In this document: positions 1 through 64,000 of the stretch, one piece after another
Layout: the number at the start of each line of letters is the position of its first letter
Position numbering within the stretch: the stretch's first letter is position 1
Assembly: GCA_965649765.1 (NCBI GenBank)
Contig: OZ287750.1
Location: 69,564,001 to 69,628,000 of the forward strand
DNA: 64,000 nt
From: Bispira polyomma
Lineage: Eukaryota
Reading direction: 5' to 3'
Notes under the pieces: generated by a model
The model's input: only the letters and a program-made list of their open reading frames with translations
The model's database searches: none
What the model was told of the DNA's origin: nothing
Program-made: the position numbers and the translations under genes

Positions 1-1099
1 GAGAATGTTTTAATTCTTGATTAATTTTTACTATACAAGGCCTTGTATTGCAAAAACAGTTATTTTTTTACTGTATTTAGATGATGGAATTTCCAATATT
101 GGTAGTAAAGCTTTGTGTACAAGGAGTGTGCTTTTTTTTATCCTAAACATAGTGGTGTCAACAGTTAACCTTATCATAAGTCAGCATGAATTTTGAGGCT
201 GTGTTTAACATACATATAGTCAACACAGGCCCTACCGCAGCATATCGTAGATACTTTCTAATGCAGTTTAATTTTGGATTTTAACAGGTTTTGTGTCCTA
301 TCTCGATTGGGTAGTTGACAGTTTAAGGAAATCAAGACTTTCTGCTGTTCAAGGCCTTCAGCAAGGCTACTGCCAACTTTTCCACGTAGATGTGAGGACT
401 GAGATTCCAAACCATGTCAGCAGAGGTGAGTGTGTTACCACTGCACAATGTGTAAACCTGGCTCATACAATCGATGAGAGTCCTTACATTGGGGTACTGT
501 CCTGTACAAAAGCAAGATGCTGGTATGTAAGTAGAGGAAACATGGATACTAAAATTAGATGTCAATACCAGCTTTTACCCAATTTCACAGTACATTTAGA
601 GTGGTAAGACGAAGTTTTGTGCTGGATGTAACTTCCAACATAGAACAAGGATACTTTAGAGATAGGATGCCTTTTGGGGTAAAGCTATTGCCTTATCTAG
701 TGATAAATTTGTCAGTGATGAAAAGATGAAAAAATCGCGTAAAATGCAGTTTTGTCCCAAATAAATATGTAATATGTATGATAAAACTATGCACCACTGA
801 TTTTACTTTTCTATATAAGGCCACATTTGACAACCAAAAATACACAATCAGCTTCAAACGATATTTTATAGTAAACAATATTTAAGCACACTTGTATTTA
901 GTTTCATCAAATTAAATTCGAACACATTTAACTCTGAAATTACAGAAAAATATAATTAGTGATCTAAGTACAGATACAATGAACTGCAATTTGCAAAGTA
1001 ATGCAATGTAAACTAACTGCAAGGAAAGACAACAAAAAAACAATGATTAAAGTTTTTACTTTTGATTTGGTTTTCAAAAATACAAATATTCGTTGTTGC

Positions 1100-1993
1100 T
1101 CATACTAGTATTGCTTCTTCATCCTTTTCAAACAGAGGCTGCAACTGCAATAAAGATGAAGAGGACAATCCAGGTGACTCAGAATCATGGCGATACTGTG
1201 ACCCCGAAGTGACATTTCCAGGCTGCGTGGGCAGAATAAAGGCAGACACTACACTGGTATCAAGAGCTGTCCAATCAGTGCTACATTCAGCTACAGTACT
1301 AGGAGCACCACCAAAAGTATCATATTCAGCCTTCTGGCACAGCGCAACCGTTACCTCAGGAATGTCTATGTCTGAAGGGAAATCATTGCTGAGATAAGTC
1401 TCCAGTGTATTCTCATTGTATAATAAATCGGCATCCAACTTGGATTGGAATGTCTCGGCATCACAGGATTTAGACCTTTGTGTCATCATCTTTCCTGAAC
1501 CTGTAGAAGAATGGGGCAAGTGATCTGAATTCACCGATTTAGATCTCATTTCAGACAACAGCTCTTTGTGAGAGTCACACTGTGCAAATCCTCGACGGGT
1601 GTGACCTTGATTTTTCCTATCAGATGTGATGTTGATCCGTCTGTGCTTCTTCTGCATGGCCAAACGTGTTTGGAACTTCTCTTGTCGGCGAGCAACCCTC
1701 CTCAATCTGTCGATGTCTTTCATATATTTGCTCATGCCATGGTCTGACATGTTCTTCTTGACAAGGGACCCTATCATCAGAATAATGGAAAATCCATATA
1801 TGAATATTACAGCACACACAAAATACAAGGCACCTTGACTGTCATAGTCATCGGTGGTAGAATTGTATCCACTAGCGTTGAATGTATCCAGAGACTCTAG
1901 TATCGTTGCTATGAATGTTTCATTGTCTAGTCTATGTATAGACAAATGAATATCATTTTTATCAGGTATTATTCTATCTTTGCTGACCATCAT
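1100..1993 (-). CDS. Single-pass membrane protein (297 aa), KCNE/MinK-like TM segment; paralog A
   Basis: Intact ORF with no signal peptide. Three N-terminal sequons (NET, NAS, NST), one hydrophobic segment (ALYFVCAVIFIYGFSIILMIGSLV) followed by KK and a basic helix, and an S/T-rich tail ending EEAILV. The ORF is preserved in the paralog at 49421..50320. Confidence 0.85.
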   Translation of the reverse strand: MMVSKDRIIPDKNDIHLSIHRLDNETFIATILESLDTFNASGYNSTTDDYDSQGALYFVCAVIFIYGFSIILMIGSLVKKNMSDHGMSKYMKDIDRLRRVARRQEKFQTRLAMQKKHRRINITSDRKNQGHTRRGFAQCDSHKELLSEMRSKSVNSDHLPHSSTGSGKMMTQRSKSCDAETFQSKLDADLLYNENTLETYLSNDFPSDIDIPEVTVALCQKAEYDTFGGAPSTVAECSTDWTALDTSVVSAFILPTQPGNVTSGSQYRHDSESPGLSSSSLLQLQPLFEKDEEAILV

Positions 1994-2118
1994 ACAGTCT
2001 CATTAATTTTGATCCGAATGTCAGGTTTGCCCCTCAGAACAAAATACTAGGAATATTGTAGTTGGCGTGGTGTTTATGTTATAAATAAAGTTAATTAGTC
2101 TGTATCTTAATGCTGACA

Positions 2119-2150
2119 CTGTAACCATGGTAAATTGCAGAGAGAAAAAA
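2119..2150 (-). promoter_or_regulatory. Putative 5'-UTR splice acceptor of paralog A
   Basis: The minus strand reads ttttttctctctgcaatttaccatggttacAG about 125 nt upstream of the ATG. The same arrangement is at 50449..50480 in paralog B. Confidence 0.5.
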
Positions 2151-4219
2151 GTATTTATTTTCATATATCAGTAACACAATATATTTTGATAAAACTAAGT
2201 TGCAACAACAATCAAAAACAATTTGTATATGTCAGAGAACCAGCAGAGATATTTAATACAAGAAATCCACGATTATTGCCTTGTGAAATAAAAAAATAAC
2301 ACACCTTTCAGCAAGATCTTCCTCATTTAAGTGGACTTTGTCATGCAACACCCCTATGTTGACATGAGTAAGTAGTCGTTGATGAAATGCAATATAATGA
2401 AATGTACCACATGATATCCAACAGTAAGGTAGATAAACTCGCATATATCCTGCTACACACAACTTTAAGTAATTAATTTCAAGTCAACAAATTCTTTGCA
2501 ATACTACTATACCTTGGTTGAAATAACCACATATTTTCATTGTGCATAACTTTTGTTAGAAACAACTTTTTTTGGTAAAAGCTGTATCTTTATACATTGT
2601 TTTATTCTTTCCAACAATTCTCAAAAGTTACATTATTCATCAGATATTTGTCACAACATACTGGCAACATGGTGTTGGTATTAAAATACATTTACCGCAG
2701 AGAGTAGCATCTACGAAAAAAAGAAACCTAATGCAGCAGAACAGTTTTTTAAGTAACATCCATGAATTTCTGTTGACAAATACTTTCATGGACTACACAC
2801 TGATATAAACAATAAATAGTGCACCAGTAATAAACCACAGATTCTTAACAAAACCATTGTTTTCAGGCTGCTTTATATTATTTACACCCAGCTGGAATTC
2901 AGTGGCTCTTGTTAATGTATTTACCAATTACGCGTCCCACCGTGTGTGGAAGCATTTAAGGTTGCTAACATCTCTAGAGTACGGTTGCTTCTATTTGTCG
3001 ACATCCCACTCAAAAGGCCATTTTCAGGCCACTTATGGAGCTTTCTAATTAAACTGTGCAGTATGGTGGCATATTAGTGCCACTGTGTCCATATTTAAAG
3101 TACATGCAGCATGCTTATTTGTTTTATCCACTTAGGCATGTACATAATGTACATACTTTGTAAATGTTTCAATTATTATAATTATCATCATTATTTATTA
3201 TAAATTATTATTATATAATTAACAAAAATAGGTTAATTCAGATCAGGGGATTTTTTTTATATCCTCAGTCGCCCATGAATATACATACAAAAAATGTAGT
3301 ATTTAAAGGAATGTTTCTAATGTTGGTTTTATTTACTTCATAAGCATTTTAGGATTCTTAAATTGTTAATGACGTATAAATCACCAACAAATTATCTGTT
3401 TTGGAGGAGTGAGGGTATTGTTGTATGAACTAATTTCATACCTTAACTAAACCAAACCTTTATCAAACATAACCATTGTACAATGTCATTTTATACAAAT
3501 CAAGATGGCCGAACATTACAGAAAGGCCCGTTACATAAAGGCAAATAGTAAAATAAACAAATAGTTTCTGAATGTTTATTCTGGTGAATTAGCTTTCGGA
3601 ATGCATTTAAAATTATTCCATAGTCATTTCCCTTAATATCTGTTAATATTCACCAAAATTATAAATGTTTACTACTTTTATGAATTTTAGTTGCAACCCT
3701 ATACATTATTTTTGTTTTTACCTTAAATACTCTGTAACCAGGAAGCCGGAAATACTGAAATCACTCCAATGAGACACCAGAAAATAAAATGGTATCTGCA
3801 AATATTAATACCTCTGATTTGTGGCACCTATGGTCCATCGTAGCAAGATTGTCAGGTTGATGTGGAAGGTGAGTGTTCTACCACTACACCACTGAGATAC
3901 CAATAATCGAAATGGTATCTACAAAAAGTCCACCGTAGAAGGATTGTCAACTGACAAAAGTCCCTCTGATATGTTGTGTCCTGGGAAACACAATTCCACC
4001 CTATTTATTCATTTCCTTGTTAAACCAACCTGTGTGTATTTAGAGATCTGGGGCCATTGTGTCATCGCTGAGCTGGGGGAATACTCTATTGTTTTGCAGA
4101 GAATGTGCCAAACATTTAGTGTAAAACAGATGTAGGCTGAAATAGAGCACAATTTTTTATCCACAAAAGGGCATATTAAAAACATGACATGTTAAAAATG
4201 AAGTCGTAAGATAAGTTGT

Positions 4220-5257
4220 TATAGCCCAACCTATGGTAAGAGATGGGAAGATAAGTCGGAATGTAGAGTGGTGAATTTTCAAACGATTTTGCTTTTGGGA
4301 GGGGCAGACTAAAAAGATAAGTCATTGGATGGTAATGATAACTCGGAAGTAGGTTACGATTCACCCCGAGTGACCATGACTTATCAGCCAATTAGCAACC
4401 TGATCTACTTGGTGTACACAAAGATAACTAGGTGCCTCGAGTGCCTGATCCAGATCAAATCGTAGGCAACAAAAATCGGTAATAAGAAGATTAAGACGTC
4501 AACTGGAGGCACAGGATACACAGGTTCAAGGATAGGTGGCCAGAAGCGGAAGAGCCAGGCGAAGGTTCTGTGTCAAGTCATGGCTTAGGGGAAGGAAAGA
4601 ACATAGACACTACACAGCACTTATGCCACACATGGAGTTGCAAGATGGCAAGTTGTTCGGCAACTTCCTCAGGATGACCCCTGATGTGTTCCATGAGATG
4701 GAGGGGAGTGTGGGGAACAGGATACAGAGACAGACCACCTGGTACAGGACACCACTGTCTCCTGGACTCAAGATAGCTATCACTTTGAGGCATTTGGCTA
4801 CTGGGGAGTCGTACATATATCACTGCAGTACTCTTTCATAGTGGGCAGGTCAACCTTCACCAAGTTCTATAATATCTTTCGGCAGTTATAGTGTACTCTG
4901 GAAATGCTGTAGCTGAATGAATGATGAATACTGGCTGGTCCACCTTTGATATATTCCTGTCCCTTCCCCGAATTTACTTATTGACCAATCCGATTCCGAG
5001 CCCCAGTTATCTTTTGACACCCTGAGCTATCGTTTGTTCCCCCTGAGTTATATTTTCAATTAGAGTGAATCAAATGATCTATCATTGGCACTTGATAGGA
5101 TAACTCTACCTATGGTAAGAGATGGAAAGATAAGTCGGAATGTAGTGTGGTGAATTTTGAAATAAAAAGATAACTAGTTGGAGCTAAACAACCTCCCCGA
5201 TAATGGCCCGGATGCCATAATCGGGAGCTATGATGGGCATAGTGGAACAGGGGTATA
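4220..5257 (+). mobile_element. PIF/Harbinger DNA transposon relic with transposase N-terminal fragment (4536..4841)
   Basis: RRFCVKSWL...FGNFLRMTPDVFHEM...TWYRTPLSPGLKIAITLRHLATGESY is the characteristic HARBI1/PIF N-terminal helical region. The DDE core is missing. A ~55-bp subterminal repeat is at about 4229 and 5108, and also at about 52588 in copy B. Confidence 0.85.
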
Positions 5258-5489
5258 AGCTATGATATTGGCAAATCCTTCCATATTGAATTTCGTGATT
5301 GAAGGTGACACACCAATGCATTAGATCTGAATTGAATGCAGCAGATTTCTTTTATAAGGTATTTGATTTTTTCTTTTAGCATTTTAATATTATACGTGTT
5401 GATCCACTAATTTACGGTGCTACAAGAGCCACTAAGCAATTTTCAAAGAAAATAATGGGGCAGTATTGTTTGCAACCTATGGGGTTCCT

Positions 5490-7900
5490 TGTCAAGTATC
5501 CATGTGAACACATAATCCTCCCTACAGCCGGGATCAGACGGGATCGCAGGACGTTATGGCCATTCTACTCCAGCTGGAAGAAGCAAACACTGTGATGGCT
5601 AGATGGATTGACAGAATAGAAACTGTCAAAAATCTGTTTTAATTGTATGGTTGAGGCACTGGCAAGTAGCCTGATGAAGGCTGGATGAGGGCGACTTCAC
5701 AGAAGAAGAAACCAGGGTTCGACAAACTTTCCATCCCATAGTGGGTTGATTTGCAGCTAAGTAATATAGTACAGGTAAATGACCCCACTACAAAGGACAA
5801 GATGCTTAAGCAGGTAATCTTGACGGTAAGGGGTGCAGCATCACTCCCTCAGACAGTTGTTAAGAATGCATGGGCATTAATATGCACGAGGTTGAGGAGG
5901 GTAGATTTGGATGACAATACACAGTGAGCTATTAATTGGTTGAGTGCTTCCCAAACAACCATAGTAAATTTGTAAGGGACAAATTCTAAAAACAATTTTA
6001 CCAATCAGGACTGTAAGACAATCTGTAAATTTAAGTCCAGTCGGTGTTCTTACAGGACATATCAAGAACAATACAAACACAACTGTTGATTTATGCTCAA
6101 ACACTGCACAAAGATAGACCACACCCAGAATACAAATGTTACAAAGCTAATTAAGATAACTCTAATTAAGAATAGGAATAGTGCATAGGTCGTAGTCCGA
6201 CAACTAAAGAGCCGAACATTTAAGAACGTGAAGAGTGGTAAATGAAAGATTTAAAAATATTAAATGTAATAATGACCAAACCTCCTCTGGTCACATGACT
6301 GAACAATGTAATGTTTCCAAAGTAAAATATGACCAAACTGGCTGGACTGTCAACACTGAACGAAATAACAATGACAGAAACATTGATATAGTTAAAGTTA
6401 ATAATATTACAGATTACAATATAACCAGTGATGTTGGCAAGATTTGTAAAGGTAGAAATAACATATATAAATTCGTTTTGTGTATTCAGCAATGATTTAA
6501 TGAATGTTTAATGTTTATTTTGCAGGATATGACAAAGCTGAAACCAATGCCCACCCTGAAGTTTATGTTCCTGAATATTCACATTTTAATAATATACTTG
6601 ATAGCAATTTGCAAATGACTGGCAGCCATACATCAAGCAGTTCTGTGTATTTTACCAGACCTCACAAGAAAGCTTATGTTACCATTTCTATCACCAACTG
6701 GTATTCATACTGTGAAGCTTTCCTCACTGTAGTTTTCATCCATGGCTCCAACGAAAATCCAGGGATTTTTTACCAACAAAGTTTTGACTAACAAAAGAGG
6801 TTATATCTTCATTCCCCATATAAAAAATATCTGGCCAACCTCTTCAACTTATGGAAACAACTACTTCAAAACCATGGAAATTCTAAATTCACATGTCATT
6901 AATGAGTGCATGTTGGAAAATAACAGTAATGATTTTAATGATAAAAATGTTATTGATTATCAAGAATGCTAAATAGTAATTCATCATGTACCTAGAAAGA
7001 TAAAAAAATGTAATGAATTTCATGGTCAGTCATACAGTGAGTACATTACATAAATAATTGATAAACTGACTAATTCTGACACAAAAAATATAAATAATAA
7101 ATATGCATGTTCTAACCAATTTAATGGTGATAATGGCAGTACACCTGCTGGTTGTAATCTTATATTCCTGTCCGTTTGTTCCGAACACTTTTCCAAAAAT
7201 GCTGACAGTAGCAATTGTAAGATAGATTAAACCAGAATTGTTAACATTAACAATCCTGATAAAAAGCTATCATTTTCTTGCGCTTTCTGATACAAATTTT
7301 CAAATGCATGACCGTGGTGAGGAGACTGTAAAAATGTCCTCAGTGGAGCAAATGTTACACATAGCTTATGAAATTAATAAAACAGGGGTTTCTAATTATA
7401 AGAGGGTTTGCATTCCTATAGAATCAGATCATAACATTGACCGATAGGAGAAAGCATTTCAGGGTCATCCGGATAAATTGCTTCTTCAATATTTGAAATT
7501 TGGGTTCCCACTTGTGCTTACAAATCCCAGCAATTTGAATCAGACAAGATAACAAAATACATGTTGGTATGAAATCTAATTACTATTTGCAAGGAAAAAT
7601 ATAAAGGATAATCAAAAGATAAATTTTCAAAATAGTGAATGTTCCAGTGAGACACAGGACAGTGTGGTCGACTGTATGTATAAAATTTATGATGTATATC
7701 AAATATGAAATGTTATGTTGTACTATATGAAATTTATAAAATAAATGTCTGATATCATATATATTGTAGATGAAATGGTATATATTGCAAAACAGGCCAA
7801 ATTCACAAAATTAGTGCTAACTCGCTCTAAAGATGTTAAAAAATGAAGGGTGATTTTAAATTTATCACATCCGAAGGACAAGTCTGTCAATGACAACCAG
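5490..7900 (+). mobile_element. Degenerate tyrosine-recombinase retrotransposon (gag plus RT N-terminal remnants), same family as 38680..42950
   Basis: Manual translation: PDEGW...FDKLSIP*WV..QLSNIVQVNDPTT...AASLP...AWAL.MHEVEEGR (5670-5910) matches the gag at 39520-39770. RPHPEYKCYKA matches THPELKCVKA. HPDKLLLQYLKFGFPL (about 7465) and RVILNLSHPKDKSVND (about 7847) match the RT ORF at 41074. Confidence 0.85.
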
Positions 7901-8499
7901 CAATGTTTATATCTACTATGCACACATTCATTAGAGTATACACATGATATACTTTAGCATACATTACATACTATTAGTTTTTCATAATGCTTTCTTATTT
8001 GTATCATTTTAGTTTTACACTTAAAGTCCTGTTGAAAAGTAAACCCAAATCCATGCAAATTATTCTTGCATTGTCATTCTCTGTTTATATTGTATTACAA
8101 GACTACCAAGTGCACAGTTTAGATGTAGGTTAGTCTATTTTTCCAGGTGATTTGACCAATTTAATTTATGTCGAATCCATGTGCATGTGAGAAAGTTGGC
8201 AGTAGATTTTCTGAAGGCTGGTGGTTTGTACATCAGATTGTACTATTTTATTCCACTACATTGTTTGTTGATTTGCGGAATGGTAAGGAGTTTTATTCAC
8301 TATAACCTTGAATAAAATAGTAGAAGATCATCAATGTGAATCACCGTGTGAAGGCCTCAGAGACAAGCATGGTCCAGGTAATTGTAATTTGACTTTTATA
8401 TCGCTTAATCTCCCCTTTACGATAGGGACTCTAAGGTGCAAAAGCACCAAAACAGTGATCCAATTTCAATATCAAGGGACAAAAAATAGTTGGCACCAC

Positions 8500-11270
8500 A
8501 GAGAACACCAGCGGATGATTAAGACTAAGGTGGGTATGGCTTGGTGTATAGGTGGGTTTTAAGCTGCTTTCTAAAAGAGGCTAGAGAGGGGGGACTCACG
8601 AATCACATCAGGCTAGAGAGGGGGGACTCACGAATCACATCAGGAAGAGCATTTCAAACAATTGGAGCATCAAAATCAAAGCTATAACCAAACTGTTTAA
8701 CTGACTTTTGAGTAACCAGGTAGAACGTGAGTAAGAAACCGCCTAAAACATCTGAAGTCTCAGCGTTGCACAAACAACTTTTAGACATTCCGAACATGTT
8801 TAGAAAAGGAAAAATCAGAGTCGAACCACACGCCCAGGTTCTTGACTGATTCAGCTGGGCAGACGGGGCTACCCAGGATGTCAATTGGGAAACATGCTTT
8901 CAACTTCTCCCTCTGTCTTTTTAAACCAAATAGTATAAACTCAGTCTTGTCAATTTGAGTTTACTAGTTGACATCCTCTCTTTTACATCATCAAAGCACC
9001 TGTTCAACTGTTCAAAGGCAGCAGATGTATTCTTCTGTGATAAGTGCACATGTTGGGTGTCATCTGCATAAAAATGAAACTTAATGCCTTTATATCTTCC
9101 AATCACTAAACTGAGAGGAGCAATGTATAATGAAAACAACAAATGACCCAAAACAGAACCTTTGGGAGCACCAAACAAGTTTAGAAAGATCAGACAACTT
9201 TTTATTTACTGATAACGCTCAGTTAAGTAGAAAGTGAACCATTTAAGAACAGAGCCCCCAACTCCAAACCAAGTCTGGAGACTACTAAGAAGAGTGGAAT
9301 GATCAATGGTGTCAAAGGCAGCAGAGAGGTCGAGCAACACCAAGGCTGTAGGTTCGCCTCTTGACAAGGAAAAGTGAACTTCATTTTTTATGGACAAAAG
9401 AGCTGTCTCAGTCAAATGATCTATTTTATATGCAGACTGGTGTAGGTTGTCTAAGTCGTGGACATGGATATGATCTAACAGTTGCTTAGCAACCACACGT
9501 TCAACCAGTTTTGATGTGAAGCTAAGACCAGATACACGGTGATAGTGTTTTAGATCATTAGCTGGAAGAGAAGCATTCTTAACAAGAGGAGTAACCACAG
9601 CAGTTTTGAAACCATCAGGTACATGTCCCTCAAAAAGGGAGCAGTTTACTGACTTTCTAATTGGCAAGAGTAGCATATGACTATTTCCCTTGATGAGAGA
9701 TGTTGGCCATGGATCCAACGTGCAGTTTTTGTAGGTTAGTTACTAATGATTTTATTAACAGCATCTTCACTTTGGTAAAGGCAGTGCTTTCTGAAGGATC
9801 AAAAAGAGGATGAACATCATTTTCTGACCTAGAAAGAACAAAAGTATCTCTAATTTTGCCAATTTTGTCTGAAAAAAAGAAGCAAACTCGTTGGTTAATG
9901 ACTTTTCAGATTCGTGAGATGGAAATGTTACTTTGAAAACCATATGCAGGGTCTTGCGCAGTCTGACTTATCCTTGTTTACAAGTAATTCGGTGACGAAG
10001 CCGACTTCTATTCAGTGGATTCTTGGCCCTCCGCCAAGTTCTTTTAAATTGGTGACTTTGCAAGTCGATAAGTATCAGATAACCAATGCGCAGAATCTTT
10101 CTTGTGGTGGTGCATGCCTATCGAGAACATCACCCAAATCATATACGTATTGTTCATGTATATCGACTACAGAATTAGCTAGAAACTTAATGAAGGAAGT
10201 ATGTTTGAGATCAGAGCAGAGGTCAGACATGTTTATGTGGTGGTACCTCCTATACTGCACTTTATTTGGAATATGAGCCACTTAATGGGGAGAGGCAATT
10301 GAGCATTTGACTTATGCATGATCAGATATAAAATCACAGATTTTGACATCAACAATAGTATCCTGATCGCTGGTGGATAGAATGAGACCATGTATGTGAC
10401 CATGTAGATGGGTAGGTTGACTAACTGACTGTTTAACATCACATGAGTCAAGAAAGGTCATAAATTTATAACCGTCCCCAACTGCTACATCGACATGAAT
10501 GCTGAAGTCACCACAGATATGATATGAAGAGTTATTAGATGACATGAAAACAACAAGACATAAATTCTTCTAGAAAGTTACAGGTACATGATCCTGGGGG
10601 GCAATAAACGCAGGCAAGCAACAGTAAGTAGCCATGAAGCCCAATTAACAACACCATGTTTTCGAAGGACCGATAAACAAGAGACTCTATCTTCTGTGGT
10701 CTGTAGAAGGATCTGATGAAAAAAGCGACACCACTACCAATACGTGAGGCACGTGGCATTTGAAGAAACACAAAATCAGGAAGAGTAATAGACCTTAGAA
10801 AGCTATTTGTATCAGACAGACAGACAGGGGTCTTAGTAGCACCACGGAAGTCAATGGTCATGCGAAGTCACAATATCAGCAAGGAGTGGACCTTACGAAT
10901 CTAGCATTCAGTACACCTAGCACAACTGGACCAGGGTTACGAGACACATCACTGCCAAGTAAAAGTAACAACATAAGACTTCTCCCATTAACCGAGATTG
11001 AAAATTTGTGACATAAACAAGTGTAATAATTTTTTTCCCAACTTTAGGCAAGGAGGTAGTAGATATGTAAGATACTCTAGGGTGGGACCACTCATACCTA
11101 TGAGCAAATGCAACTGCAAACAGTGAAGGAGAAACATGACTAGTGGGATTGTTGAAAAGAAGAAGCCCTAAACTAAACTCAATGGTGGGAGCCTCAAAAA
11201 AATATGTCCCTACAACTCACACCATCACAATTCTTCATCCTGTGGGCGACTCACTGGCACCCTAACACCC
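8500..11270 (-). mobile_element. L2/CR1-group LINE, degenerate, with APE endonuclease and RT
   Basis: APE motifs GSGVAFF, VYCPPG, ICGDFSIH, PTH..GH and ISDH. RT motifs KTAVVTPLVK, KLVERVV, QSAY, LLDLSAAFDTIDH, GAPKGSVLGHLLFSLY and YADDTQ. Many frameshifts. Confidence 0.93.
8581..8644. repeat. Perfect 32-bp tandem duplication near the LINE 3' end
   Basis: ctagagaggggggactcacgaatcacatcagg occurs twice in tandem. Confidence 0.9.
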
Positions 11271-12119
11271 GACACTATGGCCTCACCTTTAGCTGAGTAA
11301 CAACCCACAACAAGGCGGTAAAATATAGTACAAACATACTGACATAATACAAACGATACCAGCAAATACTACCATGAATTTTACAAAAAGAGAAACAACA
11401 AAATTGACACAAATATTTACTGATTCTGACTAAATGTACATATATAAAACATAAAAATAAGATTAAATCAAGGAAAAGTAATAGGAGAAGGATTTTTAGT
11501 AAGAATAAATGCAAAGATGTAGCAAAACCGAGTGCCAAATATGTATTACAACTCCATATGATGAGCATAGCCATTGTGGTAATGGTAATTATATATAAAG
11601 CCAACAGGTCTATTCAAATATTTGTGAATCTGTTCAATTATATTTTCACATTATGAGCATGACCATATGATTCAGCAGTTCAATTGGGTTCTTGTCATTC
11701 TTAGGATTAGTTTGTCAGGTGTAATATTCCACCTGGTATACACCGACTAAGGCCAATGTTTAAAGATTCCTTTAAGGTTGTACCTTTAGAACATGACTTT
11801 TCCCTTTGCCAAGATTCTCTTTTTGCCTGTGTTTGTCACCAGGATGGGGCATGGGACAAACAAAATTCCATTAAGGTTTGAATCAGAACCTAGTAAAATG
11901 AGATTGGGGATTTGTTTTAGTCTTTGGCACTATTGGTGGAGGTATGCAATTCTAGTTACTTTGTAACTATATTACAATCCCATAATCACATTGTTGAAAA
12001 GAACGACACAAAATAACAGCAGAACAGCACAGCATTTCTTGTTAAAAGCAATAACAGTTTTTTTGTCGTTGCTGGTATGGATATATTTGTTTATTTAATT
12101 AAATTTTGAGCCAAAGATT

Positions 12120-12245
12120 AGGCAGCCTTTTAGAATTCATGATGCAGGATGGTTAAATTTGGTAGCCTTTTAGATATCATAATGCAGAATGGTTAAATTT
12201 AGCAGCCGTTTAGACTTCATAATGCAGGATGGTTGAATTTAGCAG
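12120..12245. repeat. ~40-bp tandem repeat, about 3 copies
   Basis: gcagccttttag..ttcataatgcaggatggttaaattt units; counterpart at about 54645-54720. Confidence 0.8.
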
Positions 12246-15200
12246 GTGTTAAATGCCATTGTATTCAAAGTTATATGTCTTATCTACCCTTGTCTTGGTG
12301 TGTATTCAGAGCATTTAGTAACAAATGTCCAAGTCCAACCAACCAGCACTTCATGATATCTATTATTCCCTAAACTAAAGAGTGAGGCTTGAGTGTGGCC
12401 ATTTATCAATCACCCCAAGGTTATTTAGCCTGCCACTAGATATATGGCTCACTGACTGAGGACCGCCATTTTAAGTGGTCATCCAAGCCACTATGTACCT
12501 GCCTGTTCCCGGACACCCTAGCTTGAAATCAAAACTAGGTCCTTAGCACAGAAGTAAAAGCAAATTTCCACAAAGACACATATATTTGTAATCCATTCTT
12601 TTGCTTGCTCTAATATTCTGGTAAAAATCTCACATTCTGCCACAGCTGTAATGTTGACTCACTATTTGTGATGGTTAATGTTCTATATTGATGCTTACAT
12701 GAAGATAAATTTACATACAATAACTTCAGATACTGCGCCACATAAATCTTGACACAGGGAAGGGTGTGTGGAAGACATTATTGTTTGAATGTATCTGTGG
12801 TTTTATTATGCTGGGTTAGTCACATAAAAAGCACATAAGAAGAAATAACAATGCTTTACAAAGGATTACTTCGCTACTTCCATCAAGGGGGTGGTGTTTT
12901 CGCATGTGTCTCTTGCTCCATTTGTTTGTCACTAGTACTATACAAAAAGTGTTTGTCACTACTGGTATACATAAAGTGCTTGTCACTAGTACTATACAAA
13001 AACTAAAATACTTTTTACATGAAAATGGCTGGAGGGATGAGACTTGGGCCTGGCAAAGTATATGTTGAAGCTGATTCTGGTAGAAGGACAGATACAGGGA
13101 TTTTTTATTAAGTGTTTGGCACTGTAGCACTTGAGAAGAAGTATTTGGCCTACTGAGTACCCTTCTATTTGTATTATTTCTTCACCACCTACTCAGTAGC
13201 AGTTTGTGTTGTCTCGTTTCAAATTAATCTCAATCAGTAATAGTTAGTGACATTCTAGGTCTCATTTACATGGATGACCGCCACGAATGCACCACAAACA
13301 GTCAGTGACAGTATAATTTTACTTCATTTTAGACTTGGCTACATTAGCAGCGCTTTAGAACTCTTTGTTGCTGAACAAAAATGGTGAAAGAATTATTGGA
13401 ATCTAACCACAAATATAAAGGTTTTCCGTCAAAAAACTACTTGTTATAAAACAAATAATCGTGCATCTAGTTCACTGACAGAGCTTTTTTTTTTTGTTGC
13501 TCATGGCTATTTCTAGGTTTTGTTACTTGTATTACTGGTTGTGACCTCTTTCATCACATGAATATCTCTACTACTGAATGAAACCTAATGAGACGACCAC
13601 AATGCAACGGTGCTATTCGCAGGTTCTTTTCTTTGTCACAAAACGGAACAAAACACATTCTCTGACAAGGAAAATAATATTACAAAACACAAATTACATC
13701 TCATAATGCTCAAAGGATGACAAATATTGTGCAAGTTAGAAATGCGTACAAAATACTGCACAAATTAACTGTAGTAGTATGGACTATTGGTTTATTTCTC
13801 TATTTATGATTTGCACACATGTCTAATATAAACCAATAACTTCAAAATGTGAAAATGAATGTGCAAATAGTATATATCTCAAGTATCTTTGTCTTAACAT
13901 CAGCTATCTTTTGTTTTATTAAAATATTATATACTATTATTATGTACACCATGTAGATATTTAGTAAGAACAAGGCCATCTAACTTTCCTTGTAACTATC
14001 CTCTTTTAATATAGTTAAAGATCCAGTTTAAATTTACTTGTCTTTTACTCTATCCGGATGGTTGGAGATATTTAATTTTGAACATTAGTCTGAGCTTAAG
14101 AATACTGAGGTTTTCCAAGACATCCACGTTTTTCCCTGAAAACGTCATTCAAAGGTCTGAAAGTTGGAAAAGGTGTCCCTTTTAAAATTGGGAAGCTGCT
14201 TTGAAAGGTGTGAGGTTGAAGGACCCTGGTTTGGGAAATATGAAAAATATATAAAACCTGTGTATTATGGAAATTAAATGTCAAATGTTTTGGATATGTC
14301 TCTCAAATCCAGGGGCCAAATTCATCACAAGTTCTTGCGGCAAGAAAACCGAATTCAACCCGACTTTGTGGAACGACCAGTAATTATAATAACAACGATT
14401 TCTCATTTTTCATAATTATATTGCACACAGATAAATCAGGGTATCAACGGTAACTGCAATCTGGAATAATCGTGACCTTGACCTGTTAAATCTTGTCTCT
14501 AACTGTGCTGTACAGAAAAACAAATTTAAAAATCATCCCCTGATGTTATTTGGAAATGTTATTGCTCTCTTTTTATGGCATAGACGCAATGATAGGCCAA
14601 GTGAATTGCTCTAGTTACAAAAAATATAACATGACCATGGTTTACCGTGAAGTCGGTTGGAGTCTGCCTCATTTTGAAAAATCACCTCAATTTTTCCGAT
14701 TGACTTACTAATTGTCGAAATTTGGTTGGGTGCACACTGGAAATAAAAATTTTGAAAATTCGCCCTAAATGATGTGTTTGAGACATCATGAGTGCAAAAA
14801 AAAAAAAAAACAGACTTGATTACTCACTAGCTAAAATTTGTATCAGATCCGATTAGTAACTGTATTGCTGTGATACTATTCCTACAAAACTAGTTAAATA
14901 TGGGTAACAAACACCTCTTAGGATAAATCAAGGTTTACCAGTGATTTAAGAGGTAGTGGAATGACATTTATAAAATACACAGAGAAAGTAGGTGCTAGTA
15001 ATCAGTTGCCATGGAGACAAAAGTATATGTAGACTGGTTTCCAGTATTTGTGCTAATCTCCAACAGAATAATATATTCTTGTTCAGATACAAACAAACTA
15101 AAATATTTTAGATGTGAATATAAACTTTTACAAACTTCTATTTTTTTGTCATGGTGTTTTTTTTACCTATACCACAGTACCATTAATTAAAAGAATTCTT

Positions 15201-16059
15201 AGCTAATAAACTTGATCCAGTGCTTAATTGTCAATAAAACAGTTTCTGGTATAAGTAGTAGTACTTGTCAATAGCGTCTTAAAAATTTAAAGATAGTAGA
15301 GATGGCAATTCTACTCCCATAGCTGGCACACATGACAAATTTTATTCTTCTGTTTCACTTGTGATAACATATGTAGCAACATTATGGTTACTCTCAGGAA
15401 CTTTGGGTATTCCACTAGATTTTGTAGTTTCATCTGACTTTTAACCTAGGTTGTGTGCATCTAAAATGACATTTTGACAAACAACAATTTATCAACACTT
15501 TTGAGTGCACTTTATATAAAAATATTTGATTTGCTTTTGTATTCTACCTCTTTATTAAAACATCTCCTGTCATCCATGGGAGGTGACTGGGAGGTGACTG
15601 TAAAATCGTCAAAGGATGTGGTGGTGGATACTGTCATCACTGTGGCTAACTATCTTCTAAGTGCATTATTCAAAAACAAGGATCAAAATTGGATCAAAGA
15701 TGAGAAAAATGTTTGAATTAATCACTATTAACAAAGCAAGGAATCACTAGACTACTCTTTCTACAGTGATAGGTAACGGATGAGTGGATGGTAGTGGATT
15801 TCTAGACTATGTTATCATTTTCTTCTATTTCTATTGAACTGCATGTTGTAAAAATAAAAAAACCCACACACATTGTACCTTCAAAATATCTTGTTGACAA
15901 ACAATAATTTGTCTGCAGTTCTCACTGCACTTGATATAAAAATATTTGATATATCAATAATTGATTTCTGAATAACTTCCTTCTAAGTGCAGTATTCAAA
16001 AACAAGGATCAAGATCAGATCAAAGTTGAGGAAAAAGTAATCAGTATTAACAAAGCAAT

Positions 16060-16520
16060 GAATCACTGGACTACTCTATGCAGTAACAGGTAACTGGTGA
16101 GGGGTGGCGCGAGCACTAGACTACTCTTTGTACAGTGAAAGGTAACTGGGGAGCGGTAGTAGGAAAAGTAAACTACTCTATGTATAATGATAGGTAACTG
16201 GTGAGGGGTAGAGGAAGCACTAGACTACTCTTTGTACAGTTATGGGTAACTGGTGAGGGTAGTGGGGGCACTAGACTACTCTTGCTGTAATGATGGGTAA
16301 TTGGTGAGGGGAAGTGGGAGCACTAGATTACTCGTTGTACAGTGATAGGTAACTGTTGAGGGTACTGGGGACACTAGACTACTCTTTATATAATAATGGG
16401 TAATTGGTGAGGGGAAGTGGAGGCACTAGATTACTCTTTGTGCAGGGATAGGTAACTGTTGTGGTGTAGTGGGAGCACTAGACTATTCTCTTTGTATTAT
16501 GATAGGTAAATGGTGAGTTT
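16060..16520. repeat. Minisatellite, ~52-bp unit, about 9 copies
   Basis: Consensus gcactagactactctttgtacagtgataggtaactggtgaggggtagtggga. Unit starts at about 16112, 16164, 16217, 16268, 16320, 16370, 16423 and 16475, with one more monomer at about 15745. Confidence 0.92.
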
Positions 16521-19500
16521 TTATAAAAAAAATATCAGTGAGCGATAATAGTAATTGTAGACTGATTTTTTTGTCCCCATCAATGCTTTGATTTTTACTG
16601 ATGGTACACTATTTTGGGCACAAAATCTATTTGACCGCTAGCTAGTGACTGGTTCACTATTTTTGGACTCATCAGTAATTTAGTTTGTGGTTGTATTATC
16701 ATAATATGGCCGCTAGGCTTTTCTCCTCTTATTCTGTTAATTCAAAATTAATTATAATAAAGCGTTCAAACTACGAAATGACTATCCGAACATTAAAATT
16801 GAGGCTGGTATTTTCCATCATATTATTTTTATTTACAAAATAAAGCGCGTTGCTAGAACTTGAATGTATTATTTCTCGACCATCAAAAAAAAAAACTATT
16901 AAGACTACGTAACACAATTGTTCTTAGTCCTAATCAGTGTCCACAAGTTTTGCTGTATTTTTGATACGCTGTATGTTGGTCACTTTGGTCATGTTTTCGA
17001 CATACTGTATTAACTTTGTACATATTTTACGATAAACATGTTTTTATTATGAACACAGAAAAACCCCAACAAAGTTCATAAAAAGGTGGTTTTGGTTTAA
17101 CCACCTTCCCAAGACCGAGGGTAAGCCGCAGTCACCACCTCACCTCACAATTATAAAAATCAACAAACTTTATGCACACATCTGGAGAGCAAACCAGATA
17201 TGCCGCTCGCCTAGGGGTGCACGCTTCTTGTATGTAGTCATCCGAGCCAGTATATACCTGGCTGTAACTGTGAGCCCCAGACTGGGATTGTACCTAGGTC
17301 CTTAAACATGGCTGTGTCAATCTATTTCAGATGACTCATATTTATTTGGCATATTAAAAGTTACCCTACATATTGTTTGTACCAAACAATTATGTTTTAT
17401 ATCAGGGCAAGATTTTTAAGATAAAGGCCATTTTCAAAGGTCAAAAGGTACAACCGTACACAAACACACATCTATCTAGGATCTACCATGATTATGTAAT
17501 TACAATAAACAAACATATGACATAAAAACTGTGTGCTAAAACATTAAAACAACTGTCAATAAAATGAAAACAAATTATCAAGACATAGAGTTATATGATG
17601 GATATAATAATTTTGTAGTACCCTTGGTCAGTTTCGGAATACGTTGTTGTCTATAGTCAGATTGTATAAAGACAAATCCTCTTTTGGGAATAGGCTTCTT
17701 ATAATATTATCTGGACAAACTGGGTAACTATTCTCCAGAAAAACTAAAGCTAGAACTTAAACTCAAATCAAGGATATGTGAAAATTGTTGTGTATGGCAT
17801 AAACCAATGATGGTAACCATTTATTTAAATACAGAATGCAATGCTAAATTCAAATATGCAATGAGCTTTTACTTAAACCCCACCTTAGCCAGAGATATGG
17901 AAATTTCATTGTTGTGCTTAAGTCCAACTTAACCCTGAGAACTTGCCAGAATATGGCCATTAGAAAGCTTTTTGCCAATGATAAAAGGTGAGGAGTTTAT
18001 TTGCTAATGGTAGTTTTTGCAAGTGATTTGTTTAACGACCAGTCTTTATTTTTACCAACCCTGTCACACCCTGTAAACATCCCATTGAGTGTATTGAATA
18101 TGTTACCACAGAAAAAAAGAAGAGATATTGGAGTTTTATATTGGCTTTTTCTTTTTCCTATGTTTTTTTTATGATCAACCATAGCCAAAAAACTCATTTT
18201 CTTTTTAACTTTTTAAGTCTGTGTACATGAATTCGATAAGAAAACCTTTTTTGTGCCACATTTACTTTAAACCTATGTTAATATCCAGTATATGTAAGGG
18301 GCTGCAGTAGCCTGGAGACAAAAAATGTTGACTTTACAATCACTTACCTCACACCAATGTAGTTTCGAATCCTGTTTCTTCCTTCTTGTAGGACATTTTG
18401 TCAGTTTCATGCTGCTTTGAATGTTTGGCTGACCTGATGTGACTTGAGCTGTTTAAAATGAACAAAGTAAATTCAAAACTTAAAAATATACCTCACATTG
18501 TATGAGTATCACAATTAATTTAGTTAATTTAGCAAACTGTTGGACAGGTTCAAAAGGTATATTTATTAGTATTCATTATAAAAGTCTGATAAAATAAATA
18601 ATAATAAATAAATAAGGTTCGTGCAAGTAGGTACTTTTGTTGAAGGCCTGTCTTTTCTCTTCAATTGCTGTGAGGTCAGACAATCTCAACTCAAAGTTTT
18701 TTTGTGGTACTGTTTAGATGTGGAGTATGTTTTATACAGGACTAAGGCTTGTTTTGTGTTAAGACGTGATATACCACCAACTGATTCTTGCTTTTTCAGA
18801 GGATTTATGTTTCATTGATAACCTGATAACCAGAGGCTTATGTGTCCCATTATTACTACCTCAGCAGTGGAATACTGTATTGAGGTCACTTGTTTGAGCT
18901 TTAAGCTATAATCTAGGCAAAACCATTGAAATTGTACATGCCAAATTTAAAAATTACAATCAATATTTCAACCATTTAGGCAATATATTATTACAAAATA
19001 CCAACAATAACAAGGATGCAAGACTTACAACTACATTAATTTATTTTTTTTGTATTATAGTGACATACATTACAGATAAATTACGTTGATATAAAAGTTA
19101 TACAGCAGGATACCCATCCCAATATGGACTTTTATGTTACTTTTCAAAAGTACCTAGTAGGCAAACAGATTACCATAAATTAGATATACAGTTCACTCTT
19201 TCTCTCTGACTATAAATCATCAACAAATTGAGGTACTAAATTTACACTTGAATGGACTAAGACACTAATAAATTGTTGTACTGCTGAAATTGATGTGTGT
19301 TTATGAAGTAACATGAAATATTTCGAACGTAACTGTTGTTATACTGGGTAAACTGGGTAAACACAAGGGAAATGAACTCCATCTTTAACATCTAATTTAC
19401 AAAGCTTACATGTTCTTTGATTGGCTTTTTATCTTATATATCGACCTAAATGTATATCAAGAGGTAAAAATTTATTTGACATGAACTGAGATTGCTACGC

Positions 19501-21895
19501 CCTAGAATATGACTTTATGTATTACTTCACTTTCCATGTTTCTTTTAAGGTAATTAATAAAAATTACAATAAAAAAACAGTATAAGCAAAATAAGTAATA
19601 CAGAACAAACAAACAATGAGATAAAGAAAACAATGCATATTGCTTTAACCAAAACAACAATAGCAACAACAATAGAATATACAACATCCAAACTAATGGC
19701 TAGTGGTATTTGTACAGTTGCTACATCTTGGCTCCCTGTAGAATGTACGTTTAACAACAGCATCTACTTTTACCTTCATAAACTATTCATATCTACAAAA
19801 CCAGTGGTTGACAGACTAAGACAGACTCTGTTTCGAAATGTCTGACTGAGTTAGCAATGTGTAAACCTTTTATATTGTGTGTAGCAATTACACCACTTGT
19901 TAGTTTCACTCGACTGTATACAAGAAATACATTTTTTGAGTAACAATATCCACAAGAAAATGTGTGATATAACACATGTCCTTTTCCATTTTGGAGATTC
20001 AATTAACAGTGTGTTCACATTGTAAGAGTTGCTCTTATTTAAAAAATACATATAAGTGCATTCCTATATTCACAACCAACATTAATCAAACAGGCCTTTT
20101 AAAATTTTTTTCAAAAGACCCTATTAAATACAGTTATATGATTTTGATGAATTAGAAATCTGTCTAGCTGAAATTTTTGCTGTTTATTCTCATTTTAACT
20201 TTAGAAATTTATGACATAATAACTGGCCTTGTTTTCAAAAATAATATATATTCAAGCTGGATAATGTATATGAAGTATGTGAACATGACAAAAACGACAA
20301 GGTAAATATAACTTATATACTAAGTATAAACTTATAATGTTCATTTAATTTCTGGATTTTTTGTGACAGCCAAACCTCTTTATTAGTTTCATAGGTAACA
20401 CCTATATTAAGGCCTTGATATAAAAGAGAAGAAAATAGATAAATGTGTGTGTGCAAATGTGAGTAAGTTTAGTGGGAGAGGTCTCATTCCGCTTCAAAGT
20501 TTATACTCCCTATCCTTTATACTCCCTAACACCTGTTAGCGGCCAGGTACCCATTTATACACCTGGGTTTTTTTATGTTTAATTTAAAAATTACTGGTAA
20601 ATATATGTTGTAGCTATATTTGCAGTTTTGTTAGTGAAAGTTTTGTTTTTTTATTATCCTATTTTAGGTTTTTTCTACTTCAATATTGCAATAATTGTTT
20701 TTAGTTGATTGTTCTTATTCTATTTTTATTTAAAATTGTTTATTTCTATTAAATATTGAATTATTTTAAAAATACACCAAAAATATCCTTGCCCCATTTT
20801 TATTACATTATGAGCCCCACAAAAGAAACCCTCTTTTCAGAAAAACCTCTTTTTTGTGGCATTAATAAATTATTGTTGTAAATAAATTAAAAATATTACA
20901 TAAGTATTTATGGGGTGGAAGAAGTAATTATATGGTCCTGTTTTATCCTGGGTTATTTATGGGATGGAAGAAGTAATTATATAATCCTGTTTTATCCTGG
21001 GTTATTTGTTTCCCAACTTTGAAAATTTCAATGTTCACCATTTACAAAGAAATATCTTCAGTCCCCTGGTTTTTTATTGTTTCCCAACTTTAAACATTTA
21101 ACGTTCAACATTTACGAAGACATTTCCCTGCGGAGTGATATAGAGAGAATGCCCACCTGGGAAGAGAAGGACTTGGTGTGAAGTACATTAGCCCAGGGTA
21201 CAATAGCCAGCACTGTAGTAAAGTTCGAACCTGAGACCCTCTGATCCAAAGTCAAACTTTCATGAAAACATTTTTACTAATGTTGACCTTTGGGAAGATA
21301 GTGACCAAAAATTATTTAGTTTTAGGGCCCCTGTAAGAAATGTCTTTACTGCACATGCACACAATATTTAAAAGTTTTCTGATAAAATGGCACTTCGACA
21401 GTTACTCCAGAAGAGATCAACTTGGTCGGTAATATGTATAGGTTAAGATCCATGTTAGTGTTCTCTCCTTGGAAATAAAGTATAGTTACCAAGGTACAGA
21501 GTGACCACAAAAGGTCCATGAGGACACTGACCTATTTAAATTACACCATAACAGTTATACTTTCTTCTCTTTCTTCTACCAGCTTTTGTATCTAGTAGTG
21601 AGTATGCGTTTTAAGTTTGTTTCGGATACATTGGGAGGTATATTTTTGGACAAAAGCCTCTGAACAAGGGTTTATCAGATGCATTGAATACTGATGAATG
21701 TCCGTCTATATAAGACCGAGCCTTAACCTCTCGATGTCTGAGCAAAGCTTTTTGAACCAAATTACCAGTGTTCGAGTTCTCAGTCTACTGAGAGAAAGTA
21801 AAAACTAAGTGCACATTAGGTTAGGTTCCTAAAATTGTCTTGTATAATTGAAAATTACCCTGTAAAAGCTATATATGATACACTAATATGCTTGA

Positions 21896-22773
21896 AGGTC
21901 TAAACACACACAGCCGCATCCGGATTTTCTGGCGGAATGGGATTTAACTCCCATATGGGATTTATCTTCTTTGCAGCTATACTGACACGAATTATTCAGC
22001 CGAATCCTGCGTAATGAAGAAGATCAGTGGCTTTGTACAGTTTTAGGGTACTAATAGTATAATACCATTATTTTTTTTAAAGTATAACTGTTTAGAAGAT
22101 TGCAGTCATACATTTTATTATCTAAATAAAAGTCATGTAACATTGGTATCCATTATTATCTGTGCACAATTTCACTTTTTTCTTTGTAAATGTGCTGACA
22201 TATGTTTATGACAGACACTCGCAAGATTTATTATAAAGAATAAATATCTCACGTGGTTTTTGGGAAAAAGTAGATTCAACGTTCCCCATAAAAATACTTT
22301 TAGATTTTAGGTTGTTTTACTTTAAAACACTACATAAATATGAAGACTGACACCTCTAATGTATGCAATCTTTTAACACAAGCACATTGAAATAACAGAC
22401 CCACCAGTGCACTGGTAAATAATACAATTAATTCCTTGTCAAACAAATACGTTCTTATCTTTGGTTGAAGTCATGCTGTCAAAAATTGCCTTTACAAGGT
22501 TGATTTATAGAGAGTTTATTGTATATATATAAAATTACCTCATGTAGCTTGATACAAGGTTATATTTTTATATAGAGAGTTTACTGTATACATAATATCC
22601 TCAAAATATATCCGTCATGGATTTAGAAAAAGATCCGTGCAAATTAAATTCAGGTAGGATCTATAGATCCGCATCTGGATTCGGCTAAGTGTGTACCCCT
22701 GCAGTGTTCAAGATGTACAACCGGATTGGCGATCCGGATCTGCATCCGGATACAGCTGTGTGTGTTTAAACCT
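21896..22773. mobile_element. Non-autonomous Harbinger-type MITE (878 bp)
   Basis: TIRs aggtctaaacacacacagccgcatccggat and atccggatacagctgtgtgtgtttaaacct, flanked by tga/taa (degenerate TWA TSD). Confidence 0.8.
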
Positions 22774-24370
22774 TAAGTCTAACCATTAAGGGGCACCAGC
22801 GAACTGTCTGGGCAACCAACAATTTTCCTATAAGACAGTTTGTCCCACCACTTGCAGGAATTATGCGGTACAGTAAACTGAATGTTTCAACCCAACCACA
22901 AAAAAAAAAAGCATTAAGTGTACAAATAAATCTAACTAATGCTGTGGTTAGGGAGTTTAATAATTGAATTTACTTACAAATATGGAGAATGGGAGGGGAA
23001 CTTGGTAGCATGTAATGATAGAATAACACGTTATTGGTTAAGAATGATGGGCAGAAAAGGTGGTATGGGAGGTTGCACCTAATTAATTAAGGTAGTGTAT
23101 AATTAGTGGATTGACAAATAGTTTTATGAGGAGGTCCTGATGTATCCATTTAATTATACTATTTGGTGTTGTAATTGAATATATTTTCTTTCTGGCCGAC
23201 GTCACAATATTATTTGGGTGGGTCAGGCTTGATACTTTGCGTGTAATTGTTGATATATTATTGATAATAATACATAATTAAGTGTTAACACAGTTTTTAT
23301 AACTAAAGAATAGCCAAATGAGTTACTTATTGTTATGATATTAGAAAACACTTTTATTTTTCTTTTATGACAGTTTAATAGACAATTAAATTCACTTTTC
23401 TGTTTCATGTAACAATAAAATGACAAAAGGACTTAAACAAACATTTATACATAGTTATGGCTGTTCTTTGTTTGATCAATAATATGCTAGCAGTGAAGGA
23501 TGTTAATTACATGTCAGTTTTGTAACATATTGATCATTGTATCATTTATCCATAGCACAGGTTTTGTAAAAAAATTCTCATGCATGAATTTCACACAAAA
23601 GAGAGTTTTGATTTAAACATGGCATTGACTGAATGCCTCTGAAACATTTGTCAACTTTAATCTCTGCTCTTTTTAACTTTTTAATAACATGATTTTGCTT
23701 GGCATAATTATAGGATCATATGCTTTAGATGAATTATTAAACAAACACAAAAGAGGGGTTAAGTTACTAGAGAGTACAGGAGGTGGTATTCAGGAAATGA
23801 CTAATCAAGGTTTTGTCTTGGAAAAATGTATAGATTAAGCTATTTTGTGAATACCATCCCAGGGGCCATATTCGCAAAGGGTGTTTGTTTTAACCTAGTC
23901 TTCAGCTTCAAATTTGGGTTGAACAGGTTCAGATTTTGTTTTTAATACCTAGTGACAATCAGAAAAAATCTTTGTTCGGTGTTAACTTTACTCTCAACAA
24001 CAAGCCTAACAGTTGGCAGTCTTTAATATTTTAGACATAAATGGTTTGTATTATTTCAAAAGAGACTATTTTACAGTCTGTAACAAGTACAAGAATTAAC
24101 ATCTTGTACTGCCAACTTATTATTGATTACAGTCAGAAACAAGTACAGGAATTAACATTCTGTACTGTCAGCATATTATTGATAACTTGTTCAATAATTC
24201 TGCACTGTAAACAAATGGTTATTAGCAAAGTGGTGTACCTGTACCATTCAAACAAACATTTTTGGGTCAATATTTGAATCTTTATCACCAATAATATTGT
24301 GTAGTATTAAATTATATCTATATCTTTGGGTTATTTAGAATACTAAAAGAAATCGTATTTTGTAAATGGC

Positions 24371-24481
24371 AGGGCTGGGTATTCGCGAAGGGACTTAGCC
24401 AAGCCTTAGCCTTAAATCTAGCACAAAGGTATACTGATTTAAGCTTAAGACTGGGGTAAGTCTCTTCATGAATACAGACCA
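24371..24481. mobile_element. ~110-bp palindromic MITE, present only in copy A
   Basis: ggctgggtattcgcgaagggacttagcc...ggggtaagtctcttcatgaatacagacc. The homologous site at about 62690 is empty. A related MITE is shared at 23780-23862 and 62385-62481. Confidence 0.75.
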
Positions 24482-27400
24482 AGGGGGAGACACATTGGTA
24501 GAATAATTGATGTACATCATTTATTAGGATTATCTAAGGTAATATTTGGCAGATGTATTTATGAAGGAAAATCATGCTGTGTATTATTAAATCATGCACT
24601 TTGCCAAACCTCGGAGTAATTTTTCCTTAAAAAAATATGGATCCGTCGGCACTAACTCTGCGTACTCAGCTGCATACTATATTGCCAGCTTTCCCACAAA
24701 CATGCCAGGGAAGAGATTCGAACCGATCATTGGAGATATGGGAGGCAAATGAGTTATCACTAATGATCCTAGTTTACTGTTATGACAGGGCATAATTTAA
24801 AGGAAAAAAATAAGCATGACTTATAAATACAACTTCTACTTGTTACTTCAATAATTATTTGTAGTTGAAGTATTTGTACAGAATACATTATATTTCATAA
24901 CTATTTTAAGGGGTGCCTATAATATTATTATGCAAATAACTATTAGTCTATATTATGTAATAGATATGGCATCCCAACAATATTTTTGATCAAGTATGAA
25001 ATAATATCCAAATTATAATTTTTGTAGTGTCATTAAGTCAAGGTAAATACGTCTTCAAAGCTTTAGCTGATAGCAATACCTGTATCTTCTTTTAACAAAC
25101 ATATATTTTCAGGGGGAAGGTGGAAATTGCACTGCATGTTGTGAAGATAATTATGCTGTTGGAGGTTTTGGTGAAGATTCTTTCACCCTGTCTTGAGTAA
25201 TCAGCAGCAGTAAGCAATGAGGGACAATTTAACTGGTAGTGTTGTGAATTCATTCCTTCTTATGTAATAAAACAGTGTTTTAATTGATTGAAGTTGGACT
25301 GTTTTACAAAGTTTCACTATATTGAATTTCCAAAAGGCAACCATTGTAATATAAACTGAAAACAGTACAAATGTCACATTATTGTCTGTTTAATGGATAA
25401 ATTCTTCTGTTACAATTTACTGCAATAGTAACATGACAAAATCTGATTAAAGTTGAATGGCCAATCCTGTGTGCCATCAGTGATATACCAACAAAACTAA
25501 CTGCTAATGAGATGTTATTGTTAGGTGCTATTGTATAAGAGACATATTATATAATTTTATTATAGATCTATGAATCTTCTCTGATAAATGTGATAGAGCT
25601 AACATATTATGATTTGCATTATCATTGTTCTGTTAGCAGGGAGTTTACTTTCATTTTGTATTCTAAAATTGCTACAACATGGTTTGTTGACCCAGAAGGG
25701 ACTTACACTACAGGCCTTAGCTTTACCTTTATGACCATCATGGCAGTCATAACTTAGTTGAAACATGTTTAATAATCCTACAATGAAACATTGCTAACAT
25801 TGATAATTATAATTTAGCTTCAGATTCGGTCATGTTAAGCTTCTTAAATCATCACAATGCAACGTCCAAGCACATCATATAGTGGTGGAAGGAATACAAG
25901 CAAAAGATTCAGTCTTTATAATGGGACAAATGTTGAAAACATAGGTTTTGGGTGTTTTTTTTTTTACAAAAGTCGTCTCATACCTGCAGGGAGATTAGTC
26001 TATTTCGAAGTCTATCCCGAAATCATGTATCCTTATTTTCTATATTTTGTAATTAGCTGTATCTCCTCATCAAACTTTGCCATTTTGTGGTGTTCTGTGG
26101 CTGGGAAGTTGCTCTGGTGATCAGAAGGTCAGTAGTTTAACTCCTTATCGGGGGAGTTGGTTTAGTGATCACAAGTTCTCCAGTTGGACTCCTGCTGATG
26201 CTGCTTGGTTCACTAGATAACTTCCCTGTTGAAAATATGAACATACCAGTGCATACTGATGACTACCCAGGCTATGTTGTAGGATACGTGATGACTTTAT
26301 TGATTTAGATGCTGCCCTTCACATAGTCGTCAATCGTCGCATAAACGCAGAATACTTCCTGTGTATTTCCGGAAAAGTTATTTATAAACAGAAGCAGAAA
26401 TAGAAGATAAATCAGGTAAGAACGTTAGAATTTTGAATACTTGATTAAAAATAATTATACCTGTGGCAATTACTAAAGAAGTGCCTTAGAATGAATTGCA
26501 TGTCAGTTAAAATTGTTATTATATCACAGAAAAAAGCACCACTGTGGGTGATAATATAAGATTTTGTCAAATACATCTGATATAAAGGTATTTTACAAGA
26601 AATTTCAAATACCATTGTATTGCAAGTGTTTAATTTAATCTATATAAAAATAACAGGCATTGTTTCAGTGTTAACATGTGTATGTAGGTCATTTAAAAAT
26701 TACGAATGAATACCTTTACTGGGAATACGTGCATACCTTTACACAGTATATTCTAACCAACAGCAATACCTGAAACCAGAATATTTTTAACTTTTATTTT
26801 GACTGCTTTACATTGAAAATGTTACACTGTTAGACAGTTGTACAGATAGGACAGTAAATAATCAAGTAAAATCAGTGTATAATCTAAGGTTGCAGTTTTA
26901 AAATTACTTTAGTATCAATTCTAATTACTGTACAAGTAGAAAATATCACTATAAATTAAGCATCAAATGTCAAGTAGGTATATAGCACATTTTACTAATT
27001 AGATTAAATACTGTGAATTCATTTCCATTGGAAATTCATATACAAATCTCTCTGTATGGCCAATAGTGAAAATTTATACCTGTGAATTCCTTACAACTTG
27101 TAAATAGAGATGAAATTTGCTTCTTAGGTTAAATTTTCACTTGTACAATATTTAATTGATACATGTATAATATATATACTCTTTGAAGCATAACCTTGGT
27201 TCACATTCACTGGTGACTCGCCAATGTTAGTTGAATCTCCTTCATTACTTCACGTGGAAAAGTTTGTCAGGTATTTGAAGTAAGCCAGTGGTTTACATTG
27301 CTTCAGCACTGATTTCTTCCACCCTTAAACTTGGCTGCCCTCAATATGACATATAAACTGTTGGCTACACAAGACTTAACTAAATTTTAAAATATGTTAC

Positions 27401-27583
27401 TATATGTAAAATCCTGTGTATTTACTGATTTTCCCGAGGGAGAAATCTGGCCATACAACAAATTATGTTGAAGATGTGACTCAAACAAACTCAACCAATT
27501 TGTATATTGTATTAGCAAACTTTATCAGTGATTCAATTATTAATGTTATTTGCATTAATTGTTTGTTCCTTATTTATTCAGGT

Positions 27584-28215
27584 ATGGAACTATCAGCACT
27601 AGAGACGAGCATCCATGAGTTTTCGGCATCTGGGTCACAAGAAGGATCCTCTCAACCTATCAGACCTACCAACTCAACCTCAACCTCAGACAGTAGAGCT
27701 ACAGGAAAACAATTAAAGAACTTTCCATGTGATGCAGTGGGTTGCAGCTACAGTAGTAAATGTTTATCTTCTTTGAAGAGACATACAATGCGCATGCATC
27801 AAGTAAGAAGATTTTCATGTGACCAATGTGCCAGTAAATTTGCTCTTAAAAGTGAACTCGGAAGACATTTAGCGTGTGTGCATGGGCCCCCTCTGCGATA
27901 AACAATTTAATCATAAAGATGACTATTGTGCACACATCAACAAGCACATGAATATGAGAACGTACAGCTGTAGCAATTGTTCCAGCAAGTTTCGTACACG
28001 CTCCAGCAAGCACATTCATCAAAAACGATGCCTTGCTAGTTTGTCTGTTTCCTATGTGTGGAATGTGCAAACTGACATTCAAGACAAAGGCAGATTTGGA
28101 TCAGCACAAGCAAAAACACAGTGTAACAAAGCATGACAGTGAAAAGTGTGGGAAAAGTTACAAATGGAGGAACAATTTGTTTGCACACAGTAAGAACTGT
28201 ACAGGAAGGTCATAG
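27584..28215 (+). pseudogene. Transposon-borne C2H2 zinc-finger gene (about 6 fingers, 2 frameshifts)
   Basis: Fingers FPCDAVGC..H....H, FSCDQC..H....H, CDKQF..H...H, YSCSNC..H...C, CGMC..H...H and KCGKSY..H...C lie across three consecutive frames. A splice acceptor ttattcAG is at 27581 just before the ATG, and a candidate donor cag|GTAAGA is at 26416. Confidence 0.85.
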
Positions 28216-28359
28216 ACAAATTTTTAAACTGTACGAGGAGTAGTTAATCTCCAGGTTTCATTTATTACTCTCTTTTAGTAATGTCTAAGTAAATACTGAA
28301 TAGACAGTGAATTTATCTTGTGTGTGCATTTTTTTATAAAGATTGTTTGATCTGAGATT

Positions 28360-29200
28360 TTACTGTTATTGTTGTGTTTACAGTTTTATTTTGCATTTTA
28401 TTGTAATTGTTGTCTTACTTGCAATATCAATACACACTATTGTAATCATATACAATTGTTTGATATACATTTGTTTATCCTCACATATACTTTCACTTTT
28501 TGGAAATTATTATTTTTAGGTAAAGAACACATAATGTTTTATTTTGTGTTTTATTGTAATTGTATGTCATTTTTTTTCTATTATCAATATACATTACTGT
28601 AATTGTATATAATTTTTTTCTATTATCAATATACATTACTGTAATTGTATGTCATTTTTTTCTGTTATCAATATACATTACTGTAATTGTACGTAATTTT
28701 TTTTCTAATATCTATATACATTACTGTAGTCATATACAATTGTTTATACATACATTTGTTGATCAACACATCTAGTTTTTTTCTTTTGTGATCATGTAAA
28801 AGGTAGTTATTTTAGGTAAATACAGTTCAAAACTAAGGTTTAATTTTATATATACTGTAATTGTTGGACATTATTGTTTATTACCCATATACATTATTAT
28901 AGTAATATACAAATTTGTTGATATACTTTTTGTTTATCTGCACTTATACATTTTTCTTTGGTCTACATGTCAAATGTGATTTTGAAAGGAACACATTAAA
29001 ATTAAGTTTTCATTTTGCATTTAACTGTAATTGTAAGTGTTTTTTCTATAAGCATTATTCATTACTGTAGTGCTATATAATTTTGTCTGTGCAGATTTGT
29101 TTGTCTACACATTTACTTTTTATCTCTTGTAATTTTGTAAAACTTGCATATATTTTAGTAAAGAACCCATCAAAAATAAAGTTATTTTGTTTTAATCTTA
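28360..29200. repeat. Degenerate AT-rich tandem repeats between the convergent genes
   Basis: ~43-bp units ttttttctattatcaatatacattactgtaattgtat, about 4 copies at 28550-28740, nested in longer imperfect repeats. Confidence 0.8.
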
Positions 29201-29727
29201 TTATTTTAGTAACTTGGATGTCAACTTTAAAGGAGATGCGTGACATTACAATATTCCTGTAAACACATAGCAGCCTTATATAATAAATGGTTTAGGGGAG
29301 TTTATTGCCTGGTGACCTATATTTCTTGTGGTCCAAGTGATTCTCTACAATAATAGATTGGAATTTTATAATTGTTATGTCTCACTAATGTGGTTTAGAA
29401 TCTTGTTTGTTCTTTCATGTCAGAAAGTTTGTCACTGTGGTTTACAGTGTTTTAGCATTGGTTTCTTTCAACCTTTAATTCGGCCACCGTGATATGAACT
29501 AAACTTTTGAAAATATATAGCATAAAACCAACTAAATTCTGATAGTTGTTATAAGATTTGCACCAGAGCACTGGAAGATTTGATATAAATTTCTTAATAA
29601 TAAACTAAAAAAAATTTCATAATTTTATGTTACTTTTATCCTAACATTTTCTATGCTGTTGAGCTTTGCATGCTTTCCACCTGAACCATTAATAGAGAAA
29701 AAATACCATCTATGGCATGTTATATAG

Positions 29728-32700
29728 TCAATTGTCTTCGATGTGTAGTCCTGTTAGCCTCTTTAACAAAGGAATTTTGCTTTCATCTAATTTGTAAAAC
29801 TGTCTCACAGGACGTGCTCTCTTTGCAGGTTCACTAACATCAGACAACTGCCCTCTTTTTCTCTTCTGTTTCCCACGTTTTCGACTAGGATAATAAAACT
29901 AATCATCACTGAAATGAAAAAAAAAGAAATTGTTTTATGAATAAACAAATCAGTTACTTAAAAAATGTGCACGTAGAACAAAGATAATAGTTACAAAAAT
30001 TATCAAATATGTACTCACTAGGCCATTAATGATTGTAGCTGTGTCACCTCTGGCTGCCCATTCCAAATTTCTTCATTTTGTTTGTAGAAGGTTCCTGATT
30101 ATCCTGTATACTTGGAACATCATGTTGTGGAAAGGCCTTCTTTTTCATTGTGATAAAAGCAAAGCCTCTAAAAAGGGATAAATTTCTTCATACTTTTTTT
30201 GAGTTATCATACTATTAAAATTAATACGATACATTTTGCATGATTACAAATAGGAATATACCGATTTATATGTTTTAGCAATTTAAATTTACTTTTATGC
30301 CAGAAAATTATGTATGAGTTACCCATTCGGTATGCGAATTGAATTTTAGCCTTTACAATGTTCAATTTTGACCATTTTTACATTTGACCTTGTTTTCATA
30401 TAAAGTGTCTTAAGTCCTTGTATGATAATTTTATATTTGTCATCTTTTACATACAAAAATGTGACCTTGAAGCTCTCCAAGGTGATGACAGATACTTCTA
30501 GGCCCTGACGTTATATCATGCTCATTATTAGTGTGTCACAATATTACAAGTTAAAGTTTATCTTAAGATTACATGTTTGAATCCATTTTTGTAGCCAGCA
30601 AATCACAAGCTGTAAAAAAACGGAAACTTCTGTAGGTTTCAAAATGTCACTGCCAGCAGAGTCCAAACTGCCAAGTGCCCTGGCATTGTAATGATTACCT
30701 GGAACCATTGCATACAGCTGCAGTCTTCGCTCAATGCCTGTTAGGAGACCTTCATATTCAACAAGTGATATATCCTTTACAAACAGGCCTGGGGGTGGAA
30801 AGATTGAAAAGTCAACATCCTTTAACAGCCATTCTCTGAGAGTTAGCAATTTATGTATCCGTTCTATTGCTGAAATACCAGGTTGATCAACAGCTTCATG
30901 ATAACCACGTATACAACTGCAAAATTTAGCCTCACTAATATCACCATTCTTTCTCATCTTTAACTTCAGCAGAAAAGGTCTTCAGTGCATATGCTGATGA
31001 TTGCCTGTCAATTATATCTTCCACCATTGGTAAACTAAGATCTGTTTTATTTTCTGGATCCATTGCGATTTTATGCCAAGCTTCTTTTTTAATACCAGAC
31101 TTAACAATTTCAGATTTGTAAACCTTGTATCGGCAATTTGTGATTTGATGATGGGGATCCAAGATGTCGAAATGATATTGTCCTATTTCCTTTATGAACT
31201 GTGGCTGTGAATACCATTCAATGGAATCGTTAATAGCCATAATGTCCATCTTATCATGAAAGGGTCCCGTTGATTTCCACTCTGCAAGTTTATCTGGCCA
31301 TATAACCTTTGCATAGATAGAATTGGTGTCTTCCTTTGACAAATGTTTCAACTGGGCTATGTAAACCAAACTAACATCAGTAATTTTGTTGCTTTCCTTC
31401 TGAGGTTTCTTGAGAGTGGTTGCTTCTAGGGATGACCCATCACCACACACTTGGGACAACAGGTTTACAAATAACTGTTTTGACAAACATTTAGAAATCT
31501 TGACTTTATTGGCTTTAAGTATGTCAATTACTGGTTCTATCATAGTTTTTATGTCTTTCACTGTGAAACTTGAATTCAATGTATGTGCATTTGATAACTG
31601 TTGACTGAACTCCGCCAAAGATGTTGATTGCCACTTTTCACAAACTCTTGGCGATTCACTACTTTTCAATACTTTAAGCATGTCTTCTTTACTTGAATCA
31701 TTGAGACAAAATTAATGCTCTTTTACTAAGGCTGGAGGTGCTAATTCCACACTTGTGGATACTTCAACTTCAGCAATGGGACTGTCTGTAACATTGTAAA
31801 ATATCATTTCAAATGTGTCTGTTAAAAATGCTTCATCTTGAGACATAAATAACCATACATCGTTTGGTGTATCCATAGTCACATTGGTAAGGGTTTCTCT
31901 TGCCACCTGTAAATTGACATCTTTGATAACTTGTAGAACATCAAGGTCCAATTCTTGACCTTACACATCACTTCTTGACTGTTAATAACATAATCCTGAA
32001 AATTCTCTTCTGTAGTGGTTTGAACATTATCAAGATGAGATCTTGGTTTGCCATGTGCCTGTTTCGTTTTGTGAAGTCTTTGTAAAATATCTCTTACAAT
32101 TGAATTTCTCCAAAATGTCTCTGTTGCAGGTTTAAGACTTCCAATGTAATATATTGTATCACCGCCATCGCATATTGCTTCTTTAATTTGTACATTAGCA
32201 CCATTATGCACGTTCATACTGCCTGGGAGTAATTGAATTATCTGCTATAGCTTTTTGTTAATTGTGGATTTCTGCATTTTTTAACCAATGTAAAGACCTC
32301 TTTTTGTAACTGTAGCATTGTTAGAGGATTTCCATCAGTATCTCTAATAGCTAATGAAGCCCACTGCCCATCATATGATGAAACAGGCAAATAAATGCCT
32401 TTGTTATGCAGTGCCAAAATCATGCATTTTACGTAAAACCTTTGCTTGTAAGCTGTAACCTTTTAATGCATAGCCAACTGGTAAAGCATGAGCCTGCTCT
32501 GCCTGATAGTGGCGGTACACATCACTTACAACCCAAACTAAAACCTCAGTGCACATGTTTTTGGTTCTTTCATTAGCTTCTTTATTTGCCTATTTGGTGG
32601 TAAAGTAAGCATTACCGAGGGATTCAACTTTTGTTTTAGTTGCCAATGTTACATCATTACTGCCATGGTCATGAAAATCTGGTAACCCTGTTAGTACATC

Positions 32701-35232
32701 TGTGTTATGCTTACAGCTTTGGGCTTTCAAAGGCTTTACTTCAGCTACCAGCTGTGTATTTTCAGCAATGAATAGCTTCATTTGGTCTTTCAGGATTTCT
32801 GTACTTGGATCTCTTTTTCCTGGTCTTCTTGGTTTGTCACCGTTGTAGAGATGTACACATAGAGCTAATATTATAAGCCACAGTGATTCATCATGTTTTA
32901 CTTTAAAAATGGTGGATGATTCATGATTCCAACAAATAAATATCAGTACGTGAGTATCTAGCACAACCATTTCAGAAAGTACTTGTGGAACATAACGTAA
33001 TGGAAATTCATAGAATACATCTGTGGTGAAGATCTTACCAGGCATAGGACACTTGAATTCTAGTCCAAGTTGTACTGGCCCATATGGTGATGTTCTGACA
33101 CTACCATCTGGGCTTACCATATAAAAAGGTTTATCTCCAATCATCAATTCATAAAAGCTGTCTTCAACAAAAGATAGCTTTGGATAAAGGGCTGGTAGAA
33201 CTTTACCCACTAATGTAGCAACTGCATTGATTTTATTGTCTGTCACATGTTTAAATAATCTTTGGGTTTCATCATCTACTAGTTTCTCTTCCCTTCTAAA
33301 TATAACTTTGTGCAAATGTTCTTGCTGTTTATTTAGTGTGTCTAATCCCATAGCTACATAAGCTGAGCTTCCAGTAACTTTAAATTATTTTCTCCTAACA
33401 AACCATTCTTTCGATTTTTGCTTCAGAAATCGAGTATGTAAATTCAAAGGATGTTCCTTCAAGCAAAAATAATTGAATTGTTTCTGTAAATTTAACACAT
33501 CACATTTGCAAAATCTGCTGTCACCATTCATTGAAGCGAGACAGCACATAATATCATCTGAGCATTGCAAAAGTTGTTTCACACAATGGTCTATTTGCAA
33601 AACCGAAGTGTGCAAAGCGCTTACAATTAAAGCATATTTGGATTTTCTCCAGTCAACTCCACCTAACTTTTTAAATTTTTCCTTTGCCATGTTTTACTTT
33701 ACTTTATGTTTTCTTAGTTCACATTGTGTCTTTGCAATAATTTTCAACTGACCTTGGTCATTGACTTTTTTTTACATTTTTCACCTGCTGACAACTCATA
33801 AAGGTAATTTTATCAATAATCAAACCTTCCAACCAGTTGATGTCCTTGTTTAATGATCCTAACTCTTCATCTAAACGATCATACTTTTCCCTCAGGGTAG
33901 GTTGGCCTTCAAAGCCAAAAAGATTGATCTCTGAATCTTTACCTGTGCCCCTGTGGTTTAGCTTTTTACCTAAAATATACATAGTGTATTAATTGAATAC
34001 CATAAAGTATTATGTCAAGGTAAATCTCTAAAACCTATATCGCATGCAAAGAATATATAACATGATCAAGGCGTTTTGGTTATGAATACCTTCTAAAAAT
34101 CAGAGGTTAAAGACGTCCATCTTACTGTACATGGCCACTTTTGGTCGATCATTAATGGGTAATAATTTGGAAATATATGTCAGCAAAATAGAAAATATAC
34201 CACACATACAAAATATGGTATCATTTAAACATATCTTTTATGCAAGTTGAAAAAAAATATTGTTTACTGAAAAATGCCATATCATATCAACACATACTTT
34301 GCGTACTTTCTGGAAACATGTTAACAAAGGTGGTAATATTATTAAATTTGAATCTTCTATAAAGTTTTTACCATCAACACAGATCTTGTGTGGCTTGTTT
34401 GGTCCAATTCGTGCTAATATTTCGACCATTGGCTTTAAAATTTCAGGGTTCACATCTTTACTCTGTAGAATCTCTGTACTTTTGTTATCATCATAGAGGA
34501 GGCTTAATGATGGAACAGCAAAATTTATGTGTGCACTAGATGGATGAAGACTGTCTGTTTTTTTCATCATTTAGTGATAGCTTTTCTACAAGCAGACCTA
34601 AATGTTTATAGCCTGTCAAAAAATTTGCCAAAACGTTTGGCTACAGGATTGTACCTCATCTGTCTGGTAGTGTCACAGGAAAAAAACTCCACTACATCCC
34701 AAAATAAAACCAAAGCAATGTTATCTAAAGGTATTTCTTTGTTTGCAAGAAGTTGTAAAAACTTAACAAAAGTAGAATTTTGGTTGTCTTCTTGTAAATA
34801 ATGCAATACATCTGGCATTAGTCCTATTATATCTTTCATTAAGCATTCATTAGATGTCATATCAACTTCTGATATTGCATCTCGCAGTTGTTCTGTCCTT
34901 CTGTTTGGATCATCGTTGAAAAGGCTTCTTTTGGAAGACTTAGAATTTTGTTCAATATGCATTTTCTTTGGTGCTGGACTTTTTGAAGATGTGACATTGG
35001 ATACAGTTATAGTTCGGGCATTCTGGTCAACCATAATAGTTTCAACGTCTAATTCTTTTGGTGTTATATTTATAACTTTTGACACTAATAATACTTTTGC
35101 AGTATTTGGGCAAATAGTTTTTTCCCTGTATTTTATTGGTAGGTCATTGTGGATCTTTAGCTAATGTTCTATCACAATTGTGAAAGATTCTTGAAAAGAA
35201 CAATATCCACACAGACAGAGTTCCCAATCCAT
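29728..35232 (-). pseudogene. P-element-like DDE transposase with embedded YqaJ/lambda-exonuclease domain (~1,500 aa, 4 inferred exons, multiple stops and frameshifts)
   Basis: Motif order: N-terminal CGYC..H....H finger; INFAVPS; KICVDG|KK across GT-AG intron 34371..33970; YqaJ domain; CTEVLVWVV...LPVGY; SSYDGQ; LDPHHQITNCR (DxxH); DRQSSAYALKTFSAEV; EAKFC; YNARALGSLD; basic C-terminal exon RKRGKQKRKR. Confidence 0.75.
32870..33425 (-). other. YqaJ/lambda-exonuclease-like PD-(D/E)xK domain within the transposase
   Basis: KQKSKEWFVRRK*FKVTGSS, SPDG, EFKCP, YVPQVLSEM, FICW and VKHDESLW are the family motifs in canonical order. Confidence 0.88.
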
Positions 35233-38200
35233 CACTGCATCTATACATAAAACATTATGACAAAAATGTTCACCAAGTTATTCCATAGCAAATTTACAAA
35301 TTTAAATTATAGCATTCATTAAAATTATATCATATAATTTCATTCCTTCAATTTTGACCTTCCGTAACTACACTTCTTAAAATTAATTTTGTAAGGCTTT
35401 TTTCAAAGTATTCACGGACAAGGTATAGCACTATTCCTGGTAAAGTTATGGTAATTTATCAAGGTATTCTTGGTAAAGGTATTTCACGGAGGAACTAAAT
35501 TGTTATATAATTATTAATACTGATAAACAAGAGCAATACAAAAAACATCAAACAAATGTGTTACCAATATCTTAAGATCTATGTAATAAAAATGTACAAA
35601 AGTCGATAATTTCCATGTATAAACAATGAAAACGTGATAATCCACTGTTTGTCTTAAACCTTTACCGAGAATACACAGGAAGTATTCCGCGTTTATGTGA
35701 CGATTGACGACTGTGCTTCAGAAGATGTCTTGCAGAAGGCTTATCAATATTTAATCCTGTTAATATGGATAGTGCCCATTTCAGTATAAAATATATCATT
35801 GGAACCATGATATATAACCAAATTGGATAAATGATACAAACAGAGGTCTCAAACCCATGTTTTAATGTGAAGTTTTATTATTTCCATATTTAAGGAAAAC
35901 ATACTTAAGAATAATTAGCAACTAAAACGTGTTTCAATGACCTCTAATTGATGATGTAAATATAATAAGATATTTTTTAATGTTATTTTTATTCTAAATA
36001 GCGCGCTGCAATCTTAGAAATAGTATGTAAGCTTTCATTGATTAGTTGGAAGGAATTAGATTTTGCTGAGTGTGCAGCCATCTTGGAAATAATATGTAAG
36101 GCCTTCATGGAGTGGTTCAAAGCAATTGACTCGTCCAAACTGAGAGGTGTCAGATATGCTTGAGTATATACTGACTATATCAACATTAGTATATTTCACA
36201 CTTTGTGCCTGTGTCTTTTTTGAAAGACAACTCTGGTTATTAAATTGTTATGCATTGACAATTTTGATGAGATCACAGTTCTATTTGACCTTAACCATAT
36301 CTTAACCTAACATAACTCTAACAATATTCCCCAATTATGGCTTACCTTAGACCTCTAAGGTAACCTTTTATTTATATCTTTCTTTTTTAACCAGTCTGGA
36401 TATAATTAGTATATAAAACATATATTTTCCCAACCACTAGTCTCTCTCACACTTTCACTCACACCAAACTCTCAAGGCACGATGTACCCTAGTTCAGTTT
36501 TGGTTGACATTCTTTCAACACGTTTGTGTCATATTGCGACAGGCAGTTCAGTGGAAACCAGAACAAGGTAGTTGGTCTTGGTTTACTACTGTGTTATGAC
36601 AGCAAGTGTACTGCCAACATTGCTCTGACTATCACAGAGGTAGGAGGTGAGTTTGTTACTACTGCAACACAGAGGCCCCCAAAACACTGGCTCTAATAAG
36701 AATGAGAATATATGTCTGTAGTCCATAGGACTACAAGCAAGGACATAAGTTTGAGCATTCACAATTTAGTAAATCTAAACTGTCGTATGTTTAAATTGTA
36801 GTGTCTACAGCCTATTATACATCTGTGTACAATAGAAGGATGTGTCACAAATTATTAAAAAAGCATGCAGCGTTTACTGTAACATATTATTTTTTTTTAT
36901 TTTTGTAAGAGACTCTATTCTGAAATATAGTTAACTGGAACTACTTTGTTTATTCCCAGAATCTAAGTGACAAAGTTGAGGGATTATTTTTGGTTACAAA
37001 AAGATAGATGCAAAGTTGTAGTTGTAATTTAGTTTCTCTCGGTCTTGTGTGTGTTTGATAACACACAGTGTTGTTATAATTGTATGCAAAGTTTTCTTAA
37101 CATAGTATTTGCCTGCATTCTGCAATCCCAATTTTACACAGGTACAGTAATTATCATTTTACCAGACTGAAGACAGGGTCTTGCATAAGACGACTTATCA
37201 GTGAAGACCACTTATCAGGTTTAAAGAAGACCACTTATCAAAGTTATTTATTCTGCTACTTGTGATAGGACCCTATGGCAGAAGAAAGCCATTTTAAGTA
37301 TAAATCAGAGCCTCTATTTTAAGTCTGGAGAGAAGCCAGGTCTCTGGCATTCCTGTGGTTTACCTACTGGGCCAGAGTGGCATAAAACTAGACATTTACT
37401 GCTTTACTTACAACTATTAAAATAAGTAGTTTATCATTAAAAGGTCACTTAGTCTGAATAGCCATCTAAAATTGTTGTTATCATTGTCTGATTAGATTTA
37501 TCAATATATTGCTTGTCAGTGCCGCTTCAACTTCATTACCTTTTTGTGTTATTTTATGACAGTTTCTAGACAGTTTCTAACATTGTAATGGGACCAAGTC
37601 TTTTCGCCATGTTGAACATCTATAATCAAGAAGATCAAATTACATGGTATAGATTTTGTTTTTCATGGCTCTGCTGAATATTGGGTACACTGCCTGACAA
37701 TTCATGTATGTTCATTAGTTTTAATCAAATATAGTTCTGCTGACTAATCATAATCATTTTTATTAATGCTGATAAATCTGGAACATAATTAGTTAGTAGG
37801 TGTATTAAAGGTGTATTGTGATATATAATGGGTTTTATGTTACCACCATCCTCTATACCTATATCTGTTTCACATTTACTGGTAATTTATTAATACCTTT
37901 TAACCAAAACAACATAGGGGAGGGGTTAATTTAAACAGTGAAGGGGTAACCGAAAATCAATTTTTAAGCTACCCTGTGAGGTAATCTTCAATTGTTGGGG
38001 TAACTTAAACTTGGCGGTAGGGTGTGGTGAAGTATAATTTTAACTTTTAACACTAATTGTCAAAAAGAGAGAATTATTATTATACTGCATAACCTTGTGC
38101 AAAACCAAATACACTGTTTTATCCATGCAAGGGGTACTTATCTCAAAACCTTAAAGTTTATTCTGTAGGTGTGATGAAATGAGGGCTAATTTGGGGAAAA

Positions 38201-38239
38201 CGAAGGATATGGACCCAACAAACAAAGGTTAAATTTTAG

Positions 38240-38640
38240 TTTGTTACATCAATGATTATGTTCACGTTATCCCTAAACATAAAGTGCAAGACAGTTTAGA
38301 CAAATTAGTGGCATTATTAGAGGACACTGCTCTTCCTGTTAACAATGACAAAATCACACCTTCCACCACAAATATTACCTATTTGGGAATTGACATCAAT
38401 ATTGATAAAGGCACCATTTTTATTAACCCAGTGTCTGGGAATTTGCCAAAAGAAATTTATTTTCAAGAACAAATTTCAGTCAGTTTTAGGAATATTGATA
38501 TCCATTCATAAAATGTGAAGCCAGCTTGCATATCTATTAATCGTCTACTGCCATAATTTTGACAAAATTATGCCACCCAGCACTTTAAGATAACACCATT
38601 TTTACTGTGTTACAAAGACATTGTTTAACATGGTTACAGG
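38240..38640 (+). mobile_element. Tyrosine-recombinase retrotransposon RT C-terminal fragment
   Basis: CYINDYV...LPVNNDKITPSTTNITYLGIDINIDKGTI matches CYIDDYI...LPINPEKIAPPSTQVTFLGIDINIDEGTI at 41990-42440. Confidence 0.8.
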
Positions 38641-38679
38641 GAATTGGAAGAACATCATTCCAGATGCTCTTTCTAAAAT

Positions 38680-41600
38680 TTACTCTGAGTCCTCCCCCTT
38701 TCCGCCAACTAGGGTCAATTCTTAATACACTAGATAGTAGGTTTCAGTGTGTCGAGCACAACAACTTTAGGGGCCTGCTGAATCAGTTCCCCATCCTAGT
38801 AAATACCCCTTTTAAAAAACTATTCTTGTTCCCAAGCACATACTTCCCACACTTTTTCCAATTAGCCAATCACTAATTAGACCACTTTTCATTAGAAATT
38901 GTGTCCCCACTTTTGGGTGCAATATTGGACCAAGCATTCAAAGGGTCAAACAAAAAGAAAATTTTATTTACTGGAATATATTGAAGGTTTTATGTTTCTT
39001 ACAACAAGTGATTTTATCTGTTTTTAATATATACACACTATGGGGAAGACGAAAGCACCAGATAGTGTTCCGTTATCTAAGAAGAAAATGACTTCAAAAC
39101 GTGGCGGCTCGACAAAGTTGAATTGAAAGGGGCATGTAACTCGACCCCATTAACCTGCCCTACACAGCAGGGCATTAACAATACCATGTTAGAATTGCGG
39201 CCACCCGTTACAGACAGATTTCCCTTGATTCAACCGGGTAACCACCACACTGCCCAGATGCATGCAGACGTCCACGCCACTCAGGCTTTGCCACCCAGGG
39301 CCCCTCTGGCGCACAACATCACGACTATCAGCGAGATGGCATCATCCCTCGACCGGATGTCTTGAAAACCTTACCTGAAGTCAACGCAGCAGTGAACCAA
39401 CGGCTAGCGGCTTATGATGTGCAGCTCAGAACAGACTTGTCGCAAGGTAAGACCTCCCTCAGGCAAAAATCCGGCTGCTTCAATACCACAGATGTTATTA
39501 CATCTGACCCTAAATCCCGGTGGCCCAACGAGGGTTGGATCGGAGGCACTGCTCGTAAACGATCCTGTTTTGATGACCTTACACTGTCACAGTGGGCTGC
39601 AGGGTAGTTGTTTAATATAGTGCAGGTCCCAGACGCCACTACCATGCGGAACATGATGTATCAAATGATTTATACGCTCAGAGACTCAGCTTCTCTTCCC
39701 TGGCCCGCTGATAGGTCAGGTTGGGCATTGAATATGCAAGAAGTCGAGGTGGGTCGGTTGGATTGGTTGAACTCCACCCAGTGGGCTCTAAATCGCATGA
39801 ACACCTCACAGTTGGCTCTGATTAATGGCCACGTCGCACAGGCCCCACAGGCAGCACAGAAGTCCAAAAATGTATGTAAATTTTACAACAATGGCACTTG
39901 CAACCACGAATTCGACCACGGACAGTATCGTCATATATGTAATCAATGTTTTCGCTCAGCTAATAGGGAGAACACGCACCCAGAACTTAAATGTGTCAAG
40001 GCGAATGTTTCAAAAAGATCTTCAGACAAGCAGACACCCAGCTAGGGAGTTGGTCGCCGACCAAGTGAACAAACTTACAGAGAGAGTAGCGTATTTAAGG
40101 GTATTAGAAATAAAGTCAATAGTTATAATAATGTTGTGTATATTGATAATTGTAATGTGAGAAGGCAATAGTCAAATAATTTGAAAAAAATCACATAGGG
40201 CCCCTCAGAGGTGCCATAGTGTGAAAGACTATAATGTAAAAGCTAAAAATATACATTCAATTGGTAATGTCAAAACTATTGATTCTGGTGACTCTGAACA
40301 AGGCTGTGACAGGTCTGGTAGTGGGGAATCAGACATGATGAAGCATCATGCAGAAATTTTCCCAAGAGAGGGAAATTTCTATGAAATGGGGAATCAAAAT
40401 ATTAGACAGAATGGCCACCATGAGAGTGGGAATGGGCTCACTAAAGATCGTATTTTGGAAAGACCTCAAAAATCTGAGATTACCCAACTGGGTTACCATG
40501 ATAATGGTAACAATAATGTTTCAATTAATATACACGGGCCTAATTATAGACACAGGTATTGTTATGTTCAAAGACCAGATGTCAATCAAGGTGACAAGCA
40601 GTATGTGTTCGTGTATGGAGGCACAATTAAGACTAAATGCATAGTTTCAGTAATGAACTATGAATTCTATGATTATCATGATATTAACGCCAAGGCTAAA
40701 GCATTGGTATATTTAGAATTTCCAAATTGTCGTGACATGTCAGGTTTTTGTGCTAGGGAGTGGGACAATGCAGACAGCAATTTGATTTATACAGGTCTAG
40801 ACGAGTTACCAGGTTTCCAACTGAGGGTGACTAAAGGACAAGGAATAATGATGACTGGTCATAAATGGAACAGGGTCTAAAAGTTTAATGACAAAGAAAT
40901 AATAGGGGCAGCAAATGCTCATGACAATTACAACAAAGACCTGGCATGTCACAAGGCACTTGGTTGTGCTTACTCTCAATTTATATGTAATATTATAGAA
41001 AAGATAATTTGAAAATGATGATATACATGTTAATAGTAATAAAGTTCAGAAACCCATAAATAAATGGGATAAAATGCACAAGGTGATTTGTACTTCCGCT
41101 CCGCTCATTAACAACCTGGATGGGCTGGTGGCCCCAGACATAGAAGTTAATTCTTCAAAAACTTTACCTTGTAAGGACATTGATAACCTTGATAAGTACA
41201 CAAGCTTCATTAAGCTTATTAGCACTCCATTTCAATTTGTAGGGCCAGACAGAGATTCGGTTCTGCTAGAAAATATTAAGGACATTACACTCTCTGCAAA
41301 TATCATAAGGGACACAAGACTTCCAAATTACAGGCAGGCACGAATACCTGTCAAATCCCAGGTAAACATCGCGGCTTGGGAAAACATAATGCAGGACCAC
41401 CCAGACAAAATAGTAACCCAATACCTTAAATTCGGTTTTCTGTTGTCCCTAGAGAACGCAGACCAATTACAGGTTAAACAGGTGACTAATCATCACTCTG
41501 CTCTTGAATACTCAAATGCGATTGTTCAATATCTAGACAAAGAAAAGTCTAAAGGGGCCATGTTAGGTCCAGTGGAAGTACTTTCGGATTTACGTTACCA

Positions 41601-42950
41601 CTGTTCCCCCCTAATAACCAGACCGAAGGACCGTGACAAACGTAGAGTTATACTAAATCTCTCTCACCCATTGGGGGATTCAGTAAATGATCATGTTAGC
41701 AGAGATACCTATGATAACACAAAATGTCTCCTTAAGTTTCCTAACATAGATACTATCACTTCTAACATTTTAAAATTTACTGACCCAGTAATGTTCAAGG
41801 TCGACATAGCCAGAGCTTTCCGTAATTTGAGAGTAGACCCTGTTAATGCTCTTAAACTTGGTATATCTCACGACAATAAGTACTACGTTGATGCTGCAGT
41901 CGTATTTGGGTGGGTGCACAGCAGTGCCGTATTTCAGCGCTGCTCGGACATTGTCGCAGATCACATGAGAAAGCAAGGATTTGACCTTTCATGCTACATT
42001 GACGATTATATTTGCGTCTGTCAAAAATCGGATGCACAATGAGGTTTTGACATCCTATGTAAATTACTTAAAAACTTTGGTCTCCCAATAAACCCGGTGC
42101 CTCTGTGGCCTAGTAGTTAGCAAGCATTGCGCTTCACAATCACTGGTCTCTCACCTCTGGGTGGCATGGGTTCGAATCCTGTTGATGCCAATCTGGGTAA
42201 GGTGGTAGTTCCTTACTGTGGGCTGCTGGTTTCAGTGCAGAACCTTGACCGACTGTATGCAGTGTTTCCTCCAGCGTTTCCAACTACCCGTCCCAATATA
42301 GCCTACTAAAAGGTACTAGAGTGGACGTTAAATATCCATATTCAAATATTCTCCCAATGAACCCAGAAAAAATTGCACCCCCCTCTACACAGGTTACATT
42401 CTTAGGTATCGACATTAACATTGATGAGGGCACTATTAGTATAATCCCTGAAAAAATAAAAGAAATTCAACATATTGGCATTGACCATTTTACCCATGGT
42501 TTCCACACTTTTCGCAGGTCAGGTGCAACATTAGCATTCAATAACAATATTTCTTTACAAAATAGTATGGCACATGGGCTTTGGCGCAGCTCAGCAGTTT
42601 GGACTTATCTTCAATCTACATCACAAGCTGCCTCTGTGATTCCTCACACTTTTGCAAACATTGTCCCCTCCTCTTTCTAACTTGGGTTTGGGTTCATTTA
42701 AAATCTCAGCTACCTCTTCAATTTTAAATATTTAATACTGATTACTGTATATTGTACATAGCCATACTAACTTGTACAGAAAAAACCCCTCCAAAACAGT
42801 ATCTTTTCATGGTCTTATATCACCAACCATAGACACTTCGATATCACCAACTTACTTTGACTACACATAGGGAACTAGATAGATATAATCCTAGACTTAA
42901 CCGTCTTATTTTAAATTCCACCACGTTGAGCAGCAAGTTAATTTGTTCTG
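38680..42950 (+). mobile_element. DIRS/Ngaro-like tyrosine-recombinase retrotransposon, internally deleted; outer boundaries approximate
   Basis: gag 39040..40045 with CKFYNNGTC..H...HICNQC finger. RT 41074..42460 (RRVILNLSHP, FKVDIARAFRNL, FGW, YIDD, FLGI). YR C-terminus 42475..42680 (HTFRRSGAT, HGLWRS, VWTY). RNase H and the YR N-terminus are missing. Confidence 0.92.
42096..42349 (+). mobile_element. tRNA-derived SINE inserted in the RT
   Basis: A box (tggcctagtagtt) and B box (ggttcgaatcc). The 15-bp TSD is tctcccaat(a/g)aaccc at 42081..42095 and 42350..42364. Removing the insert restores GLPINPEKIAPP. Confidence 0.9.
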
Positions 42951-43530
42951 CCTAGAAAATTAAATTGCATCTAACTAAAATGAAAAAAGGGTGAATTGTT
43001 CTTTTTAAATTCTTCGCTTCTGACATGATATCACCAGCACATTTGTGGGACTCAAAGCGATGTCTATCCTTTCCAAGTTTCAAAATTGTGGTGTGGAGAA
43101 AAGCTTACTAATTACATAAAAAAGTAAGCCATGCATCTATACTCCCAGTAATTGCCCAAAAAAAAAATAATATTGAGCATGTTGAGAATGTCTATTTAGC
43201 TAACAAATACATTGATAAGGGACATTGCTCTATTTTTAAACTGCAATGACCTATTATTGTACCTTTTTAAAAAATAAAAATAGAAAACAAAATCCTAGGC
43301 GACCAAAAGATATTTTCATCTTGATCAGCATTAAGCCAGACCATTGCAACTTTCAACTTTTTAAAACTATGTGTTTTCTGATTCCCTTTCTTTTTCTTTG
43401 TGGGGTGAGGGATACCTGCGGTATTTTGGGTTGGTGTCCCTCACCACATTTATGAAAATAAATAATGTATATATAAGTCAATTGTGTGACATAATCAAAT
43501 TGTAACGATCTTGCATGCTTGGTTTAAAAT

Positions 43531-44052
43531 ATATGTCATGGTAGGAAGTCCAATATGGTAGAATTTGGAATTCTACTGGTAGAAAGTTCAATTGAAGTTT
43601 CTACCGGTAGAAAGTCCAATTGGAAAATTTGAAGAAAAAACAAGAAAACACAATCTGTGATTTATGTTTTATTGTTTAAAACAAATGGAGTAAAGGGCTT
43701 TATACTAAAAGGTACCTGGACTAATTAATGATGTTTGCATATTTGGTTTGTATTACATAGTTGTACAGAGTATAGTTTGGCAACAATTGCATCAACTATC
43801 TTGTCATGTTAATGCTGTGGAAAACAACAAGATTCGCAATATTTTAAATTTCTGACATCTTTGTCATTAAAATATAGATACTTTGACAAAGTTTTCTTAT
43901 TATCATAAAAAAAAAATATCGAGTCAGTAATGTAAAATACATTTTCATTTTTGTATATAACAAACAGAATTGGACTTTTTACTGGTTGAAAGTCTAATAA
44001 GAGTCTAATAAGAAGAAAATTTACCAGATTGGACTTTGTACCATATACATTT
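43531..44052. mobile_element. MITE-like element with repetitive inverted ends
   Basis: atggtaggaagtccaatatggtagaattt versus aatttaccagattggactttgtaccat, with internal (a)aagtccaat repeats. Confidence 0.6.
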
Positions 44053-44709
44053 ATGTCAGTTAAATAAACTGCCCATTATAATCCACATCTTGTGTTTTCA
44101 TCTTAGTTCATAAAGATTCCTGAATTTGGGCTGATATAAAAAGTGTTTTATTAGTTCCGTAGTTCAGTTATGTCTCACCAAGCCTTAAAGGTTTTCTATT
44201 CCATTGACTGGCTGGTCAATTCAGTTTAAACTTAATCTTCACAAAACCCTTTTATACCAGCATTATATCTAAAACACAAATGTCAGCAGCTATTTCATTC
44301 ATTTTACACCTTTTGCTACAAAAATGAAAGATTTCATCTGACATTAGATTTATACGCCAGGCCAGATGCTAAAGGTTTTCACCTTGGGTGTATGTCAATA
44401 ATCCCTTATCATTGTTTGGGCCCGAGCTTAAATTGATCAAAAAAGCAACACTCATTTATTGTATTTAGTCTGTTCTATCTACTCTCAGCACGCACATCAT
44501 TAGTCTATACCTGTTAGCTATTTGTGTGTGTGATTACCATTACCTACCTCCAACTCTGTCTCCATCCTCAGGTAATTTTAAGTTAACTTGAATTATTTAC
44601 AAATATCTATTGATGCTATTTATGCTGTATTGCTTGAATATTTTTACTTTCGTTAGTAATTCTCATTGGTGTAAACTAATCTGTATATTATATTATGTGT
44701 ATATTTTTT

Positions 44710-44958
44710 ACATATTTAAATTGCATAAACAAGGTTTGTGTGTAAAATAGAGCAAAAGTGTTTCAAACTATAACTATAACAAACAGTGTTAAACAAGGTG
44801 AAGTACACTCTCCTGTTTCATTTACTGTTTGTATTAAGGAATTGTTTAAGAGATTAGTAGCATGTGGAATTGGATGCTATATTGGTAATAAATTTATGGG
44901 GGCTTTTGGATATGCCAAAGACTGCCTACTGGTTAGTCATACCATTACATATTTTTAG
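44710..44958 (+). mobile_element. LINE RT fragment (RTE/RTE-X-like)
   Basis: NSVKQGEVHSPVSF...GIGCYIGNKFMGAFGYAKD is a decayed GVKQG..LSP..F / GYADD. Confidence 0.8.
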
Positions 44959-47797
44959 TCACAGTAGAATTCCATGTAGTTTGTCAGTATTAAGTGTGAA
45001 ATGACATCCTAATGAAATACAAGAGTGTAATTTAGTCAAGCCACATTTTATCTGACATTTTATGCTCAAACACGGATATCCTTGTACAGGTGAAATTAAA
45101 TTGCTTGAGGTAAAAATATAAGTAGACGTCTTGTATTTATGATGAGATATGTACTATTTTGTTGGTATCATTAGAGAATAGAAAAAGGAAATTGAAGTGC
45201 ACAAAGACCAGCATGCTAATAATCTAAAGAATATGGCCGAATTTTAGACATAGTAAGACAAGCCAAAGGGCTGTAATTTATGGGAAAAGTTTACATTGTT
45301 GTGCTATTTCAGATTTACTAAAAAGACAGACACTCAATACTCTTACAAAAAATAAGAAAACAACAAGCCAAAAACAACAAGAATGTTAAAAGTAATTATC
45401 CAGTACTAATATTAATATTCCATTTGTGCACAAGGTTAAAAACTTTTTGGTTTGTCCAAATATAATATTAAAAACCATCAAAAACACCTTTGATACAGCT
45501 AGAAAATCTAATCCTCTTTCATTGCTCTCATTCTCCCCATCTTTTTAGTCATTCTCTGCGGCTTCATAGTAGATAGGCAGTAAGTCATTCATCTTCTCTA
45601 AGTATGTACGGTCCATCATCCTTTATTCGACTATACATACAAACTCGTACATAATTCCCCGTACACTGTCATAATCCTACCAATGTTGTAAAGACCCTGT
45701 GATTAGATTGGTCCATTTTTTGGCAAAATTTTAATCCAAATTATCAAGATGTACCACAAAAGATAAGGAAGCTAGTCGAATCAATCTATGGTGGAGCTAG
45801 GATTATATTAGGAGGTTCTAAGATGTGCTACAACTCAATAAGGATTATAAAATTGACAAAAATCTTGGTTGGAGGCCAACAGGTTGTAACCAGTTCAAAA
45901 GTATCATAGCAGTGTTAATATCAACCGATATGCCAAGAATGTCGAAAATGTCAAAGAATTAGATTGGGCATATTCAGGGGTCTGAGTTATGAATTTGGGA
46001 CATACCCTTAATGTACATGACTGTTGAGTACCCTGCCTGAAAATATAAATGTTTGTACAGTTTGCACCAAAAACAATGGCAATGCAATCAACTTGTTAAA
46101 AACCATAGCAATATTTAAGGTATCCCACATTATCAAAACTTTGCCTAGAGCTTTCACTTTAATCTCATCTATGCAGCAGAATTATTATGAAGAATCCACC
46201 CAGTAAGAATAGATTTCTCACTTCTGTATGAAGAAGTTCTTGTTATTTATCATGTAACAAAGGACTGGTAATTAATATTTAGGATCTATTGACATCCAAG
46301 GCTAGTGTAATGTGATTACTAATGCTCAGATCATTGTTCAGCTACTAGGTGGATTTTTTAACTCTAACCCAACTTGTTGGGTTTTTGCAGTCGATTTAAC
46401 ATATTTATTGTTTATTTTACACAGTTTATATTAAGGATGACATTATTATTCACAATATAACCAGCATTATTCAGTGCCATTCATAAAGTTCCTCGAAAAC
46501 TATAAATATAACACTTTCTCAATGGTGTAGCCTTTTGCCTTCTGCTTTATCTGCTGTGGGTTTAAATTTTATACAGGAAAAATGGCAGTGCACTTTCACA
46601 GAAACCTTGACCAACTACTCAGAGTTTTTTCCTCCTAACCCAGGTATTGAAAGTGGCATTAAACTAGATGTAAGCGCAATCTACAATCGCCTTTCCATCA
46701 AAAAAGAACAAAATATAAAAAGTAGCCAAGTTTACAGATGAAATATATTAATCAGTGTATGCAGGAAAGTTGGCAGGTATTTTAAAAATTATTGTTTTGC
46801 GGTACAGACTAAATACTTACACTGGTTTTCTCCCTGAATTATATGTCTGTTTATTTAAAGTACCTCGTTATAGGTATTGAAAGTGACCAGTGACCAAAGT
46901 AAACTTTTAGTAAGCTCAATCTATGAGTGTGCCTTTTATCGAAAAAGAACAGATTAAAATGTGAAAAGGAACTAAGTTTACAAGTGAATTATATTAATCA
47001 GTCAATCACTGGGACAATGTCACGATCACTAAATTCGGAAACTAAATAACAAGTTGTGGCTTATATTCTAGCCATACAATACGCATTTCCCTGGTTGCAG
47101 TTGGTGTATGAAAAAAATCAAAAGAGAGAATGGTGACACCCACCATTGTTTTATTAGTGAACCACTTCCACTGAATACATGAGTGTATGAACCATAAAAT
47201 ATTTGAAAACTGTGGTACAAATAGTGACAATCAAAATATTTATTTAAACTAATCTAATAAAAATATTAACTTGTTACAATTTGTTAGACAATACCTGTAA
47301 TTGGAAATAACAATGGTTTGGTGAGGTTGCAAGAATGCAGACTAGTAGCAAGTTCATTCAGTGACGAAGGTCAGGGACACCGAGCCGCACTACTTTCGTA
47401 GGCAGCGTTGGTCGTCTCAGTTCATTATTGGCGCTAACTGGGACGGACGTATAATTTTATTCCCACCATGTCCTCCCCGTAAGGCTATTGTTAAGGTTGT
47501 TAAGTATAGTCACCTTATATATGTTAATAAAGTGGTGCGGTGGTTATTGTTCTAGTATTCACTTCAAATAATCACATAATCTATCATGGTTGTAGCCTAT
47601 TGGCTAATACTTGTATGTAATATAAAATATGAATACATGAAAAAAACATATACCAAGAGATATTGTGTTATATTTGTGTTCAATCAAGCTGTGTTTGATA
47701 TACATATGGTCAACACAGGCCCTACCACAGCATATCGTAGGTACTTTCTTATGGAGTTTAGTTTTAGGATTTGTTTCATATCTCGATTACAGTTTAA

Positions 47798-48666
47798 GGC
47801 TTTAGTAACATAAACACAAAAAATGATCGCCGATAACCACGTTATGTGTGCTGGGACTTCTTAGAAACTACACAACTTTTTCTTTGTGGCCTAAAACTCG
47901 ATTTATGGATAACACATTTACATTTTCATGAATAGAAATAATAAAGAGTCAGATATATTTTTATTATATAGTAATTCATATATTTTATGTATCGTTTTAT
48001 TAGGTACCTTGAGAAATACAATACATATAGCAGTGTGTAAAATTGTAACTAAAATGGGTAATATTTTCAAAGTACATGCTTCACAAACGTCACACAATTC
48101 ATATACTAAAAAGAGATCAATACTGAAGTATTGTATATGACTAGAAAAAGGAAAACATCAGCATTATTTTGAATGAATTCGTTTTTCAATCAAAGCACAA
48201 AAACAGGGATAATTTTTGAAAAACGTAAAAGTTACACTCTTCTAAACAGAAAGATGTTTTGTATTCTTCGTATTTACAAAATAAGGAAACATATTAAAAA
48301 ATGTAAATCATTGGAAATAATATACACGTTTTTTAAAGTTGTGTAGCATATATATTGTGTTCATATATGCTGGATCAATACTCGTATTGTGACACAATAG
48401 AAAGGGCTGTCTGCAAGATTTGTTTACAAATATGACGTTCTACCACAGTTTTCAAATTGTGTGACGTCACAATACAAGAATCGCTATATGGGTGTTTTAT
48501 AGTTTTATAACAAAGCATTAACCTTTTAATTTGTTTAGACGTATAAAAATGGTTAGATTAAATATACTTTTCAAGTCATCATAGTTGTGATACATAGTAG
48601 AAATGAACAGTCGTAAAGTATCATACTTTATCATGGACGTGTTTTTGTGTTTACATTACTAACACC
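47798..48666. mobile_element. Non-autonomous Kolobok-like DNA transposon (869 bp), present only in copy B
   Basis: TTAA at 47794..47797 and 48667..48670. TIRs ggctttagtaacataaacacaaaaa and tttttgtgtttacattactaacacc, with GG termini. Copy A has the empty site cagtTTAAggaaatc at 323..326. Confidence 0.85.
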
Positions 48667-49420
48667 TTAAGGAAATCAGGGCTTTCTGCTTTTTAAGGCC
48701 TTCAAGCAAGGCTACTTCCAACTTTTTCACGTGGATTTGAAGGATGAGATTCTAACCAATGTCAGCAGTGGCGAGAGGTGAGTGTGTTACCACTGCTTAA
48801 TGTGTAAAGCTGGCTCAAGCAATTGATGAAAGTCCTTACATTTGGGTACTGTCATGTACAAAATCAAGGTGTTGGTATGTAAGTAGAGGAAACATGGGTA
48901 CTAAAATCAGATGCCAATATCAGCTTTTAGCCATTCACAGCAGATTTAGAGTGCTTCTATGAATTTGGTAAGACGACGTTTTGACCTAGACGCAACTTTC
49001 CATATTGAACAAGGATATAGACAGGATACCTGTTGGGTTGATGTCTATTGCCTTGTCTAGTGATCAATTAGTCAGTGATAAAAAATTGCGCCAAATGCAG
49101 CTTTGTCCCTAATAAATATGCATTATGTATGATAAAACTATACACCATTGATTTTACTTTTGTATATTAAGGCGCATATGACAAAAAAAGAACCAACAAC
49201 AATGTTATTTAAGCACACTTGTTTTGTATTTAGTTTTATCAAATTTAATTTTAAAACATACAACTCTGAAAATACAGAAAGTTATTTAAGCAGATTCAAT
49301 GAAGTGCAAGCTGCAAGGTAATGCAATGTAAATGATATGCAAGGTAATATAAAAACCCAGTGGGTATAGTTTTTACTTTTGATTTAGATTTTTAAAAATA
49401 CAAAAAAAAATCATTATTGC

Positions 49421-50320
49421 TCATACTAGTATTGCTTCTTCATCCTCAAGCAGAGGCTGTAGCTGTAGCAAAGCTGAAGTGGACAATCTAGGTGACTCAG
49501 AAACATTGTTGCCATGGCTATACGGTGACCCCTCAGAGATATTTCCAGGCGGAGTGGGCAGAATTAAGGCTGACACTACACTGGTATCAGGAGCTGTCCA
49601 ATCAGTGCTACATCCAGCCTCAGCCTCAGGGAAACCACGCAAACATTCATGTTCAGGCTTCTGGCACAGGGCAACAGTTACCTCAGGAATATCTATGTCT
49701 GAAGGGGTATCATTGCTGACATAAGTCTCCATTGTATTCTCATTGGACAATAAATCAGCATCCAACTTTGATTGGAATGTCTCGGCATCGCAGGATTTAG
49801 ATCTTTGTGGCATCGTCTTTCCTGAACCTTTAGAAGAATGGGGCAAGTGATCTGAATTCACTGATTTAGATCTAATTTCAGACAACAGCTCTTTGTGGGA
49901 GTCACACTGTGCAAACCCTCGACCGGTGTGACCTTGATTTTTCCTATCAGATGTGATGTTGATCCGTCCGTGTTTCTTCTGCATGGCCAAACGTGTTTGG
50001 AACTTCTCTTGTCGGCGAGCAACCCTCCTCAATCTGTCGATGTCCTTCATATATTTGCTGACGCCATGGTCTGACATACTCTTCTTGACAAGGGACCCTA
50101 TCATCAGAATAATGGAAAATCCATATATGAATATTACAGCACACACATAGTACAAGGCACCTTGACTATCATAGTCATCGGTTGTAGAATTAAATCGACT
50201 GGTGTTAAATGTATCAAGAGACTCTAGTATCGTTGCTATGAATGTTCCATTGTCTAGTCTATGTATAGACAAATGAATATCGTTATTATCAGATATCAGT
50301 CTATCTTTGCTGACCATCAT
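49421..50320 (-). CDS. Single-pass membrane protein (299 aa), KCNE/MinK-like TM segment; paralog B
   Basis: Intact ORF, about 44 substitutions plus two in-frame indels relative to 1100..1993. Sequons (NGT, NTS, NST), the TM segment and the EEAILV terminus are retained. Confidence 0.85.
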   Translation of the reverse strand: MMVSKDRLISDNNDIHLSIHRLDNGTFIATILESLDTFNTSRFNSTTDDYDSQGALYYVCAVIFIYGFSIILMIGSLVKKSMSDHGVSKYMKDIDRLRRVARRQEKFQTRLAMQKKHGRINITSDRKNQGHTGRGFAQCDSHKELLSEIRSKSVNSDHLPHSSKGSGKTMPQRSKSCDAETFQSKLDADLLSNENTMETYVSNDTPSDIDIPEVTVALCQKPEHECLRGFPEAEAGCSTDWTAPDTSVVSALILPTPPGNISEGSPYSHGNNVSESPRLSTSALLQLQPLLEDEEAILV

Positions 50321-53300
50321 ACAGTCTGGTTAATTCCAATCCAAAGGTCAGGTTTGGTCCTAAGAACGAAATACTAGGAATAATGCAGTTGGCAGGGAGT
50401 TTATTGTCCTTGGAATAAAGTTAATTAGTATGTAAGTCAATGCTGACACTGTAACCTCGGCAAATTGCAGAGAGAAAAAAATATTTATTTTGATATATAT
50501 CAGTTACACAATATATTTTGATAAAACTAAGCTGTAACAACAATCTAAAAATATTTGTCAGAGAACCAACAGAGATGTGAAACAAAAGAATAACACATCT
50601 TTCAACAAGATCGTCCTTATTAAATGAGACTTTGTCATGCAACTGCCCTATGTTGACATGGGTAAGTAGTCGTTGGTGAAATGCAATGTGCTACATGATA
50701 TCATATCCAACAGTAAGGTAAATGAACTTGCATATATCCTGCCAGACACAACTTAAAGTGATTAATTCCAAGTGAACATTTCTTTACACTACTATTATAC
50801 CTTGGTTGAAATATCCACATATGCCCATTGTAGATACCTTTTTTTAGAAATAACTTTTTTGTTTAAAGCTTGATGTTTTATTTAACTTATATTATCCCAA
50901 ATATGTATTCTCTATGTATTGTCAGCTGATACATTGTTTTCCCTTTCCAGCAATTCTCAAAAGTTTCGGTATTCATCAGATATTTGTCACAACATACTGG
51001 CAACATGGTGTTGCTATTAGAATACCGTTTTTTAAATAACATTCATGAATTTATGTTGACAAATACTTTCATGGACTACACACTGATATAAACAATAAAT
51101 AGTGCACCAGTAAAAAACCACTGATTTTTGTTTTCAGGCTGCTATATATTATATACACCTAGCTGGAACTCAGTGACTCTTGTTTATGTATTTACCAATT
51201 ACACGTCCCACCGTCTGTGGAAGCATTTAAGTGTTGCTAACATCTCTAGAGTACTGCTGCTCCTATTTATCGACATCCCACTCATTTTCAAACCACTTAT
51301 GGAGCTTTCTAATTAAACTGTGTAGTATGGTGGCATATCAGTGCCACTGTGTCCAGATTTAAGGTACATGCTGTATGCCTATTTGTTTGATCCACTTAAG
51401 CATGTACATAATGTACATGTAATACTTTTAAATGTTTTAATTATTATAATTATTATTTATTATAAATTATTATTATATAACTAACAAAAATAGGATAATT
51501 TTTTTATATCCTCAATCGGCCATGAATATGCATACAGAAAATGTAGTATGTACAGTAATGTTTCTAATGTTAGTTTTATTTACTTCATGAAAATTTGAGG
51601 ATAATTCTTAATTTGATGGTGGCATATAAATTATCGGTTTTGGTGGAGTGATGATATTATTATATGAAGTAATTTCGTACCCTAACTAGACTAAAATTTA
51701 ATAAAAAAACCTTTGTACAATGTCATTTTATACAAATCAAGATGGCCGAACATTACAGAAAGGCCTGTTACAGAAAGGCCCTTAAACAAACAGCTTCTGA
51801 ATGTTTATCTTAGTGAATTAGCTTTCAGAATGCATTTGAAATTATTCTGTAGTCATTTCTCTTTAATATCTGTTAATATTCACCAAAGTTATAATTGTTT
51901 ACTACTTTTATGAAATTTAGTTGCAGCCCTATACATTCTTTTTGTTTCTACCTTTAATACTCTGTAACCAGGAAGCCGGAAAGACCAAAATCACTCCACT
52001 GAGACACTAGTAAATAAAATGGTATCCACAAACTATTAATACTTTTGATTTATGGCACTAATGGTCCACCGTAGCAGGATTGTCAACTGGCAGAAGTCCC
52101 TGTGATATGCTGTGTCCTAGGAAACACTATTTATTCATTTCCTTGTTTAACCAACCTGTGTGTATTTAGAGAGCGGGGGACGTTGTGCTATCGGTGATCT
52201 CAGGGAATACTCTATTGTTTTGCAAAGTATTAGCCAAACATTAGAGTCAAACAGATGCAGGATGAAATAGAGCACAGTTTTTATCCACATAATATAGGCA
52301 TATAAGGAAACATAACATGTTAAAAATGAAGTTATATTATTTTTTAGGTAATGTAATAAATAGCTCCTCTCGCGTAAAATACTTGATATCCAAAGTGCAC
52401 CATCCGGGGAGTTAACCGATGATGATAGAGCAGGTACACATAACAGGTTCGACATTTCTTTTGTTCCCCCACAGCGACCTATCTTTTGTTCCCTCCGAGT
52501 TATCTTTTAATTGGGTTGATTAGAATGATCTATCATTGTCACATGACAGGATATCTCAGGGTGGGGGGAGATTAGTCGAATGGCCCGACTTATGGTAAGA
52601 GATGGAAAGATTAGTCGGAATGTAGAGTGGTGATTTTTCGAAAAATTTTGGTTCTGGGAGGGGCTCACCTCTCTAACAGCAACTGAAGCCAATATTTAAA
52701 GATTGCTGTAAATTTTAGAACACTGAAATATAAGTAAAAAATGGTCTAGGTTTTGTTTCTGAATATGTCCCTTGATTTATTACATTTCGATATGATGAGC
52801 ATGGCCATTGTGGTAATGGTAAATATATCTAAAGTGAACAGGTCTATTCAAATATTTGTAAATCTGTTCAATTATGGTGCCACATTGACCACTTAATTCA
52901 CCAATTTAATTGGGTGCTTGCCATTCCTACTTTTCTTCATTAGTTTGTCAGATGTAATATTTCACCTGGCTAACACCAACTAACTCCAATATTTCAAGAT
53001 TCCTTTAAAGTTATACCTTCAAAACACGACTATTACCTCTGCCGATATTCTCATTTTACCTGTGTTTGTCACCAGGATGGTGCACAGGACAGAACAAATT
53101 CATAAAAGTTTGAATCAGAACCGTGTAAAATGGTTGGATTGTGGATTTGTTTCAGTCTTTGGCACTATTACTGGAGGTGTGCAATTCTAGTTACTCTGTA
53201 ACTATATTACAATCCCCTAATCACATTGTTAAAACGAATTACACAAAATAGCAGCAGAACAACACAGCATTTCCTATTGAAATCAATAACAGATTTTGTT

Positions 53301-56300
53301 AGTGGTGGTACTCATATAGTTGTTTATATAATTCAATTTTGAGCACAATATCATCTTGTTACTATGGGATAAAGAGTGTTAAAAACCCTAAAAGTGTGTA
53401 TCTCTAGTATTTAAAAGCTTTTATATAAATATTCATCAAACGTGCCACAGCTATGTGAACTTAAGTTTGAGCACTATTCTGTACAAGGCTAAATTTGTTT
53501 TTTTCCCTGGACTCTTTCCATCGGGGTGTAATCCCAGTGGAACATGCCTGAGTAACTCTGATAATGATTCCATCTGTTAGTTACAGCACATCAATGTACT
53601 TATGTACCCAAAAGGATTAAATATTTCAGACAGAAAGTGAAAAGAAATGGCAATCTAAACAAAAAAGAAGTTACTACACTTTACATGACCTGATATACTC
53701 TCATTTGGTCAGTGGTGCTTGAGTATATGTCACGTTTTGCTGTAATGTTCAAGTTTATTTTCAAAGGTTTTTGATATCTAATTTTAAGGATTTAGATGTC
53801 ACATCAGAGTTCCATAAAACACATGTTTTTTTTCAAACCATAGCATAAAATGACACTTTGCATTAATACAAAAAAAAAAAAACAGAACTTTCCTTCAAAA
53901 TATGTGCTTTGTAGGACAAAGAGGAACTTCATTGAATTGCTTAAAGAGTTCCATCAGCTGACTTTCGAAACAAAGGTGTAGTATACAGGTACTTACAGTC
54001 AACTAATAATCATCATTATAATAAAGGTAATATACTTGCTGAAATGTTATACTATAGTTGAAATCCTGACATATATTGTCATTGCTAGTTCAGAAAATAA
54101 TAACAAGAGTTTAATTAGTATGCTGTCCTTGTACTTTAGTGAATTATAAGTCATTGACAAAGGTAATAATAAAAATGGTTTAATGATGGTTAAAAACTTG
54201 TTTGGTGAAAGCCCTTGACAAATGATAACAACGTGGGCTGAAATCTTTCATGTTTTCAAGTTTAGGCCTCTTTACAGGCTTTCTCAAAATGGTAGATGCA
54301 TTGCCTGTAATTGATAACAATTGGATTTACCTAATTGTTACCCGGTGGTAACTCAATTGGAACCAACTTCACATTCTACTTTAATGTTTGGAATGTTAAA
54401 TAACCAACAGTTTATATATTAGCCCCATACTCAGTGTTTAGTACACAATATACTTAAATCTAACTAGATATTAACAGTTTATAGGTGAGTGCTCATCAAT
54501 GAGGCTTAAAGACAAAGTGTGAATATCTCCAACTAATGAAATATAGATCAATCTTCTTTGTACTTTTATGTTTTGTAAAAAACCAAGCTACTGTAATAAA
54601 TCAATCAAACTTTTTGTTGTTCTTTTTGTATATATTGTGTTCCCAATGTAGAATGGTTGAATTTAGCAGACTTTTGGACTTCACAATGTGGGATGGTTGA
54701 ATTTAGCAGTCTTTTAGAATAAACCACACTGTTAAATAACATTGTATTTAAAGTTATACATATTTATCTACCCTTGTCCAGGTGTCTATTCAGAGCATTA
54801 AGTAACCAATGTCCAAGTCCAACCAACCAGCACTCCATAATAACGAATATTCCCCAATCCAAAGAGTGGGGCTTAAGGGTGACCATTTAGCAATTTCCTC
54901 GAGGTTCTTTAGCCTGCCACTGAGGATTTGACTGACTGACTGAGAACAGCGATAATTAAGTGATCATTCAACCCAATATGTAGCTGCCTGTTCCCATTCA
55001 CCCCAGCATTAAATTGATCCTAGGTCCTCTTGCCTGTGTTTCTAGGCGAGAGAGTTTCCCACTAGGCCACAAAAGCAGACATCTTGCCATACTCTCACAC
55101 ATTCACAAAGTAGAGTTCATTAATTATTTGCAGTAGCCGAGTACACACTACTACAGGTTACAAGATATAAATTGGTTTAGCAGAGGAGTAAAAGTCTTAC
55201 ATTCTGTCATAGCTGCAATGTTGGCACACTTTTTGTGATGATTAATGTTTCATAACGATGCTTACGTGAAGATAAATTTATATCAAATAACTTCAGATAC
55301 TGCGCCACATAAATCTTGACACAGGGAAGACATTATTGTAATAATGTTGTTTTATGGTGCTGGGCTAGTCACATAAAAAGCACATAAGAAGAAGTAACAA
55401 TGCTTTACAAAGGATTACTTTGCTACCTCCACCAAGAGGGTGATGTTTTAGCTTGTGCCTGTTACTCCATGTTTTTGTCACTAATACATAAAGCTTTTGT
55501 CACTGGTATTATACAAAAACAAAAAAATGCATTTTTACATGAAATTGGCTGGAGATATGAGACATAGGCCTGACAAAGTATTGTTGCAGCTGATCCAGGT
55601 AGAAGGTCAGATACAGGGACCTCCTATTTGTAATATTACTTCACCAAGAGTGGCTGTCTTTTGACAGGACTACTTTTAGTCAACTTGACCAAAATCATAA
55701 CAAGAGGTTATAGATCGAAACACCAAAAATACAACACAAATATTTTTATATTACCAAAATGTCGCACAAGCCATTTATTTCAGCGAATAACACTCAAGCA
55801 AACAACAGTAATGACTGAGCTGCTTAATTAGCCTTATTGTAGCCATCACTCTGTTTAAATGGGCCACTTAATGCATATTTTAGAGGGGTTGCCACACATC
55901 TAAAAGATACCTTGCAAAACAATACCATTACAGTAATGTCACATATCAAATTTCCTAAGCAAAACTACTCTGCACATTTAATGCATCATACAATATTAAT
56001 ACGAATGAAATGGCAGGTGTCGTATGTGGGTAGTTTCAGTTTATAAAGACTTAATATGACATGTTTCCACAAACATGTAAAAGCCATCTGTACATGTTAC
56101 ACTTATACCTAGGTCTCATTTACACAGATGGCCATCACAAATGCACCACAAACGATCAGTGACAGTATAATTCAACTTCATTTCAGACTTGGCTACATTA
56201 GCAGTGTTTCGGAAAACTTTGTCGATATTCCTGAGCATTAGCCATCTCGTCACAAAAGTGTGTAACTGTTCAAATCTTTCAGGGATGAATGGTCTTTCAG

Positions 56301-59300
56301 GAGGCTTTTTGTGGGGGGAATTTCTGCTCAGCAGCAGTTTGTGTTGTCCAGTTGTGGCTTGTTTCGAGGTAGTGTTAATTAGTAACACTTAGTGACCTTT
56401 CTTTACGATTAGTGATGTATTAGTAGGTATTCGTTATTGTTACTCTAAACTCTATGATGGTTGGGGATTTTTTATTTTGAGCTTGAGTCTGAGCTTATGA
56501 ATACGGATCCAGACCAATAGAAATCATAGTGTTTGGTGAAAACCCAGTTGATGTCTAGCGTGCAGGAGGGCATCATAAAGTGTAATTCAGAGACATTGCA
56601 ACATATCACCAGAGATAGGAACTAGAGTTGGGGTTTCTCAAGACATTGACGTCTATCCCTAACAACTTCATTGATGGTTTTGGAAGTCGGGAATTTTATT
56701 CCTTTTAAATTGGGGAAGCTGTGTCGAAAGGTGTGACATTGAGGGATCCTTATTTGGCAAATACTCATATTTACCGCATGTATTATGTAAAATAAATATC
56801 AAATGTGTTAGATATATCTCCCAAATCATGGGGCCAAATTTATCACAACTTCTTGCGGCAAGAAAACCAGATTCAACCCTACTTTGCTGAAAGACCAGTA
56901 ATTATAATTACAAAGATTTTCCATTTTACATAATTATAAAGGACACAGATAAATGAGGGTACCAATGGTAACTGCAATCTGAAGATAAGTGTGACCTTGA
57001 CCTGGTAAAGGTTGTCTTTAACTGTGCTCTACAGAAAGACAAATTTGAAAATCATCCTCGGTTGTTATTTGGAAATGTTATTGCTCTCTTTTTATGGCAT
57101 AGCCGCAATGATAGGCTAAGGCTAACACGGCCACCATGGTCAATTTTAAAACTGAAATCAATGAATTAAGTTTTGTGATGTCTGAAAACAAATGAAGTAA
57201 GGTCTTTGAGTATGACTATTTGTCAATGCCACCAGAGGTTCTTTAGCCTGCCACTGGGTATGTAAACAATAACTGAGAGCCACATGTCCATGTATCAATG
57301 CCCCAAGATTTTTTATCGTGCCACTAGAACAACCATTTGATGTAGTCATCCGAGACACTACATACCTTGCTGTATCCGTGAGCCCCAGACTGGTATTGCA
57401 ACTAGGTCCTTAAAAATGCTTGTGTCAATCTATTTCGGATGACACATAGTCTTTTTCGTATAATAAAAGTTACTCTACATATTGTTTGCACCAAACAATT
57501 TTGTTTGATATCGGGGCAAGATTTTCAAGATAAAGGCCATTATTCAAAGGTTAACAGGTACAACCATATATATACACACAACTACCTAAAATCTACCACA
57601 TATAATTTATTTACAATAAACAAACATATGACATCAATAATGTGTGCTTAAACATTGAAAAAATGTCATTAAAGTAGAAACAAAATATTAATACATGGAG
57701 TTATATGATGGATATAATCATTTTGTAGTACCATCATGTTCGGATTAAGTTGTTATCTATAGTCAAATTGTCTGAAGGAACATCCTAAAATCATCTCTAG
57801 GAGAAAGGCTACTTACAATATTATCGTGGCAGACTGGGTAGGTATTTTCAAGAAAAACTAAAGCTAGAACTTAGACTCACATCAAGGGTATCTGGAAATC
57901 ATTGTGCATGACGTAAACCAATGCTGGTAACTATTCAGTTACATACAGATTGCAATGCTGAATTCAAATATGCAGTCAGCTTTTTATTTTACTCCACCTC
58001 AGCCAGAGATATTGGCACTTCATAGTTGAGCCTAAGCCTAACTTGACCCTGAGAACTTGCCGGAATGTGGTCATTAGAAAGCTTTTTGGCAATGATAAAG
58101 GGTGAGGAGTTCATTTGATAATGGTAGTTTTTGTGAGCTTATTGCAAGTGATTTGTTTAACGACCAGTTCTCTTTATTTTTAGCAACCCTGTCACACCCT
58201 GTAAACATCCCATTGAGTGTATTGAATATGTCACCACAGAAAAAACATGCATATTGGAGTTTTACATTGGATTCTCCTTTGGGTTTTTGTATGATCAATC
58301 TGAAAATATATGCGTATAAGATAGCAATATATATCAGTACATTAGAGTAATAAGAGACCTAGCAAGACTAGGTACTAGGCTAGGTTTGCATAGACATAGG
58401 CATTGCTAGAACTAAAATACAAGAATCGTCTGCTGTGTGAGCGGGCTTGAATAACTCTGGTGAACGATATGACGTTTTCCCGCAATTATTTGGTCTATAT
58501 AACCTTCAGCATTGCTACATTCAGGGAGTATTCTGGTTGTGCCGTGTGTACTTGAAGCGACCCACCCACCCTCACCTAAAATATAAAATAAGTCAAATAA
58601 AGTTGGAATTTTAGAATTTTATTTGCGGCAATTATAACACAAACAGATTTTAAATGCTACCCACTATAGGGATATACAAAGTATAAAAGTTTAAAATATG
58701 TGTAAATTTTCTAAGGCCGGGTTAGTCTTAGGCTCACACGTTGTAAAGTAATCCTAAAGGAAAACACCCACCTTAGTCAGCTAAGGGTGCTTAAGGTTTA
58801 ATGTGGTCACCTCAATTAAATGAGGTTAAGGTGAAGTGACTAGAAGTTTGAGTTTAAGGTCTACTTAAAGTGAACCCTCAGAAGTTTAAGTTACGGCCAC
58901 CTCATTGTGAGTTTCCACTTAGCTTAGGATACGATTACCTTAAAGTAAGGTCTTTCCTACTTAACCCCTTTAGCTGTGTACAGTATGTTATGTGTCTGTT
59001 AGTAGTTTCTAACTTGTCTTAGTAGTTTTTAACATTATTGTTATGTCATCCCAAACAAGTTGTGTATACAATAAAAGTTGTTATTAGAAAAAATTTATTC
59101 TTTTTCATATGTCTTCACACTTCATATATTATCTTATGGACTGATAGTAAAAAATTCATTTTGTTGTTACCTTTTGACATCTGTCTGCGTACATCAGCCC
59201 AAAGAAACCCTCTTTGTGCCAAATTTACTTTAAAACTTTAATAATATCCAGTATCTGTAGGGACTGCAGTAGCTTAGTGCTAAAAAGTTTTGACTTTACA

Positions 59301-62300
59301 ATCACGTACCTTTCACCAATGTAGTCTTCAATCCTGTTTGTTCCTTCTTGTGTTTGTTCTTCTTTTGTCAGTTTTTTGTTGTTTTGAATGTTTGGTTGTA
59401 GCGATATGACTTAAGGCAACTTAGATCCCAAAGTAAATTTAAAATTCAAAAATATACTACACATTGTATGTGAAGCTCAATTTATTTATTTAATATAGCA
59501 ATCTGTTGGACTTCAGGTTCAAAAGTTATATTTATTATTATTCATTATAAAAGTCTGATATAATAAATTATAATAAAAAGTAAGGTTCATGCCCACACCA
59601 GAGTGTACAGACTGGTTATAACATGAAACAAGTTTGCCTTGGCATGAAATCGGAGGTCATTTATTTAATAATATACAGTCAGACCATATCTAGGTTTACA
59701 AAGAGATGGCCAAACTAACTATTTGTCAAAAAAAACTTCCAAATTTTGTACTTTCAATAGGGTTTTAGAAATCATATGCTATGCTTACTTCTTTGCACAA
59801 TGAAGTAAAAATATGTTTTGATAATTTTTTTTAATTAAATTACTTAGATTGTTAAACAATTTTATAATTGTTTTCGATGTTTTTTCCTTGTTTTCTTTTT
59901 GATGACGATGTAACATTGGGACTTGTACAATCAGATGATATGCGAAGCTTTATAATAAAGTTCTTTTTGTCAAGTTGGTGTTTATTACCCAAAACCCCAT
60001 CAGCTAATCCCTTACTTCCATCCCCAAACCGTAGTCAAGAATTAACCTGATTGCATCCGGCAACATTTAAAAAGCTTTTTCTCAGTACATTTCTTAGGAC
60101 ATACAAGTAGGTAGTTTGTTGAAGGCCTGTCTTTTCACCCCTATTTCTAGAAAGTCAGACAATCACAGCTGAAAGCTTTATGTGCTCCTGTCTAGAAATA
60201 GAGGATACTTCTTATGCAGCACAAAGGCTTGTTTTGTGTAAAGACAGGATATACCACCAAATGATTCTTGTCATTTTTAGAGGATTTATGTTTTATTGAA
60301 AACCAGAGGCTTATGTGTTTCACCATTACTACCTCAGCAGTGGAATACTGTATCAGGGTAAATAGCTATAATCTAGACAAAAACATTTCAATTGTGCATG
60401 CCACATTTTAAAAATACAATCAATATTTCAAACCGTTTAGGCAGTATAATATTACACAACACCAACAATAACAAGAAAGGAATACATACAACTATATTAT
60501 TTCATTAATTTGTTTTATTATAGGGACAAGTATTATAGATAAACTACATTGATATACAAGTTATACAACAGAATACCCTGCCCGATATGGACTTATTTAT
60601 TACTATTAAAAAGTACATGTTAGGCGAACAGATTAACATAAGGTAACCTACATGTGATTAACTACACAGTTTACTCGTTCTTTCTGACCATTAATCAGAA
60701 AAAAATTGAGGTACTAAATTTACACTTGAATTAATTTATATACTGATAAATTGTTTTGCTGCTGAAATTAATATGTCTATGAAATAATGTAAAATATATA
60801 TTTTCAACATAGTTGTTGTTATACTAGGCAAACACGAATGAAATGAACTTCATTTTCAACATCTAATTTACAAAGCTTACATATTCTTTGAATAACGTTT
60901 AATTTTACATATTTCAAGAGGTGAAATTCAGATTTTAAATTCAGATAAATTGATAGATAGATTATTTTGGTCTAGAATATGACTTCATGTTGCGAGAGAA
61001 TAAGTTCTTAATATGGATTCATGAGGTAATTTTTAGGGTAAATTTGTCTACATTTGGATACATGGAGAGATCTTATTCTTGGACAAAAACCCACAAACCA
61101 GGATTTGCTATATGTAATGAATAATGAGGACTGTTCGTTTATATGAGACCTAGCTGTAACACCTTGATGTCTGAACAAATCTTGTTAAACCAAATAACTA
61201 GGGTTCAAGGTCTCAGTCTACTTATAGAAAGTACAAACTAGTACACACTTTGGTTATGTGAGGTGGTGGGTTTAACTTATTGTGTTTCAGTGTTGACTGA
61301 TTGAATTCACTTTCCAATATGAAGAATGGGAGAGAAAGTTTATAGCACGTGATGATACAATGGAATGTGATATTCTTAAAGAATGATGGACAGTGTATAA
61401 TTAGTGGATTGACAACGCAGAACCCCTGAAGAGGTCCTGCTGTATCCATTTTATTATACTCTTTTGTGTTGTAATAGAATATATTTTATTTTTATGCTCT
61501 GTTCATATATTGCTTTCCATTTTTGAAATCCGATATTTGGTTTGTGAGAACAAAATTTAAGATAAGAAAATGCAGCAAATGTCACTTGTCAATATTCATG
61601 ATAAAGTTGCCACACTGTCCATATTTTGTCACAGTAATCTGTGTCAGCAACAACAAATAGTGTCTTTTAATCAGAGTGTCTTAATTTTGTATGCTTTAAC
61701 ATATTCAACTTACATTATTGGGGTAACAAACTGTATTTTTAAAAGTATAGATATAGAAACTACTTTTATTCCAAAGCGGTATCTGTGAGACGTAATTTTG
61801 CTTGCTAAAATTTAAACACAATTATGTATGTTCTGTGTTTGGTCAATAATATGCTATCAGTGTGGGATGGTAATTACATATCAGTTTTTGTAACATATTG
61901 ATTAGTGTATCTTTTATCCTTAACACACGTTTTGTCGGAAATTTCTCATGCATGAATTTCACAAAAAGGGACTTTTGATTTAAACATGCCATTGATTGAA
62001 TGCCTTTTCTAAAATCTGTCAATTTCATCTCTGTTTTATTCTTTTTGGCAGATTTTAAATGATCAAATCGAAACTTTACAATAACATGATTTTGTATGGT
62101 ATAGTTATAGGACATTGCAGCACCAGCAGCTTCACATAAATAATTAAACAAATCTAAAAGAGGGGGTGAAGGTTTCTATCACTAAGAGGATTATATTTTA
62201 TAAACAGAATAAATTTTTAATTTAAATTTTAGGGATCAATATTGTTGACATTTTACAACAAGGCAAGAATGAATATGTGATGAATACACCACGTCATAAC

Positions 62301-62819
62301 CTTTTTATTGGTACACAATCATCCCAACATGTGTTTTGTTTTTTTGTAAATCTGTTTTTTATTTATTCAGTTAAGTTATGGTACAGGGTGGTATTCAGGA
62401 AATGGCCAAGCCAAAATGTAGTATACTTTAGTGCTAGATTTAGGTCAATGTATAGATTAAGCCCTTTCGTGAATACCATCCCAGGGCCCATATTCACAAA
62501 AGGTGTTAGTTTTAATCTCATCTTAAAATTTGGGTTGCAAAGGTTCAGATTTTGTTCTTAGTCCCAGTGACAATCAGAAAACATCTTTCTTTAGTGTTAA
62601 CTTTGCTCTTAACACCAATTCTAACAGTTAGCAGTATTTAAGTTTTTTTTAAGTTATTTTGAATACAATAAGAAATTGTGTTTTGTAAACGGCAGGTGGA
62701 GATATATTAGTGGAATAATTGCAGAATTTATTGATTATCTAAGGTAATATTTTGCAGAAAATAACGTGTGATGAAGAAAAGTTTTAATCGTGCTGTGTAT
62801 TATGAAATCATACACTTTG

Positions 62820-63200
62820 CTAAAACTGGGGTTCACTTTTGACTCTGATTTCTCCTTCAAAAAATATGTTTCAAACATCAGTCGATCCTGCTACTGCAAC
62901 ACCCGTGATTGTGTAGGATTGAAGTTGCAAATGTCCTGGTGTTGAGTCGACTTGATTACTACAACTGACTACTTTTAAAATCTTCAAAATTTTACACTCA
63001 CATACAGCACCTCTACTAAACAAATTACACTAGTTGCCTATTGAGTCTCATATTAAATTAAAGGTAAATCTCATTTTAAGACTGTCCATATGTAGCAACC
63101 TGCCTACTTATTATCTATGCTGTCTCTCAGAAATCTTACTACAGGAAATTGTCTCTCCACTTCTGACTTCTTACCCCCTAAAAACTGGCTGGTCATGGCT
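62820..63200 (+). mobile_element. L2-type LINE 3' fragment
   Basis: LGFTFDSDFSFKKYVSNISRSCY...LVLSRLDYYN...HTAPLLNKLH*LPIESHIKLK. Confidence 0.8.
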
Positions 63201-63399
63201 GAACTCTGATCATGACCCTTTCATCCTGTCAGACTTTATTCTTTTGCATACTGATTGGGATGTATGCCACAGATGATACCTGATCGTCGATTGTGGTGCT
63301 ATTTAATAAAAACATTATATAATTCAATAAAGCAAACTTGTTATTTATCAGTTTTGTAATTCTGTGTCTTCTTTATTTAATAAATAATGCACAATAGTC

Positions 63400-63560
63400 A
63401 TGCATTTCGCTGTTGGTACAGGTGCAGTACATCACACTGGGGTAGCTCTGCAAACCACCTACCTTCAGCAAGTCTATTGCCAACTTTTCCACACACATGC
63501 CAGCAATAAGCTTCGAACCCACCATTGCAGAGGTGGGATGTGAATGAGTTACCACTAAGG
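63400..63560 (-). mobile_element. tRNA-derived SINE family member
   Basis: The minus strand has a B box (gggttcgaagc) followed by catgtgtgtggaaaagttggcaatag...gaagg..gtggttt. Similar cores are at about 330-450, 8170-8240, 24650-24760, 27200-27380 and 48680-48800. Confidence 0.65.
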
Positions 63561-64000
63561 GTTCTAGTTTACTGTTATGCCAGGGTCTAATTTAGGGGGA
63601 ATAAATAAGTATGACTTATAAATATAACTGATACTTGTTATTTCAATAAATATTTGTGTCTTTAATAATATTTTGCAAATAACTATTAGTCTATATTAGG
63701 TAATAGTTATGGCATCACAACATCAATAAGTATGAAACGATATCTAAATGAAATACGTCTCTAAGGCTATAACTGATAGCAATACCTGTGTCTCCTTTTT
63801 ATAAACCAATATATTTTCAGGTGAAAGGTGGGTTTGAACTGCATGTTGTTAAAACAATTATGCTGCTGGGCTTTTTAGTTAAATTTAAAAGATTCTTTTA
63901 CCCTGTCTGGAGCAATTTGAAGCAGTGATGGACAAATTAACTGGTACTGTTATAAATTCATTCATTCTTATGTAATGAAACAGTGTTTGAATTGGTTGAA

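Follow-up and report, generated by a model that had tools for sequence, protein, structure and literature searches.

Tandem C2H2 zinc-finger proteins are known chiefly from hosts, where they repress transposons. The stretch of Bispira polyomma DNA analysed here (the window, 64,000 nucleotides) raises the question of what such a protein does when the transposon itself encodes it, since a zinc-finger gene and a transposase gene lie together between the TIRs of one element. We propose, from sequence comparison and with middling confidence, that the finger gene is the conserved second gene of a two-gene P-type lineage and that its protein likely supplies TIR recognition in trans. Thus, a transposon lineage keeps a tandem C2H2 protein as a gene of its own.

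The element spans 9.4 kb (26322-35715), holds both genes and is flanked by TIRs and by the TSD CTTCA, which is present at 26317-26321 and identically at 35716-35720 (both + strand). The TIRs are 56 nt long (left, 26322-26377, + strand; right, 35660-35715, - strand), and the left and right copies are 89% complementary. The family start is CACAGTCGTCAATCG, where the window copy reads CAT. In the left TIR the TCGTC repeat occurs twice with 7 bp in between, and the first 30 nt contain 4 CpG, compared to 0.25 CpG per 30 nt in the interior of the element. The finger gene (27584-28215, + strand; ATG 27584, stop 28215) and the transposase gene (- strand, from the ATG at 35232 to the stop codon at 29730-29728) are convergent, and the tail-to-tail arrangement described in the first-pass annotation is thus correct. 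The same applies to its splice sites (donor 26416, acceptor 27581): a candidate non-coding first exon, predicted from the sequence, ends with a GT donor at 26416 (26378-26417, + strand), and a polypyrimidine tract with an AG acceptor (27561-27581, + strand) directly precedes the ATG in three of three copies. The GT at 26416 and the AG at 27580-27581 are both kept in the sister copies on C2 and C9, and the AG also directly precedes the ATG in the finger gene of the sister family B. The donor GT was not found in six aligned left ends of non-autonomous elements. From stop codon to stop codon the genes are separated by a spacer of 1.5 kb (28216-29727) with AT-rich repeats of 42 bp and ~170 bp, and both strands have candidate poly(A) signals there. 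Within the spacer, at 28394-29142, these AT-rich repeats are nested (periods of 42 bp and about 170 bp), and the sister copies keep them. A short high-copy repeat, at which the summed contig depth greatly exceeds the depth of adjacent bins, is present twice inside the element, in the intron (27231-27362) and in the spacer (29398-29484). Upstream of the element there are two small inverted-repeat pairs (21895-22774 and 23464-24183), which are probably MITEs.

The finger gene had been annotated as a six-finger gene on the + strand inside the TIRs. Strand and placement are right but the number of fingers is not, because the alignment of the three copies of family A, to which the window element belongs, gives an ancestral gene with one exon, seven fingers, and 246 codons. 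In the window copy, fingers 1 (27728-27799) and 2 (27818-27883) are followed by a 107-bp deletion at ~27894, which takes finger 3 and the start of finger 4, by the remnant of finger 4 (27894-27947), finger 5 (27969-28031), a 2-bp deletion at ~28053, finger 6 (28057-28119), and finger 7 (28138-28200), which has lost its first cysteine to serine (all + strand). The gene is therefore spread over three frames, the ATG frame ends at 27901 after two fingers, and the apparent six fingers are remnants of seven. A 36-bp deletion at 30657 has removed the catalytic glutamate from the transposase. Both genes of the window copy are dead.

The genome (1.04 Gb in 75 contigs) was searched at the DNA level for further copies. 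The finger gene was found at three sites, corresponding to all three copies of family A, and it thus co-occurs with the element and is not restricted to the window copy. One sister copy is complete but contains nested insertions (C2:36532704-36560270, TSD ATATA); the other has kept the finger gene but lost the transposase region corresponding to 30157-35366 (C9:39654107-39658728). Both are 91-95% identical to the window copy. The finger gene is broken in all three copies, and the changes private to single copies are close to neutral (10 synonymous and 24 non-synonymous; omega about 0.7, p 0.23). This is what would be seen if a host gene had been captured once and had then decayed neutrally; however, once inserted, both genes would be expected to decay in this way, and the transposase is similarly near neutral (omega 0.44-0.74).

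The TIR pattern gives 229 matches in the genome and none for the reversed control, and the matches are scattered across the large contigs. Ten non-autonomous loci that were translated or searched contain neither the finger gene nor the transposase, and the seven inspected share the ends alone; two further non-autonomous loci also match in the ends only. The TSD is 5 bp long and exact at six independent insertions, matches in four of five positions at one, and is poly-T at one, while none was found at another locus and one end is damaged at the last. The TSD sequences (CTTCA, ATATA, AGGTT, GTTAA, GCAAT, TAAAT) have no common motif. In one region (G000:C2:68324671-68467136; L026-L031, L047, L048) one non-autonomous element is present three times within 140 kb, each time with the TSD AGGTT and a nested retrotransposon, a segmental triplication and not the result of three jumps. 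The insertion data also bear on the idea that the finger protein tethers the transpososome to host DNA or chromatin and in this way picks where the element inserts. An array of seven fingers could cover about 21 bp, and several of them are C2HC fingers, which can bind proteins, but with TIR matches scattered over the large contigs and TSDs sharing no sequence we consider a targeting role distinctly improbable.

Whether the finger gene has been under selection is answered by the sister family B. When the genome was searched at the protein level, with 150 of 1039 candidates scored, one clear homologue ranked behind the family-A copies, at C2:28687594-28688253 (- strand, 196.7 bits); in the same 150 candidates the next-best host gene reached 86.5 bits, and a close host donor was not found. 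The homologous ORF is intact with 220 codons and has the same seven fingers and a near-identical N-terminus. The TIRs on its two sides are damaged but of the same type, the TSD is GCAAT, and at its far end this copy matches the beginning of a convergently oriented family-B transposase relic. Two more family-B finger copies, at C8:53.11 Mb and C10:10.555 Mb, are both broken. The family-B transposase is 52-68% identical to that of family A, the first 15 TIR bases are common to both families, and the introns of the finger genes cannot be aligned between them. Two relics of the family-B transposase (C9:10.62 Mb, C7:39.18 Mb) have no finger gene in the 30 kb and 20 kb, respectively, that were examined around them. 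The C9 relic has been rearranged through nested insertions. At this locus (G000:C9:10617901-10629078; L062, L063) the C-terminal part of the transposase relic is inverted inside nested long inverted repeats.

Between the families, 89 of 195 residues of the finger protein are identical. Synonymous differences are saturated (pS 0.85) at a pN of 0.35 (p 8e-22), and 39 of the 42 structural finger residues are kept. Therefore, the gene has been under long purifying selection while riding in elements. The dN/dS comparison suggested in the first-pass annotation thus has two outcomes, near neutrality among the copies of family A and purifying selection between the families. The base-contacting positions -1, 2, 3, and 6 are kept in 14 of 28 cases compared to 36 of 125 for other non-structural positions (p 0.044), which is a single marginal comparison. 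We regard it as very probable that the finger gene belongs integrally to the element and has been under selection as part of it.

The association extends beyond this genome. A metagenome scan provided six loci with transposases that are 30-44% identical to the query in the best segment. Three of these are uninformative about a partner because their contigs run out ahead of the transposase stop codon or no more than about 170 bp from it (L064, L066, L068). The other three (33-44% identity) extend well past it, and all three contain a convergent C2H2 gene at stop-to-stop distances of 1528 bp (L065), 124 bp (L067), and 7 bp (L069). As background, clustered finger motifs occur in 2 of 232 strand-windows (2.5 kb each) of the Bispira polyomma genome. 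L067 and L069 are related, so that the loci count as two independent distant cases beside this genome. The first bases of L066, CACATGTG, fit CAC termini, short of proof. Relatives were found neither in viral contigs nor in prokaryote genomes, and the family-A and family-B finger proteins had no match in a protein-database search (8 and 15 candidates; proteins of this kind are poorly served by the word index). With a convergent finger gene in the informative distant loci and the gene itself in every copy of family A, with selection between the families, and with no close donor among the scored candidates, it is extremely improbable that a host gene was captured a single time and has been decaying neutrally since.

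A different history would be that the lineage repeatedly captured differing host finger exons at its 3' end, so that the partners are not orthologues and have an anti-silencing or other host-directed role and no fixed role in transposition. The partner genes of L065, L067, and L069 are intron-split, unlike those of families A and B, and also differ in finger number. The last-finger signature common to the distant partners, present in 1 of 57 control host fingers, is also found in host two-finger exons; we therefore dropped it as a proof of partner orthology. Against repeated capture, position and orientation are constant in every informative element, down to the 7-bp gap between the stop codons in one of them, and selection between families A and B has been long. 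We consider this history improbable. A two-component system, as proposed in the first-pass annotation, is therefore supported by the family copies, the selected orthologue, and the distant loci, with TIR binding, targeting, and regulation as candidate roles of the finger protein within it.

The transposase with which the finger gene is paired belongs to a large family with intact members. Intact homologues have 1370-1580 residues, and the family comprises 1508 clusters (50% identity) at E up to 0.001, some of which may match via the nuclease domain alone, and 326 at E up to 1e-30. In 111 aligned sequences the DDE triad is conserved (D339 in 58/75, D876 in 107/111, E1420 in 87/97), as is a DxxH motif between the second aspartate and the glutamate (D1250 in 99/111, H1253 in 97/111; P0003 numbering). 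The nuclease residues E590, D631, E647, K649, and Q672 are conserved as well (88/93 to 98/101). In the window, the gene is read on the - strand from its start with a single N-terminal C2H2-like motif (35150-35232) through the first catalytic aspartate motif CVDGK (34367-34381), a lambda-exonuclease/YqaJ-like domain (approximately 32850-33420; SPDG at 33114, EFK at 33060), and a P-type catalytic core (30601-32460; second aspartate in SYDGQW at 32378-32361, DxxH at 31159-31148) to a last exon that encodes a basic tail (29728-29916). This tail is homologous to the C-terminus of the transposases of distant relatives and was found by tblastn with the L065 tail (E 7e-4).

The fold was assessed with a structure model of the homologue P0031 that was built from 60 aligned sequences (pLDDT 87.5). 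The model aligns to P-element transposase (6P5A, along chain residues 155-569) with a Z of 30.3 and an rmsd of 2.8 A over 366 residues, and P-element transposase is also its top transposase match in Foldseek. The next transposases have a Z of 10.4 or less, and the scores for RAG1, BbRAGL, and HzTransib (Z 9.5-10.4, rmsd 5-8.6) and for Hermes (Z 9.8, rmsd 6.3) are far below. Hermes is the hAT-type transposase in this comparison; the hAT5 group of hAT elements also has a 5-bp TSD. Residues 271-484 match lambda-type exonucleases (Z 14-15.6), and this exonuclease (model residues 290-484) lies in a helical insertion between the first and the second aspartate (D94, D634). Thus, the modelled catalytic core is P-type. 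In sequence, a Pfam match to PF21787 is weak (E 0.003), and a sequence search of the PDB gave one chance match and nothing else. An Atlas lead at 0.88 has YqaJ in 64% of its members. A THAP domain was not matched in Pfam at E<=1 in ten transposase fragments of the window or in seven homologues, which agrees with the earlier description of a transposase with one C2H2-like finger and no THAP. The N-terminal C2H2-like motif is present in 6 of 11 near-full-length homologues.

Transposases of the P superfamily have an N-terminal THAP DNA-binding domain, the TSD of the P element is 7-8 bp long, and the insertion domain of P-element transposase functions in GTP binding. The present element differs by the missing THAP match, a TSD of 5 bp and not 7-8 bp, a lambda exonuclease in the helical bundle after the first aspartate, and the second, convergent C2H2 gene. 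It shares the fold of the catalytic core, the CA termini, and the DDE with DxxH, a signature described as a feature of the P superfamily (PMC9587614). According to the literature, Transib is defined by CAC termini and a 5-bp TSD (PMC1131882) and RAGL (ProtoRAG) has two convergent genes (PMC7204232). The element resembles both in its CAC ends, which are close to the RSS heptamer (CACAGTC compared to CACAGTG), its 5-bp TSD, and its two convergent genes. The ends would point to membership in Transib, which we rejected because of the fold and the motifs. The core is far closer to P (Z 30.3 compared to 9.5-10.4), and the C(2)C and H(3-4)H motifs reported between the second aspartate and the glutamate of Transib/RAGL (PMC12730594) are not conserved in the family, whose only conserved cysteine or histidine columns in this region are H1253 (97/97), C1263 (66/98), and C1332 (61/98). 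Moreover, its TSDs are AT-rich, unlike those of Transib/RAGL. The likeness to ProtoRAG noted earlier thus holds for layout, ends, and TSD but not for the catalytic core, and the partner is indeed unrelated to RAG2, being a C2H2 array (Pfam PF00096, E 4e-21).

Other two-gene DNA transposons are PIF/Harbinger, NuwaI, and ISL2EU (PHIS), for which a separate ORF with a Myb/SANT DNA-binding or YqaJ exonuclease protein is described (PMC4482050). They would be the functional analogues of the present element but have a transposase of another superfamily and TSDs of 2-3 bp, and here YqaJ forms part of the transposase, with a C2H2 array as the partner. KolobokE is described as a DDE transposase of the DxxH clade with a lambda exonuclease-like nuclease (PMC9587614), which is the same combination of domains. 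However, its exonuclease is downstream from the transposase domain rather than between the positions of D94 and D634, and Kolobok has a TTAA TSD and RR..YY termini in place of CAC..GTG ends and variable 5-bp TSDs. The element thus resembles a P-type cut-and-paste transposon in how it works, lacks two features of P, and can be assigned neither to Transib nor to Kolobok. Because the lineage breaks the usual link of CAC ends and 5-bp TSDs to Transib, annotation based on ends would misfile it; it also shows that a RAG-like layout has arisen more than once. In full-text searches of the literature we found no description of this combination, and no papers on a Transib with YqaJ or a P element with THAP and YqaJ; Repbase, which is outside this search, could already hold the family.

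A P-type core without THAP needs another route of end recognition, and this is where the finger protein may act. It would take over the recognition that the missing THAP domain would give: the seven-finger protein would bind the TIR at its CpG-rich TCGTC repeats and recruit or position the transposase, the DDE core would excise and insert the element with a 5-bp stagger, and trimming, either of the excised ends or of the break left in the donor, would fall to the inserted 5'-3' exonuclease. The fingers have acidic residues at +3 in fingers 2, 4, and 6 and an arginine at -1 of finger 4, which presumably fit C/G-containing triplets by the finger code. End recognition by the finger protein would be best read as a parallel to the Myb protein of Harbinger. 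The transposase's own N-terminal C2H2 motif (6/11) could recognise the ends instead.

The finger protein might also be an element-encoded regulator that acts at TIR or subterminal promoters, represses or activates the transposase or blocks the ends, while catalysis does not depend on it. Each of the two genes begins close to a TIR and points into the element. The transposase-less derivatives that keep the finger gene (one of family A and three of family B) fit a repressor role equally well, and these four finger-only derivatives would act like the repressor derivatives of the P element, for which truncated P proteins are reported to repress transposition (PMC5443660). The sole intact copy is also transposase-less, with three synonymous and one non-synonymous private change. 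However, three of the four derivatives are broken, a known repression domain was not found (Pfam gives only the fingers), and a regulator leaves end recognition by a THAP-less transposase without explanation. We therefore regard regulation as possible but on balance unlikely. If the fingers recognise the ends, as we propose, specificity and catalysis would be on separate polypeptides, and because finger arrays can be engineered, end specificity might be reprogrammed.

The intact family-B copy is a transposase-less element (G000:C2:28686130-28689005; L107, L108:594-1253) that has, judged by its sequence, lost its mobility signals, with an internal deletion in one TIR and one base missing in the other. 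Its seven-finger ORF nevertheless has no indels in 660 bp, with 5.5% change upstream, and the private changes counted above (87 polarisable codons) give an omega of 0.10 (p 0.039). A host exon on the same strand lies 8 kb upstream. Its candidate donor and the acceptor that precedes the finger ORF are both in phase 0, which puts the ORF in frame, and more two-finger exons lie beyond the ORF. The upstream exon belongs to a host family of 19 members, 18 of them on C2, with an N-terminal domain without Pfam match. It is plausible that the ORF has been exonised by the host gene, although the counts are small and the selection signal is weak. With an intact, in-frame copy lying in a cluster of host finger genes, there is a concrete path by which transposons could give rise to new zinc-finger exons. 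Taken further, and put forward tentatively and with some doubt, this may be an undescribed, widespread animal lineage that reached the ProtoRAG layout independently on a P-type transposase, requires a separate C2H2 protein for its ends, has a built-in exonuclease, and has seeded ready-to-splice finger exons, one of which was adopted here. In the surrounding region (G000:C2:28644486-28697162; L138, L139, L106, L140) two genes of the 19-member family face each other, each followed by separate two-finger exons, and these exon runs look like alternative terminal exons.

Follow-up and report, generated by a model that had tools for sequence, protein, structure and literature searches.

The length of the target duplication and the terminal bases of a DNA transposon serve as diagnostic characters of its superfamily. 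P elements duplicate 8 bp of their target (PMC7776569). In the Transib superfamily, to which 5-bp duplications have been described as exclusive, such duplications and CAC ends together formed part of the original case for deriving the V(D)J signals from Transib (PMC1131882). Accessory nucleases have also been described: in some Dada transposases, a DEDDy exonuclease lies between the second catalytic Asp and the DxxH motif and has been proposed to process cleaved ends (PMC3706591), and the literature on ISL2EU mentions YqaJ (PMC4482050).

The element described here lies in a window of 64,000 nucleotides, a term used for the whole stretch of DNA that was analyzed. An earlier note on this window, made from the sequence alone, had described a P-like element with unexpected ends and proposed that its family mixes P and Transib/RAG traits or, alternatively, that inserted domains might have altered the target geometry. 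The mix is real and is a property of a whole family, in which a transposase with a predicted P fold goes with CAC(N)G ends and duplications of 5 bp.

Borders and gene content of the window element

The element, a two-gene DNA transposon that is now defective, occupies positions 26322–35715 (9,394 bp) between two identical copies of the 5-bp target site duplication CTTCA (left, 26317–26321; right, 35716–35720). These copies directly abut the inverted arms, and the match is lost when the flanks are lengthened to 6–9 bp, which bears out the claim of a 5-bp duplication without one of 7–8 bp. The terminal inverted repeats (left, 26322–26377, plus strand; right, 35660–35715, minus strand) are 89% complementary; they had been correctly recognized, but each measures 56 nt rather than 55. 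The left repeat starts with CATAGTCG, and the outer end of the right one, read on the minus strand, is CACAGTCG. The ends had been read accurately as CATAGTC (left) and CACAGTC (right); what had gone unnoticed is that the T of CATAGTC is a private substitution from the family's CACAGTCG. Internal to the arms lie subterminal repeats with the motif (G)AATACCTTTAC on the left (26707–26742) and the same motif, GTATTC..GGTAAAGGTAT, on the right (35399–35487). This motif, which is also found within the inverted repeats on their inner side, is a putative protein-binding site.

The accessory gene is a C2H2 zinc-finger gene remnant (27416–28200, plus strand; zf-H2C2_5, E 1.6e-5) that is convergent with the transposase and spread over three reading frames. 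In a tblastn search with the protein of a related element (L055), the remnant was colinear with that element's gene, and the two share LETSIHE at 27599–27619. Of the six relatives checked, four have a convergent multi-finger C2H2 gene. The Batillaria element has its C2H2 gene upstream, and no zinc-finger gene was recognized in the amphioxus element.

The transposase gene survives as a pseudogene on the minus strand (30575–35211), located by tblastn with the relatives P0001, P0004, and P0026, and has 241 homologues. It is divisible into three parts: an N-terminal region, a P-like catalytic core, and a YqaJ domain set within the RNase H fold. KICVDGK (34367–34387), the first RNase H strand, contains catalytic Asp 1 (codon 34373–34375). 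Here, direct reading of the sequence shows a phase 1 GT-AG intron of 402 nt (33970–34371) that interrupts the DGKK motif; splicing it out restores this family motif, whose Asp is invariant in 26 relatives. Past the insertion, the RNase H fold resumes with the strand VLVWVVSDVYR (32512–32544), the equivalent of LVFM in canonical P-like proteins. Catalytic Asp 2 lies in SSYDGQW (32361–32381), the frame of which differs from that of its neighbors, with frameshifts near 32440 and 32244. The earlier note had rightly placed both Asp 1, whose strand extends the alignment with P, and Asp 2. Further on, LDPHHQITNCR (31130–31162) represents the D(2)H motif of the hAT/P/MuDR/Kolobok/Dada group (PMC9587614).

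This copy is dead. It contains three in-frame stop codons (a TAA within the YqaJ domain, 33385–33387; a TAG in the linker ahead of the catalytic core, 32590–32592; and a TAA at 31712–31714) and several frameshifts, and it has lost the catalytic Glu motif. The loss results from a 36-nt deletion between 30659 and 30660, where GSLD now adjoins SAGS (30649–30672) and where the copy on C2 reads ENFFGSFQDLHP. The pseudogene state and the missing Glu motif had not been mentioned before.

Copies in the same genome and relatives in other animals

A 27-nt terminal pattern taken from the right end of the window element has 150 forward and 155 reverse hits across the 1.035-Gb genome, or about 305 ends, and the termini listed read CACAGTC. 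The same pattern reversed, as a control, gave 0 sites. Duplication length was tabulated for 14 same-genome copies with both ends, out of about 150: nine have an exact 5-bp duplication and three a 4-of-5 match, one (L044) fits a 6-bp duplication, one (L034) is ambiguous, and none has a duplication of 7–8 bp. By our own estimate from a G+C content of 33%, a 5/5 match would arise by chance with a probability of about 0.002 per element. Because 305 termini stand against 0 in the control and 12 of the 14 copies are exact or near-exact, the duplication is not a product of chance. A second long copy was located at C2:36532704-36560270, and C9 carries a deleted one. Both protein-coding copies in this genome are broken; autonomous copies are dead here, and about 150 non-autonomous ones remain, which have the ends alone in common with the long element.

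Five related elements were found elsewhere, in a gastropod, an annelid, amphioxus, and one further assembly, and in all five the 5-bp duplication is exact and the ends read CAC(N)G. The gastropod (Batillaria) copy ends in CACAGTG, the same sequence as the RSS heptamer. The ends 5'-CAC(N)G...C(N)GTG-3' with flanking 5-bp duplications are shared by members from molluscs, an annelid, and amphioxus. All told, 19 elements from six families were compared (a mollusc genome, Batillaria, Owenia, Branchiostoma, and one more assembly), the families being only 25–48% identical in protein. CAC ends are present in all 19 and a 5-bp duplication in nearly all (exact in 14 of 19), and a 7–8-bp duplication in none. 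In the Branchiostoma copy, 629-bp ends that are 100% identical surround an open gene. In the 12 ends that were aligned, C1 and A2 never vary, and the conservation of C3 and G5 is 90% or more; ACGTCAC is common to three families at about positions 14–21. Transib/RAG-like ends join a CAC heptamer to an A-rich nonamer through a spacer of 12 or 23 bp; in these 12 ends, neither a conserved nonamer nor a 12/23 asymmetry or other asymmetric spacing was seen. The target duplications vary in sequence, and those seen are not GC-rich. The earlier note had allowed that CTTCA might prove coincidental if other copies showed 7–8-bp duplications or termini lying further out. Its observation holds across the family, because nearly all of the same-genome copies and all five related elements show 5-bp duplications and CAC ends, with neither 7–8-bp duplications nor shifted ends among them.

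Predicted fold of the transposase and its inserted nuclease

In intact relatives, the transposase has 1,200–1,700 residues. Foldseek ranked the P element transposase (6P5A) first (E 4.6e-4, probability 1.0). In VIA-align, the predicted model with the first strand matched 6P5A with a Z of 28.8 over 304 residues at 2.8 Å (the core alone, Z 23.8). The alignment spans chain 212–569, and with the first strand it reaches back past D230 of the P element. For the same model, the scores were Z 11.8 at 4.7 Å with HzTransib, Z 10.8 with RAG1 (4.7–4.9 Å range), and Z 9.6 at 6.2 Å with Hermes. The RNase H core, the D(2)H motif, the ExFF Glu motif, and the helical insertion domain superpose on the Drosophila P element transposase. 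D..HLL.N.R shows no variation in family alignments A1 and A2 and E.FF hardly any, and each of the strand motifs DGKKI...GDxDLxG, LVFM..., and PVAY... has its counterpart in a canonical P-like protein that this genome also encodes. In the ESM Atlas, all of the nearest clusters are TNP-like and carry PF21787, PF21788, and PF21789; they come ahead of bacterial IS4-type clusters.

At the sequence level, the P-type Pfam family PF21787 matches 11 of 34 family members and exceeds the cut-off in P0026, and the 18 Pfam families returned for members at E up to 0.1 include none of RAG1, hAT, or CACTA type. A HMMER search with the family profile matched none of the solved transposases, the P element transposase included, and hhalign against a single canonical P-like protein gave a non-significant E of 0.15. 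Searches for THAP gave no hit in seven long members (E up to 0.01) or in N-terminal pieces. PF21788, the GTP-binding domain, had no sequence match in family members; the structural alignment takes in the region of this domain. Kinship to P is therefore supported mainly by predicted structure and by weak Pfam hits, and by fold and motifs the transposase appears P-like, not Transib/RAG-like. The P-like class first proposed for the enzyme is upheld by these comparisons. The motifs KxxxDG and YD had also been taken as a sign of RAG1/Transib kinship, and on this point the fold comparison does not favor those families.

The YqaJ/lambda-exonuclease domain of the window copy (32833–33423, minus strand) matches Pfam YqaJ with E 0.0018, which is below the cut-off here; relatives score over it. 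Its catalytic motifs are SPDGS (33100–33114), LEFKCP (33046–33063), and YVPQVLSEM (32968–32994), all on the minus strand, and the D...ExK...Q nuclease motifs are kept in all family members. The predicted fold matches lambda exonuclease and LHK-Exo equally well (VIA-align, Z 16.0 for each). Together with a coiled coil, this domain forms an insertion of about 450 residues that interrupts the RNase H fold downstream of the strand with Asp 1, just where the earlier note had put it, and the architecture is constant across 42 long relatives. In the literature that could be searched, no paper was found to connect YqaJ with a P-like transposase, and an animal DNA transposon lineage with a P fold, a YqaJ insert, and 5-bp/CAC...GTG ends is apparently undescribed.

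Origin of the element and comparison with known systems

The window most probably contains an old, inactivated cut-and-paste transposon of a distinct lineage that is related to the canonical P element/THAP9 family but lies outside it. In such an element, two DDE active sites would attack target phosphates 5 bp apart, instead of 8 bp as in P elements, and the fused YqaJ nuclease may handle the strand left by the DDE site. It could do so by cutting the 5' strand at the ends, in the manner of TnsA beside TnsB in Tn7, or by resecting the 5' ends of the excised element or of the donor gap. The subterminal repeats would be bound by the zinc-finger protein or by the N-terminal region of the transposase.

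Could the borders be illusory, CTTCA and the CAC ends being coincidental or misplaced and the true borders lying elsewhere, with a 7–8-bp duplication? A lone 5-bp match can indeed arise by chance, and the ends in the window differ at position 3 (T versus C). However, 19 independent insertions from six families follow the same boundary logic, and the count of genome termini and the tabulation of duplications refute this reading, the probability of which is practically nil. It is also extremely unlikely that the P-like/YqaJ gene is a passenger, carried between the ends of a non-autonomous Transib-type element that a Transib enzyme mobilizes in trans. Such a view would suit a genome in which most copies are non-autonomous and both protein-coding copies are broken. 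Against it, the same gene pair lies between CAC...GTG ends and 5-bp duplications in all six families, and the identical Branchiostoma ends enclose an open gene; the idea is implausible because capture would have to be repeated across six diverged families.

The borders themselves recall Transib, in the CAC ends, the 5-bp duplications, the Batillaria heptamer, and a convergent two-gene layout like that of RAG1L-RAG2L elements, and HzTransib and RAG1 do align with the model (Z 10–12). That the element is a divergent Transib/RAG-like transposon, whose resemblance to P is only that of a generic RNase H fold, is nevertheless very improbable: the P fold matches far better, PF21787 was found in members and the Pfam RAG1 family in none, all Atlas neighbors are TNP-like, D(2)H and ExFF follow the P type, the aligned ends show neither a conserved nonamer nor a 12/23 asymmetry, and the target duplications are not GC-rich, unlike Transib targets (PMC1131882). 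We consider it rather unlikely that the lineage belongs or is closer to a different D(2)H superfamily without a solved structure, such as Kolobok, Dada, CACTA/Chapaev, or MuDR, and that P stands out as the sole solved representative of that neighborhood. Structures of Kolobok, Dada, CACTA/Chapaev, and MULE enzymes are lacking in the PDB, and a closer relative may exist among them; in addition, the family profile missed the P element transposase at the sequence level, some Dada transposases have their own exonuclease, and CACTA/Chapaev elements start with CAC. Nevertheless, the Atlas shape search, which extends beyond solved structures, gave only TNP-like clusters ahead of the bacterial ones, and the strand motifs agree with those of the canonical P-like protein. 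The comparison with CACTA/Mirage/Chapaev elements covered ends, duplication length, and Pfam hits: the CAC ends are shared, the 2–4-bp duplications of those elements do not fit, and Pfam returned no CACTA-type family. hAT elements are characterized by a hAT-type core, a C-terminal dimerization domain, and an 8-bp duplication; the family has 5 bp, a low Hermes score, and no hAT family among the Pfam matches returned. Kolobok has TTAA duplications and 5'-RR...YY-3' ends (PMC9587614), in contrast to the varied 5-bp duplications and CAC...GTG ends found here. Dada makes 6–7-bp duplications at small-RNA genes (PMC3706591), and its exonuclease differs from the YqaJ domain in fold and position.

A distinct P-related lineage, then, is the reading that we prefer. 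In it, a P-fold enzyme goes consistently with both Transib hallmarks, in molluscs, an annelid, and a cephalochordate alike, and elements filed as Transib by their ends alone may therefore be misclassified. Target attack can evidently shift its geometry from 8 to 5 bp while the catalytic scaffold stays conserved. In addition, a lambda exonuclease within an RNase H fold is an unusual architecture and provides an entry to second-strand handling by eukaryotic cut-and-paste enzymes. It is possible, but doubtful, that the lineage is of superfamily rank, that YqaJ does the second-strand work, and that the 5-bp/CAC(A)GTG traits are either independent of Transib/RAG or ancestral to P, Transib, and hAT. 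If true, the division of labor between TnsA and TnsB would have a eukaryotic counterpart in a single chain, and a 5-bp stagger and heptamer-like ends would no longer be unique pointers to Transib as the source of the RSS.

With the P element and THAP9, the family shares the RNase H core, the helical insertion domain, PF21787, the D(2)H motif, the LE-x-FF Glu motif, and a large insertion between Asp 2 and Glu, as well as cut-and-paste movement, inverted ends, and subterminal repeats. It differs from the P element in its 5-bp duplication (8 bp in P; PMC7776569) and CAC(N)G ends, in its Asp 1 motif (DGKK, where P has DEM), in the coiled-coil and YqaJ insert, and in the extra C2H2 zinc-finger gene, and sequence searches detected neither THAP nor the GTP-binding domain family. 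With Transib/RAG-like elements it has in common the 5-bp duplication, the CAC starts, the convergent two-gene layout, and a DDE RNase H fold with an insertion domain; the fold is a far weaker match, however, no RAG1-type Pfam family, nonamer, or 12/23 asymmetry was seen, targets are not GC-rich, and the second gene encodes zinc fingers, not a RAG2-like propeller. In ISL2EU, YqaJ is a separate gene, the duplications are of 2 bp, and the enzyme is of PIF/Harbinger type. The bacterial transposon Tn7 combines a DDE enzyme, TnsB, with the PD-(D/E)xK-type TnsA as separate proteins and makes 5-bp duplications. This last likeness is functional only and implies no homology, TnsA being restriction-enzyme-like and the nuclease of the family lambda-exonuclease-like.

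Ends and target site duplications

In the window copy, the left junction (26317-26336) is read directly as ...gccCTTCA followed by CATAGTCGTCAATCG..., and the right junction (35701-35724) as ...CGATTGACGACTGTG followed by CTTCAgaag.... A repeat finder delimits two inverted arms of 56 nt each (26322-26377 and 35660-35715), which are 89% complementary. The five bases beyond both arms are identical and the match is lost with flanks of 6-9 bases, which bears out the exact 5-bp CTTCA duplication described in the earlier note.

A whole-element search of the host genome, a 1.035-Gb assembly (G000) in which the window lies on contig C3, recovered a second long copy (C2:36532704-36560270), a copy with an internal deletion on C9, and numerous short matches confined to the ends. 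When the 27 nt of the window right end were used as a pattern with at most three mismatches, 150 forward and 155 reverse matches were found, against none for the reversed control pattern. Every match listed starts with CAC, and the T in the window left end, CATAGTC, is therefore a private substitution of CACAGTC.

Within the host genome, left and right ends were paired in 14 independent insertions, about a tenth of all copies. An exact 5-bp duplication flanks nine of them (CTTCA, ATATA, AGGTT, GTTAA, GGACT, ATTTA, AATGT, GGTTG, and TATAC), the probability of a chance 5/5 flank match being approximately 0.002 by our own estimate from 33% G+C. Three others match at four of five positions without an exact repeat, one fits 6 bp (ATAATA, locus L044), and one is ambiguous (L034). 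None fits 7-8 bp.

Three copies of one non-autonomous element of 4.5-4.75 kb (loci L031, L032, L029, and L030) are found on C2, at 68324671-68329212, 68388592-68393132, and 68462386-68467136. They lie ~64-74 kb apart and have the same flanks and the same AGGTT duplication, which indicates that the host region was duplicated, segmentally or in tandem, following a single insertion. In a 4.6-kb internally deleted copy (L036, C9:39654107-39658728), the duplication is unreadable because ~15 terminal bases are gone at one end.

Related elements were sought in other animals with the spliced transposase gene, one exon at a time. The exon at 30944-31711 (minus strand) retrieved 241 proteins at E <=0.001 among 1.84 billion representatives. 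The long relatives measure 1,200-1,700 residues; few are named, and then only as "YqaJ viral recombinase domain-containing protein" or hypothetical protein. Those with a named source come from a gastropod (Batillaria attramentaria), an annelid (Owenia fusiformis), and a cephalochordate (Branchiostoma belcheri). Five encoding contigs were examined for inverted ends. In one ENA assembly, the element of L055 (3189-14273) has ends CACAGTC/CACGGTC and a TAGCC duplication, and that of L056 (7479-19026) has CACTGGG ends and GATGT. The Owenia element (L058, 9381-20182) combines CACGAGG/CACGGGG with ATGTA, the Batillaria element (L057, 6094-17318) combines CACAGTG with TTGTT and inverted repeats of ~780 bp, and the B. 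belcheri element (L065, JALCYT010000066.1, 9086-18724) combines CACGGGG with GACAT. In all five, the duplication is exact at 5 bp and lost at 6 bp. The inverted ends of the B. belcheri element extend over 629 bp and are 100% identical; the element appears to have inserted very recently and would be the most suitable family member for functional tests. This element also encloses an annotated gene of 1,536 residues.

The inverted ends start with CAC(N)G: across 12 aligned ends, the first two bases (C1 and A2) never vary, and conservation reaches at least 90% at C3 and G5. The alignment shows neither a nonamer common to the ends nor an asymmetry of the 12/23 type. Three families have in common an ACGTCAC motif at approximately positions 14-21 from the terminus (TCGTCAC in the window), possibly a conserved site at which a protein binds the inverted repeats. 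In alignment A3 of the window, Batillaria, and B. belcheri ends, ACGTCAC lies ~14-21 nt from the terminus in the mollusc and amphioxus members.

A P-like core and an inserted nuclease

The order of domains, namely an N-terminal region, YqaJ, and a core of ~700 residues, is constant in all 42 long relatives, and throughout the family the nuclease keeps its SPDG, E-x-K-C-P, and Y..Q motifs. Core motifs conserved in the family alignment A1 are FDGQW, D..HLL.N.R, and GSL..E.FF. Only one Pfam family recurs in the relatives: PF21787, which covers the N-terminal half of an RNase H of P element type, was detected in 11 of 34 members (best E 3.4e-6) and exceeds its cut-off in the related protein P0026. 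When the exons of the window copy were compared with Pfam, YqaJ was the only match and fell below threshold; the N-terminal pieces of the relatives matched no Pfam family. Neither two of the exons nor the family profile found a useful sequence match in the PDB. In hhalign, the family profile met one canonical P-like protein only at the strand of Asp 2 (E 0.15).

For a first AlphaFold model, of the core alone (pLDDT 76.6), Foldseek gave E-values of 4.6e-4 and 9.4e-4 with the P element transposase (6P5A and 6PE2) and 0.13 or worse with RAG1, while the Z scores of VIA-align were 23.8 for the P element transposase, 8.8 for RAG1, and 7.8 for Hermes. When the ESM Atlas was searched by shape, the nearest clusters were found to carry PF21787, PF21788, and PF21789, and bacterial IS4-type transposases come far behind these. 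A second model, made from protein P0132 with alignment A2, covers 1,039 residues from the DGKK strand onward (pLDDT 84.8, pTM 0.73). Its residues 1-1034 align with residues 212-569 of the 6P5A chain, spanning D230 (Z 28.8, 304 residues, 2.8 A), whereas scores are lower for HzTransib (Z 11.8, 298 residues, 4.7 A), the best RAG1 (Z 10.8, 307 residues, 4.9 A), BbRAGL (Z 9.6, 305 residues, 4.8 A), and Hermes (Z 9.6, 267 residues, 6.2 A). These comparisons of the predicted fold argue that the family transposase is P-like. The inserted domain matches lambda exonuclease (Z 16.0, 190 residues, 3.0 A) and LHK-Exo (Z 16.0, 172 residues, 2.3 A).

The position of this domain depends on where the first catalytic residue is placed. 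One possibility was that YqaJ lies N-terminal to the RNase H fold and that the acidic residues of VLVWVVSDVYR provide Asp 1. This reading was rejected: the first-model alignments with P, RAG1, and Hermes began only a few residues past the Asp 1 of each of these proteins, which suggested that the first strand was absent from that model; the Asp of the upstream DGKK is invariant; and the model that includes the DGKK strand aligned from P residue 212, with better Z and rmsd. The N-terminal strand of the relatives reads hydrophobic-x-hydrophobic-DGKK-I...G-[DE]-x-[DN]-L-x-G-x-E. At the equivalent place, a canonical P-like protein of the same genome has LLIDEMSI...GNIDLG, followed after ~20 residues or fewer by the strands LQFVF, PIAHY, and STDG; the family proteins have ~450 residues between the DGKK strand and the equivalents of these strands. 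The coiled coil and the lambda-exonuclease domain are thus modelled inside the RNase H fold, after its first strand or strands. The Asp 1 and Asp 2 of the earlier note, in KICVDG (34367-34387) and in YDGQW (32361-32381), are correctly placed, the former with an invariant Asp in a strand that aligns across P D230.

The strand after the nuclease (A1 positions 39-42; window 32512-32544) ends in a near-invariant S-D-L-D-R, with conservation of at least 90% at the second Asp and no variation at the Arg; Tyr replaces the second Asp in the window copy and in its closest relative, P0001. The same genome also contains canonical P-like elements (L060-L064, at C7:22323679-22327032, C8:15047071-15050424, C1:54444223-54447576, C1:85245109-85248462, and C7:20289633-20292986), with PF21787 at 42 bits and the GTP-binding domain PF21788. 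The copies are ~98.7% identical over more than 3.3 kb, have open frames of 430 residues, and extend past the intervals examined; they form a young family of ordinary P type, possibly active.

Decay and accessory gene

The window transposase gene contains at least one true intron, a GT-AG intron of phase 1 (34371-33970, minus strand) that interrupts the DGKK motif, which splicing restores. Farther downstream, comparison with the intronless relative P0001 and with the C2 copy shows that the gene is broken. Three in-frame stop codons (33385-33387, 32590-32592, and 31712-31714) and frameshifts near 32440, 32244, 31950, 30960, and 30617 disrupt it, and the catalytic Glu motif, ENFFGSFQDLHP, is lost to a deletion of 36 nt at 30659/30660. 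The C2 copy keeps this motif but is itself interrupted by stops and large insertions. A six-frame genome search with one exon found no further coding copy except fragments on C9. As the window and C2 copies are broken and only these fragments are found besides, the autonomous family is extinct in this genome.

In L055, L056, L058, and the locus of P0155, the transposase gene is followed on the opposite strand by a gene for a C2H2 protein with multiple fingers, which in Batillaria is found upstream instead; this accessory gene is present in most of the copies that were examined. In the window, open frames at 27416-28200 (plus strand) are colinear with the L055 zinc-finger protein over three frames, and both have an N-terminal LETSIHE motif. 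Between this remnant and the 3' end of the transposase gene lies a 42-bp tandem repeat (28551-28728; 4.2 copies, 90% matches). Subterminal repeats are also present in the element.

Proposed mechanism and relation to known families

We infer that the element would move by cut-and-paste: its two 3'-OH ends would be joined to the target at phosphates separated by 5 bp, and the duplication would arise when the gaps are repaired. The P element transposase makes an 8-bp stagger and a 17-nt staggered donor cut, and uses GTP (PMC7776569). The inserted nuclease would most likely act on the non-transferred strand. In Tn7, TnsA cuts the non-transferred strand at the ends beside TnsB, and by analogy the nuclease could cut this strand at the element ends. 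Alternatively, it could resect the excised ends or the donor gap 5'-3', which would favour homologous repair and a gain of copies. A second-strand or resection role, the two variants taken together, seems reasonably probable. A precedent for the processing of transposon ends by a nuclease is the exonuclease of some Dada transposases, which has been proposed to process cleaved ends (PMC3706591).

The mismatch between the class of the enzyme and its ends and duplication, raised in the earlier note, is real and extends to the whole family. Canonical P/THAP9 elements have 8-bp duplications and a THAP domain, neither of which was found here. Kolobok elements have TTAA duplications and RR..YY ends (PMC9587614), and Dada elements 6-7-bp duplications (PMC3706591). 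Where transposon papers mention YqaJ, their subject is always the PIF/Harbinger-ISL2EU-Spy group (PMC4482050), and full-text searches for papers on YqaJ together with P element, THAP9, Transib, or Kolobok turned up no account of the lineage. According to its description, Transib alone among superfamilies makes 5-bp duplications; its ends read CACAATG and its targets are GC-rich (PMC1131882). The present family has the 5-bp duplication and CAC in common with it, but not the enzyme, the nonamer, or the target bias. Of the mixture of P and Transib/RAG traits suggested earlier, a P-like enzyme with Transib-like ends and duplication therefore stands, whereas kinship with Transib/RAG is not indicated. 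Within the D(2)H group, in which some superfamilies have no solved structure, we provisionally class the family as a distinct lineage related to P, one that may merit the rank of a superfamily.

Follow-up and report, generated by a model that had tools for sequence, protein, structure and literature searches.

DDE transposases differ in mechanism mainly in how they cut the non-transferred strand, and we know of no eukaryotic example that uses a dedicated second nuclease within the catalytic fold. The TSD across the P superfamily is 7-8 bp. The P element itself makes a 17-nt staggered cut and has an 8-nt TSD (PMC2577343), and the first two catalytic residues of its transposase, D230 and D303, have a spacing of 73 (PMC8230255). 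CAC ends and a 5-bp TSD have been described as hallmarks of Transib (PMC1131882). In Tn7 the DDE transposase TnsB is joined by TnsA, a nuclease of restriction-endonuclease fold, for the other strand (PMC13598128), and ISL2EU carries a YqaJ domain, the role of which is unknown (PMC4482050).

The window analysed here comprises 64,000 nucleotides of the Bispira polyomma genome (GCA_965649765.1, contig OZ287750.1, positions 69,564,001 to 69,628,000 of the forward strand). Positions 26322-35715 are spanned by a 9,394-bp DNA transposon, which is a decayed autonomous copy from an old marine-invertebrate family of cut-and-paste elements. Its zinc-finger ORF and transposase gene are convergent, recalling the convergent two-gene layout of ProtoRAG. 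The left TIR starts CATAG in this copy, the form in the family being CACAG. No capsid, polymerase or other viral gene was seen, and the idea of a viral or proviral nature was dropped for that reason. The features of the element are as follows:

26317..26321, no strand: left TSD, 5 bp (CTTCA)
26322..26377, plus strand: left TIR, 56 bp (89% complementarity with the right TIR)
27410..28215, plus strand: second gene, a frameshifted tandem C2H2 zinc-finger ORF with ~5 fingers
28394..29142, no strand: AT-rich repeats (42-bp tandem and ~170-bp dispersed) between the 3' ends of the two genes
29728..29898, minus strand: last transposase exon, basic C-terminal tail (pairwise matches to homologue C-termini, E ~1e-4 to 1e-5)
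30547..31190, minus strand: beta5, DxxH (31159), P-type helical insertion domain (DRQS 31009), pre-Glu motif (YNAR 30690)
31191..32360, minus strand: second insert, from D2/beta4 to beta5; variable, partly helical
32361..32565, minus strand: RNase H beta2-beta3-alpha1-beta4 with D2 (32372), from PF21787 and the model; one frameshift
32815..33430, minus strand: YqaJ/lambda-exonuclease domain; motif II Asp 33108 and ExK 33060/33054 intact
33431..33969, minus strand: helical stalk, in a bundle with the helix after YqaJ, on which the nuclease projects from the beta1-beta2 hairpin
33970..34371, minus strand: predicted intron, 402 bp, phase 1, GT-AG, splitting the D-G-K-K motif
34372..35232, minus strand: N-terminal region and beta1 with D1; single C2H2-type finger, no THAP; stops and frameshifts
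35660..35715, minus strand: right TIR, starting CACAGTC
35716..35720, no strand: right TSD, 5 bp (CTTCA)

The transposase exons of the window were searched one by one, and a second genomic copy was used for comparison. Every motif called in the preliminary description of this DNA was found at its minus-strand position and in the order given there; that description did not include the loss of the catalytic Glu, the second large insert, the element ends, the 5-bp TSD or the second gene. The D1 codon is at 34375-34373 (minus strand), and the HMM match to D1 in this copy breaks at 34364/33970. The intron proposed at 34371..33970 remains a prediction, now backed by homologue alignments that continue over the junction (P0049 266/265, P0013 205/204); it is also present in the second genomic copy, and is absent from all six homologue genes whose DNA was inspected. 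The YqaJ profile matches at 33381-32815 (E=3.6e-68), with the motif I Glu replaced by Lys, and beta2-beta3 lie at 32565-32419. The catalytic Glu is gone: compared with the second genomic copy, this one lacks 36 nt after 30659, and the Glu falls within that deletion. Pfam searches of the window pieces returned only YqaJ (weakly) and C2H2 fingers.

An AlphaFold model (pLDDT 88, pTM 0.81) has beta1 at residues 23-32, beta2 at 518-526, beta3 at 537-545, beta4 at 571-577 and beta5 at 962-968. In the model these split strands come together as a single RNase H fold with a lambda-exonuclease fold inserted, in agreement with the earlier proposal that the segments flanking YqaJ form one domain. In a structure search P transposase scored Z 30.2 (model 1..1179 on chain 201..569, 326 residues at rmsd 3.0), compared with 11.0 for RAG1, 10.5 for BbRAG1L and 9.7 for HzTransib. 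As modelled, the catalytic core is far nearer to P than to RAG1 or Transib. In sequence, the helical insertion domain and DxxH align with residues 317-444 of the P transposase, which was the best PDB match (E=0.034), and lambda-type exonucleases match model residues 215-421 (Z 14-15). The family also shows that about 470 residues can be accommodated in the beta1-beta2 hairpin of the RNase H fold. For the second insert, which lies between beta4 and beta5, the best score was Z 4.4 and no fold was matched; a guess that it holds SAP-like motifs was left unsupported.

The family shares with P and THAP9 (PDB 6P5A, 6PE2; PF21787) the RNase H fold, the helical insertion domain, the order of the DDE residues, DxxH, and a TIR-bounded cut-and-paste element with ends starting CA. 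It differs in its 5-bp TSD (8 bp in P) and CAC ends, in having a stalk and YqaJ, ~470 aa together, inserted between beta1 and beta2, in the second insert, in a transposase about twice as long as that of P, and in the separate C2H2 gene. No THAP domain was matched in 35 homologues or 10 N-terminal parts, some of which have a single C2H2-type finger, and the column aligned to the GTP-binding Asp444 of P varies, with E in 28, Q in 12, R in 8, K in 7 and D in 6 of 87 sequences. The protein had been called a P-like transposase, and this holds for its P/THAP9-like catalytic fold; with these differences the family is P-like without being a P element.

Intact homologues (n=45; 1,039-1,689 aa), which come, where the host is named, from gastropods, a mussel, an annelid and a lancelet, share one domain order: D1, helical stalk, YqaJ, beta2-beta4 with D2, second insert (~170-470 aa), DxxH and E. 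In four of the homologues (P0013, P0049, P0135 and P0139) this order is found in an intron-free, uninterrupted single ORF. YqaJ lies between D1 and beta2-4 in 61/61 proteins holding both, and in every intact homologue it is nested between beta1 and beta2, as first described, with no sign of a separate ORF or a nested element. The size given for that insert, ~470 aa, was also right, the D1-to-D2 spacing being 494-587 aa in intact homologues against 73 in P. The D/D/E triad is invariant across the 45 full-length proteins, and both residues of DxxH are present in 87 of 87 sequences. Pfam missed the DDE core of the homologues except for weak PF21787 matches in 11/35, and no close relatives of P0013 were found in the viral or prokaryotic contigs searched.

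The exonuclease is also well conserved. Its catalytic Asp, Glu and Lys are each kept in 71/72 sequences and the motif I Glu in 64/68, and the W, R, TGS and Q residues, which we take to form the 5'-phosphate pocket, are near-invariant. Both active sites are conserved among homologues of about 35-40% identity, and the YqaJ and DDE trees are largely congruent, with 13 of 19 supported YqaJ splits in common and 3 in conflict. The domain resembles lambda exonuclease/YqaJ (PF09588; 1AVQ, 3SYY) in fold and in its catalytic and phosphate-pocket motifs, but sits on a helical stalk inside a transposase. Identity to its structural neighbours of viral origin is just 11-19%, so a specific donor was not pinpointed. 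The arrangement also differs from that in other YqaJ-bearing elements. In ISL2EU (PHIS group) YqaJ is in a separate ORF, alongside a Harbinger/IS5-type transposase with THAP, and the ends are GG with an AT target; the second-ORF YqaJ, GG ends and AT target are all foreign to this family, as are the TTAA TSD of KolobokE and its nuclease downstream of the DDE domain.

Family elements are TIR-bounded, 9-16 kb long, with CAC...GTG ends and 5-bp TSDs, and encode a transposase of 1.3-1.7 kaa and a separate multi-C2H2 zinc-finger protein, the gene for which was found within every related element read at the DNA level. A 5-bp TSD was found in 11 of 15 insertions in this genome (the others being two with one mismatch, one 6-bp match and one with none) and in 5/5 clear elements from other assemblies. 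TSDs are mostly AT-rich. In five other elements the two genes are likewise flanked by CAC TIRs, each element having its own, and CAC alone is common to the TIRs compared across the family. It is possible, and we suggest it tentatively, that the family is an undescribed superfamily-level lineage, defined by a P-clan DDE core with an in-fold lambda-exonuclease as an obligatory second nuclease for excision (a single-chain counterpart of Tn7 TnsAB), independently acquired Transib-like ends and 5-bp TSD, and a zinc-finger end-binder. Literature searches, which did not extend to Repbase or Dfam, found no paper with the same architecture, YqaJ in a P-like DDE core, and it is on these searches that its putative novelty rests.

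How the two nucleases would share the work can be proposed from the conserved residues. We consider it likely, on balance, that the DDE core cuts and joins and that the tethered YqaJ acts at the 5'-phosphate strand of the element-flank junction. At the CAC end the DDE site would nick the transferred strand, and it would carry out strand transfer with a 5-nt stagger, and YqaJ, in the same transpososome, would free or trim the non-transferred strand at the junction. One polypeptide would then, by analogy, embody the TnsA/TnsB division of labour and replace the 17-nt staggered second cut of P, and the zinc-finger protein would recognise the ends, as THAP does for P. From its linkage, this protein is probably the end-recognition factor. 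The analogy with Tn7 is functional only; that system is bacterial, has separate or end-fused subunits and needs TnsC. Lambda exonucleases normally require a free end and act as trimers and TnsA is an endonuclease, so YqaJ as its counterpart can be questioned; the intact DDE and DxxH might also need no help in cutting the two strands, as is the case for P. The family may also explain the role of YqaJ in ISL2EU and KolobokE.

A somewhat unlikely alternative is that the DDE core excises alone and YqaJ resects the broken donor ends 5' to 3', steering repair towards sister-chromatid gap repair, so that the donor copy is restored and copy number rises. Resection for recombination is the natural role of lambda exonuclease, the 5'-phosphate pocket is conserved, and one internally deleted copy, in which element bases ~16-3836 are joined to ~9045-9394, is as expected of aborted gap repair. 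However, ordinary P elements also show internal deletions, and nesting in the catalytic fold seems costly for an accessory enzyme, which ISL2EU and KolobokE keep outside the core. It is improbable that YqaJ acts away from excision, in target or integration-gap processing, in degrading excised or foreign DNA, or as a DNA-binding clamp. Nothing places it directly at the excision step, and its role in ISL2EU is no clearer (PMC4482050), but the near-invariant catalytic residues speak against a purely structural role and the precise 5-bp TSDs against target nibbling.

A Transib/RAG1-type element, or ends mobilised by a RAG1-like transposase from another place in the genome, is very improbable. The CAC...GTG ends and 5-bp TSDs are shared, and 6/7 positions of the RSS heptamer are found in the TIR of the window copy and 7/7 in that of element L066. 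However, the fold is much more distant and the sequence of the insertion domain aligns with that of P, two features that contradict a Transib/RAG identity of the transposase; the second gene is a zinc-finger array and not RAG2, and neither the AT-rich TSDs nor the independent TIRs fit. Searches with the family proteins gave no RAG or Transib sequence match, no conserved heptamer-spacer-nonamer was found across the family TIRs, GC-rich targets were likewise not seen, and an RSS-like nonamer was dropped because the TIRs share only CAC. The working rule that CAC ends with a 5-bp TSD mean Transib is broken by this family, and non-autonomous elements in the genomes of molluscs, annelids and lancelets may for this reason have been misfiled.

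It is hardly credible that YqaJ arrived as a nested insertion, or that the protein as joined is an artefact of pseudogene read-through. Stops and frameshifts are numerous in the window copy, and in the second genomic copy a 4-kb LINE sits directly after YqaJ, but the window copy is without the LINE, and the order shared by the 45 full-length homologues and several intron-free ORFs rules out a nested-element origin.

Returning to the proposed division of labour between DDE core and YqaJ, the lancelet element L068, with 629-bp TIRs that are 99.8% identical, shows that young, intact family members exist in which the mechanism is directly testable.

A transposase with a YqaJ nuclease nested in its DDE core is real, conserved and unusual among DDE transposons. 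Searching with a 354-aa piece of the second full-length copy in the host genome, at a cut-off of E<=0.001, returned 644 proteins; many are 1,200-1,700 aa long, and the named hosts are Batillaria, Littorina, Mytilus, Owenia and Branchiostoma. YqaJ lies between the D1 segment and beta2-beta4, in the order first proposed from the window, in all 61 proteins having both. In the 45 alignment rows that retain the full catalytic triad, D1 and D2 are 494-587 aa apart; the DxxH His follows D2 by 171-474 aa and precedes the Glu by 160-175 aa. This architecture is independent of the preliminary description's joins, because four homologues (P0013, P0049, P0135, P0139) are each a single intron-free ORF and three annotated homologue genes have introns confined to the region after the catalytic core. 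Two C-terminal introns occur at matching positions in a gastropod (Batillaria) element (L066:14440-15465) and a lancelet element (L068:14314-15126), a pattern suggestive of either a gene structure long held in common or horizontal transfer.

In the window, six-frame translation and raw sequence contained every motif described, on the minus strand and in the claimed order, in ORF fragments interrupted by stops and frameshifts. Homologue mapping placed fragments 35211-30601 collinear with full-length homologues, and the stretch near 29847-29737, in the last exon, matches the C-termini of these proteins. Profile searches were run on window pieces, one by one.

Features of the element in the window
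26322-35715, transposon unit, 9,394 bp, 56-bp TIRs, 5-bp duplication CTTCA
34447-34364 and 33970-33884, minus, D1 segment flanking the proposed intron (profile search)
33381-32815, minus, YqaJ (profile search, E=3.6e-68)
32565-32301, minus, beta2-beta4 (profile search)
31180-30658, minus, DxxH-to-Glu region (profile search)
27410-28215, plus, frameshifted C2H2 zinc-finger gene, convergent with the transposase

The predicted intron begins with GT (34371) and ends with AG (33971-33970); its removal would restore D-G-K-K, and the D1 profile is split across both sides. An identical 8-nt word (GGTAAAAA; 34372-34365 and 33970-33963, minus strand) stands at donor and acceptor and the intron is missing from all six homologue genes checked, as if it had been gained in one lineage at a splice site that was duplicated. 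The window copy is dead, because 36 nt including the catalytic Glu are absent compared with the second copy, and the YqaJ motif I Glu is Lys.

The host genome (1.04 Gb) holds one further full-length copy, at about 91-94% identity and broken by later insertions, and an internally deleted copy. A 4-kb endonuclease/reverse-transcriptase LINE (L031:619-4613) interrupts the second copy just past YqaJ, at window position 32586/32587, and another insertion of ~13 kb lies near position 30020. Elsewhere in the genome (L037-L040; G000 C9, 10.62 Mb) are fragments, partly inverted, from another and more divergent family of this transposase, with 52-68% aa identity. A 24-nt element end had 174 genome matches at <=1 mismatch (control, none). 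In 15 independent insertions having both ends, the TSD was an exact 5 bp in 11, had one mismatch in two, was a 6-bp match in one and was lacking in one.

In other assemblies, clear TIRs of about 25 to 629 bp delimit five elements, each of which starts with CAC, has an exact 5-bp TSD and includes an opposite-strand C2H2 zinc-finger gene, downstream or upstream; a sixth has similar, weak ends. Comparison of these TIRs found no common sequence past CAC. The Batillaria element starts with an exact RSS heptamer, CACAGTG (L066:6094-6120), but no convincing nonamer was found after it, and other members diverge after CAC.

An AlphaFold model of P0013 residues 175-1365 (88 sequences; pLDDT 88, pTM 0.81) bears out the proposal that the flanking segments form one RNase H fold, with predicted strands at model residues 23-32, 518-526, 537-545, 571-577 and 962-968. 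P transposase of Drosophila is the top structural match, with Z 30.2 and an rmsd of 3.0 across 326 residues. The alignment covers model residues 1..1179 and residues 201..569 of the P chain, which pairs the isolated first strand with the part of P that contains D230. RAG1, BbRAG1L, Hermes and HzTransib score Z 9.7-11, lambda-type exonucleases match model 215-421 (Z 14-15), and Foldseek was consistent with these results. Helices at about 55-178 and 491-511 are predicted to bundle into a stalk, and structure and fold comparison found no recognisable fold in the second insert (beta4-beta5). P is also the best PDB sequence match to the C-terminal profile (residues 317-444), with DxxH and the helical insertion aligned. 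The column matching P Asp444, which binds GTP (PMC8230255), is variable.

The family resembles cut-and-paste transposons of the P-clan. We do not file it as P, because its TSDs are not of the 8-bp type and no THAP domain was found in the homologues and N-terminal parts searched. Its ends are Transib-like (PMC1131882), but its enzyme is not of Transib type. In ISL2EU YqaJ is located in a second ORF (PMC4482050), and in both KolobokE and ISL2EU it lies outside the DDE fold, whereas here it lies within. No description of this architecture was found in the full-text literature searched, which took in neither subscription papers nor Repbase and Dfam. YqaJ is absent from a survey of mollusc transposons (PMC10294476), and public annotations give hypothetical or YqaJ-domain proteins. 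We think it fairly probable that the architecture is undescribed so far. An unnamed 58-member ESM Atlas cluster probably corresponds to this family, which possibly forms a new superfamily.

The YqaJ catalytic Asp, Glu and Lys are each kept in 71 of 72 sequences, and the motif I Glu in 64 of 68. Near-invariant W/R, TGS and Q columns align to the phosphate pocket of lambda exonuclease, and this conservation marks the nuclease as under selection. Mean identities of 35% (YqaJ) and 40% (DDE core), with trees that mostly agree, point to a single, old acquisition.

In this family of TIR transposons, whose 5-bp TSDs are precise, a single chain combines the DDE triad and a lambda-type nuclease, both intact. 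The DDE site would make the 3' cut and joining. The nuclease would require DNA ends with a 5' phosphate, which excision would create at the element-flank junction. We lean slightly towards YqaJ freeing or trimming the non-transferred strand within the transpososome. Tn7 provides the analogy: its TnsA, which is restriction-endonuclease-like, cleaves that strand, and TnsB cleaves the other (PMC13598128). P transposase itself makes a 17-nt staggered cut (PMC2577343). That YqaJ instead resects donor ends, favouring gap repair, seems rather doubtful, and other roles are improbable. Linkage to the transposase suggests that the zinc-finger product may replace THAP.

Elsewhere in the window, paralogous ~300-aa ORFs at 1103-1999 and 49424-50329 (minus), 48 kb apart and each with a single predicted membrane segment, are read as a local host-gene duplication. 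Small inverted-repeat units at 21895-22774, 23464-24183 and 43538-44114 are probably unrelated non-autonomous DNA transposons. By eye, a fragment at 9209-9739 (minus) is like LINE reverse transcriptase, and decayed ORFs at 39608-42677 (plus) resemble a DIRS-type or other reverse-transcriptase element.
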